From Octopus bimaculoides (taxonomy: Eukaryota), in NCBI RefSeq assembly GCF_001194135.2, contig NC_069002.1, positions 4,817,618-4,873,028 on the forward strand: DNA of 55,411 bases, read 5' to 3'. The translations under genes and the position numbers were made by a program. Shown here in pieces: positions 1 to 55,411 of this stretch. The stretch's first letter is position 1. Every line of letters starts with the position of its first letter. The notes below the pieces were generated by a model that saw only the letters and a list, made by a program, of their open reading frames with translations, ran no database searches and had not been told where the DNA came from.

Positions 1-11
1 ATATACATATA

Positions 12-89
<78 letters not shown>

Positions 90-120
90 TATATATGTAT
101 GTATATATTGTGTGTGTATG
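1..120. repeat. (AT)n/(AC)n microsatellite; others at 258-330, 810-975, 4778-4817, 6268-6314, 12850-12920, 19320-19385, 37437-37512, 49381-49425
   Basis: direct inspection. Confidence 0.95.
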
Positions 121-253
121 ATGAACTCAATTCACCACCTCTTTTAAAACAATTATATAACAATATATTTTGTTAGGTGTCTATAATAACTAGACACCTT
201 TGTGTTTTTGTGTAGATGTTTGTAATGTATATGAGAGTGTGTATGTATGTATA

Positions 254-311
<58 letters not shown>

Positions 312-419
312 CATACATACATACATACATACCATTTTGTTTTTACAATCATTTTACCATGTTATCATGGGTTAGGTGAATATATTATCGAAGCACTGTT
401 TTGCAGCCAGGTGCTCTTC

Positions 420-501
420 ATGTCACTAACACATCTTCAGAGAGTCAATGCCAGTGAACAATTTGTTGAGAAAGAAAAAAATGACAACAATGTCACTATA
501 T
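420..501 (+). CDS. Candidate first coding exon of CCDC172-like gene MSLTHLQRVNASEQFVEKEKNDNNVTI
   Basis: ATG preceded by ttttgcag acceptor; resembles recalled CCDC172 N-terminus MSLESLFQHIIFTEHQAEE; donor position unresolved (501 or 531). Confidence 0.4.
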
Positions 502-816
502 GTAGCTCATGGTTTTTTCAGAAGAGTAGAGGTGTAAACACACACACTCTATAGATAGATACATAGATCCATACTGGCATGGGTTGGACAGTTTGACAGG
601 AGTTGGCAAGCCGGAGGGTTGCACCAGGTTCCGGCCATCTGTTTTGGCATGGTTACTATGGCTAGATGCCCTTTCCAACATTAACCATTTTACAGAGTGT
701 ACTGGGTGCTTTTTAACATGGGGCCATCACAGGTGTTCCATTATGTGATGCTGGTACAGGTGCTTCTTATTGTGTACATGTATAATTCTCCCTTTTATTT
801 AAATTGTCTTGTATAT

Positions 817-883
<67 letters not shown>

Positions 884-3800
884 GAAAGATAGATAGACAC
901 ATACACACACACACACACACACTCTCTTTTTTTCTATCTCTATACATACTGTGTGTGTGTGTATATATATATAGAGAGAGAGAGAAAGGTGTGCTAGTGT
1001 ACCTGCACTACATTAATAAATTAGTCCATTCATTTTTAAAAAATAGACAAAAAACGGTAGGGAGGTCGAGAATACATAACAGCCCCTTACTCTCTGATAT
1101 TATCTTGACCCCCAGGTCACTGCTGAAAAATAAAAATAAAAATAAAAATCATAAAAGATTTCTTTTGCTATTATGTTGTAAATTATTGTTGTTATCATCA
1201 TAATCATCATCATTATTTCTTTCTTTGTTTGAAGACATAACCGAACTTCTAATTTCTGTGGCTGACAGCACGGGAACAACATCAGGGTAGCAGTTAATAC
1301 GGGTGGGCGGACTGGACTGAGAGACGTAACTGGGGTACTAACCAGAACCGTATGTTGTGTTTTGTTGTATTGGAAGGAGTTTAAAAGCTTTCAGCTTTTG
1401 TCTCTTTATGCCACAATAACTTAACTTCCTCCACCTCTGAATACCTTATAGACAAGCACACACACATACAACCACACACACACGTACGTACATAGAAGCC
1501 AACATCTACGTTGACCTTAAACTGTTGACAATGTATTTGGCATAGTCTGTACCCTCTTCCTCCTTACCCTCTTTTATGCTTCTGTAACAGGTGTCTGGCA
1601 TTTGGGTTTAAAGGAAGAAAATTTTGTTATTGTCTTCTTTTTTGTTTTTAACATTGTCAGGTGTATGTGCAATCTATGTACAGGTATACGTATGTGTGTG
1701 ATTGAAAAGAAGTTACAGAAGAAAATGTTTTCAAACATATTTTGATCTTTCAAGATTAAGTATTATATAACATTATGCTATTTTGTTTAATTTTGTTTGT
1801 TCATTCATTCATTTTACATCCAATGTATCATGCTAGCATGGCTTAGATGAATACATATTATGTTGTTGTTGTTATTGCCAGATGCCCTTCCTGTCACTAA
1901 CCTTTATCTGTTTTCTATACATCTTTGAATGTATAAGAGCTGACAGATGATTTTTTTTTTGTTTTTGACAGGGAATAAAAACAAGCTTCACCATTTGTAG
2001 TTCTGCACTTTTTCATGTAAAGCACAGAATGTAAACATTCATACAGAAACATACATACACACCTGTACATGCATGCATACATACACACACGAAATTGTGT
2101 GTGTGTGGTTGTGTGGTAAGAAGTTTACTTCCCAACCATATGGTTTTGGGTTCAGTCCCACTGCACAACTCCCTCAACAAGTGTCTTTTACTATAACCCC
2201 TGAATAATGTAGTCTTAGATAGATACAAGGGGTTGCCAAAAAGTTCCTGGCTTTAAGAGTATTGCAAAAGGCCTGGCTGGAGGCCCAACCTTCTGAGTTC
2301 TTTTACAGGGCTCAGAAAAACTGAAGGACCGCTGTCAATAAGTGTGTGAATCTGAGAAGGGAATATGTTGCATAAAATCATAATTAACTGATCCTCCTGT
2401 ATTTTCTTTTACCCCAAAGTCAGGAACTTTTCAGCACCCCTTCATAAACTGTGTCTGAATAAAAAGTATGGGATGGTCATGGTTGGAACGTTTATGATCA
2501 CATGTGGGGCTAAACAACAACACTGGATTATCTGTGTATGCATCAGGGATTCTCCTACTTGATTTAATCCAAGTTCGCTTAGGTACCATAAATTCCACTA
2601 CTTCTACTACTACCTCCTCCACTACTGGTACTATTACTACTACTACTACTGGTCTTTGTCTTAACAGAAATAGAGATGTATGAGAAGCTGATTAACGAGC
2701 AGCACCAGAAGAATTCTTTACTTGAATACAAAATATCTCAAATGGTAAGTGCTATTGTGTTTTTGAGACAGCTTCTTTGTGTGTGTGTAGTTTGAGGCCC
2801 TTTTTGTTTTAATCATTTACATTTTAACCCTTTAACTGAGAAGTTAAATTTCATGGTTATTATTCCAGAATGTTATTAAATATCTACCAAAAAAAAAATA
2901 GAATTGGTATTTTCTGCAAAACATTGCCTAAGTAAACTTGACAGATCTCAACAGGAAATTGTTTCAAATACGACATTCCTCAATAAAAAACAGATTGGTG
3001 TATTAAACTGCTTTCCTCAATTAAGGGTAATGAAATTTTGACTGGATATATCCGATTTCACACAGTAAAAGGGTGAATCTGTTTAAGTGACATGCATATT
3101 TTTGAGTCATGGTTGCTTGCTTTGCTAGAAATGCCAGCCAAATTTCACTCAAATCCTACCTTTGTGGCTTAACATTTTGACTGTGAAATTACATTTCATG
3201 ATTATTCCAATGAGGATGTTAGATTGCTACCTAAAAATTAGAATTGGTATTTTCTGCAAATCATGTTGCTTCAAAAAGCTTGATAGATCTTCATCAATAT
3301 CATTGTTTAACGTCCATTTTCCATTCTGGCTTGGATTGGATGGTTCGATATGGAGCTGGCTAGCTGGGAGCCGTCCAGAATCCAATTGTCTGTTGTGGTA
3401 TGGTTTCTACAGCTGGATGCCCTTCCTAATGCCAACCACTTAACAGTGTGCTAGGTACTTTTATATGCCACTGGCATGAGTGCATTTACACAGTGCCAGC
3501 ATTGTATCCAGCTGTAAAAATCATGCCAAAGCAGACCCTGCCAATGCTGGTGCCACATAAAAAGCACCTAGGCCACTTTAGTAAAGTAATTGGCTTTAGG
3601 AAGGACATCCAGCCATAACAACCATGCCAGAACAGACAGTGAAACCTGCTGCAGTTTTCTGGTTTGCCAGCTCCTGTCAAACAGTTCAACCCATGCCAGC
3701 ATGGAAAACAGACATTAAATGACTATAATGATGATGATGATGATTACAGCAGTGATGATGATGACAGTTGATAATTAAAAAGGATATTATGGAATGAGAT

Positions 3801-4776
3801 GAATATTAGTGTAGACCAACCAGTATGTTAGAAAAAGCAGTTTCTTGTGATTTATTGCTAATTCCTCAACCCTAACCTAATTAACAATTTCTTGTCATGT
3901 TTTATGTGTCTCTGTTTGGCATGTTCATAACCATTATTCATAATTTCTTCTTCCAGAAAGAGCAGCTGCAGGAAGAGATATTGGAGTCGAAATGCTGCCA
4001 GATTAGATCTGACACTTTGAATAAACAGAAAAGAGATCTACAAGAGAGATATGAGACCTACACAAAAATACTGGTTTGTTTATTAAACTAGCTATATAAA
4101 TTTGTGTGTGTGTGTGTGTATAAAAGTTGAATCAGGTTGAGTCTGTTTTTTGCCAAAAGGTAACTTAGCTGTTTGATTCATAGAGGTCGATAAAATATAT
4201 ACTTGGCTTCAATAGATACTGGGTCAGATCTGATTGACTAAAATCCCTCAGGAGCAGTACCGTAGCATGCCAACAGTCATATGACTGAAACCAGTAAAGG
4301 AATATATACACATATATACACACACATATATATATATATANNNNNNNNNNNNNNNNNNNNNNNNNNNNNNNNNNNNNNNNNNNNNNNNNNNNNNNNNNNN
4401 NNNNNNNNNNNNNNNNNNNNNNNNNNNNNNNNNNNNNNNNNNNNNNNNNNNNNNNNNNNNNNNNNNNNNNNNNNNNNNNNNNNNNNNNNNNNNNNNNNNN
4501 NNNNNNNNNNNNNNNNNNNNNNNNNNNNNNNNNNNNNNNNNNNNNNNNNNNNNNNNNNNNNNNNNNNNNNNNNNNNNNNNNNNNNNNNNNNNNNNNNNNN
4601 NNNNNNNNNNNNNNNNNNNNNNNNNNNNNNNNNNNNNNNNNNNNNNNNNNNNNNNNNNNNNNNNNNNNNNNNNNNNNNNNNNNNNNNNNNNNNNNNNNNN
4701 NNNNNTTTTTAAAAAAATGTCAACATCTTTATATCATATAAATAAATTATTCATATATCCATTTTCCTTCTTTCAA

Positions 4777-4820
<44 letters not shown>

Positions 4821-6266
4821 TCTGTCCAACCTATGTGAAGTGGTTGGTGTTAGGAAGGGCATCCATCCATAGAAACCACACCAGAACAAACAATGGAGCC
4901 TGATGCATCCCCTGGCCTTACCAGCTCTGGTCAAACCGTCCAACCTATGCCAGCATGAAAAATGAGCGTTAAATGATGATGATGATGATATATGCCCCCA
5001 GCATGGCCACAGTCTAATAAACGAAACATACAAAAGAAAAAAAAGACACTCTTACTCTCACAAGACGAACACCCAACCATTCCATGTAATCATTAAACAA
5101 TTTGATCTTGTGCTCTCTCGAGAGTTCTTTGTTTATATTTTCTCTCTTGTTTATATTTAACTCCTTAACTACCAAAGATAAGAAGTCTTGGATTTCAAAG
5201 AAAGACGGTCATCGGCTCCCAAAGAAATGCAGTCTTTTCTTTCTGTTGTTGCTTCTTTGTTGTTTGCATTGAATTCCTACAGATAACCAGTCTCGGACTT
5301 GGTTTCTCAGACAAAGTCGAAAGGTATTTTTATGTTCAGACTATAGGCAACCGTTTCTTTACCTTCTTGGAATCTGGTTTATGTATTTATGTCTGTGATA
5401 GTTTCACATGTGATGCGTGCAGCCAATTTCTTTACACACACACACACCATATTTGCCTTACACTAAGTCTGCTTTTTTTTCTTTGTTCCTCTCTTTCTCC
5501 TCCTACTCTCTACATAGTGTAACAAATCATATATGGCATATATATATATATATTTATATATATATATACACATACACTCCATCAAATGTAATGCTTATTT
5601 ATTCAGATTGTCCAAATTAATCACGCATTACCTCCAAAGCTTTCAGATTCCGACGATGCGATTGTATGTTTTTAGAGTGACATTGCAGAGTAGGTTTGAG
5701 AGGCCAGATCTGGCCAGTTTGAAGAAAGAAAAAAGCCAGAATATTTGGGCTGAATCTGGCCAGTTTAAATACTAAATGGTCATCATCATCATCCTTGAAT
5801 GTCCGTTTTTCATGCTGGCATGGATTGGACAGTTTGACCAGAACTGGTAAGCTGGTGAGCTGCACTAGGTTCCTGTCTGATTTGGCTGGGTTTTTACAGC
5901 TGGATGCCCTTCCTAATGCCAACCACTATGTTGGTGTGTGTGTGCTGGGTGCTTTTAACGGGGCACCAGCACAGGTTAATAGATGATAAATGTTTTTATA
6001 TTCGCACCTATGCCTTGTATCAATCAGTTTAATCTCAAAAATTCCTTAGGTCTCATTGCTGGATGTGTATGCAGCCCAAGACTAGGTTTGAGCTTGGCAC
6101 CTTTATTTCTAAAACTAAATGTGGGAATGTTCTTATTTTGTAGAACACTGATGCTTGTAGGAGTGGCATCCATGCTTGTGTAATCAGCTAATGACTCAAG
6201 CACCCAATTCAAATTGATAATAATGGAATTGGATAGTGACAAGAGTCATGGGAATCCATAAAAGCA

Positions 6267-6317
<51 letters not shown>

Positions 6318-8661
6318 GTTATATCCTAAAGCATGGGCCCCCCACTCTGTTTGCCCTAATTTGCTTTTGACAAACCTTCAGTATAGTCACTTGAACTATT
6401 TCAAACAACAGCCAAATTTTCTTCAAAGACCTTACTGTCTTAAAAGAAAAACATTAAAAACACATTGGATAATGGAATCCTAGACATATTATGTCTGAAT
6501 GAAAGATGAGAAATTTTGAAACTGGAACATCTTTTGATCAAAACCGGTTCTACTTCCTGTTTCACAGTTCACTTATTGCTCGGAGAAAAGATCTTCATTC
6601 AACTGTGAAAAAACAACTACTGAAATAACTCAACCATCCCAGCCATGCAAGCATGGAAACAGTATGCAGACAGTACTACCGGCAGAGACAGCTATCATCA
6701 TCATCATTATCATGCATCTGCTTTTCCATGCTAGCATAGATCGGAGGAGTTGCCTTAACCTGATTCCTTTTTCATACGATCATGAGTCGAACCACTAAGA
6801 CAGACTTGGGTATATAATAACTGTCTATCTATCTTTCTATCCTTCTTTCCTTTGTCTATATGTTGTATTATTGTACCACTGTATCACTCTGTATTACTGT
6901 ACGCTACACTGTACCAGTGTAACACATCACAACACTAGTTCGTACCACTATACTGTACCTGTGTCTCTCTATCACTAGAACAACACCAAACAGCAGTGGC
7001 GCCAGGAGTTTGTGGAGTTCTGTAATGAGGTGCCAATCTTCCTCAATACACATGGCCTGATGGCTTCTACCAGGAAAAATGGTAACATTGCCATCAAGAG
7101 AGAAATGGAGAAACTTCTTGAAGAAGAAAAACTCTTGAAAACCAGTAAGTTTAACATAAGACTGTTTTAAATCCATTAATTTTGTCTGTATTTCTCGTAA
7201 AATATTATGTACAAAGGGTGCTTTAAGGGCTATCACACAAGGCCTGGCTGGAGGCCCATCCTTCCAAGTTCTTTTACAGGGCTTAGAAAAACTGAAAGAC
7301 CGCTTGCAATAAGTGTGTGGATCGGGCGAGCTGGCAGAAATGTTAGCGTGCTGGGCAAAAGGCTTAGCAGTATTTCCTGTCTTTACGTTCTGAGTCAATG
7401 TAATCGACTCTCCTCCTTTCCCCCAAATTTCAGGCTTTGTTCCTGGAGTAGAAACAACTATTTTCCCTTCCTCTATTAAACTTCCCTTTTGTTTCAGTAA
7501 AGGGTTTTTTTAATTGTTAACAACAGAGGAATTAAATATTTTCTAGATAAAGCTGATCCCTATTTATGTTGAAACCCTAGTTTGTTTTAACAGAAGGTCT
7601 ACAACTGCCACTGACCAATGGACAGACTTAAAACAGAAAGTACACAGGTGTGGCAAGAAGCTTGCTTCCCAACCACATGGTTCTCAGTTCAGTCACACTG
7701 TGTGGCACCTTGGGCAAGTGTCTTCTATAGCCTTGTGAGTGGATTTGGTAGACAGAAACTGAAAGAAGCCCATCATATATATGTGTGTGTGTGTCTCCCA
7801 CCACTTCCTGACGACCAGTGACATTTAGTGTCCATTTTCCATGCTGGCATGGATTAGATGGCTTGAGAGGAACTAGCAAGGCCAGGGGCCCACACCAAGT
7901 CTCATAGTTTTTTGGCTTGGTTTCTATGGATGCTGGATGCCCTTCCTAATGCCAGCCAGGGTATTTTTTATGTGGTACTATCACCAGTGCTTTTTACATG
8001 GTACCAACAGACACAGCAATCCTTCCATGAAATATGTCCCTCTTCTAAATCTGAGATTCTTTCAATCTCCCTAAAAATCCATCACAATTTTTCTTTCTGT
8101 TTTGTAAAAGACTTCAAGAATTATGAAGATATTTCAGAGAAGTTGAAGAATTTAAATAATCAATATCAACAGCTCCAACATCAACTTGAAGAACAAGACA
8201 AAGCAGTTGATGGTAAGTTCTACCTTTTTTGCTCACAACTTGCGTCATAGATACAGGCCACATACTCCCGCACATGCATAACCACATACATTCAAAGACA
8301 CATCATTTAATGTCCAATTTTCTGTGCTTACCTTGGATCAGATGGAATTTGTTGAGGCAGATTTCTCTATAGCTGGATGCCCTTCCTGTTGCCAAGCCTC
8401 ATTCATTTCCAACCAACATCATTTGTATGATGGTGATGTACAAGGATACACACATGCATGCACTCACACACATGACAAGCTTGTTTCAGTTTCTGTCTAT
8501 CTATATAAGCATAGCTATGTGGTTAAGAAGCTTGCTTCCCAGCCATGTAGTCTTGGGTTCGGTCCCACTTGTGGAACCTTGGGCAAGTGTTTTCTACTCT
8601 AGACCTTAGCTGGCCAAGTCTTTGTGCATTGATTTGATGGGCAGATACTGAAACCAGCTTG

Positions 8662-8694
<33 letters not shown>

Positions 8695-9894
8695 TGAAGG
8701 TATACTCTTGTACTGACATATCACATGATAGTTATGAACGAGCATCGCCATCATACAAATGATGTTATTTGGAAATGGGTTGGCAACAGAAAGAAAATCT
8801 GCCTCAACAAATAAATATAAGCTTTCTTTTTCCTACACCATAATACCAAAGAAAAGATCAGCCAGTATTATACATGAGAGTTTCCATATGACAGTCTGCT
8901 ATGATATTCACCTAAAGTAGTAAACGATAAGCTAAATTGATTAATAATTGGTTATTGGGTGTTTTAATCTCTCATCAATTACAGAGCTGAAGGTGGAGAA
9001 GGAAATATACTCTGACAAGTTACAGAAGTTAACTAAAGAAAAACATGAAGTTGACTGCAAACCAAAAACTGATCCCTATTTCCTTGGGTAAGATTGTAAT
9101 TGTCATTTTTGCTGTCTCTTCTCAAACATATCAACAGGTTTGGTTTAGAGTTAATTTTAAATTTCACTTTTCTTATAATTGTAGAACCATTTAGACACAA
9201 TTTTTAACAATGATGATGATGATAATTGCATTAACCCTACTCCCCTCCCCGGTGGTCAACTGGTACTTATTTTATCAACACACAAGTCCTTCATTTCAAT
9301 GGCTGTTTTGCATAACTGTGGTTTTCAACTGGTTGATCACCTTCTCTGTTCACCTGATTTGGTCCCATCTGACTATCATCTATTCCCCAATATGTAAAAC
9401 CACTTGGCTTGAAACTAGCAGTGCCAGTAATGAAGACCTCATATCTGCTATTGATGACTTTTGGCGAACAGGATGAGAGCTTCTTCATGAATGGGATCCA
9501 AGCACTGCAGCATGGATGGAAGAAGTGTGTGGACTCCAAGGGGTGGGGACTATGGTGAAAAATAAAACGTCATTTGGTTACATTCCATGAGAGTATTTAG
9601 GATCAGCCTATGAACTTTTCAGCCAACCCTGGCATGTTTCATCTTTTAGGATTCATAAAAGAAAGTGCTTATAATGATCCTTAGAGGGTCCTATCATTAT
9701 CGTTACCATCACCTTCATCGTCATTATCATCATGTTCAATGTTGTGTTTCAGACTACATAGTGAGACTGTGAATCAGCAGAGGGAGTATGACCACTTGAG
9801 GAAACAGTGTGAGCAGAAAATCTTGCAGTTGAAGCATCTTCAACAAAAACACAGCAAAAATAAGTCAAAATTAGCTAAACCCATGTTAAAATGA
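420..9894 (+). CDS. CCDC172: Coiled-coil protein, CCDC172-like; 7 coding exons (first exon boundary uncertain)
   Basis: Exons 2668-2744, 3957-4073, 6979-7144, 8111-8212, 8985-9087 and 9753-9894 splice in frame. Heptad-rich product aligns in register with recalled human CCDC172 (SDTLNKQ/ENALEKQ; IKREMEKLLEEEKLLKT/VKIEISDLENQANMLKS; KPKTDPYFL/KPQNDTECL; N-terminal MSL). Confidence 0.7.
2226..2444 (+). mobile_element. Mariner-derived MITE (internally deleted), TA-flanked
   Basis: Imperfect TIRs caaggggttgccaaaaagttcctggcttt / aaagtcaggaacttttcagcaccccttca; carries a decayed transposase C-terminal remnant (KC..L.GEYV type); partial second copy at ~7208-7320. Confidence 0.8.
2668..2744 (+). CDS. 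CCDC172-like exon (77 nt) IEMYEKLINEQHQKNSLLEYKISQM
   Basis: ttaacag| acceptor, gtaagt donor, phase 1/0. Confidence 0.85.
3957..4073 (+). CDS. CCDC172-like exon (117 nt) KEQLQEEILESKCCQIRSDTLNKQKRDLQERYETYTKIL
   Basis: ttcttcttccag| acceptor, gtttgt donor, phase 0/0. Confidence 0.87.
6979..7144 (+). CDS. CCDC172-like exon (166 nt) NNTKQQWRQEFVEFCNEVPIFLNTHGL...EEEKLLKT
   Basis: tag| acceptor, gtaagt donor, phase 0/1. Confidence 0.88.
8111..8212 (+). CDS. CCDC172-like exon (102 nt) NFKNYEDISEKLKNLNNQYQQLQHQLEEQDKAVD
   Basis: aag| acceptor after T-rich tract, gtaagt donor, phase 1/1. Confidence 0.87.
8985..9087 (+). CDS. CCDC172-like exon (103 nt) ELKVEKEIYSDKLQKLTKEKHEVDCKPKTDPYFL
   Basis: ttacag| acceptor, gtaaga donor, phase 1/2. 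Confidence 0.87.
9290..9630 (+). mobile_element. Mariner transposase 3' relic (frameshifted) with right TIR
   Basis: Translates to ...DHLLCSPDLVPSDYHLFPNM*..NEDLISAIDDF..QDESFFMNGIQALQHGWKKCVDSKG, matching the mariner YSPDLAPSDYHLF and W.KC...GDYVEK motifs. Confidence 0.88.
9753..9894 (+). CDS. CCDC172-like last exon LHSETVNQQREYDHLRKQCEQKILQLKHLQQKHSKNKSKLAKPMLK*
   Basis: tttcag| acceptor, phase 2, coiled-coil composition, TGA 9892-9894. Confidence 0.8.
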
Positions 9895-9991
9895 ATGCGG
9901 TGCTCCAGCATGGCTGCAGTCAAATTGCTGAAACAAGTAAAAGAATATTTAATCTATTTATTCTACTTCCTCTATATCTCATATATAGCAT

Positions 9992-10027
<36 letters not shown>

Positions 10028-11119
10028 CTTTACTAAAAAGCAGCAAAACTATACCATACTTTTATTGACTTTTTGTTTCCTCCTCACATAAGCCAAAAAC
10101 AAACCCTGGAAGAGCATACCTTTAATGCAAGTCTGATGAAGTGCCACTCTAATGTCTAAGAACCACAAATATTACGTGAATTTTCATTTTGAACTTTTGC
10201 ATAAACTGACATTGAAAGCAGAGTTGGTACAGAAACAATTGTAACGAATCATTAAAGATGCCTTCAACTATTTCTTTGCCTTACTATTTGAATTATATCA
10301 GCTGTAAAAATCCTGCCGAAACAGTTACAGGCTCCTGTCAAACCGTCCCAACCATTATTAGGAATTGGATAAAAAGAAATTGCTAAAATATTTTGTCTAT
10401 TGTGGATACATAACCAATTTATTGCTCATAACACCTTACACGGATCCCAGTTTAGGACCCCGACTTTATAGTATAGATTAAGTCTGTTCAAGGGACGCAA
10501 CTGTGGTTGCTACCAAGGGAAGTAACTTACGCCTCATCAAGGGAGATAACATTGCTAGCTAACAAAAAAAAAAAAAAAATTTTGCTGAGCTGACTTTTCA
10601 AGAAAACATTTTCAACTCACTAATATTTCTTTTTAAAGTCCCAGGATTACTTTCAATGTCTGCCTGTCTCCTATTTGGGAAGCAAGCAAGCTTCTTACAA
10701 CACAGCCACGCCTATATATATATATATATATATATATACACGACAGGTATTTTTCTTGGCTCGGTAAGGAATCTGCCTTACACATAATATATATATTATA
10801 TAACTGGTCAGAAGAGATGTGAGCTGAGAGAATGGTTAGAACATTAACCTCTGATACCAACCTTCTTTATATGTCAAACCAAATAATTTCCTTGTAGTGC
10901 TGCTGAGTAAATGTAAGTTTTTATAAGATGGTGTTATTTCTGTGTGCGGACAGGATACCAAAGGACAAGAAGCTGACTGGACACAATAATAAAAGAAAAA
11001 CATTCTAAGTACATAGTTTGACCCATTCATCAATTTAGCACTTAAGATTTAACGAGATTAAATTTTTAATTTTTGTACATCTTTTTGGCATCTTGTCTGT
11101 TCAGTTTCTTGTCGTTTGG

Positions 11120-11380
11120 CCTCCCATCCGTGTACTCTTATATCTTCTGAGTGTTCAATCAATGCCAGTGTTCCTCAAGGCTCTATTCTTGATCCAACAC
11201 TATTTCTCCTCTTCACCAACCATCTTCCAGCCTCTATCTTCTTCAATTCATCAATGTTTATGCTGATGAAGCTGCTCTTTATTCTGGTTTTCCTGACAAT
11301 CTCTCCTCCTTTGAAATGGTTAGAATTTGCTGCAAATCTTGAGATGGATCTGCAGGCTATTAAGAAATGATATAATATCA
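11120..11380 (+). mobile_element. Degenerate non-LTR retrotransposon reverse transcriptase fragment (CR1/L2-like)
   Basis: SVPQGSILDPTLFLLFTNHLP followed, after a frameshift, by INVYADEAALY, matching the GVPQGS.LGP.LF...YADD RT motifs. Confidence 0.85.
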
Positions 11381-12847
11381 TAGTTGTAGCCCTTTTTTCT
11401 GGTCGCATAAGGAGTAAAAGGTAAAGACTCCCACTTCAGTCATGAAGGGGGTGTCTTTACCATGGAATTGTACCTAGAAAGTTCCCCTCCAAGGCACAAG
11501 TCCAGGCAAGGTTGTTTGTGGAAGACCAGCAGTCGTCCATGTAAGGATTACACTTGACCGAATAATCTGAATGACAAAGAACAAACAAAAATGGAATTGA
11601 ACAAACAATAAAAATAAAATACATTACAACTGACATCTTACGTGTTTTTATGAAAAGTAAAAAGAAAAAGAAAAACAACTTGTAACAAACCATGAAAAAT
11701 GAGAGAAAAAAAAAGAAATCCAATCAAAGTGTAAACCTGGGTCATTTTTAGAGAAACTTTAATGCATCATTTTGAAACAGTAGCAGAAGATTAACCTTTT
11801 TTTTTTTTTTAATATTATATTTTTTTTTGAAAACAGACTACAGAAGCTACAATCCTCAGCTGTTGGGGTATCTTTAGCTTGGTTTTTGTAGTTTTTTTTT
11901 TTTAAATTTTATTTATTGTCCTTTTTTCCTTCCTTCTTTCCTCTTCATCATCATTTTAATTTTCATCTTCCTCTTTGTCCAACACCAGTTCAATTCTCTC
12001 CGCTGGCTGGGAGATGACAACAGTTCCAGAATGTGATATATTTTATTATGTAACACCTAAAGTAACTAGCCAACCCTGCCCCTCCCCGACAAATACTACT
12101 CTCCTGCAGGTCTTGAGAACAGAGAAAGAGAAATATATTTAGAGAGAGAGAGAGAGAGCTTATTTATTGTTATAGTAGCTATTTAAGGCTTCCTTTTTTT
12201 GCACAAGAGACTTCAGGGATCAGGTGGCACCATGAAGCAGAGCAGTTTATAATCAATGAACAAGCATTTAGTACCCAACATCCCTAACTGGTTTACTCCT
12301 CGGACAGGAAAAAGGAGTAGGGGAGGGTGAGAGAAAGAGACAGACAGACACGGGAGCAAGATAAAGAGAATGAGGGGGAAAAAAAAAGCAGCAAAAGAGA
12401 TCAGGAGTGGAAAACATAAACATTGCGAGGTAGAACAAAAATGAAAACTAAGGAATTATGGGGGAGGGGGGAAACCCAGTAAAGTTGATCAAAAGCTAAT
12501 TTGAAAAACAAGTCCAGCAAAGTGAAAAGAAAAGTTTTCTCGTAAACAAGAAATGGAAATTCTCACTTTAAGGAAAAAAGAATCATGGAAAACAAAGAAA
12601 AATTGTTAAAATATGAGAAACAAAGAAAAGGATGAGAGGAGGGAAAAAAATGGGAACTGAATCAAAGACTTAGCAAAATGGATATTCTAATATAATAAGA
12701 GATTTTAAACTGCTGAAAGGCATGAGAGAAAAAAATAGAAGCCCTTTGGAATTTAATGATGTTGTGTAAAGATACTGATGTATGTTGGGTGCACACACAT
12801 AAACTGTGTGTAGGGTGACATCATTCGATAGTCGAGTTGATACAGTG

Positions 12848-12920
<73 letters not shown>

Positions 12921-13468
12921 AAAACACACAGGTACACACTGACTGTATATGAGTATGCACATACAGAGAATGGTAATATCGATGTTTGTAGGTATATGTG
13001 AGATTGTCAGGTCAGAATATCTGTCTGAATGGTCTCAGAGAAAATCCGATTCCAAACTTTCCCATGTTTTAATTTTATTAAAAAAATAAAACATCTCAAG
13101 ACACAGAACAACAACAAACAAACAAACAAACAAAAAGGATTCCAACATTTACAAAATTGAGAGAAAGAGAAAAAAAAGAGAGAGAGGTGGGGTAGGGAAG
13201 GAGAGGATGTGTAGCTACAGTTATTAAATGTTTGTAACGAAGGAGGTTACAACCAAAGCAAGACAAAAATGCGCCAATTCTGGTCTCCCCGCCATCAGCT
13301 AAGCCTGGAAGCATACCCACTGTGTCGTCCTGTCAGTCTCGTCCAGCCACCCTGCCCAAAACAAGCCTCTTGTCTTTGAGTTCTTCTTCCGCTGTACTCC
13401 TCCTCCCTGACATACAGGAATGCTGGTTTGGTGGTTTAGTAAGGGAGGGCCACCACCGCCCCCAACCC

Positions 13469-14057
13469 NNNNNNNNNNNNNNNNNNNNNNNNNNNNNNNN
13501 NNNNNNNNNNNNNNNNNNNNNNNNNNNNNNNNNNNNNNNNNNNNNNNNNNNNNNNNNNNNNNNNNNNNNNNNNNNNNNNNNNNNNNNNNNNNNNNNNNNN
13601 NNNNNNNNNNNNNNNNNNNNNNNNNNNNNNNNNNNNNNNNNNNNNNNNNNNNNNNNNNNNNNNNNNNNNNNNNNNNNNNNNNNNNNNNNNNNNNNNNNNN
13701 NNNNNNNNNNNNNNNNNNNNNNNNNNNNNNNNNNNNNNNNNNNNNNNNNNNNNNNNNNNNNNNNNNNNNNNNNNNNNNNNNNNNNNNNNNNNNNNNNNNN
13801 NNNNNNNNNNNNNNNNNNNNNNNNNNNNNNNNNNNNNNNNNNNNNNNNNNNNNNNNNNNNNNNNNNNNNNNNNNNNNNNNNNNNNNNNNNNNNNNNNNNN
13901 NNNNNNNNNNNNNNNNNNNNNNNNNNNNNNNNNNNNNNNNNNNNNNNNNNNNNNNNNNNNNNNNNNNNNNNNNNNNNNNNNNNNNNNNNNNNNNNNNNNN
14001 NNNNNNNNNNNNNNNNNNNNNNNNNNNNNNNNNNNNNNNNNNNNNNNNNNNNNNNNN
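13469..14057. other. Assembly gap; others at 4341-4705, 42645-43396, 45751-45760, 49371-49380, 52377-52413, 54119-54219
   Basis: runs of N. Confidence 0.99.
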
Positions 14058-14546
14058 TGCTGGACAAACATTTATTATTCTCGACACTATCTATCTATTC
14101 ACAATCAACACCACACCTCCAGGCGCTCGACTGGCCCAATTACACAGCCAGCCCATTCTTGCCCTGTCTGCCAAACATATTTAATACTGCCATTGTGATT
14201 TTTAGTTCCTTCCAAAATTCTATGCCCTAAAAATCCCAAAAGGGACCCTTTTTTTTCCCCCTCATTTGTTTCTTGCTTATTTTAAATTCATATATTTACT
14301 CTTTTTTTTTTTTTAAATAATTCTTTAAACATTATTCATCATTGTCTTCATTTCATCAGCAGCATCCTCATCCTCATCAACATCATCATCATTAGCAGCA
14401 GAAGTAGATGTTATAGTAGTAGTCGTCGTCGTCATCGTTGTAGTCAGAGCAGCTGCAGAGATGTTTCCCTAGCAGTGTTGTTGTTGCTGTTGTTGTTGTA
14501 ATTTAATAGTGACAGAGACTGAGCTAGAGAAGTGACAAAGGAGGAT

Positions 14547-14661
14547 CTATGTGTAACTCATCATATCAAGTGAAGCCGAGGAGGCTGGCGCTGTACTGTT
14601 GCTGGGTGTTTTCAGACTGTCGTTAACATCTCTCCTGAACACTGACAGATTCTGAGTAAAT
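14547..14661 (-). CDS. XPO7: XPO7 last coding exon [38 protein letters not shown]
   Basis: tttcag| acceptor, conserved FTQNLS.FRR.VNDS.K and terminal DMMS; TAG at 14549-14547; follows a 9.2 kb intron. Confidence 0.95.
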
Positions 14662-17600
14662 CTGAAACGACACGAAAAAAAGCCAAAAATCTCAAAATGA
14701 CATCAGGGTTATAAAGGAGGGTGGGGGGAAAGAAAAAGAAGAAAAAAAATTAAAATGCTGCACAATAGATATCTACTACAATAATACTCTTGTGTTTTTC
14801 TCTGTCACAAAAGGGTCTATGTACAAAGCCAGCAATTTCAAGGGAAGAGAGGTCAGGGTTAGTCAATGACATCCGGCCACAGTACTTGACCAGTATTTTT
14901 ATTTCATCAACCCCAAAAGGATGAAAAGCGAAGTTGAACTCGGAACAGACGGAGCCAGAAGAAATGCTACTAAGAGCTTTGTCCAAAATGTTAATTATTC
15001 GACCAGCTTGCTGCCCTAACAATAATAATAATGGGTTCAAATTTTAGGGGGAAGAGAGTAAGGGGTAAGTAGCTTACATTGATCCCCAGCGATCAACTGG
15101 TACCTATTTTATCGACCCTGAAAGGATGAAAGGCAAAATTGACCTCAACAGTATTTGAACTCGGAATGTACAGAGCTAGAAAAAAATACTGCTAAGCATT
15201 TTGCCTGAAATGTTAACAATTGTGCCAACTCATCGCCCAATAATTATTACCACCATAACATCTGATAATAATAATTCCCTTCTGTGAGGAGTAAATTTCA
15301 TCACCCCTAGTACCTGACTGGTACCTTACTCCATCAACACAGAATGTAAAATAACTGCTTCCTAAAAATTTGTTTGGTGACCTGTATATTTGTGATTGTG
15401 CTTATACAGCTATGCACCAAGTTATCTTTCAGCATATTGAATACGTGAGGGGAGAGACGGGTATTTTTTTTTTAAATTTATAAACTTAGGATAAATGCAC
15501 AGCGAAATATAAATAGAACATCAGCCATTGACTGAAGTTGTCCCCCCCCCTTCTTTTTATCTTCTCCTCTCACCACCTCATTTTTCCTAGTAAATATGTA
15601 AGACAGATAACTCCAGACCTGTTTCTCCTTGACTGAGCATCATCAGCAGAAGTGTATCAAAGTTGTAGCAAATAAATGGCCAAATAAATATATAGAGTCA
15701 TTGCAGCTGAAAGAGTGAATTGTTTAGGAAAGTAGCTAACTATAAAATATTGTCTATCCGCCTTATGTTTTGTGTGTTTGTTTGACCGCACTTGATCATG
15801 TGTTTATGTTTGTCATAGCCTGATTGATTGATTGCATGAGTGTGTGTGCACTTGATTGTATTTGGACATTTGTCTTTGCATCACTAACTGTGTGTGCCTA
15901 TCACAGTACACATGCATGTGAGCACATAGACACAAGTGCTTGTGTCTCAACGTCTGTATATTTGTGACTGTGCTTATACAGCTATGCACCAACGTAGGAT
16001 GCAAGCAGAGCCAAACAGTTAAGAAGCTCAGTTCACAATCCTGAGGTTACCAGGTTCAATCCCATTGCATAGCTTGTGTGTCTTGTTATATTTTTATAGA
16101 ATCTGGAGAAAAATAAAAGCCAATTGTATGTGTTTGTGTATGACAGAGTAGAGGAAGTGTGTTCGTGTGTGTGTGTGCATGGTGAGATAGAGAAGGGGTA
16201 TCTGTTTGTGTATGGTGAGGTAGAAAAAGATTGAGTGCATGTCTATGAGGTATTCGTAAAGTTCAAAGTCAAAGATTTATGTCAACAGATCATTCTTAAC
16301 TGTTGTTCCCTACAAAGGCAACAGATGTTAAATAAATCTGAACCAAGACCAATATTTGTATTCCTAAAATTGTCAAATGAAAATTAATTCACAATTCTAG
16401 AAACACCAAACTTTTCTGTTACTTTCTACAACACACCAACGAAGAGAGAAAGCTTTCACCATTTAAGCATCACTCTATCAACACATCACTGTACCCAAAT
16501 TATACACACACACACACATATATATGTATAAAAGTATGTATCAACATCGTCGTCATTTAATGTCTGTGTTCCATATATATATACATTATATAAGTGTGTG
16601 TATAGCTATGTCTATATATATGTTGTGTGTGTGTGTGTGTAGGTATATATATATATATATATATATATGTATCTATGTATACACACATACATGGCACCTG
16701 AAAATGAACAATGAAAACAAATTGGAAAAAGACATATGTATAAACAAGCAAAGATGAAAATATCACAGTCAGAATTTTAGCATTCTAATGAATTCTATCT
16801 CAAACAATACAAAACACATTATATAAATATACATAATTTCACCAAAAATACATAAAACAAGGCAATGTTTAGTTAAAAATAATATATTTTTACAAATGAT
16901 TTTTACTTTAATACATTCAATAATTTCAGATTTAAAACAAATAATAATGAACAAGGCAAAGCAGGGAAGATACAATAAATAGTCAAATAACAAAAAGAGA
17001 ATCGTCCATATTTTCCCTGTCTCACACACTGTCTTTTGGGTTTGTTTTCAACATCATTAAATATTAATATTATTATTATAAATGCTGTTTTAATCATGCT
17101 GTGATGAGTAAACAATGTTTTACTGTTAAAAAGACAGCAACGAAAAATGAAGGTAGGGAAGGAGGAAGAGTGAGAGAGAAAGGAATAGAGAGAACCACAT
17201 GGTTCCAGGTTCAGTCCCACCATGTGACACCTTGGGTAAGTGTCTTCTGCTATAGCCTCAGGCTGACCAAGGCCTTGAGTGGATTTGGTAGATGGAAACT
17301 GAAAGAAGCCTGTCATATATAGCTATGTATATATTTGTTTGTCTCCCACCACTGCTTGACAACTGGTGTTGGTGCGTTTACATCCCTGTAACTTAGCAAC
17401 CGATAGAGGTGGGTAGCTTTTCTAGTTTGTAAAATATAAATCTGGAACAAACAGATCATATTCACTGGTTTTGTGATGGTAGACATCGATGTAAGGGCCA
17501 GGTTGGATTGAGAGAAATGAGGAAAGACAAGGGACAGAGGGAAGGGCAAAGACAAAGGGTCGAGGGGGACATAGGAGGGTGTGATATCAAGACAGATGCG

Positions 17601-17841
17601 TTTATTTTGATATAGATTTGATTTGAGGTGTCAGAAAAAGGGGGAAGTGAGTGAGTCTGATTTGTCCCCGCAAAAACATCAAAGTCTTATTTCAAAACAA
17701 AAACGTCAGTTTGAAATTAGTTTCACATTTAAAACCTAGGTTGGATATAAACTGCAGTTATCACGTCTTCCAACACTCCCATGGATCTTTCTGAAAAAAC
17801 AAATAGAGGTATGAATAAGCCATGAACACCAAAAAACTGGG

Positions 17842-17881
<40 letters not shown>

Positions 17882-18048
17882 GAGAGACAGGGGGTACACA
17901 GTATTTCAGATAGTTCATAGCAAGGTACATAATATCATAGAGACATCACACCAGGGGGCGCAGTTAGGGCCATAGGCTTACATCAGCAGTGTACACAGTA
18001 TTACAACACACCAGGGGACATAGTATTAATGATAGATCACAGTGGGAG

Positions 18049-18106
<58 letters not shown>

Positions 18107-18149
18107 TTTTATACATTTCAGCCCTGAGGTTGTGGCCATGCTGGGGCAT

Positions 18150-18188
<39 letters not shown>

Positions 18189-19037
18189 GTATTTACAGAA
18201 ATCACAACAGAGTATACAGTAGGGTACATACTATTGCAAACACATCAAAGCAGGGTACACTGCCAGTATTGCAGATATATCACAATAGCAGAGTTGATAG
18301 AATTACAGACATATATCATGGTAGGGTATATTAGATGTATTGCAGCAGGGTACACAACCAGTATTGCAGACACATCACAACTGAGTACGCCAACAGTACC
18401 ACAGACACATCACAACTGAGTACTTCAATAGTACCGCAGCTGAGTACACCAGCAGTACCACAAACACATTACAGCTTAGACATCAGAGCATGCCACACAA
18501 CCAATATTAAAGACACAGCGTGACATACCATACAGCCTGTACTATGGACACATCACGGCTGGGTACACAGCTAGAATTACACAGATCATGGCTACAGTTA
18601 GGGGACATAGAGACATCACATTTGAGCATAAAGCTACAATTATGAATACATGGAAAGTGGATACATCGAGTACAAAGGAGGGGTAGACATTGTGGGGTGA
18701 GACCGATATAGAAAAAAAAAAAACCACACAAGGTGTTAATCTGTGAAGAAAGAAAGTAGAGTGACCTACAACAGACTCAATAGAATGTAACAGATGGACT
18801 TCTCACCTCTGTGAGCAGGTGAGAAGTTATCTTCAGCAACACTAACAACTACTACAACTGCTACAGATATCACTACCACAACTACTACATCTACTATCAC
18901 AACAATTATTACAACTACCACCACAGCTACCATCCCTACTACCACAGGTCAACTGAATGTTCTGTTCCAAGTAATAATAAGACCTAATATTACAAATTGT
19001 CTCTAAAGTCAGGTTTGTTTCTGTTTGTACCTAAGTT

Positions 19038-19082
<45 letters not shown>

Positions 19083-19319
19083 ACAGGGTGCGATGGGTAA
19101 ATTGTCGCCATTTTATGTTTTTCATTTCACACATGTGCATTATTTGTTTTTGATTTTGTTGACTACACAGTATAATAGGGTCAGTTGGGCACAGTCTGTG
19201 AGAAAAACAGCACCATGACACAATTCACTCTGCCAAAAATTTGAGGCGATATGCTGTATTGCTTGACATTCGCGCCAGAAGCTTCAATACAAACACTTCA
19301 GAGATCTGTGGTGTGTGTG

Positions 19320-19386
<67 letters not shown>

Positions 19387-22300
19387 TTTAGCCATACACA
19401 CTCATCTCTATATATAGCCACGCTAGTCATAGATAGTAACTTTCACAACACATATCTACATTTTAGGCCAAGACCAGTGCTATGAACTGGTTGAAATAAC
19501 AGCCAAATCCCCTACCCACTTAAATCACACCCTATTGCCTTAGTAAAAAAATCAAAAAATCAAGAATACGCTGTATGTTGTAGTCTTTGATATACCTAGG
19601 TCTGCTGAATCAAATTCTAAGACAGGGCTAAACAGAAGCAACAAGTCACATTCGTCTTTTGTTTCCAACCATCTCAGTGTTATAATTGAATGACCTCATT
19701 TAGAACAAGAACCTAAATATACGGACACAGCTGGGGAAATCATTGCTCAGTTGTTAATATTCCATTCTTAACTGTAATAAGGTGCCACAGGAAGCATACT
19801 TCTACCTAGCTGTAAAGAGGGACCACAGTGAGGCACAGACAACCTAATTGTAAAAAGGGACCACAGTGGAGGATACGCAACCCGGCTGTATAGAAGTTGT
19901 ACCCCAGTGAGGTACAACCTTCTTAGCTGTATATAGGGGTCCACAGTGTTTGGCACAGTCCACCTTGCTATATACATAAGGTCAACTAAATTACACTACC
20001 TAGATGTCTAGGAGTATCACAGAGAGGTATTGCGGTACCGCTATTAAGTACAGTTCACCTAGCTGCAAAGAAGGTGCTCAGAATTAAATACATTCTACCA
20101 AACTGAACTGAGGTACCACTAACCCTAATCCACTTAGCTGTTAAGCAATATTACAATGTGGTACTAGTCAACTTAACTGTAAAGTAGTGCCACAATATGG
20201 TACAGTCAACCAAGCTGCAAAGAACTATCAGTCTAGGTAGCTGTAAACAGGTACCACAATGATCTAACAGCTCAATGCTGTAAGCAACAGCAACACTGCA
20301 ATCCAGTGATTTGCAGTGTTGATTTGCAGTCACTTGTGTGCAGAAAGCTAACTGCAAATAGTGCAGCATCCCTACCCAACAGGCGATTTCTTAACCCTTT
20401 CACTGGCTACAGACAACCGAAAGGCTAAGCTTATTACAGTGAAATCCTATTTAGTCGTAGTTTCAAAATAACAAGGTTTGTATCGTTACCATTATTATTT
20501 AATGGCAGAGCAGGAATCAATTTCAACTGTATGGAGAATCTGAAAAACACACAAGAGGAAAAAAAAAGAAGACACAGTTCTTCATTAAATAAATTTAAAT
20601 AAAATGTGAATAAAAAATCATTTTTTTTCTCTACTTTTGGTACAAGGCCAGCAAATTTGAAGGGGAGGGGCAAATCAGTTACATCGACTCCAGTATTTGA
20701 CTGGTACTTTTATTTTACCAACCCAACCCCCAAAAGCAGGAACGAAAGGTAAAGTCGACCTACATAGAATTTGAACCCAGAAATGTAAAGAGATAGATGA
20801 AAGAACGAAAAGCATTTCGTCTGATGCACTAATGACTCTGCCAACATGTCGAGAATTGATGTAAATAATGTTGGGTTTCAAATCTTGGCGCAGCACCTGT
20901 AATTTCAGGGTGGCAGGTAGGTTGATTACATCAACCTCAAATGCTCGTCAGGTACTTGTTTTATTTACCCTGAAAAGATGAAAGATGCCTTTGGTGGAAC
21001 GTGAACTAGAAACATTAAAGATGAGATCAAATGCTGCTAGGTATTTTGTCCAGCGTGTTAACAATTCGGCCAGCTCACCACCTGATTAAAGTGAATAATT
21101 ATTAGTAACTGGAGAACAAAGGTAAAAATTTTGCAGGTAAGGTGTACAATAGCAGTGGCTAAATCCATACCAGACTCAACTAGTAGCTTATTTTATCGAC
21201 CCCTGGACACAAGACCCACAGTTCTAAAGCAGAAGATGGTTGTAGTTGACTGAATCCCAGTACATTACTGGTACACACTTCATTAATTCCAATGGGATAA
21301 AGAATGGCAAAGTCAACTGTGACAGGATTGAACCCACAACCTGGTCGAATGAACCTAAATGCTGTAAATCATTTATAAATACTCTACAGATACTATAACC
21401 ATCAACCATTTACAGGACAGTTCTTTGAATGGCACCATTTTGTTTTGCTCATTTCAACCACCAACACACTATACAACACAAACCCAATCAATACAAGAGA
21501 CAGTCACATCTACACATTACAGCCGCTTGCTCTATACATTATATAGTCATGCAGTTGATTACATTATACAGTCAGTCTATACATTATATAGTCATGCAGT
21601 TGATTACATTATACAGTATCCACAACATCATCATTTAATGTTCACATCCCATGCTGGCATAGGCGCACGGGTTGGATGGTTGGAGAGGATCTGTTGGACC
21701 CAAGGACTGGATGTTGTGCTCCAGCATATCTGCTTTGGAATGGTCTCTACAGGTAGATGTCTTTCCTAATGCCAACCACAGCTGAATGCCTTTCCTAATG
21801 CTAACCCAGGGCAGCCAGCAAGTACCGGCTGCCCCTTTTTTATATTTTTTTTTTTAAATCCATACCACCAGCACTACTGAGGTCAGCATGCAGCCCACAA
21901 GACTACGAACCCCACAGGAAGGGGCAGGTGGCTTGAAGCTAGGGGACAAGGGGTTAAGATATGAGAGAAAGCAGGGGTGGGGTGGAGACAGAGCCGGTTC
22001 TGGCAGAGGAGCTGAATGGTGATTCACATTCAGTAAGGAAAGGAGAGAAAGATCAGTAAGAGTTGTGAAGAGATAGTGAAGATGAGGTGTCCAGGTGGCA
22101 CATCTTAACCTGTCATCCTGTCTATACATTTATAGTCCACATAAGTCTTTATACATTAAACAGGTATAGTCTATACCTGTGTGCAATCACTCAGTCACAC
22201 AAGAATCACAAAAACAACAGAATTTTTTCCTGTTTTCATATATCAAGGATCAGCAACTTCTTTTTGATAAGGTCCACTCGTATATCATATCTCTTACATA

Positions 22301-23570
22301 TAAAAAAATATCCATAATATGGGAGTGTTGGAAGACGTTAAAATGAGGTGCTACTTTGAACTAATTAGATTAATAATTAATGTTAAAGACAAATAAAAAA
22401 GAAAAATTAATACATATATACACATATATATATATATGTGAGTGTAACCAACTCACCTGTTAACGACTTCAGCTTGCAAAATTCTTCAAAGCCAGGTAGA
22501 AGTATTTCATAACAAAACAGTTAGGGGAAGAGTCATACGCTCTCACAGAAGACAATAAGAAATGTATTTAATTACTTGTAATGAGGTCAATGACAGTGCA
22601 TCTTTACTACCACAACTCCTAGCACCTTCTAGTCTATCCAGTACACATTGCACTGATCATATCATCATGAATATATAAATGTGTGTGTGTGTGTGTGTGT
22701 AGGTAGTAAAATAAGGATTTAGATTAAATCGGGTACTTGAAAATGATATGTACCAGGTAGGGTTGGATAAACCTGTGGTTCCGGCCTATGGTTGGTAAAT
22801 ATCAAATAGGCTATTTCTGGTTGTATCAGGTCACTTAAAATATCATATCACAAACTATATTCTTCATCTAACCCCCACCCCACAATGATCAATTTTGTTG
22901 GTCATTCTCCCATTTTGACAGACTTCAGCCACGTCCCTGTTGCATTCTTGGGACGTTCTTTTGTTTGTAAAATTATGTTTCATCTGAAACGGTTTCGGAA
23001 TGCTTCCAAGGTAGTGTTCTTGGCTTACAATGAGAGTGACCTCCCTTCCCTAACAGACAAAATGCGTTTATCATCTCCCTTGATTTTTACTAATGCCAGC
23101 CGACAGCCAGGAACCAGGCAACTTGTTTTTCAGCATTTCACAGTCTGAGAGCCTTAACATTCACACATACAGGCAACTTTGAAAAGCTATGGAAAGATTG
23201 ATCGACATTACATAAATAAATAAACTCTACGATATTTCTGCTCTTTTTTCTCTTCTTCCTGCTTGAATTTCCAAATGTGTAAATGTGTTTGTTCATGTGT
23301 GTAAATATATTTCCTTGACTGTTCTCATACTGGGGCAGCACTGCCCTCAAGAGTATGGCCAATGACACCACCTTCCATTCATTGGTAGGTTCTTAATTCA
23401 GTGACGTCAGGAAAGAGAAAGGTAAAGTTCACCATGGAGGGATTTAAAAATTAAACAATAAATACAAAAAAAAAACCAGTAACCAAATGCCATCAGGTGT
23501 ATTTTGTTCACTTCTGCCAATCTCCCTCTATCTATACATACATACATATATATATGTTTATGCGTGTATG

Positions 23571-23604
<34 letters not shown>

Positions 23605-26600
23605 GTATATGAGAAAAGCTGAAAAAAAAAACCTGGAAATAAAGAGAGAGAGAGAGAGAAAGAGAAAGGAAGACATGATAACAACAAGAAAAATAAACTA
23701 AAAGAACGTGGAGAAAGGAAAAAGGAATCGGACAGATGCCAAATCCAATATTCAATGTTGTTCCTGTTAAACAGAGAGAGAGAGAGGGGGAAGGGAGAAC
23801 TCTCAGTGTAATCTGTAAAATATAAAAAGAAAATGTGATTTATATTGGGTGGGAAAAAAGAAGTGGGCAACAAGGCTAGGTTTACCTGTCTCGATTTTTG
23901 GTAAGTAAAGATCGTTCAATTCCCTCCATCAAGTTCTCAAAACATTGTGCCATGGCTGGCTGTTTGTCTGCAGGTTGGCTGGAAATGATGCTGTCTTTCA
24001 GTTTATGGAAATACTGAAAGAGAATAAGAAGGAAATAAGACAATACTACCAAAATAACAAACTACATTTACAACATTGCCAAAACCTTTATTACCATTGG
24101 GAACACAGTCAATGATGACAATCACCATCACAACCACTGTATTGAATGGCAATGGGGGTCCAGTGGGGGTAAAACAGGAAACAGAGGGATCCAGAGGTAA
24201 AAAAAAAATGGTTGAGAACCACTATTGCACATCACCGCCCCATTACTTTCTCATTTCATTACTGCCCACAAGGGGCTACACACAGAGGGGACAAACAAGG
24301 ACAGACAAACGGATTAAGTCGATTATATCGACCCCAGTGCGTAACTGGTACTTATGTAATCGACCCCGAAAGGATGAAAGGCAAAGTCGACCTTGGCGGA
24401 ATTTGAACTCAGAACGTAAAGACAAACGAAATGCCGCTAAGAATTTCACCCGGCATGCCAACGTTTCTGGCAGCTCGCCCCATTACTTTCTGAGCCACTT
24501 CTACACCTCTCATCTTGTCCCCTGGCTCACCATACTGACATTTCCCAAACCACACCTCCACCTTTCTTCGTCACTCCCTATTTGTACAACTGCTATGATG
24601 CGTTGACCAATTCCAAAGCAACAAACCAAAATTAAATCTACTCACATCTTCATTCAGCAAGATGAGGCCCAGGAGAGGCCGGGACATGGACCACTGATTA
24701 CGACAGTCTTCAAACATGATAATATTTAGAACGGTGGACAACATCTGAAACAGAAGGAAAACAACAGACAGGTGAGGCGAGATCTCTATAAATTACAGTC
24801 ATTTAATTTAATCAAAAATCAAGTGTGGCTGTGTAGTTAAGAAGCTTACTGCCCAACCATGAGGTCTTGGGTTCAGTCCCACAGCATGGCACTTTGGGTA
24901 AGTGTCTTCTACTATAGTATTGTGAATGGATTTAGTAGATGGAAACTGGAAGAAGCCCATCATGTGTATGTGCGTGTCTGTTATGTGTACCCTTGTCTAG
25001 AGATCATGTAATGGTTGCAAATGAGCATCCTTATCATCATACAGGCGAGGTTGTTTGTTACCTGTTTTCCATGAAAAACATTACCTTGCTCTAAAACAGG
25101 TGAGGTTTGGCAACAGGAAGGGCATCCAGCTGTAGAAAATCTGCTTCAACAAATTCCATCTCACCCATGCAAGCATGGAAAAGCGGACATTGGATGACGA
25201 TGATGATGATGATCTAATTAAATACTAATGGGCAACTGCTGGTCTTCCATAAACAAATTTGCCCAGATTTGTGCCTCAGAGTGTAGCTTTCTAGATGCAA
25301 TCCCATGGTCATTCATGACTGAAGGGGATCTTTACCCTTATGTATGTATAACAAGCTTATTTCAGTTACCATCAACCAAATCCAGGTATGTATGTATCTA
25401 TTCATGTATTCACGTATGTATGCATGCATATGACAAGCTTCTTTTAGTTTCCATCAACCAAACCCAATCACAAAACAACAAAGAAATAGTTGATCTACAG
25501 ATAAAACACCCCACCCAAACTTAACTGGTATTTTCATTTAATTTTATTAACTCTGGAAGGATGAAAAACAAAGATTATCTGAACAGAAATTGAAGCACTG
25601 CTAACATAACACACACATATATATAGACATAAGCTAGAAGTTTTCTCACCTGTTGTAAAATTTCTGGATGGACTTCAAGGATTCTGAGGAATGCTTCACT
25701 GTCTCGTATGCTGGTTGGGTGGTTTTTCTTTTTCTTTCGAGTTAGACGTCGAAATAGATATGTAACAATATTGTCAAGTATTGCACAACAGCCTGTACAC
25801 ACCATAGTGTCTAGATATTACAATTAGAAACACAGAACATGTATATAGATATATATATATATATGTAATAACCAAGTATTACATAACCAAATCAGTACAA
25901 ACTATACATACCATAGCGTGATTAGAAATAATAATAATAATAATAATCCTTTCTATTATAAGCACAAGGCCTGAAATTTGGGGGGAGGGGTTAAGTCAAC
26001 TACATTGATCCCAGTATGCAACTGGTACCTAATTTATCAACCCTGAAAGGATGAAAGGCAAAGTCGGCCTCAATTCACAGGCCATCATCATTGTTTTAAG
26101 ATCAATGTTTCCATGCTCATGTGAGCTGCAAAGAATTTTGTTTCGGCAGATTTTCAACAGTCAGATGCCCTCTCTCTCACCAACCCACACCAGTTTCTAG
26201 ATGAGGTAATATTTCCCCAGGGTCAGATCTATGCTGACTGAGGATAAGAAGGGACACTGCTTGCATGACATTGGCATTCATTTCCAACTATCACATGATG
26301 CTAAGAGAAGGAGACAATAACACACACGCAAACAATGGGCTTCTTTCAGTTGCTGCCTAACAAATCCGACCACAAGGCTTTGGTCAGCCCAAGGCTATTG
26401 GTAGAAGACACTTGTCCAAGGAGCCATGCAGTGGCACTGAACCCCAAACCATGTGACTGGGAAGCAAACTTCTTACCACACAGCCATGATATGAGCAACG
26501 ATAGCAAGAAAAAATAATCTAAAAACACAATGTGGTGACCATGTCTTGCTGAAATAATTAACTCTGATGTGGACTAATTAATGAGTTACAGGTCTATGGA

Positions 26601-29600
26601 ACAAATGTTTTATAGTCTAGCCATGTTGCAGAGTGTCCCAGTATGACTGGGTTAATATCAAAACGTGCGTTATAGTTTACAGCCAGCATGCAAAATATTC
26701 TAACAACAACAACACGAACAACATGAACAAAACCTACCTAAAGCAGTTAGTCCCTCAGATATTGTTGAAAGAATGTAGAGAAAGACTTGCGGTTCCAAGT
26801 TGCTGATAAACATCATGTGATCTTGAGCAAGGCATTCTAGCAATGCGTAATAGTTTTGGCTGAGTTTTGGATAATCCTAATATCATAAGAAGAAAAAAAT
26901 TTTCAAATTAAAAAAAAACATCTATAAAACTTGTACAGGTAATATTATGTGTATACTGTACTGCCTCCGCATTCTGGAAATGAAAATAAAAGAAAATGTT
27001 TTTTTTTAAAAATGGCAAGATCAATATTTGAATGTATTGACTGCCACTGACTATTACAGTCACCAATGTATGAAAGAAACTTCTCTTTACTAAGAACTTT
27101 CACAGTCAGAGGGTATCAGTGCTACCGTCTTGGCACAAATTTGAACTGCATCTCGTTTTAGCTAATTTTCTTCCTAAGCAGTTGTGCTCTTTTAGTTACA
27201 TGAATCAACATGTGCTTTATTCTAAATCACTGATATCACACAACTGGTGTGTGATAAACAGTGATATACTGAAAACAAAAAAACATTTGGTATCAAGTAG
27301 TTGTACACACACTTCCTCTCTCTCTCTCACATACTCAGGTCTGATGAAAAAGGAGATCACTTACCAAAAGATCATTCTGTGGTATGGATAATAACAACTT
27401 GACAAACATTGCTAAAGCGTTATCAAGGGCATCATCACCATAAAGCCTGAACACACCAAAATTTACATAGTTTCCACACAGGGCTGCCTTCAACATTGAA
27501 AAACATATGGAAATTCCTTTTAATGTGGGAGACATAGAGTTAAGGATAACACAGTGACAGTTTGATAATTAAATACAAAAGGTATCAGCTTGTGTGAAAC
27601 GTTTACTGGTACCATAAAGGTTAGCAGCTCCAAAGACTATATAAGAAAACATAAAACCTACAGGACACGTTTCATGAAGGCCAAACCCAATACCTCATTT
27701 AACAGCACCCCTGGTCCTAGGCTGCCTTTAGTACTCTGTACTCTTCACCAGTAATTGCAGCCTTTGTAGGTATAGTAGAGATGATCATAATAATAATAAT
27801 AAATGTCCTGATGCAGGACCAGGCAGTGGCTCTCATGGCTTCTGGTCTTAACTGATTATATTGTATGTTGTTTTGTTTTGATACAAAAGATGGGCTACAG
27901 CAAATATTCTGCTCAATACCACAGATTTGCTTGTCAGTTGTTTGACCTTAACCAGTTGAGCATGTCCCTTGGTGGCTGATGATAAGAGCATCGCTGATCA
28001 CGAGCAGAAGTAGTGGGGGAGCATCATAGCCATGTGTTGAGAGGAATTCTTTGGGGTTTGGACAATTCACCAGTGGAAACATGGGTGTTTCGTTCAGCAT
28101 CCTTAAACAAACCTTATTCAGGAATCATTTGAGTGGGATGGGCTACTCGACCTGAAAAAAATTCTAATAGGGCCCCACCTGCAAGGTCATGCACTGTTTA
28201 TCTTGATATAAGATCACCATGTCATGCACTTATGGTTGTGATGCATGTGCCTTGTATACCCTCATCAGATGGGTATACTGGGCTTCATATATTTCTACCC
28301 CAGTGTCACTTTGATGGCATGCATTGCTCTCTCACTCAATAATAATAATAATAATAATAATGATATGACAACAACGACAATGAATGGTGCAGCGACAGAC
28401 AAAAATGCCTTGCAATAATATAGTTACAACCCTTTACATTCCAAGTTCAATTCATGTGAGAGCCAGTTTTGCTTTTACTTCACTAGGGGTTGATTTCAGT
28501 AACAATAACCAAATCCTCTCACAAAATGTTTGATCTTTGAGCATGTGTTACAAAACAATTATTATGAGAAGAAAACAAAGTACCACCTATCCCTATATCA
28601 AGACAGGTTGTAACACAGGGGATCCCTGTCAAACACCATCATGCTCCTAAAGCCGTAAGGTCTATGTAAACTGCAAACAATAATATGCTACAAAAGGGTC
28701 AACTTGGGAAATTATGGTGCAGTTTTTATATTTCACGTGAAAGGATATTTCATAGGGTACAATTGATCCTTGGGAATATCACCAATAGAAAGGATTCGTT
28801 CACCTGGAAATAACAAAGAGATAAAAAAAACGACATTATTTAAAATAAATAAGTTACATATAGGTTTCCATTAAGTAATTAGTATTTGGGGTTTGAATAA
28901 ATGTAACGAAAGCAAAGTTTGAAGGAAATATTAGCCATTTTTCATACTTTCTAGGAGTAATCAAATAGGAAAAAACAGTTGCTCCCCAAGGACACAAATT
29001 GTAAACTGTGTAAGTCTTTATTTCCATTCAAAGTGAACCAGAAATTCATTAAAACAATTTTTTTTCAATCCTGCTTAGATTTTTCACTGTAGATGTATAT
29101 GTTTCATAATTTTTAAATCTCATTTGAAAAATCCTAACCCAAAATTATATGAGTCGCAATTAGATGAGGAGCTGTCCTGATGACTAAATCACTTGATTGT
29201 AAATTTAAATCTTGTGTTGGGCCTCTGACCAAAGCCCAAAACCTCTGCTCACGGTTTGGCTGACAGAAAAATAAGAGAAATTAAAAGGCAGATTGGACTT
29301 CCTACTTCATTGCTGAAGTGTTTAGTGACAGAAGAAAGGTCATCCACGAAACTGGAAGAAAAAACAAAACAACGGCTCCAATAGAACCGTCCCTTTCATG
29401 CAAACATCATAAAATGGAGGAGGAGTGAAAATAAAAAAGACAATAAATAAATAAACAGAATAAACAAATTGAGAGACATTGATGGAATGTTTAAGAGGAA
29501 ATACTCACCATAACTAACAACAATTTTGCTAATTTCTCTAAACAATAACACGCCATTTGGAGAAGAAACATCAAACTGTAACCGCTGTGAGCTGAAAACA

Positions 29601-32600
29601 ACATTCAGACAGGGATTTTGAAAACAAGAAATTTTATTAATTTAAGGAAATTGAATATACAAAAAACAAAAACAGTTAAGATTATAATTTTTCTGAACTA
29701 TTAACCTCTCATCATTATCTCATTATCATAATTTTTATTCAGGTTAATCAAGGACTGGATTCTGATCAATACCACAGACTTGCTTGGCAGTAACCACTTG
29801 ACGTGTCCCTCAGTGGCTGGCAATATGTGTATTTCTGATCATGAGCAGAAGTAGTTAGGGAGCATCATAGCCATATGTTGAGTAGGATTCTTTAGGGTTT
29901 GAATAAAGGTAACAAAAGAAAGGGTTGAAGGAAATATTAGCCAGGGGTAAAAGGGTAAAGACCCTCTTCGGTCATGAATGACCATGGGTTGCACCTAGAA
30001 AGTTCCCCTGGAAGGCACAGGTCCAGACAAGGTTGTTTATGGAAGACTAGCAGTCACCCATGCATACCATCCATCCCTCTGCACACCACTGATATTATCC
30101 AAGGGAAAGGCAAAGGGACCAATACGGCTTGGCACCAGCAACATCACAACTCATTTCTACAGCTGAGTGAACTGGAGCAACGTGAAATAAAGTGTCTTGC
30201 TCAAGAACACAACACACAGACCAGTCCTGGAATTGAACTCACTACCTCATGATTGTGAGCCTGACACTCTAACCACCGAGCCCGAGGTTAATAGTAGGAA
30301 AAGTGATAAACTTAACAACAACTCATTGCAAATTTTTTTTTTAAATGTTTAAATAATAGAAATACTATCGTATTGGTTGAATTTTTTCCTGTTTTTAATA
30401 ATTTTAATATATCATATCTATTATTCAATTCTAATATGGACAACTTGAGAAAAAGTAGGCTGAACAACCTGCACGAATGATCGGTTTACAGTGATCAGAT
30501 GTTAGTGCTGCATACGAGCTCACTTCCCTCCATCAAATCCACAATACCTGTACAGGTGCACAGTGCTGCATACGTCACATACTAAAGTGATCACAACGTG
30601 AGACAACGTGCTTTACACTGCCCGGCCTGGGAATTGAACCTATGCTCACATGAGCGCAACACCCAACCACTAGTCCATGCACCCTCATCTCTAACACTAT
30701 TAGTATTATAGTTAGTAACATACAACAAACATTATTAGAGACCTTAGCCCTTTGAATCTGCAAGTATGCTTTAGCTGGAGTGATTTCAATTGAATGTACC
30801 TCCCTGGAAGACACAAGAGCAGGTAGCCATGTTGTTTTCTGTTTATGACTCACTAAATGACCAAAACATTGTTATTCTCAACAATAAATACAAAAACCAT
30901 GTGGCCGTCCTGTTTTGCGTCTTCCAGGAGTATAGTCAAAAAAAAAAAAAAATCGCATCACTTCCCACTAAAGTATACTTGTGGATTCAAAGGGTCAAAT
31001 CAGTAAGAAACAAGGCATATTAAATTTCAGATTTATGGGAAAGAGAAAGCAACACAGGAGGAGGCATTCATGCCTTTCTCTAAAAGTATTAATAAAATGA
31101 GATAGACAGTTCTGACTGGAAATCAAAACCAGGGATTGAAATTCTTTTTTTTTTTCATTAACGAAGGCTTCCTGTATCTAACATGTTACAGGACCGCATT
31201 ATAACAAGCACATATATTAAACTTATATTTACCGATTCTGAGCCAGCTCAGCCATAAGTTTTAAAACAGGCGTCGTAACAGATGGATCGTGGTACCACAG
31301 TTCAACTGCCCGATGTAATACTGGTGTGTAAGTAGGATAGCTGGTGTTAATTAAGGAGGTGATAACAACATCGTTTCAGTTAAGCAACACTAATTACAAA
31401 CACTGACCTTTGCAACAGAAGAACTTCATTAGAAACAAATGAGTTGAGGATGGACAGGAGTAGTCTTTTTTTTTGTTTTTCTTATTCAACATCAGTAGGT
31501 TACGGCTAGTTGTCTAATGACAGATGTGTTAGAATAAATAGAAGTGGGTTCAGGGCATAAATTAAGAAAAGGATAGTAAATAATGAAAATATTTTTTTAA
31601 TTAATTCTAGTATTTTGTTTCGTTTCATTTAATAATAAATCAAAACAATTTAATGAAAAAACAAAAAAAAACAAAAGGATACATCCAATCAAAATTCATC
31701 ATATAACTAGTTTTGGTATTAAAGGCAAACGCAACACCTCGTAAATCTCGAGCCAGACCAATTAATGACCTCTGCAATGAAAAATAAAAAAAATAAACAA
31801 TATTGAATTTTCTGGCATACAAATCAATGTAGTATATAGTGTAAACATGTAGGTCTAAACATTCAAACATTGTTACTATCTTTCCAAATCATGGAATTCT
31901 TGGTCCTCCCAAAATTGTTTTGGTGAATAAGTCAGCCTACCTTTTTTGGCTGTAAATTTGAGTTGGAAAACTTCACAATGTATACTGGAAAATACAGTAG
32001 TTCAAACAACTATTCAATAATTTTGTATAATGTTACTGCTACAATAAAAAGTACTCAGTGGTTAGAGCATCGTGTTCACAATCAAGAGGTAGTGAGTTCG
32101 ATTCCCGGATCGGGCTGTGTGTTGTGTTCTTCAGCAAGACACTTTATTTCACGTTGCTCCAGTTCACTCAGCTGAAGAAATAAGTTGCAATGTCACTGGT
32201 GCCAAACTGTATTGGCCCCTTTGTCTTTCCCTTGAACAACATCAGTGGCATGGAGAGGAGAGGCTGGTATGCAGGGGCAACTATTGGTTTTCCATAAACA
32301 ACCTTGCCCAGACAGAATATGCACCAGGTTTTACAAAAGTAAGTACTGGGGTCTCGATTTGTTTGACTAAAACCCTTCAAAGTAGAGCTGCAGCATGGGC
32401 TGCAATCCAATGACTGTGACAAACAAAAGATAAAAATATCTCACCTTAGCTTCTTCCATTTTATTTTGGGTGTTTGCATTGGCAAGCATGTTTCCGACTG
32501 CATCAAAAGCAGCTGCAAAGAATAAAGAGAAACGTGAAGTCAGAAAGGGAAAACAGAAACCAAAAGAGCAGGATCCAAACGAAAAGCTTAAAAAATCACA

Positions 32601-35600
32601 CCAAGATCGACTTAACCTTTCGTCCCTTTAGGCTTGCACCAAGAAACAACACCCTAGCATTGCCTCACTGTAATGATACAACTGCAAAAGGAACAGTCTG
32701 CCAATCTAGTTAAAATCCTATGCTTGACTGGCATAGAGCAGGTACCAGATGTTGCTTTCAACAGGTAGAGAGAAAGAGAGAAGCCACTGTGCCTCACTGT
32801 ATCACACTGCCCACCTCAAACTTCTCAGCCCAGAGCGGTCATATAGCTAGGGCTGTTTCCCCCCAATCTCCACCCCATGCAGGCCTGTACAGCTACAAGA
32901 GATGCTGCCCAACCGATACAGGCTGAAGCATGACTTTCCATGGCACCATCACAAGTACTTTTTACATGGCACCATCACTAGTGCTTTTTATATGGCACCA
33001 TTACCAGTAAAAAAAAAACGTGGCACCATCACCAGTGTCCTTGACAAGGCACTGTCACCAGTGCATTTTACATGACACCCGCACCAGTGCTTTCCAGGGG
33101 CAAATGCATGGTCTCGTGTAACTAACAAATAATCCTAAGACAATGACAACAACGGCAAGGCCTAAAGACAATATGAATATACTTACATGTAAGTGGTAAC
33201 ATAAACTGGTCAAACTTCTCCTCGTCTTCACCCAGGTCTACCAGCAGCAACCTCCCAAGCGCCGTGTAGAATGTGGTCCGGCACCTCATGTCTGCCATGA
33301 TATTACCGTTTGTGTTCACTCCCAGGAATGGAAAGTGGTCACTCTATGGAAAGGAATACAGTGTTTGATCAATGCATTTATCATTTTTATAACTAATTAA
33401 TATATAATGAGCAGAAAACTTCAACAAAATATCTCAAAGTACACCAAACATATACATTATATATATATATATATGATTTTTGATGCTGTTTGTATTCACA
33501 TAAACACTCGTAGACCAACATACGCACACATAAATACATAAATATGCATGCAAACATTTATATACATTCGTAGATGTGTACATATATACATAATATAATT
33601 TTGTACATTTGCCTGCCTCCCTCGTGTGTGTGTATGTGGTGTAATGTCCTGTTAATCACGTGATACACAGGGCATATATCCTGGTGTCCCTGCATCATAT
33701 CTGATATATATTCTTTTTCAGCCATCAGAATAACTTGGGTCTTATGAAAGGAAAGCTTTATATTACTTAGAATATATATAAAACAAACTTAAGAAAATGC
33801 TTCAGACAGGGTTAAAATGGTTTAAAAGACTATCAAGGTTGGAGGTTTAGTTGGTTTTCTTTCTTGGTCCACCCCTGTGCCTCCTGTGAGTTAATTCAGC
33901 TCATCACAGCAAATTATATAAAACTGATAGAATGGCAGAGGTTCTACAATGTAATCAGTAACACTGTCACCCAGCAAGACAGAATGGCAGGTGTTCTATG
34001 ACATAGCCACTTACCAAATAACAATTAAACCCCAACAATAGGCCTGTTGCTTTATTTAAATTTTATAACACTATTTACATAAAACTTTTATTAGTAAAAT
34101 TAGTTCAGCGTTAATATTAGTTTCAAATTCTGGTACAAGGCCAGCAATTCCGGGAGGGGGGGGGGAGAGTAAGTTGATTACATTGATAGCCCCCACCCAC
34201 TCACTGTTTAACTGGGGCTTATTCTATCAACCTCAAAAGGATGAGAGACAAAGTCAACCTTGGTGGAATTTGAACTCAGAACGTGAAGACAGACAAAATG
34301 CTGCTAAGCGGTTTGCCTAGTGCTCTAACGATTCTGCCAGCTTACCACTTTTAGTTCAGAGTCAATATTAGAAAAGCAGGGAATAGTAGTAGTAGCAGCA
34401 GTAAAGTAGATTAAAAAAGCAAGAGAGACTCACTGTGTGGTTATTGAGCATGAGTTGTACGGCTTCTAATTTGACTAGTTTGCGGCCACTACTGTAACCA
34501 ACTGATAACTCACTCAATAACAGAAGTGTTTTCGTGATAATCTGTTCACTCCGACCCCAATATTTCAAGTTTGTAATGCTGCAGGAACAGGAATAAGTAA
34601 AATAATAAGAGAAAAAAAAAATGACAAACATAGCAAATATTATTAAATAGACAAACAACTTCATTCTGGATTGTATCAAAGATAAAAATACACATTGATA
34701 TCAAATACTTGAAACATTTATCATGCTACTACAAACATCTACAAAACAATAAAGTAAAATATATTTGTTAATTGCTTACATTTTTCCTATAAAAACACTT
34801 AATACCATTGATTCGTCGCTCAACCTTAAAACTTCAGAAAGTCTTCGGTAAACCTGTAGAATAAACAATAAAAAGGTAAGAACTAATAAATAAACACACA
34901 CAAATCACTAAGTAGTTTCACATCTTAGAGATTATAAAACGAAATTGATTGAGAACACTGTGTAACACTATTTTTGTCCTTGGGTAGCAAATGTTATTTC
35001 CTATTTGATTACCTTTAGAAAGTATGTAAAATGGCTAATATTTCCTTTAACTGTTACTTTTGTTACATTTTTTCAAGCCCAAAGAATCCCTGTCAATGCT
35101 TGGCTGGATTAAATAAGTACCAGTCATGCACTAGGGTCGATGTAATCAACTTAATCCCTTTGTCTCTCCTTGTTTGTCCCCTCTATGTTTAGCCCCTTGT
35201 GGGCAATAAAGAAATAAATATTATCAACAACAGTAATAACAATTATAAAAAATAAAAAAATGTGCCTGACCTTTGAAGTTTTCTGTACTTGATCACCAAC
35301 ATAAATCTTCCGAAACTGTTCAAAGAAACTCAAGATGGCAAGTTCTAGTTTTTCACAACCACTCTGTTGTAAACGAGAGTCGGTGAGATTCATCAACTGC
35401 AGTACTCTGTAATCACATTATAAACACCGTCAATATTATGAAGATGCCTTTAAACAGTTATCTAACTGCTTACAGCTTGCTACTACATACTTACAACACA
35501 CCCACCCCCTGGAAAGCAAATTGTCTAACTCAACAAATGTTCACATAACAATATAGACAATAATTTATCAACGTGTTCAATATGGTTTTTTTTATCTTTT

Positions 35601-37321
35601 ACTTGTTTCAGTTATTAGACTTCAGCTCTGCTGGAGCGCCACCTTGAAGAATTTTTAGTCAAATGAATTGACTCCAGCACTTATTCTGTCAGTCTCTTTG
35701 GCCAAACTACTAAGTTACGGTGATGTAAACACACCAGCACAGGTTGTCAAATGGTATTAGGGAACAAACACAAAGACACACACACATGATGATGATCTTT
35801 TAGTTTCCATCAAGCAAATCCATTCACAAAGCTTTGGTCAGCCAAGGCTATAGCAGAAGACACTTGCTTAAAGTTCCATGCAGTGTGACTGAACCCAGAG
35901 CCAAAGAACACAATGGTTAATGTAATCCTAGCTACACTATGAAAAAATAAAGATGGTTACGACTGAACTGTGAAACAAAAATGAAATGATTTACTATCAA
36001 TGAAACCAAAAGAAGCAGAACAACATTAAAACAATGAGGGGGGATAGAATGGGAGGAGAGGTGGGAAATAAGGGGAGACTGTGTGTGGAGTAAAAGAAAT
36101 GTACTTACCGACATACAAGCTCTCCATCCATAGCATCATGTTCATCTGTACTGGCAAACGATACCCTTCCACCAACAACAGCACCAATTATATACACTAA
36201 CCATGTTAGACGGCCTGGTGGAGAAATAGAAACAAGTCGTTATTAAGCATAGTATAACTTTATATGAAGCACTGAGATAAAACACTTTCCAAAAGTCAAA
36301 CAAGACCTGTCCCTGTATTCAGGAAGGCCCTCCAGCTGTAGAAAACATGCCAGAACAGACAATGGAGCCTTGTGTAGCCCCAGGACTTACCAGCTCTGGT
36401 CAAACTATCCATCTCATGCCAGCATGGAAAAGGGACAGTTAAGGTTTGCATGCAGTTTTCTTCCTCCTTTGGTTTGTTTTTGAATTAAAAATGTATCGGT
36501 TAGGGTCCAGTTTCAATCCCAAATTAGGATCACCCCACTTGTGTCGCTTTTTGAGAAAGACCCAAACATCAGGAAAACCTAGATTCTCCTCTTTACTACC
36601 ATTCCCACAGACATGACAAACAGAGAATGTAAGGAATCTGGTGTCATCAGAGCCACTCACCTTGTTGAACTGCTACTTCTACACTTTGTCCGCCAGATGA
36701 AATCAGTTCTTGGTACCGCTGAGCAGCTTCATCAAACAGCTGCACCAGTAATGCACAGGTTTTCTCGTACTCACACCGTCCTATAGTTGATAGCTGCAAT
36801 CAGAGAGAAACCAGGTACAATGAAACTGCACAACTGACACCTTCAGAAATATATTCGTTTATTCTTTTATTTGTTTCGGTCATTCGACTGCAGCCATGCT
36901 GGAGCACTGCCTTTAAGGATTTTAGTCAAACAAATTTAAAAAAAAATTTTTTTAAAGCCTAGTACTTATTCTGTTGGTCTCTTTTGCCAAACCGCTAGGT
37001 TACAGGGATGTAAACACACACAACACTGGTTGTCAAGCACTGTGGGGTAGGGGGAGATCAAATATACACACACACACGATGGCCTTCTTTTAGTTTCTGT
37101 CTTCCAAATCCACTCTCAAGGCTTTGGTCAGCCCGAAGCACTTGCCCAAGGTGCCAAACAATGGGGCTGAACCTGCTTTTCAAGTAAGGAATCACTTATT
37201 CTATACATATGTGAGGGCAACAAACCAGTTTATGATTTGTTCACAGGTGATATAAAAAAACTACACCACCACTTGTAGCTTGGCGATTTCCAAAGAAACA
37301 TAAATGTAAACACTTACACAC

Positions 37322-37355
<34 letters not shown>

Positions 37356-37433
37356 GTACATATGACAGGTTTCTTTCAGTTTCTGTTTACCAAAACCACT
37401 TACAAGGCCTTGGCTAGCTGACTGGTTAGCTGG

Positions 37434-37516
<83 letters not shown>

Positions 37517-40500
37517 TCCAAGTGAATGTGCACTGCATGTGCCAGCACACACACAAACACTGTATGCATAAGCATCGATTCAAACCAAACATCCATTGCT
37601 CCACTCTCATCTGTTTATCTCTATCTGCACCAGTTTCGGAAATAAGAAATTACAAACAGATCAACTCACCTGATCTAGTTGTTGAGTTACCATCCCATTA
37701 TCTTCTAAAGGATCTTCAAGGCCCTCACTGGAATTAAAAGACAAAAACATGTCCAATTATAAGCATTCATGTTTACATATTTGTGGAAAAAAACAATAAT
37801 GAAAAATGCTTTTCTTTAAGGCCTAAAAACTTGAAATCTTAAACCAAACTTTAAGACCCTGCTTTGGTCAAGAATTACCATGGGATTGCACCTAGAAAGT
37901 TTCCCCTCTGAGGTCCAAGCCCAGGCAAAGTTGTTTTAGGAAGACCAGCAGTCACCCATGCATAACAGCCTCCCCTCTCCAGACCACCAATGTTATCCAT
38001 GGAAAAGGCAAAGGCTGATAGAGCTTGGCACCTGTGACGTCACAATTCATTTCTACAGCTGAGTAAACTGGAGCAACATGAAATAAAATGTCTTGCACAA
38101 GAATACAACACATAGCCCAGTCTGGGAATCGAACTCACTACCTCGTGATTGTGAGCCTGATGCTCTAAGCACTGAGGCCATGTGCCTTCACCTTCCACCA
38201 TACACATGTACTACAACAATAAAGAAAGACTTTAAAACCTACACATCTTTAAATTAATTTAAGCATGAAACCCATAATTCTAAGTGAAGGGGTCAGTTGA
38301 TACCAATGACCTCAGTACGTGACTGCTACTCTATTTTATCAAGCCCCAAAAGTATGAAAAGTAAAGTCAACTTCAGTGGGATTTGAACTCAGAAAATAAA
38401 GAACCAGAATGAATACTGCAAAGTATTTTTTTTTTTTCAACACTAATGAATAATTCTGCCCATCCACCACCGTCAAATAAAGAAAGAGCTATCTTACGTG
38501 AGGGCCACATGGACAGATTCCATCCTTGAGGTAATATAGGCTTTAGTGACTTCTGGTGTGTAGGTTTCTAAGAGATGAGGTTCTGAAGCTTTCACATAAG
38601 GAACTGAAGCCACCATACGCTGCCACAAACTCAATAAATAATGTATGCTGTTTGGTGCGCATTGCCACATCTGCAGAAATAGATCACAAACAAATATTGT
38701 AAACATCAGAAAAGGACTGAGAGTCACATATCATCATCATCATCATCATCTAACAATTTTTCCATGCTTGCATGGGTCAAACAGAATTTGTTGAAGCAGA
38801 TTTACTAAAGTCAGATGTCACCAACCCTCACCTGTTTCCAGGTGAGATCGTATTTCCCATGGCCAGACATTTTTTCCACAGAATACTGGAAACAAAGAAC
38901 ACTGCTGGTATGACAGTGAGGCTTGTTTACAACCATCAAACACCAGCACAAGCATATGTACACACACACACACACACACAAAGGGTTTCTTTCAGATTCT
39001 GACAACCAAATCTACTTGCAATGTTCTGGTTGACTTGAGGCTTCACCCAAGGTGTCATGCAGTGGGACTGAACCGCAAGACCACATGGTTAGGAAGCACA
39101 TAGCCAAAAATTCATGTACGGTATAGAGAATAATACAAAGAAAGTGAAACAGTAAATGAATAGTTTAAAGAGGGAGGGGTGTCCCTACATGAGCTGTTGG
39201 CAAATTTCAAAAAAGTATGGAAGCTTTGAAGGATACAGAGTCCTGACAGCTAACAACTGATATCTTTATAATGACCAGACTTCTCTGGTTTTAAAGTTGA
39301 GCAATTGAAACAGGAACAAAAAGATACTTACACGTAAACTAGTTACTGTAAATTCAGCAATGAGTTTTATAATTTCAGGATAGTTATCTACTTTTACAAG
39401 TTCCCCTAGCTGATAATTTGATTTCAAGCGGGCAAGCAACCGACAAAATTCATGGTAGTTATTAGGATGTGACAAACTCTGTAAAGAGAAAGAGAATATA
39501 ATAATTAAGAAATGACAAACTATGTATGGAGAAATGTAACATGGTTTAGGTTTTTAAGGGTTTCATTATAATTTAGGGTCGCAAAATTTGAATTTTCAAA
39601 TTAAAAATGAACAAAAAAAAAAAAAAAACATTTTTGTAAAAGGGCAAATATTTATCACTGAATAGTTATTGTTTCAGCATCATAACTACAACACACAAAT
39701 AAATATTACAAATATGAAAGAAACTGAGAGAAAGGATAAGACAAAGACAGAATCTTTAGCATGATGGATTCTAGATTCTGTCTGGAAATGTTTGTCAAGG
39801 TGTGGATGTTGATGTCTGCCCGTAGTGAGATAAACACATGGTGAGCTAGCTGTTGTACATGTACCACACACACACAATCAAAACTAGAGGTAAGGTCCAA
39901 AGACATGACTAGAGGTACTTATTTTATCAACCGTGAAAGGATGAAAGGCAGAGTCGACCTCAGCGGAATTTGAACTCAGAACATAATCATTTTACCCAGC
40001 ATGGTACCGATTCTGCCAGCGCACTGTCTTGATTATTATTACAATGTTCATGCTATCTTATAGTTGAGAACTCTACTTAGTTGCCACTTTTAGCAATGTA
40101 CTTCAACAATGAACCAATGAGACAACAGGCAGAAGTACTGACAAGGCACAGGTTCTTACTATGGTCCATACTCAAGTATCTTAGCACTCCTGGCTAAAAA
40201 GTTTTATTAATGAGGTTTAAAGGAGAAGATGGCAACTTACCTGTGGATGTTCTAAAATGCGTCGTACACCAGCAACAAGATGATTAAGAAACTGGGCCCT
40301 TTCATCATTATTGAACAATGAACGCCGAACTGATGCCACTTGCACAAGACAAGAGAGAGCCTACAATAGAAAGAGAATATAATAAATGTGTGTGTTTGAA
40401 TGTGTGTGTGAGTGCACAAGTATATGTGAGTGTATGTATGTAATGTATGTTATATACAAACAGAGAGACGGGCAGATAGACAATGAGACTAGATGGGTCA

Positions 40501-43500
40501 GCATAATCTATGTCACTCCTTATAGAAAGTTACTGCCCTCTTAGATGGATTGGCAGACCACACTTTACTCCAGCATTCAATTTTTGGCAAGGTTTCTATG
40601 CCTAGTTGCCCTCCCCAACACAATCTACTACTTTACAGAGTGTTCTGAGTGCATTTTATCAAAGCACCAACATTCACAAAATACAAATACAGGATATAAA
40701 ATAAACCTCAGCCCCACAAATTCTCATTATCATTTAAAGTCCCTTTTCCAAGCTGGCATGGGTTAGATGGTTCAACAGGAACTAACAAGCCAGAAATTGG
40801 CACCAAACTCCAATGTCTGCTTTGGCATGTTTCTATGGCAGGATGTATAATAATCAAATATATTTAAACCAGAAAGCTTTTGCAACTCACCATTGAAGAT
40901 AATGAAGATGGGAGTCCTGCATACAAATCAAAAAATAACTGTAGCGTACTGAAATCAAGAAAAACTGGAAAAAAAAAAAAACAGATTAAATAGGTTGAGT
41001 GATGAGAGACAAACCACTAACAAAACAAAGAGAAAAAAATTACAACAAATCAAATTTGCTTTCTTATGGCACATGCTGATAGATCTGGTAGATCTGGTCC
41101 TATGGACACCAAGAGAGAAAGAAACCAAAAATTATGATACTTTCATTGTTACACATAAAATACAAGTGAAAAAACAAAACAAAACAAAATCTACCTGATC
41201 GCCAACTTGTTGGAATTTGGACAGTGCACAGGTCGTCTGAAGATTCATCTGTGGATGCTCCTATGAAGTCAAATGTTAAGCAGTTGAGTGCTAATCGCAG
41301 TGAATGGGACAACAGACCATGCTGCAAAGGGGTGGAAAAGAAGAGAAAGAGAGAGGCAAACATTAACATCATTAGGCTTTTAGCTGGCATTTCATGGAGA
41401 CGTAAGGAAGAAAGAGGTTTTTAATACAGTGTGTCTTGCGGCTTATTTCAGTCAGCGAACTTTTAATTCTGTCACGGGTTCCAGTTTCCAGTCGTTTGGA
41501 TTATAGCTATGCCAGGGTAGCGTCTCCAAAGAGATGGCAGTCATTTGTGTTGATGCGACGGCTGTTCCATTCTATTAAACTTGGAAGGACGAAAGAACAA
41601 AGTGAAACTGGTCGACATATTCAGAAAGTGTTATCAACCAGCCATTAAACTGTGTAACGAAGCACTTTAATTATAATCAGGAATAGATCCATATGTGTGA
41701 TTACTGTAAGGTAGATCGACAAACTGATTGATAAAATATGTGTTAAATGGTTAAATAATAGAGCAGCCTGTTAATGGAGACAACAGAAGATGTAAAATAA
41801 TCGAAAACAATAGAGAAGCATGTTAGTAATGTTGACTGTTTAGGTACCCCACCATTCAGAGTCAATGAGGGTGCTTTTATATGGATACTCAACCTGCTAG
41901 AAATGACAGTCAAAAACGCCCTCAAATCACATCCTAATGTTTTTTTTTTTATATATAAATGTAGTTATAGACACACAAGGATGTCCTGGGGCTAAAAAGA
42001 AAAGAAAAGAAAAAAACAACATATTACCAAACACAAATGTCCAATATTTCCTCTCTCAACAAACCCCCTCTCACCGACAAGTCAACTCCTAGGTGTTTTG
42101 TAAACTTGTTAAAAATAGCAGCAAAATCTCCTTCAAATCATTATTACCATCATCACCATCATCATAATCATTTCACATGTGTTTTCCTTACTGGTACGAG
42201 CCTGACAGTTCACGGGAACTAACAAGCCAGAGGACAGAGTTCTATGTTTGAGAGATGAGGAATTATGTACATTATTTACATTTGATGGAGGGAATATCGG
42301 CCGAAACGTTGTGTAAACAACAAACAAGATGAGGACAAATATCCGTCAAATGTAAATAATGTAAACAAAGCCAGAGGGCATCACCAAGCTCAAATGTCTG
42401 CTTTGGCATGGTTTCTATGGCTGGATGCCCTTCATAATGCCAACCACAATACAGAGTGTACCAAGTGCTTTTCTTTTCTTTTTTTTTTTTTTTCATGGCA
42501 CTGGTTCTAGTGAGATCACCAAGTAACAACCAAAATTACCCACCCACTCTAACATAGAGAGAAATAGACAAAAAAATATAAAAGAAATCTTATTTTTTTT
42601 TTCATCAACTTCTGCTTCCATTTTAAATTCATTGCTCCAGGCTGNNNNNNNNNNNNNNNNNNNNNNNNNNNNNNNNNNNNNNNNNNNNNNNNNNNNNNNN
42701 NNNNNNNNNNNNNNNNNNNNNNNNNNNNNNNNNNNNNNNNNNNNNNNNNNNNNNNNNNNNNNNNNNNNNNNNNNNNNNNNNNNNNNNNNNNNNNNNNNNN
42801 NNNNNNNNNNNNNNNNNNNNNNNNNNNNNNNNNNNNNNNNNNNNNNNNNNNNNNNNNNNNNNNNNNNNNNNNNNNNNNNNNNNNNNNNNNNNNNNNNNNN
42901 NNNNNNNNNNNNNNNNNNNNNNNNNNNNNNNNNNNNNNNNNNNNNNNNNNNNNNNNNNNNNNNNNNNNNNNNNNNNNNNNNNNNNNNNNNNNNNNNNNNN
43001 NNNNNNNNNNNNNNNNNNNNNNNNNNNNNNNNNNNNNNNNNNNNNNNNNNNNNNNNNNNNNNNNNNNNNNNNNNNNNNNNNNNNNNNNNNNNNNNNNNNN
43101 NNNNNNNNNNNNNNNNNNNNNNNNNNNNNNNNNNNNNNNNNNNNNNNNNNNNNNNNNNNNNNNNNNNNNNNNNNNNNNNNNNNNNNNNNNNNNNNNNNNN
43201 NNNNNNNNNNNNNNNNNNNNNNNNNNNNNNNNNNNNNNNNNNNNNNNNNNNNNNNNNNNNNNNNNNNNNNNNNNNNNNNNNNNNNNNNNNNNNNNNNNNN
43301 NNNNNNNNNNNNNNNNNNNNNNNNNNNNNNNNNNNNNNNNNNNNNNNNNNNNNNNNNNNNNNNNNNNNNNNNNNNNNNNNNNNNNNNNNNNNNNNNGAAA
43401 TGACCTTTCTTACCTGACTATCATCAGAAAAATCAAGAGTTTTTAAATTTCCTTCGGCTGTTCGAAGTAATGAACATGCTAGCTGGAAAATCTCATAAAG

Positions 43501-46500
43501 TTGGGTGTCTCGGAAAGATGAGGCAGTTTTACGATGTTTGGTGATTGATCTGCTGGCTTCCGCCTAGACACAAAGACATAAGGCATCAATAAGATTGCTG
43601 CGATTAAATTTAAAAAAAGGTGAGTGGTGGGCACAGATTATTAGACTGGACTCCAAAAATGTCATGTAAATTATGCACAAAAAAATATGTACCAGGGTAT
43701 TTATACAACTGTCTGTCTGAGTGTGTGTATGTGTACAATCCTGAGTATGACTTGAAACTGCATCCAGTAATGAAGCCCTGGTTCAGAAGTTACAGAGATT
43801 TTGAAGAGTGTGGAACCAAATATTAGGCCCTACTGTTCCCAGGTTGACTCTCACCCCAAAGTAGTAACACCTATCAGGGACGAGTTAACTTGTCTTCAGC
43901 CAATTTGTCTTTTTCAGAGTGTGACAAGTAAACTCGTCCAAAACATACAACTTGCCAGTTAGAAATAGCCTGTAAATCTTCCTCAAATTACACACTACTA
44001 TTCTTACAAAAGGAAGGGTCTATTAGGCAATGTAACCCCTAATACACAAAAATATAGGATGGTCAAGGCTGGAACATCTTTGATCATGAGGCTACTTGAT
44101 GAGGATAGATGTGGAACGAAGCAACAACTGACATTTTTTTCTCTCTCTCTTGATGCCCAGAAATATCAAGAAGATGGTATAAAGTGAAAGATGTCAATCT
44201 TCAGCGCTTACCATTGTCAAATGGTTACCGAAAGAGATGAATGGGACAATTTACTTACCTCACTCAATTGATTCATTTCACAGACTAATTGGGACAGCAA
44301 CTGGACTCCTATCATGACATGTTGTGTGGACATACTCTGAAAGAAAAAACATGGAGTTTACATTAATTATTATCACTTGGGTCACACGTCTTTGAACTTC
44401 TGGAGATCCTCTGACGGATAAGACACTTTTCAGCAACCTGTCATATATAAAGAGTTACAGCACCCATTTTCCGGACACTATATTTAAGCCCTTATTTTTT
44501 CTTTAAAAACCTATTCTGACACAAAATGAGTCAACTCCCGATATGAATGTTTACGTTTTGTACGTCTTTTGGCAACAACAAAAATTTCTAAAAAAAATCC
44601 TAGAAACGATCTACTCATGTAATTTATACACCCCTAGAGTTTGTTTTTATTTTTGCAAAAGAAAATGTGTAAATTACATGTGTTTTTACATTGTTTCATC
44701 AAAATAAAACCTAAAGTGACATAAATCCTATTAAAGAATTCATTAACTACCTTTGTTCCAGTGTCTTACTAATGTGTGTATTTATGTATGCATAAAAATT
44801 GAATGCAATGTAGACAAAAGGATAAGAAACTAGAGTGCTTGATATTGATAGTCAAGCACCAAAATATATATATATATATATATATGCAGATCATCATCAC
44901 TGTTCTAACATCCACTTTTCCAACTGTAACAAAAGTAACAATCATATGTTTAATGAACATGTTTTTTGGGTTTTATCTCGCTGCACAAAATATAAAAAAA
45001 TAGGCCTTGCAAAAAAAACAAACAAAAAAAAACCAATGGCCCTCAGCAACCAGGATGTGAAAGTAAGATGATTATTGAATAGTTTCAACTCATTATTCAA
45101 ATTACTATCAGGACCAGCTTGCTCCCTGCTGGTTTCTGAGCAACAGGAGCTATCACTATATTACAGAGACCTTAAGTGCGATCACACGAGATATTGCTAT
45201 TTTCATGCTTACACTATCAACAGTGAGTAAGCAGAATCTAAACAGTGGTCTTTACCAATTGATAATAGTTAACTTGACCTCACGCTTTGACTACTGATTT
45301 TAACACCACAGGCCTGATTTTCACCACTAGAGTAAACATTTTAAAACATATTACAACCTTGATTACAATGTTTGTGTGTGTGTGTATTATCATCATCATC
45401 ATTTAACATTCGTTTTTCCATGCTGGCATGGGTTGGACAGTTTGACCATAGTTGGTAAGGCCTGGGTCCACACCGGGCCCCACTGTTTATTCTGGCATGG
45501 TTTCTACAGCTGGATGCCCTTCCTAATGCCAACCACTCTACTGAGTGTACTGGGTGCTTTTAATGTGACACCAGCATAAGTGCCTTTTATGTGGCACCAG
45601 CATCACTACTTTTTATGTGACACCAGCACAAGTGCTTTTTGTATGACACTAGCACCAGTGCTCTTCATGTGGCACCAGCAACAGTTCTTTTTCACATGGC
45701 ACCAGCATCAGTGCTTTGTATGTGGCACCAGCAACAGTTCTTTTTCACATNNNNNNNNNNCAGCATCAGTGCTTTGTATGTGGCACCAGCAACAGTTCTT
45801 TTTCACATGGCACCAGCATCAGTGCTTTGTATGTGGCACCAGCACCGGTAATTCTGCTGTGATGGACGCGTTTTCTTGAGTAAAGCAAGGTAACAGACAT
45901 CTGTAAAGTGGTTGGCTTTAAAAAGACATCCAACCTTAGAAACCACACCAAACCTGATATTGATGCATGATGCAGCCCTGAGTCTCATTGGTTCCCGTCA
46001 AACCATCCAATCCAAGCTAGCATGGAAAACGGACATCAATTGATGATGCTGAGGAGGATTCATAAAATCATCTTAAAAAAGTGGGGTACATTAAATAATA
46101 TGGTTTTAAATGCACTGTCTGCAAAAAAATAAATAAATAAAAACCTAAGGATGGATTTGAAACCTTTTTGATTATAAGCCCCCTGTAGATAAGTACTGAC
46201 CAGTCATTGAAACAACTTCATTACTTTAGTGAATTAACTGCAAAATGATACATACCTGAATGAATTTTGCTACATCTTGTACTGCATTTCGGAATACACA
46301 CTCATCTTTTTGTACATCAAACCAGCCCAGTTTTGTAATACGTGCAAAAAGCTGTGTTAACATAAAAATAGAAATGAGAAAACAATTAGAAAATTTATGA
46401 TACACAAAATACCATTTTCAGCAAAAGTAAAATTAGGACTTTCAAAACAAGCAAAATATCATTTTCAAAAAAGAGAAAATAATGCTAGATGCACATTTCT

Positions 46501-48894
46501 GCCTCTTTGGGCCTCATCAGTAACAAGTACCCACTGGAAACTGCATGTTAAGACAAAATCTATCATCACTGAGACAGGAAAGCAGTGATTAAGAAATCAC
46601 TGATGTTGCAATTTGCCAGCTGGCTGAATAAAAATTCATTATGTGCAACAAAAGCAGTATTTGTTTAAAATGGCCATCTGTGTATCATACTTGATGCAGA
46701 TACATTGTAGAGGGCCTAATTAGCTGCAGTAATTGTTTTGAGAAAGTATCTACAGATGTACAGTATTAAAAACCACAGAAATATATCAATAGCAGACGAA
46801 AATCAGGCAGAGTGGCAAGTACCCACTAGCAACCGCATGCCAAGACATACACATCCAGCAATACCACCACCACAGTTGGATGATTTTCAGCTCTTGCCTT
46901 TGTCCCCACTACCACTACATGACAACCAGTGTTGGTTTGTTTACATCCCTGTGGCCTAGCAGTTTGGAAATAGAATAAGTACTAGGTTTTAAAAATAATA
47001 AGTACAGGGCTACTTATTGTTAGGCTAAACACTTCAAAGTGGTGCCTCAGAATGGCTGCTGTCCAATGACTGAAACAAGTAAAAGATAAAAGATATTGCT
47101 ATAGCATCTTATCAACCATTTCGTACTTTATCCATTACATATTTTCTTCTGGATAGTTTGATTTTGTGTCCCGAGAAAATCCCTTATTTGCAATTTTATG
47201 ATATGACTGTTATTAGACAAAACATAACTTATAACAAATGAAAGATAAACAATAAAATAATTCTATTTTTAAACATTAAGAAGAAACAATATGACAAACT
47301 CTACATAGAAATCAGAAAAAGAGGAAAAAAAAAAACGTTTCTTACATATATTATTACAATCTTACCTGGACCAGTGACTGTAATACATAATGAACTAATT
47401 TTGGTCTAGTACCCAAAAAATTTAGTACATAATTTCCTGAGGAAGAAAAAAAAAAAACAGAAATTAAAAACTGGTGCCCCAGCATGGCTGCAGTCAAATG
47501 ACTGAACAAGTTGCACAAAATATGGAAATAAAAATAAAAAGAGCACTAATAAAAGAATTTGTGCAGTCAGCTACTCACGTATGTCTATTCTTTGTTCCAA
47601 TGGTAATGTCAAATTTGGACGACTGACCAATTTTGTAAGAGTTGAAGCTGCCAAGAGTTGTGCATAGGGAGACTATAAAAAATAACAAACAGAAAAAGAA
47701 AAATTAAATTAAAAAAATTAAAGCAACAATAAAAAATATTAATTATCAATCATCATATGAGGCATTTAGTAACAGTGTCGTATGCTTGTGTGTGTGCAAT
47801 GTAAAAGTAGTGTCCCAGTTTTTTGAGGGGTCTTTTTTCTCAGTCAAATCAAGTATAAAATAGCACAAGTTATACACAAGTAAATAAGTCACATAACCAC
47901 AAAGGAAGTTTAAAGAAAACACACACATAATTGCTTTTCTAATGAGAATATCATATTATTCTGGTCAATGAAAAGTTGAGGTAGGGGGAGCTATCAATTA
48001 ACCTAAGTCATTGTGTCCAGTAAAACAGCCAGAGAAGGACTGCACTGAAATGTGAGCAACCGTGGTCAAATCAAGTTTGGTTTTAAGTTCAATCAAAGTG
48101 AAATTAAACTGGTGTGATTGACATTATACAAATCATGTGACCAACATGATTACAACCAACTGGGTGGATAAGACAATTTCACCAAGAAGTTTCCAAATTT
48201 AGGTTATTAGTCACAAACAAGGAGATTTTGAGAAGAGCGAGGTCACAGCCACTGCAGGAGACTGTAGCAGAACACCAGTTCTGCCTGGTTGATCACATTT
48301 TCCATCCGGCTAATCAAGAGCAATCGGAAACAGCCAGGACATGGTTACCACTTGACAGCAAACGTAACAGGGGCAGGCCAAAGGTCAATCGGTAGCAGTT
48401 GGATCACAACCGCTGCAAGAGGCTGTACCAATTCAGGCTGGGTGGCCACATTATTTGAATTCGATCAATACGAGGAAATGAAACAGAGTAATAATACCTT
48501 GTAAGCTTTAGCTTCATCATCATCATCATCATCGTTTAACGTCCGCTTTCCATGCTAGCATGGGTTGGACGATTTGACTGAGGACTGGTGAAACCGGATG
48601 GCAACACCAGGTTCCAATCTGATTTGGCAGAGTTTCTACAGCTGGGTGCCCTTCCTAACGCCAACCACTCTGAGAGTGTAGTGGGTGCTTTTACGTGTCA
48701 CCCACACGAAGGCCAGTCAGGCGGTACTGGCAACGGCCACACTCAAGATGGTGTATTTTATGTGCCACCCGCACAAGAGCCAGTCCAGGGGCACTGGCAA
48801 CGATCTCGCTCGAAAATCCTTACACATGTCACGGGCACAAGTAAATGAAATAAATTCTTCATATATTGAGTCATTTCATTACCCATTTGTAAAC

Positions 48895-48934
<40 letters not shown>

Positions 48935-49212
48935 GTATCATGCTCTGAAGCAGAGAAAGACCTGTAGTAACTAAGACAAGAACTCACAACAGCACTGACA
49001 CAGCAGTTGTGGTTCGTTCTGAGGATGAAGCGAACAAAAGGGTGTTGGGTTGTGATTATACTTACATTCCCTCTTTCTAACAAAAGTTGGCATTTACTAA
49101 GACAATCTGGGGAAGAGGCAAAAGCAACAAGGGCCTTCTCAGCATCACTGCGTAAACTGCTGTCAGCAGTTTCATACATCTGCTTGCACAGATTCTCCAG
49201 TTGTAGTAATTC
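14547..49212 (-). CDS. XPO7: Exportin-7 (RanBP16) gene model, 29 coding exons traced, first coding exon not securely located
   Basis: Spliced exons translate to [48 protein letters not shown]...[25 protein letters not shown]...[22 protein letters not shown]...[18 protein letters not shown]..., colinear with human XPO7 as recalled. Exon lengths sum to 3291 nt with consistent phases and GT-AG or AT-AC ends. Confidence 0.98.
17930..18700. repeat. Degenerate minisatellite (acatcaca / gggtacacag / cagtacc motifs) interrupted by microsatellites
   Basis: e.g. gacacatcacaactgagtac repeated at ~18369 and ~18403. Confidence 0.65.
19084..19310 (+). mobile_element. 5' end of a Tc1/mariner-superfamily element (possibly maT/DD37D-like), truncated
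   Basis: TA|CAGGGTG terminus then ATG at 19215 giving [29 protein letters not shown], resembling an HTH transposase N-terminus; family inferred from recall. Confidence 0.5.
19790..20280. repeat. Degenerate ~40 bp minisatellite (acctagctgta...ccacagtg)
   Basis: recurring ctagctgta, gggaccacagtg and ggtac motifs. Confidence 0.65.
21531..21617. repeat. 45 bp-period tandem duplication
   Basis: tctatacattatatagtcatgcagttgattacattatacagt at 21531 and 21576. Confidence 0.9.
23886..24013 (-). CDS. XPO7: XPO7 penultimate exon (128 nt) [42 protein letters not shown]
   Basis: conserved [18 protein letters not shown]; ends in phase 2 at gtaaac. Confidence 0.96.
24240..24480 (-). mobile_element. tRNA-derived SINE family D, well preserved
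   Basis: ggcgagctgccagaaacgttggcatgccggg...ttctgagttcaaattccgccaaggtcgactttgcctttcatcctttcggggtcga; other copies ~7325-7420, 14850-15240, 20650-21080, 25950-26070, 34120-34350, 35130-35215, 38290-38460, 39905-40025, 49490-49640. Confidence 0.85.
24646..24744 (-). CDS. XPO7: XPO7 exon (99 nt) [33 protein letters not shown]
   Basis: signature [22 protein letters not shown]. Confidence 0.98.
25650..25810 (-). CDS. XPO7: XPO7 exon (161 nt) [29 protein letters not shown]...HPEILQQ
   Basis: conserved DTMVCTGCC and IVTYLF. Confidence 0.96.
26738..26876 (-). CDS. XPO7: XPO7 exon (139 nt) [46 protein letters not shown]
   Basis: conserved DYPKLSQ.YY.LLE and ISEGLTAL. Confidence 0.96.
27365..27524 (-). 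CDS. XPO7: XPO7 exon (160 nt) [53 protein letters not shown]
   Basis: near-identical to recalled human segment; starts after ...CCCAC (no AG), donor gtaagt. Confidence 0.96.
27525..28748 (-). other. U12-type (minor spliceosome) AT-AC intron of XPO7
   Basis: 5' ATATCCTTTC, branch TCCTTAAC at 27546-27539, 3' end CCCAC; removal restores YPMK|LKGISIC. Confidence 0.95.
27788..28360. mobile_element. Interspersed repeat bounded by (TAA)n tracts, inside the AT-AC intron
   Basis: Core acagatttgcttgtcagttg...tgatcacgagcagaagtagt..ggagcatcatagcca recurs at ~29740-29905; class undetermined. Confidence 0.6.
28749..28803 (-). CDS. XPO7: XPO7 exon (55 nt) [19 protein letters not shown]; ends at an AT-AC donor
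   Basis: matches recalled human GNRILTLGEVPKDQVYALK; followed by ATATCCTTTC. Confidence 0.94.
29509..29591 (-). CDS. XPO7: XPO7 exon (83 nt) [27 protein letters not shown]
   Basis: conserved [18 protein letters not shown]. Confidence 0.97.
29945..30282 (-). mobile_element. tRNA-derived SINE family C, near full length
   Basis: Reverse of tRNA head (gtggttagagtgtcaggctcacaatcatgaggtagtgagttcaattcc) plus cttgagcaagacactttatttcacgttgctccagttcactcagctg core; other copies 37855-38192, 32050-32300, 11415-11550, 30585-30690. Confidence 0.85.
31233..31340 (-). CDS. XPO7: XPO7 exon (108 nt) [35 protein letters not shown]
   Basis: conserved [18 protein letters not shown]; preceded by U12 branch site. 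Confidence 0.96.
31341..31682 (-). other. U12-type GT-AG intron of XPO7
   Basis: 5' GTATCCTTTT, branch TCCTTAAT at 31357-31350, short branch-to-AG distance without a pyrimidine tract. Confidence 0.92.
31683..31771 (-). CDS. XPO7: XPO7 exon (89 nt) [29 protein letters not shown]; ends at a U12 donor
   Basis: conserved RDLRG.AFAFN.KTS; followed by GTATCCTTTT. Confidence 0.96.
32445..32512 (-). CDS. XPO7: XPO7 exon (68 nt) [23 protein letters not shown]
   Basis: ttgcag| acceptor, gtgaga donor, phase 1/0. Confidence 0.92.
33187..33343 (-). CDS. XPO7: XPO7 exon (157 nt) [52 protein letters not shown]
   Basis: conserved [23 protein letters not shown]. Confidence 0.97.
34434..34578 (-). CDS. XPO7: XPO7 exon (145 nt) [48 protein letters not shown]
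   Basis: conserved ITNLKYWGR and RKLVKL; phase 2/0. Confidence 0.96.
34780..34853 (-). CDS. XPO7: XPO7 exon (74 nt) [24 protein letters not shown]
   Basis: ctacag| acceptor, gtaagc donor, phase 0/2. Confidence 0.95.
35271..35406 (-). CDS. XPO7: XPO7 exon (136 nt) [45 protein letters not shown]
   Basis: conserved [15 protein letters not shown]. Confidence 0.96.
36109..36214 (-). CDS. XPO7: XPO7 exon (106 nt) [35 protein letters not shown]
   Basis: near-identical to recalled human segment; phase 1/2. Confidence 0.97.
36661..36793 (-). CDS. XPO7: XPO7 exon (133 nt) [31 protein letters not shown]...VAVQQ
   Basis: conserved [21 protein letters not shown]. Confidence 0.96.
37670..37727 (-). CDS. 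XPO7: XPO7 exon (58 nt) [19 protein letters not shown]
   Basis: ttccag| acceptor, gtgagt donor, phase 2/0. Confidence 0.94.
38498..38670 (-). CDS. XPO7: XPO7 exon (173 nt) [57 protein letters not shown]
   Basis: conserved HYLLSLWQR and [15 protein letters not shown]; phase 0/2. Confidence 0.97.
39332..39478 (-). CDS. XPO7: XPO7 exon (147 nt) [30 protein letters not shown]...TVTSLR
   Basis: signature XPO7 motif; canonical sites. Confidence 0.97.
40241..40360 (-). CDS. XPO7: XPO7 exon (120 nt) [40 protein letters not shown]
   Basis: conserved [16 protein letters not shown]; canonical sites. Confidence 0.96.
40891..40964 (-). CDS. XPO7: XPO7 exon (74 nt) [25 protein letters not shown]
   Basis: ttccag| acceptor, gtgagt donor, phase 1/0. 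Confidence 0.95.
41195..41321 (-). CDS. XPO7: XPO7 exon (127 nt) [42 protein letters not shown]
   Basis: near-invariant [24 protein letters not shown]; strong pyrimidine tract. Confidence 0.97.
43414..43563 (-). CDS. XPO7: XPO7 exon (150 nt) [33 protein letters not shown]...DDSQ
   Basis: conserved KHRK.ASSFRD; tag| acceptor, gtaag donor. Confidence 0.95.
44259..44336 (-). CDS. XPO7: XPO7 exon (78 nt) [26 protein letters not shown]
   Basis: tttcag| acceptor, gtaagt donor, phase 0/0. Confidence 0.93.
45560..45845. repeat. Minisatellite (~26-27 bp subunits, 53 bp higher-order unit) within an RTE tail
   Basis: tggcaccagcaacagttctttttcacatggcaccagcatcagtgctttgtatg repeated about 3 times around a 10-N gap. 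Confidence 0.85.
46256..46351 (-). CDS. XPO7: XPO7 exon (96 nt) [32 protein letters not shown]
   Basis: cag| acceptor, gtatgt donor, conserved RITKLGWFD. Confidence 0.96.
47366..47436 (-). CDS. XPO7: XPO7 exon (71 nt) [24 protein letters not shown]
   Basis: cag| acceptor, gtaag donor, phase 1/0. Confidence 0.95.
47579..47672 (-). CDS. XPO7: XPO7 exon (94 nt) [31 protein letters not shown]
   Basis: AG acceptor, gtgagt donor; matches recalled human SSYSQLLAATCLTKLVSR...LPLEQRIDI. Confidence 0.96.
48517..48841 (-). mobile_element. RTE-type LINE/SINE 3' tail with (GAT)n end, best-preserved copy
   Basis: (CAT)n-cgtttaacgtccgctttccatgctagcatgggttggac...tttctacagctgggtgcccttcctaacgccaaccac. Other copies at ~555-760, 3305-3485, 3520-3745, 4820-4990, 5778-5975, 7820-8005, 8300-8430, 21628-21800, 25085-25212, 36320-36440, 38730-38870, 40730-40850, 42370-42510, 45385-45850, 45900-46055, 53285-53590, 54570-54695. 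RTE assignment is from family recall. Confidence 0.8.
49066..49212 (-). CDS. XPO7: XPO7 exon (147 nt) [15 protein letters not shown]...LLERGN
   Basis: cctcttag| acceptor, |gtaag donor; phase 0/0; importin-beta N-terminal region. Confidence 0.96.
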
Positions 49213-49380
49213 CTAAGAGGAGAAACAAAAAGAGAGAGAAAGAGATAAACAAGTGAAGTTCCCAATCACAAAAAAAAACAACAAAAAAAAACATACATTT
49301 ATCAACAAACAAAAGCAACAAAAGTTTTTGCACTCAAAAAGTAAAATGCAATACCTTGTTATTTTATGCANNNNNNNNNN

Positions 49381-49427
<47 letters not shown>

Positions 49428-50539
49428 ATCAAAATTAATAGAAACAAATGCAATGTAATTCAGGTAACTAAAGGGTTAAGGCAATGAAAGGTACAACAGA
49501 CTTTGGCTGGATTTGAACTCAGAATATAAAGGAAACAAAACTAAATAATTTCTTTCTTACATAAAGCACAAGGTTACAAATTTGGAAAGAGGACTTAGTT
49601 GATGAAATTGCCCCCAATATGTGACTGGTACCTTTTTTCCTTTAATGGAGGTTCAAAGTTAAGTGTATAGCCATTACTGACTATTCACTCTCAAAGACAT
49701 TCTTTTATTCGTTTATTCTTTTATACATATCAGCCTCTAAGGCTAGACATAGCAACAGGCAAGAATCTGCTTAAAACAGAAGGACACCATTGAACCAGCT
49801 TGAGCAACATGAGAGCACCTAAAGTCTGCTAGAAATAGCAACCAAATCTCTCCTGAAATCATACCTCTACAACCTTCAAGACAAATTTTTAAAAGGGCGC
49901 ACATCAGATAACGTAGTCCCCGATACACAAAGACAGGCTGGACACTGCTAAAACGTCTTTGATTGTACAATAAGATCCCGTCAATCAGAATTGACACAAG
50001 ACGATTCAGCGACATCAGCAAAATGAAATGGTTTATATCTGAGAATCAAAAACTAGATCACAGGCATAGAACAACAGAAGCTAACCTAATTCCTATGGTA
50101 TTTGTTGTTGTTGTTGTTATAGACTAGAAACAATGGCTAAAGAAACATCTTTGGCCAATAAGCACACAACAAATGGCAATATATTATTAATAGCGATTGA
50201 ATAAATATCTGAAAAAGTGACAGTCATTGCAAGAAATACACAATAGACTCTATTGATTTCTCCATTGAATACAAGAGAATGGATGGAAATCAGCTGAACT
50301 TACCCACTTAAATTACAGGTACTTTCTTTTAATATGCAGCTGGTGCACCAAGGATTCAAATTCAGTCTGACCTAACTACAGTATTCAGAGAATCAACAAC
50401 AATAGTTGCTGCTGTAGTTTAGCCCCAGGTCAAACTTGATCAGATAGGCCTCCTACGATGGTTTCAGCTGTAACCCCCCCCCACCTTTATTCAAGTGTAA
50501 CGTAATTTAGAATCACATTATCTAATATCTCTGTTTGTT

Positions 50540-50767
50540 TTAAACCTTTAGCATTCAGATTACTCAGTCAGATGTAATGCTTATTTATTCACATTGTCTT
50601 GAATTGATCATGCACTATCTCATAGATTAGAGACTTCGATGATGCGATTGTTTATTTTTAGAATAACATCAGAGGGAGTATATGAGAGACCAGATATGGC
50701 TAGTGTAAAGATAAAACTGGTAGAACATTTTGGCTGGATATAGCCAGTTTAAGTGCTAAAGGGTTAA
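50540..50767. mobile_element. TTAA-flanked MITE (piggyBac-type termini)
   Basis: ttaa-acctttagcatt ... aagtgctaaagggttaa inverted termini; degraded second copy at ~5575-5775. Confidence 0.75.
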
Positions 50768-51644
50768 TGTGTCATTTGGTGGTTATTTGTAGTGGAGTGA
50801 ATAATTGAGAAGAGGCTTACTCAGTTTAATTTTGTCATTAGCATGCATAAGTACATCAGTTTGGAAAATTTGAAAACAATAATGTGAAATTTTGAAATAT
50901 TTCAAGTGGTTGCATCAAATTTAATGAGATTCTTTGCTCTGAAATAATTTTGGAGCTAAAAGTTCTCATCAGAACAGTTCCTGAGAAACAGACTGACATC
51001 CTATCCCAGAGCAGATAAGTTTCTCATCCAACTTAGTTCTATGAAGTTGGGGACACAGGAGCCTACAGAAAGAGAAAGAGAGAGAGGGGTTCAAAACATA
51101 CTGCATTTAGCTTAATGCACATCTATGTAAAAAGCAAATTTTTCTTTCTCAATCTCACTGAACAAATTCAGTGCATTCTCGTAAATTTATAGCGGAGATT
51201 AACAAGATATGTGGCTGTGTGATAAGCTTGCTTCCCAACCACATAGTTCCAGGTTCAATCTCATTGCGTGGCACCTTAGGCAAGTGTCTTCTACTATAGC
51301 CTCAGGCCAATGAAAGCCTTGTGAGTCAATTTGGTAGATGGAAACTGAAAGAAGCACGTCATGTATAAGTGTGTGTGTGTGTGTGTGTGTGTATGTGCAG
51401 GTCTTTGTGTTTGCCCCACCCCCACTCCACCATTTGACAACTGGTATACTTACATCCCCTAGCGTGTTAGCAAAAAAGACTATATATACATATATACACA
51501 TAATATATGTATATTATATATATGTATGTATGTATGCATGCCTGTATATATCTAAGATAATAGTTACACTTTAATAACAGTTTCACTTTAATAATAGTTT
51601 CACTTTAATAGTTTCAGTATTAAAGTGAAACTATTAAAGTGAAA

Positions 51645-51880
51645 ATATCTGACATTACATTAGAGAGATGTTATTGTTTTACTTTTGACACGTAATACTG
51701 CAATAGTGGAGGAGATATGATATTACTCTGGGCTCGCACTAGGCAAGAAGTTAAAATCTTTTTTGGCCTATGACAGTACATGGACCCTAAGTAAAGCATG
51801 TGTAAAATTTGAATGAAATTGGTTGTGTAGTTCTGAAGTTTTAGGGATTCACACAGACAGACATTCTCATCTTTATATAC
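51645..51880 (+). mobile_element. Probable non-autonomous Helitron/DINE-like element
   Basis: 3' end gtgtaaaatttgaatgaaattggttgtgtagttctgaagttt...acagacagacattctcatctttatata resembles invertebrate Helitron-N termini (recall-based). Confidence 0.4.
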
Positions 51881-54800
51881 AGAAAGATTTCTAGCATCGA
51901 CAATGCAGAACTACATCAATGCAAAACTTCAAAATACTTCAAGCGGTTGGAACAAATTTGAAAAGATCCCCTGCTCTGAAACAATTTCGGAGCTGGAAGC
52001 TCTCATCAGGTTCCTGGGTAACAGGCTGACATCCTATCCCAGAGCAAACAAGCTTCTCATTGAACATAATTCTATGACAGACCACTTGAGGGATACATAT
52101 GAAACACTGGCTCAGGAGGCAGCAAAAAAAGAAAGAAAGAAATCAAGTAGACATCACATACAGGATAATATAAGGATGAGTCATTTGCCCTTTGTGACAT
52201 CAAATCATTTATACTACTACTACTACTACTACTACATGCTCCTCCACTACTGCCAAGCACAGACCTATTACCTCTCCAGGGAAATAAGATAATCTGTTAA
52301 ACTTCCATTGACATATAAGCAACCAGTGATCGGTCTGGTCTTTTCCACACTCAGTGACTAGAAACAAGAACATGGTNNNNNNNNNNNNNNNNNNNNNNNN
52401 NNNNNNNNNNNNNNGGGGGGGGGGGGAAGAAATATTCGGCAGCACTAGTTGTGGTTGATGTTGTTGTAGTTGTTGCTGCTGTTTGTAGTCTACAAGTCTA
52501 GTAAACTAAATGTACCAGTTATTTCAGTCAGACAGTAATAGTTAACCACTAATAGCAGGTCAATGAAATATATTTAGTGCAACCAAAAACAGACATGTTC
52601 ATTTATTTTTTTTGCTTGCTTTTTTATTTTTATTTTTTTTTGTTGGTTCTTTGTTCTTGTGTTTAAATTTGATTTGGGTTTTTTTTTAATTTTTATTTTC
52701 CCCAACCCCACCACCACCACCATTTCATTGGCTCTTGAAACAAAGATTCCTAATTCCTAGTTGCAGAAAAGTTTAGTGCATCATCCCAAGAAGAATCCAA
52801 TTTTCAAAAGACTTCTGTGTTCTGAGTCACCTACTTTATACAGTTCAACCATTAAATGACTTCACTCTCAATAAAACAATCCACAAACAACACGTCTCCA
52901 ATCCACGATTCTACCTGCTGAAACAAACCTGCACATTTTTTAATACCCCTCCTCCCACCACACCCACACACACACAATGGCTTCCTTCAGTTTTCATCTA
53001 CCAAATCTAGAAGGCTTTGGTTGTCCCGGGACTTTAGTAGAAGACATTTGGTTAAGGTACTGTACAGTGGGACTGAACCCAAAACCACATGGTCAGCTAT
53101 GAGGCTCGCAAACCTAGAAAACCCAAAGGGAAGCAAGGGTGTCAGTAAAATTTAAGAGTTCTTGGAATTTTGGAAAACTGTATAAGGGTTTACACATTTG
53201 AATAAGTGTGAGAGCCACAGGCCAAGTGAATAACAATGTAATGATGCAGGATTGAGAAATGAAGCTTGCTAGTTCAAATACACATCATTATCATCATCAC
53301 TTAGTATCAGTTTACCATGTTGGCATGGGTTGGACGGTTCAACTGGAGCTGGCAAGCCGGAGAGATGCGACAGGTTCCAGTCTAGATAACCTTCTTAATG
53401 CCAACCACTCCACAAAGCATACTGGGTGCCTTTTACATGTCACAACTGCCCTTTAAGTGTCCCTGGCACGGGTGTCTTATATGTGTCACTAGCACAGGTG
53501 CCATTTACGTTTCACCGGCACAGTTGCCTTTTATGTGCCACCAGCACAGGTGTCTTTTACATGTAACCAGCACATGTGTCTTATGTGTCACTGGCACTGG
53601 CCCAGAGAACAAAAATATAGTGAAAATGTAAACACTGAAAACACGAAAACAAAACCTTTGATCTCAACATCAGAGGTTAACAGTTTGAAAAACGATCAAT
53701 TTATTACAACAATAACTTATCTTAGAGATTTAGACATAGTTGTCATATGTATAACACTAAGAACAGTTAAGGTTATTGTTATACTGATAATGCTAATGTG
53801 ATCTTCAAATCACCTACACATTATGCATGTGGATTACAATGAAGTGGGTTGTTTTGTGTGTGGGTGACATGTGGGATTTTTCTGAATGGCACTGTTCGAA
53901 ACACTTAGTTTTAGAATGGTGGCAGCTAATGAAGGAAATGTTCTCTAGGTGGCCTGTGTGTTTTCTGTGCTCTGTTTATCATTTTGTCCACGTTTTTTTG
54001 TGATGTCCTGTACCCAGATATGCATCTATACATGTAGATGTAGGTATGTACATTACATGTACGTATATATGCATATACTCACATATTATTTGTATTATAT
54101 ATATATATATATATATATNNNNNNNNNNNNNNNNNNNNNNNNNNNNNNNNNNNNNNNNNNNNNNNNNNNNNNNNNNNNNNNNNNNNNNNNNNNNNNNNNN
54201 NNNNNNNNNNNNNNNNNNNTATATACATATATATATGTATGTATGTATTTGTGTGTCTGTGTTTGTCCCCCCACCATCGCTTGACAACCAATGTTGGTGT
54301 GTTTATGTCTCCGTAACTTAGCGGTTCGGCAAAAGAGACCGATAGAATAAGTACTAAGCTTACAAAGAATAAGACCTGGGGTCGATTTCTTCGACTAAAG
54401 GCGGTGTTCCATCATGGCTACAGTCAAATGACTGAAACACGAGAATATCCAGTGAGGCGATATCATTTATGCACACAATATAAAGATAACACTTACTTAT
54501 AATTTCTTGCTGTGAAGACATGTGTCTACGTAGGTTTTTATAATGCCTTGTACTTATTTTTTAGGCCTGGTGCATCCAGCCATAAAAACCATGCCAAAAC
54601 AGCCACAGAAGCTTTCTGTAGTCTTCTACCAGGCCGGCTCCTGTCAAACCATCCAACCCATGCCAACATGGAAGGTGAACATTAAACAGTGACAATGTGT
54701 TGCCAAGAGCCCAAAGATCGCTTGGAGACACAAGGTGTGCTATAAAAAACCTGCCTAGACACGTGTCTTCATAGCAAAGACTACAAGTAGCTCTTACCTT

Positions 54801-54919
54801 TATACTGCATACATTAATTTAGATATATATATATGTATGTATATGTTTGCGTCACCTTCTCTAGACACCATATGATAGTTATTAATGAGTGTCACTGTGA
54901 TACAAGCAGTGTCATTCAC

Positions 54920-55250
54920 TTGGGGTTCCTTCGTGAAGGGCTTAGTCAAACAAATTGACTGCCCACCAGTACTTATTCTTTAGGCCTGGTGCTTATTCAG
55001 TCGGTCTCTTTTGCGAAAATGCTAAATTACGAGGACATAAACAAACCACCACCAATGTCAAGTAGTGGGAGGAAAGACACACACATGTACACAATGGGCT
55101 TCTTTCAGTTTCTGTCAATCAGATACACTCACAAGGTTTTGGTTGGCCCAAGGCTAAGATAGAAGACACTTGCTCAAGGTGTTATGCAGTGGGAGTGAAC
55201 CTAGAACCAGGTGATTGGGAAGCAAACTTTTTACCACACAGCCATGCCTT
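54920..55250 (-). mobile_element. tRNA-derived SINE family A (internal microsatellite core)
   Basis: Family has head gtggctgtgtggtaagaagcttgcttcccaaccacatggtt..gggttcagtccc (B-box-like) and tail gcggtgctccagcatggc.gcagtcaaatgactgaaacaagtaaaaga. Other copies ~2100-2215, 7645-7810, 8510-8760, 17185-17400, 24824-24990, 26320-26490, 35590-35905, 36855-37175, 38940-39105, 46900-47100, 51205-51480, 52970-53095, 54220-54440. Confidence 0.85.
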
Positions 55251-55411
55251 ATTCAAAGAATGTTTGCTGAAATTTGTATGATTCTCCATTGAGACCATGC
55301 TAGTTTGAAAATAAATTCTAAAGTCAGCTCACACAATAAGACAATAAATTGCGCTAGTGTCAGAATGTATAAGAAACGAGACAGTATTAAGATATAAAAA
55401 TTTCTTTTTTT

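What the first reader, a model, noticed from the sequence alone, without database searches (positions are those of the whole stretch)
27525..28748. AT-AC minor-spliceosome intron in exportin-7
Seen: the exon ending ...CCT ATG AA is followed by ATATCCTTTC, and the next exon is preceded by TCCTTAAC-tctatgtctcc-CAC with no AG. Splicing AT...AC restores YPMK|LKGISICFS. Established: these are U11/U12 consensus signals, and AT-AC introns are rare and often missed by gene predictors. Read-through gives K-Y-P-F-T-stop almost at once. Inference: retention could act as a rate-limiting or NMD switch on a nuclear export receptor.
Basis: partly seen in the sequence, partly recalled or inferred. Interest (0 to 1): 0.72.

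Follow-up and report, generated by a model that had tools for sequence, protein, structure and literature searches.

The report
Conserved AT-AC minor intron in exportin-7
The flagged 1,224-base stretch is a genuine minor-spliceosome (U12-type, AT-AC) intron in the exportin-7 gene; it is ancient, shared with snails, clams and worms, and lost in vertebrates and insects. It is a well-known kind of feature that mainly matters because it breaks automatic gene models.

Summary
Observation confirmed. On the minus strand, exon 24 of an exportin-7 gene ends ...CCT ATG AA (28749). The next 1,224 nt (28748..27525) start ATATCCTTT and end TCCTTAAC-N12-AC. Exon 25 starts at 27524.

Only this AT-AC pair gives the gapless YPMK|LKGISICF join. 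Every in-frame GT-AG alternative deletes at least 14 conserved residues. With it, 29 exons assemble into a 1,096-aa open frame with Pfam TPR_XPO7 and IBN_N.

The same codon position and phase carry U12 signals in Elysia crispata (AT-AA), Solemya velum and Lamellibrachia satsuma (both AT-AC). They also do so in three divergent metazoan contigs (AT-AC, GT-AG, AT-AG). A sponge gene model reads through it as K-Y-P-F. Three GenBank annotations split the gene exactly here.

Vertebrate XPO7 and RANBP17, and insects, have a fused exon at this site. The catalogued vertebrate minor introns lie elsewhere.

The proposed retention/NMD switch is untested; only the early stop codon is shown. "Cephalopod" could not be verified, and the closest relatives are molluscs and an annelid. 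This is a new member of a known kind, of modest interest.

The parts
27525..28748 (-). U12-type AT-AC intron (intron 24 of the exportin-7 model), 1,224 nt, phase 2
   Evidence: It is the only splice pair that gives a gapless match to homologs and an open 1,096-aa frame. The orthologous introns are shown.
28740..28748 (-). 5' splice site ATATCCTTT (U11/U6atac recognition element)
   Evidence: The identical 9-mer sits at the same codon position in Elysia, Solemya, Lamellibrachia and L009.
27539..27546 (-). Branch-point sequence TCCTTAAC (U12 snRNA pairing site); the branch A lies 15 nt from the last intron base
   Evidence: Orthologs carry TCCTTAAC, (A/G)CCTTAAC or TCCTTGAC 9-13 nt from the 3' end.
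27525..27526 (-). 3' terminal dinucleotide AC; no AG between the branch site and the exon
28749..28803 (-). Exon 24 (55 nt), encoding (G)[17 protein letters not shown](K); preceded by ttatttccAG
27365..27524 (-). Exon 25 (160 nt), encoding (K)[53 protein letters not shown]; followed by GTAAGT
28733..28735 (-). In-frame TGA reached if the intron is retained (K-Y-P-F-T-stop); this removes the last 262 aa
31341..31682 (-). Second U12-type intron of the same gene. It is the GT-AG subtype, 342 nt, phase 2: TGGAT|GTATCCTTTT ... CTCCTTAAT-taacaccAG, at FDWI|YP. It is the ortholog of the catalogued vertebrate XPO7/RANBP17 minor intron.
14547..49212 (-). Exportin-7 gene: 29 coding exons (exon 2 through the stop codon) and 28 introns, of which 26 are U2-type GT-AG and 2 are U12-type

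Best explanation
This is a constitutive U12-dependent (minor-spliceosome) intron of the AT-AC subtype, lying between exons 24 and 25 of a single-copy-type exportin-7 (XPO7/RanBP16) gene.

Inferred mechanism, from the established model of U12-type splicing:
- The U11 snRNP, and later U6atac, pair with the 5' element AUAUCCUUU.
- U12 snRNA pairs with UCCUUAAC and bulges the branch adenosine.
- The 3' site is chosen by its short distance from the branch (15 nt here) rather than by a polypyrimidine tract and AG, so AC is used.
- Removal joins AA|A into a Lys codon and restores ...[12 protein letters not shown]...

The intron is ancient. It occupies the same codon and phase in a gastropod, a bivalve, an annelid and three divergent metazoan contigs. 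Its terminal dinucleotides drift among them (AT-AC, AT-AA, AT-AG, GT-AG) while the U12 core motifs stay. It was deleted precisely in vertebrates, before the XPO7/RANBP17 split, and in insects.

What is shown: the sequence signals, the frame requirement and the positional conservation. What is inferred: actual use of the minor spliceosome in this organism.
For: Signals:
- The intron starts ATATCCTTT and has TCCTTAAC 15 nt from a terminal AC, with no AG nearby.

Frame requirement:
- Exhaustive enumeration of in-frame donor/acceptor pairs shows that only AT(28748)-AC(27525) gives the gapless 71-aa match. A 2-nt slide gives the same mRNA. All in-frame GT-AG pairs delete at least 14 conserved residues.
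- With this splice, 29 exons give an uninterrupted 1,096-aa frame, 69.7% identical to exportin-7-like P0142, with TPR_XPO7 and IBN_N domains.

Orthologous genomic loci at the same codon and phase:
- Elysia crispata: ATATCCTTT...ACCTTAAC...AA
- Solemya velum: ATATCCTTT...TCCTTAAC...AC
- Lamellibrachia satsuma: ATATCCTTT...GCCTTAAC...AC
- L007: ATATCCTCC...TCCTTGAC...AC
- L008: GTATCCTAC...TCCTTGAC...AG
- L009: ATATCCTTT...TCCTTGAC...AG

Annotation and transcript evidence:
- GenBank gene models are split into about 845-aa and about 255-aa halves exactly here in all three named genomes.
- The Ephydatia muelleri model reads QLK-YPF..., a read-through of ATATCCTT.
- Transcript-derived proteins of other molluscs are seamless across K|L: P0241, P0268 and the Arion sequence P0242.
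- The chance of the motif placement is about 3e-9.
- Molluscs are reported to keep most minor introns (PMC11347168).
Against: - No RNA evidence from the window's own organism was available. Its proteins are absent from the searchable collections.
- No minor-spliceosome snRNA gene lies in the window, so the presence of the machinery is inferred from literature on molluscs, not shown.
- The branch-to-3' distance of 15 nt is at the long end of what I recall as the preferred range, although the orthologs span 9-13 nt.
- The taxa of L007-L009 could not be assigned.
Confidence: 0.93

Rival explanations
1. Regulatory reading: the intron is spliced slowly or conditionally. Retention then throttles exportin-7 output, through nuclear detention or through nonsense-mediated decay triggered by the early stop codon.
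For: Retention gives a stop after 5 codons, five exon junctions upstream of the last exon. The gene carries two U12-type introns 2.6 kb apart, so its output would be doubly dependent on minor-spliceosome activity. Tissue-dependent retention of some minor introns is reported in mouse and human (PMC6717393).
Against: Nothing in the sequence distinguishes this intron from a constitutively spliced one, and its signals are near-perfect consensus. The same paper reports that 467 minor introns showed no retention in any of the eleven mouse tissues (105 more only inconsistently) and that minor splicing can be efficient. An early stop codon on retention is true of almost any intron. Precise loss of the intron in vertebrates and insects argues against an indispensable regulatory role.
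Confidence: 0.12
2. A U2-type (major-spliceosome) AT-AC intron, or use of nearby cryptic GT-AG sites, rather than U12-dependent splicing.
For: A few AT-AC introns are known to be U2-dependent (my own knowledge). A GT lies 12 nt inside the intron (28736) and an AG lies 7 nt inside exon 25 (27517).
Against: The 5' element is ATATCCTTT, not the ATAAGT-like form of U2-type AT-AC introns. A consensus U12 branch site sits at the correct distance. All in-frame GT-AG combinations delete 14 or more conserved residues, or insert YPFT and delete 26. Orthologs keep the U12 core motifs while the terminal dinucleotides vary, which is the behaviour expected of U12-type introns.
Confidence: 0.03
3. A recent lineage-specific intron gain (for example a transposon-derived insertion), or an assembly or pseudogene artefact, that happens to carry U12-like ends.
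For: Vertebrates and insects have no intron here. The intron contains a dispersed repeat and a roughly 540-nt segment flanked by (ATT)n.
Against: The same site, phase and U12 motifs are present in a gastropod, a bivalve, an annelid and three divergent metazoan contigs, with unrelated intron interiors and lengths of 249-3,280 nt. The surrounding gene is an intact 1,096-aa frame. The repeats are internal and do not form the splice sites.
Confidence: 0.01

Closest known systems
Catalogued vertebrate minor introns of XPO7 and RANBP17 (MIDB; Olthof et al. 2019, PMC6717393)
   Same: The gene family is the same and is already listed as minor-intron-containing, with two minor introns per mouse gene in Table S1. 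One of them (5' site GAT|GTATCCTAA in XPO7, GAT|GTATCCTTA in RANBP17) is orthologous to the window's other U12 intron at 31682..31341. That intron reads TGGAT|GTATCCTTTT at FDWI|YP.
   Different: The flagged AT-AC intron is at a third site. In human RANBP17 (P0356), vertebrate XPO7 (P0058, eel L010) and insects, the exon runs uninterrupted through ...YP(M/L)KLKGIS.... Conversely, the vertebrate AT-AC intron at LNDLSIG|Y (eel: GG|ATATCCTTTT) is absent from the window, Elysia, Lamellibrachia and L008.
Classical U12-type AT-AC introns (5' /ATATCCTT, branch TCCTTAAC, removed by U11/U12/U4atac/U6atac)
   Same: It has a perfect 9-nt 5' element and a perfect 8-nt branch motif. The branch-to-3' distance is short, there is no AG and no strong polypyrimidine tract, the phase is non-zero, and the neighbouring introns are ordinary U2-type.
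   Different: Nothing differs structurally. Dependence on the minor spliceosome is inferred, not measured.
U2-type AT-AC introns (rare, major spliceosome)
   Same: The terminal dinucleotides are AT and AC.
   Different: Those introns lack the ATATCCTT and TCCTTAAC elements (my own knowledge). This intron has both.

Membership tests
U12-type (minor-spliceosome) intron, AT-AC subtype | 5' splice site matching /RTATCCTT immediately after the exon | tested here: met
   AA|ATATCCTTT at 28748..28740
U12-type (minor-spliceosome) intron, AT-AC subtype | Branch-point motif TCCTTRAC about 8-20 nt upstream of the 3' end, without dependence on a polypyrimidine tract and AG | tested here: met
   TCCTTAAC at 27546..27539. 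The branch A is 15 nt from the terminal C, there is no AG in between, and the terminal dinucleotide is AC.
U12-type (minor-spliceosome) intron, AT-AC subtype | Splicing at these ends restores the reading frame and collinearity with orthologous proteins | tested here: met
   It is the only gapless in-frame solution. The full model is 1,096 aa with no stop.
U12-type (minor-spliceosome) intron, AT-AC subtype | Orthologous introns at the same position retain U12-type signals | tested here: met
   Six other genomic loci were compared, three of them from named species in two phyla.
U12-type (minor-spliceosome) intron, AT-AC subtype | Spliced junction observed in RNA of this organism | not testable with these tools
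   No sequence from the window's species is present in the protein or contig collections. Only transcripts of other molluscs show the seamless K|L junction.
U12-type (minor-spliceosome) intron, AT-AC subtype | Removal depends on U11/U12/U4atac/U6atac snRNPs, and the host has a minor spliceosome | not testable with these tools
   There is no snRNA gene in the window. Literature states that mollusc orthologs of human minor introns are mostly minor (PMC11347168).
Exportin-7 (XPO7 / RanBP16) family | Importin-beta N-terminal domain plus exportin-7-type TPR/HEAT region, with full-length collinearity to annotated exportin-7 | tested here: met
   PF03810 at 51.5 bits and PF25795 TPR_XPO7 at 363 bits. 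The model is 69.7% identical over 1,088 aa to exportin-7-like of Pollicipes.
Ortholog of a catalogued vertebrate XPO7/RANBP17 minor intron | Same codon position as a minor intron listed for human or mouse XPO7 or RANBP17 | tested here: not met
   Vertebrate exons are contiguous across this site. The vertebrate minor introns map to FDW(I/M)|YP and SIG|Y.

The most novel reading that the evidence does not exclude
Invertebrate exportin-7 carries two U12-type introns only three exons apart: FDWI|YP, and the flagged YPMK|LKG site that vertebrates have lost. Its expression could therefore be tightly coupled to minor-spliceosome activity, so that conditional retention of the AT-AC intron (stop after five codons) acts as a dosage switch on a nuclear export receptor. 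The comparative data alone also make this site a compact natural series of U12 subtype switching (AT-AC, AT-AA, AT-AG, GT-AG) followed by clean intron loss.
Probability: 0.1. Interest if true: 0.5.

Novelty: new member of a known kind. Interest (0 to 1): 0.28.

Why it matters
**Annotation.** This intron systematically breaks exportin-7 gene models. Three GenBank genomes split the gene into two proteins here, one sponge model reads through it, and one spider model appears to skip around it. Ortholog sets and protein databases for invertebrate XPO7 are therefore contaminated with truncated or chimeric entries.

**Evolution.** The XPO7/RANBP17 family turns out to have at least three U12 intron sites with complementary loss patterns. 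This one is retained in lophotrochozoans and divergent metazoans but lost in vertebrates, which usually are the best keepers of minor introns. Its orthologs show four different terminal dinucleotide pairs with constant core motifs.

**Function.** Nothing beyond the generic consequence of retention is shown.

Tried and rejected
**Searches for the window's own species**
- Looked for the window's own exon-25 ORF in public assemblies, to find the species and transcripts. It is not on record.
- Two protein searches found no hit above 84-94% local identity, so the species is absent from the collections and 'cephalopod' cannot be checked.

**Searches that returned nothing**
- PDB sequence search with the spliced peptide: no hit.
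- Rfam scan of the whole window: no RNA family, and so no minor snRNA genes.
- Literature searches for XPO7 with 'minor intron', for 'U12-type intron' with 'cephalopod', and for 'exportin 7' with 'AT-AC' found nothing specific.
- Pfam scan of eight long ORFs elsewhere in the window: nothing.
- No tandem repeats of note around the intron.

**Hypothesis tested and rejected**
- I hypothesised that the intron is the known RANBP17 U12 intron 'following exon 20' (PMC4506483). Human RANBP17 genomic ORFs are contiguous across the site, so this was rejected. That intron matches the window's 31682..31341 intron instead, by its 5' sequence GAT|GTATCC.

**Loci and taxa that could not be resolved**
- Genomic loci could not be fetched for the Ephydatia (P0209), Oculina (P0300) and Tauraco (P0270) models.
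- Assigning L007-L009 to taxa by similarity failed. They are roughly equidistant (49-72% identity) from the sponge, mollusc, barnacle and human references, so I do not call them sponges.
- Truncated models that start at MLKAAL also occur in a beetle and a spider, so that pattern alone is not diagnostic.

Full report
**1. What is in the sequence**

The gene lies on the minus strand.
- Exon 24 spans 28803..28749. It is 55 nt, preceded by ttatttccAG, and ends ...TTG TAC CCT ATG AA.
- The next bases are ATATCCTTTCACGTGA.
- 1,224 nt downstream the sequence reads gttaTCCTTAACtctatgtctcccAC. This is followed by A TTA AAA GGA ATT TCC ATA TGT TTT TCA..., which runs to ...CTT TTG|GTAAGT at 27365/27364.
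- Joining 28749 to 27524 gives [18 protein letters not shown]|[53 protein letters not shown].
- Read-through gives K-Y-P-F-T-stop.

**2. Is it more than chance?**

ATATCCTT and TCCTTAAC each occur twice in the 55-kb window, as expected by chance. Motif counts therefore say nothing; placement does.
- From the window's base composition, the chance of ATATCCTTT at a fixed exon end, TCCTTAAC 8-16 nt before a fixed exon start, and a terminal AC is about 1e-10 per junction. That is about 3e-9 for the gene's 28 junctions.
- I enumerated every in-frame donor/acceptor pair within 50-300 nt of the two exon ends (GT-AG, GC-AG, AT-AC and rarer types).
- Only AT(28748)-AC(27525) reproduces the 71-residue gapless alignment. 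Sliding both ends by 2 nt gives the same mRNA.
- Each in-frame GT-AG pair removes 14 or more conserved residues, or inserts YPFT and removes 26.

**3. The gene**

- tblastn with a full-length homolog (P0142, exportin-7-like of the barnacle Pollicipes) maps exons from 49203 to 14580.
- I resolved every junction and assembled 29 coding exons (49212..14547) into a 1,096-aa frame with no internal stop.
- This protein is 69.7% identical to P0142 over 1,088 aa with 6 gaps.
- It carries Pfam IBN_N and TPR_XPO7, the latter at 363 bits.
- Only the first, short coding exon is missing.
- Of the 28 introns, 26 are ordinary GT-AG introns with GTAAGT- or GTGAGT-like donors and pyrimidine-rich acceptors.
- The other two are U12-type: the flagged AT-AC intron, and a GT-AG intron at 31682..31341 (see section 6).

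**4. Related sequences**

Proteins similar to the spliced peptide are called exportin-7 by their sources. Many are short ORFs called on genomic contigs, which makes them informative about exon structure.

*Species without an intron here.* In vertebrate-type XPO7 (P0058), insects (P0125-P0128) and human RANBP17 (P0356, from a 196-Mb NCBI contig), the ORF runs uninterrupted through ...YP(M/L)KLKGIS... It is bounded by the neighbouring introns. These species have no intron at this site.

*ORFs that break here.* In another set of ORFs, homology stops exactly before LKG.
- In some, the residue before LKG is T (ACN, so the intron ends in AC).
- In others it is R (AGR, so the intron ends in AG), or K (AAR, so it ends in AA).
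- These often have S-L-T or F-L-N a few codons upstream, which are translations of TCCTTAAC.

*Genomic DNA for three named species.* All three have an intron after the second base of the same Lys codon.
- Elysia crispata (gastropod): AA|ATATCCTTT...ACCTTAAC-catcatcAA|G, 1,733 nt.
- Solemya velum (bivalve): AA|ATATCCTTT...TCCTTAAC-cttgatttcAC|A, 3,280 nt.
- Lamellibrachia satsuma (annelid): AA|ATATCCTTT...GCCTTAAC-tagtctctAC|A, 1,350 nt.

*Three environmental metazoan contigs show the same.*
- L007: ATATCCTCC...TCCTTGAC...AC, 361 nt.
- L008: GTATCCTAC...TCCTTGAC...AG, 249 nt.
- L009: ATATCCTTT...TCCTTGAC...AG, 1,512 nt.
- These three are about equally distant from sponge, mollusc, barnacle and human exportin-7. 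I could not name their taxa, but they are clearly not close relatives of the window's organism.

*Gene-model evidence.*
- The Ephydatia muelleri (sponge) model Em0013g826a reads ...VYQLK-YPFDCVEC...-KLKGVS. This is what translation through AA|ATATCCTTT produces.
- A Trichonephila (spider) model jumps from ...NYG to ISICF. A predictor forced onto GT-AG sites would do this, but the evidence is only suggestive.

*Transcript-derived proteins.* Sequences from other molluscs (oyster-like P0241, P0268, and the Arion sequence P0242) are seamless across K|L.

*Conclusion.* The intron position is old, at least as old as the mollusc-annelid ancestor and probably much older. The U12 core motifs are maintained while the terminal dinucleotides vary, and the intron has been lost cleanly several times.

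**5. Annotation consequence**

- In Elysia, Lamellibrachia and Solemya, the deposited annotations split exportin-7 into an upstream model of about 845 aa and a downstream model of about 255 aa that starts at the first Met of exon 25. The split lies exactly at this intron.

**6. Comparison with what is catalogued**

- XPO7 and RANBP17 are already listed as minor-intron-containing genes. MIDB Table S1 lists two minor introns each for mouse Xpo7 and Ranbp17.
- Table S2 gives the 5' site GAT|GTATCCTAA with branch TTCCTTAGC for XPO7, and GAT|GTATCCTTA for RANBP17 (PMC6717393).
- A U12 signal 'following exon 20' of RANBP17 is also described in PMC4506483.
- In the eel XPO7 locus (L010), the two minor introns are TGGAT|GTATCCTTTC at FDWM|YP and GG|ATATCCTTTT at LNDLSIG|Y. 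The exon through YALKLKGIS is contiguous.
- The window has the FDWI|YP intron as a U12-type GT-AG intron: 31682..31341, TGGAT|GTATCCTTTT...CTCCTTAAT-taacaccAG, 342 nt.
- Elysia, Lamellibrachia, Solemya, L007 and L008 have it too.
- The window, Elysia, Lamellibrachia and L008 have no intron at SVG|Y.

The family therefore has three U12 sites. The flagged intron is the one that vertebrates lack, so it is not the ortholog of any catalogued human or mouse minor intron. No paper in the library mentions exportin 7 together with AT-AC.

**7. How it most likely works**

- It is a constitutive U12-dependent intron. Recognition of AUAUCCUUU by U11/U6atac and of UCCUUAAC by U12, with the 3' site set by distance from the branch, is established knowledge that I have applied to this sequence. 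It is an inference, not a measurement.
The only fact behind it is the early stop codon, which is generic to retained introns.
- The signals are near consensus. The cited mouse and human survey found that 467 minor introns showed no retention in any of the eleven mouse tissues, and that minor splicing can be efficient.
- Repeated clean loss of the intron also argues against an essential regulatory role.

**8. Verdict**

- The structural interpretation is supported at high confidence (0.93).
- The functional inference is untested (about 0.1).
- Source organism: the closest relatives are molluscs and an annelid (75-79% identity across the compared exons). 'Cephalopod' is unverified.
- Novelty: a new member of a known kind.
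- Interest is modest. The value lies in correcting gene models and in a tidy example of U12 intron evolution.

Noticed in passing
window 31341-31682 (minus strand): A second U12-type intron in the same gene, of the GT-AG subtype and 342 nt long: TGGAT|GTATCCTTTT ... CTCCTTAAT-taacaccAG, between ...YMMNFDW(I) and YPTYTPVLH. Its 5' site matches the catalogued human and mouse XPO7/RANBP17 minor intron (GAT|GTATCC...). It is conserved in Elysia, Lamellibrachia, Solemya, the eel, L007 and L008.
   Followed up: yes
L010 (Anguilla anguilla XPO7) about 8532; window 34434-34578: Vertebrate XPO7 has a different AT-AC U12 intron at LNDLSIG|Y (GG|ATATCCTTTT). The window, Elysia, Lamellibrachia and L008 have a continuous exon there. 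L007 has a U2-type GT intron at that same position (GG|GTGAGCC).
   Followed up: partly
L001, L005, L006, L010 gene tables: Deposited annotations split exportin-7 into two models at the AT-AC intron in Elysia, Lamellibrachia and Solemya. The eel gene is split into three models. One of those breaks coincides with an apparent frameshift at about 12418-12483 of L010, not with an intron.
   Followed up: partly
window 27906-28060 and 29759-29901: A dispersed repeat of about 150 nt (77% identity, same orientation) lies inside the AT-AC intron and again in the intron after exon 22. Inside the AT-AC intron, (ATT)n runs at 27781-27802 and 28339-28360 bracket a segment of about 540 nt. This suggests a SINE-like or other mobile insertion within the intron, away from the splice signals.
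   Followed up: partly
proteins P0100, P0116 and relatives: A group of insect-like genomic ORFs (97% identical to the ant Camponotus in this exon) starts the exon at ...PLQ|MYPLKLKG. This places an intron four codons upstream of the U12 site (between DQ and MYP), apparently U2-type with a pyrimidine tract and CAG. It could be an independent intron or a shifted one.
   Followed up: no
window 42645-43396, 13469-14057, 4341-4705 and smaller runs: Assembly gaps (runs of N) are present. One lies inside the intron after exon 7, so that intron's length (2,092 nt) is uncertain. A 10-nt gap at 49371-49380 lies just upstream of exon 2, where the missing first coding exon would be sought.
   Followed up: no
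window 14662-23885 (minus strand): The last intron is 9.2 kb, far longer than the other 27 (142-2,092 nt). It contains long ORF-like stretches with no Pfam match, and many (CA)n/(TA)n microsatellites occur across the window.
   Followed up: partly
proteins P0347 (Rhincodon RANBP17-like) and P0234 (Trichonephila exportin-7): Both annotated models skip the segment that corresponds to exon 24 and part of exon 25. The spider case may reflect the same non-canonical intron in chelicerates. The shark case is unexplained, because mammalian RANBP17 has a fused exon here.
   Followed up: no
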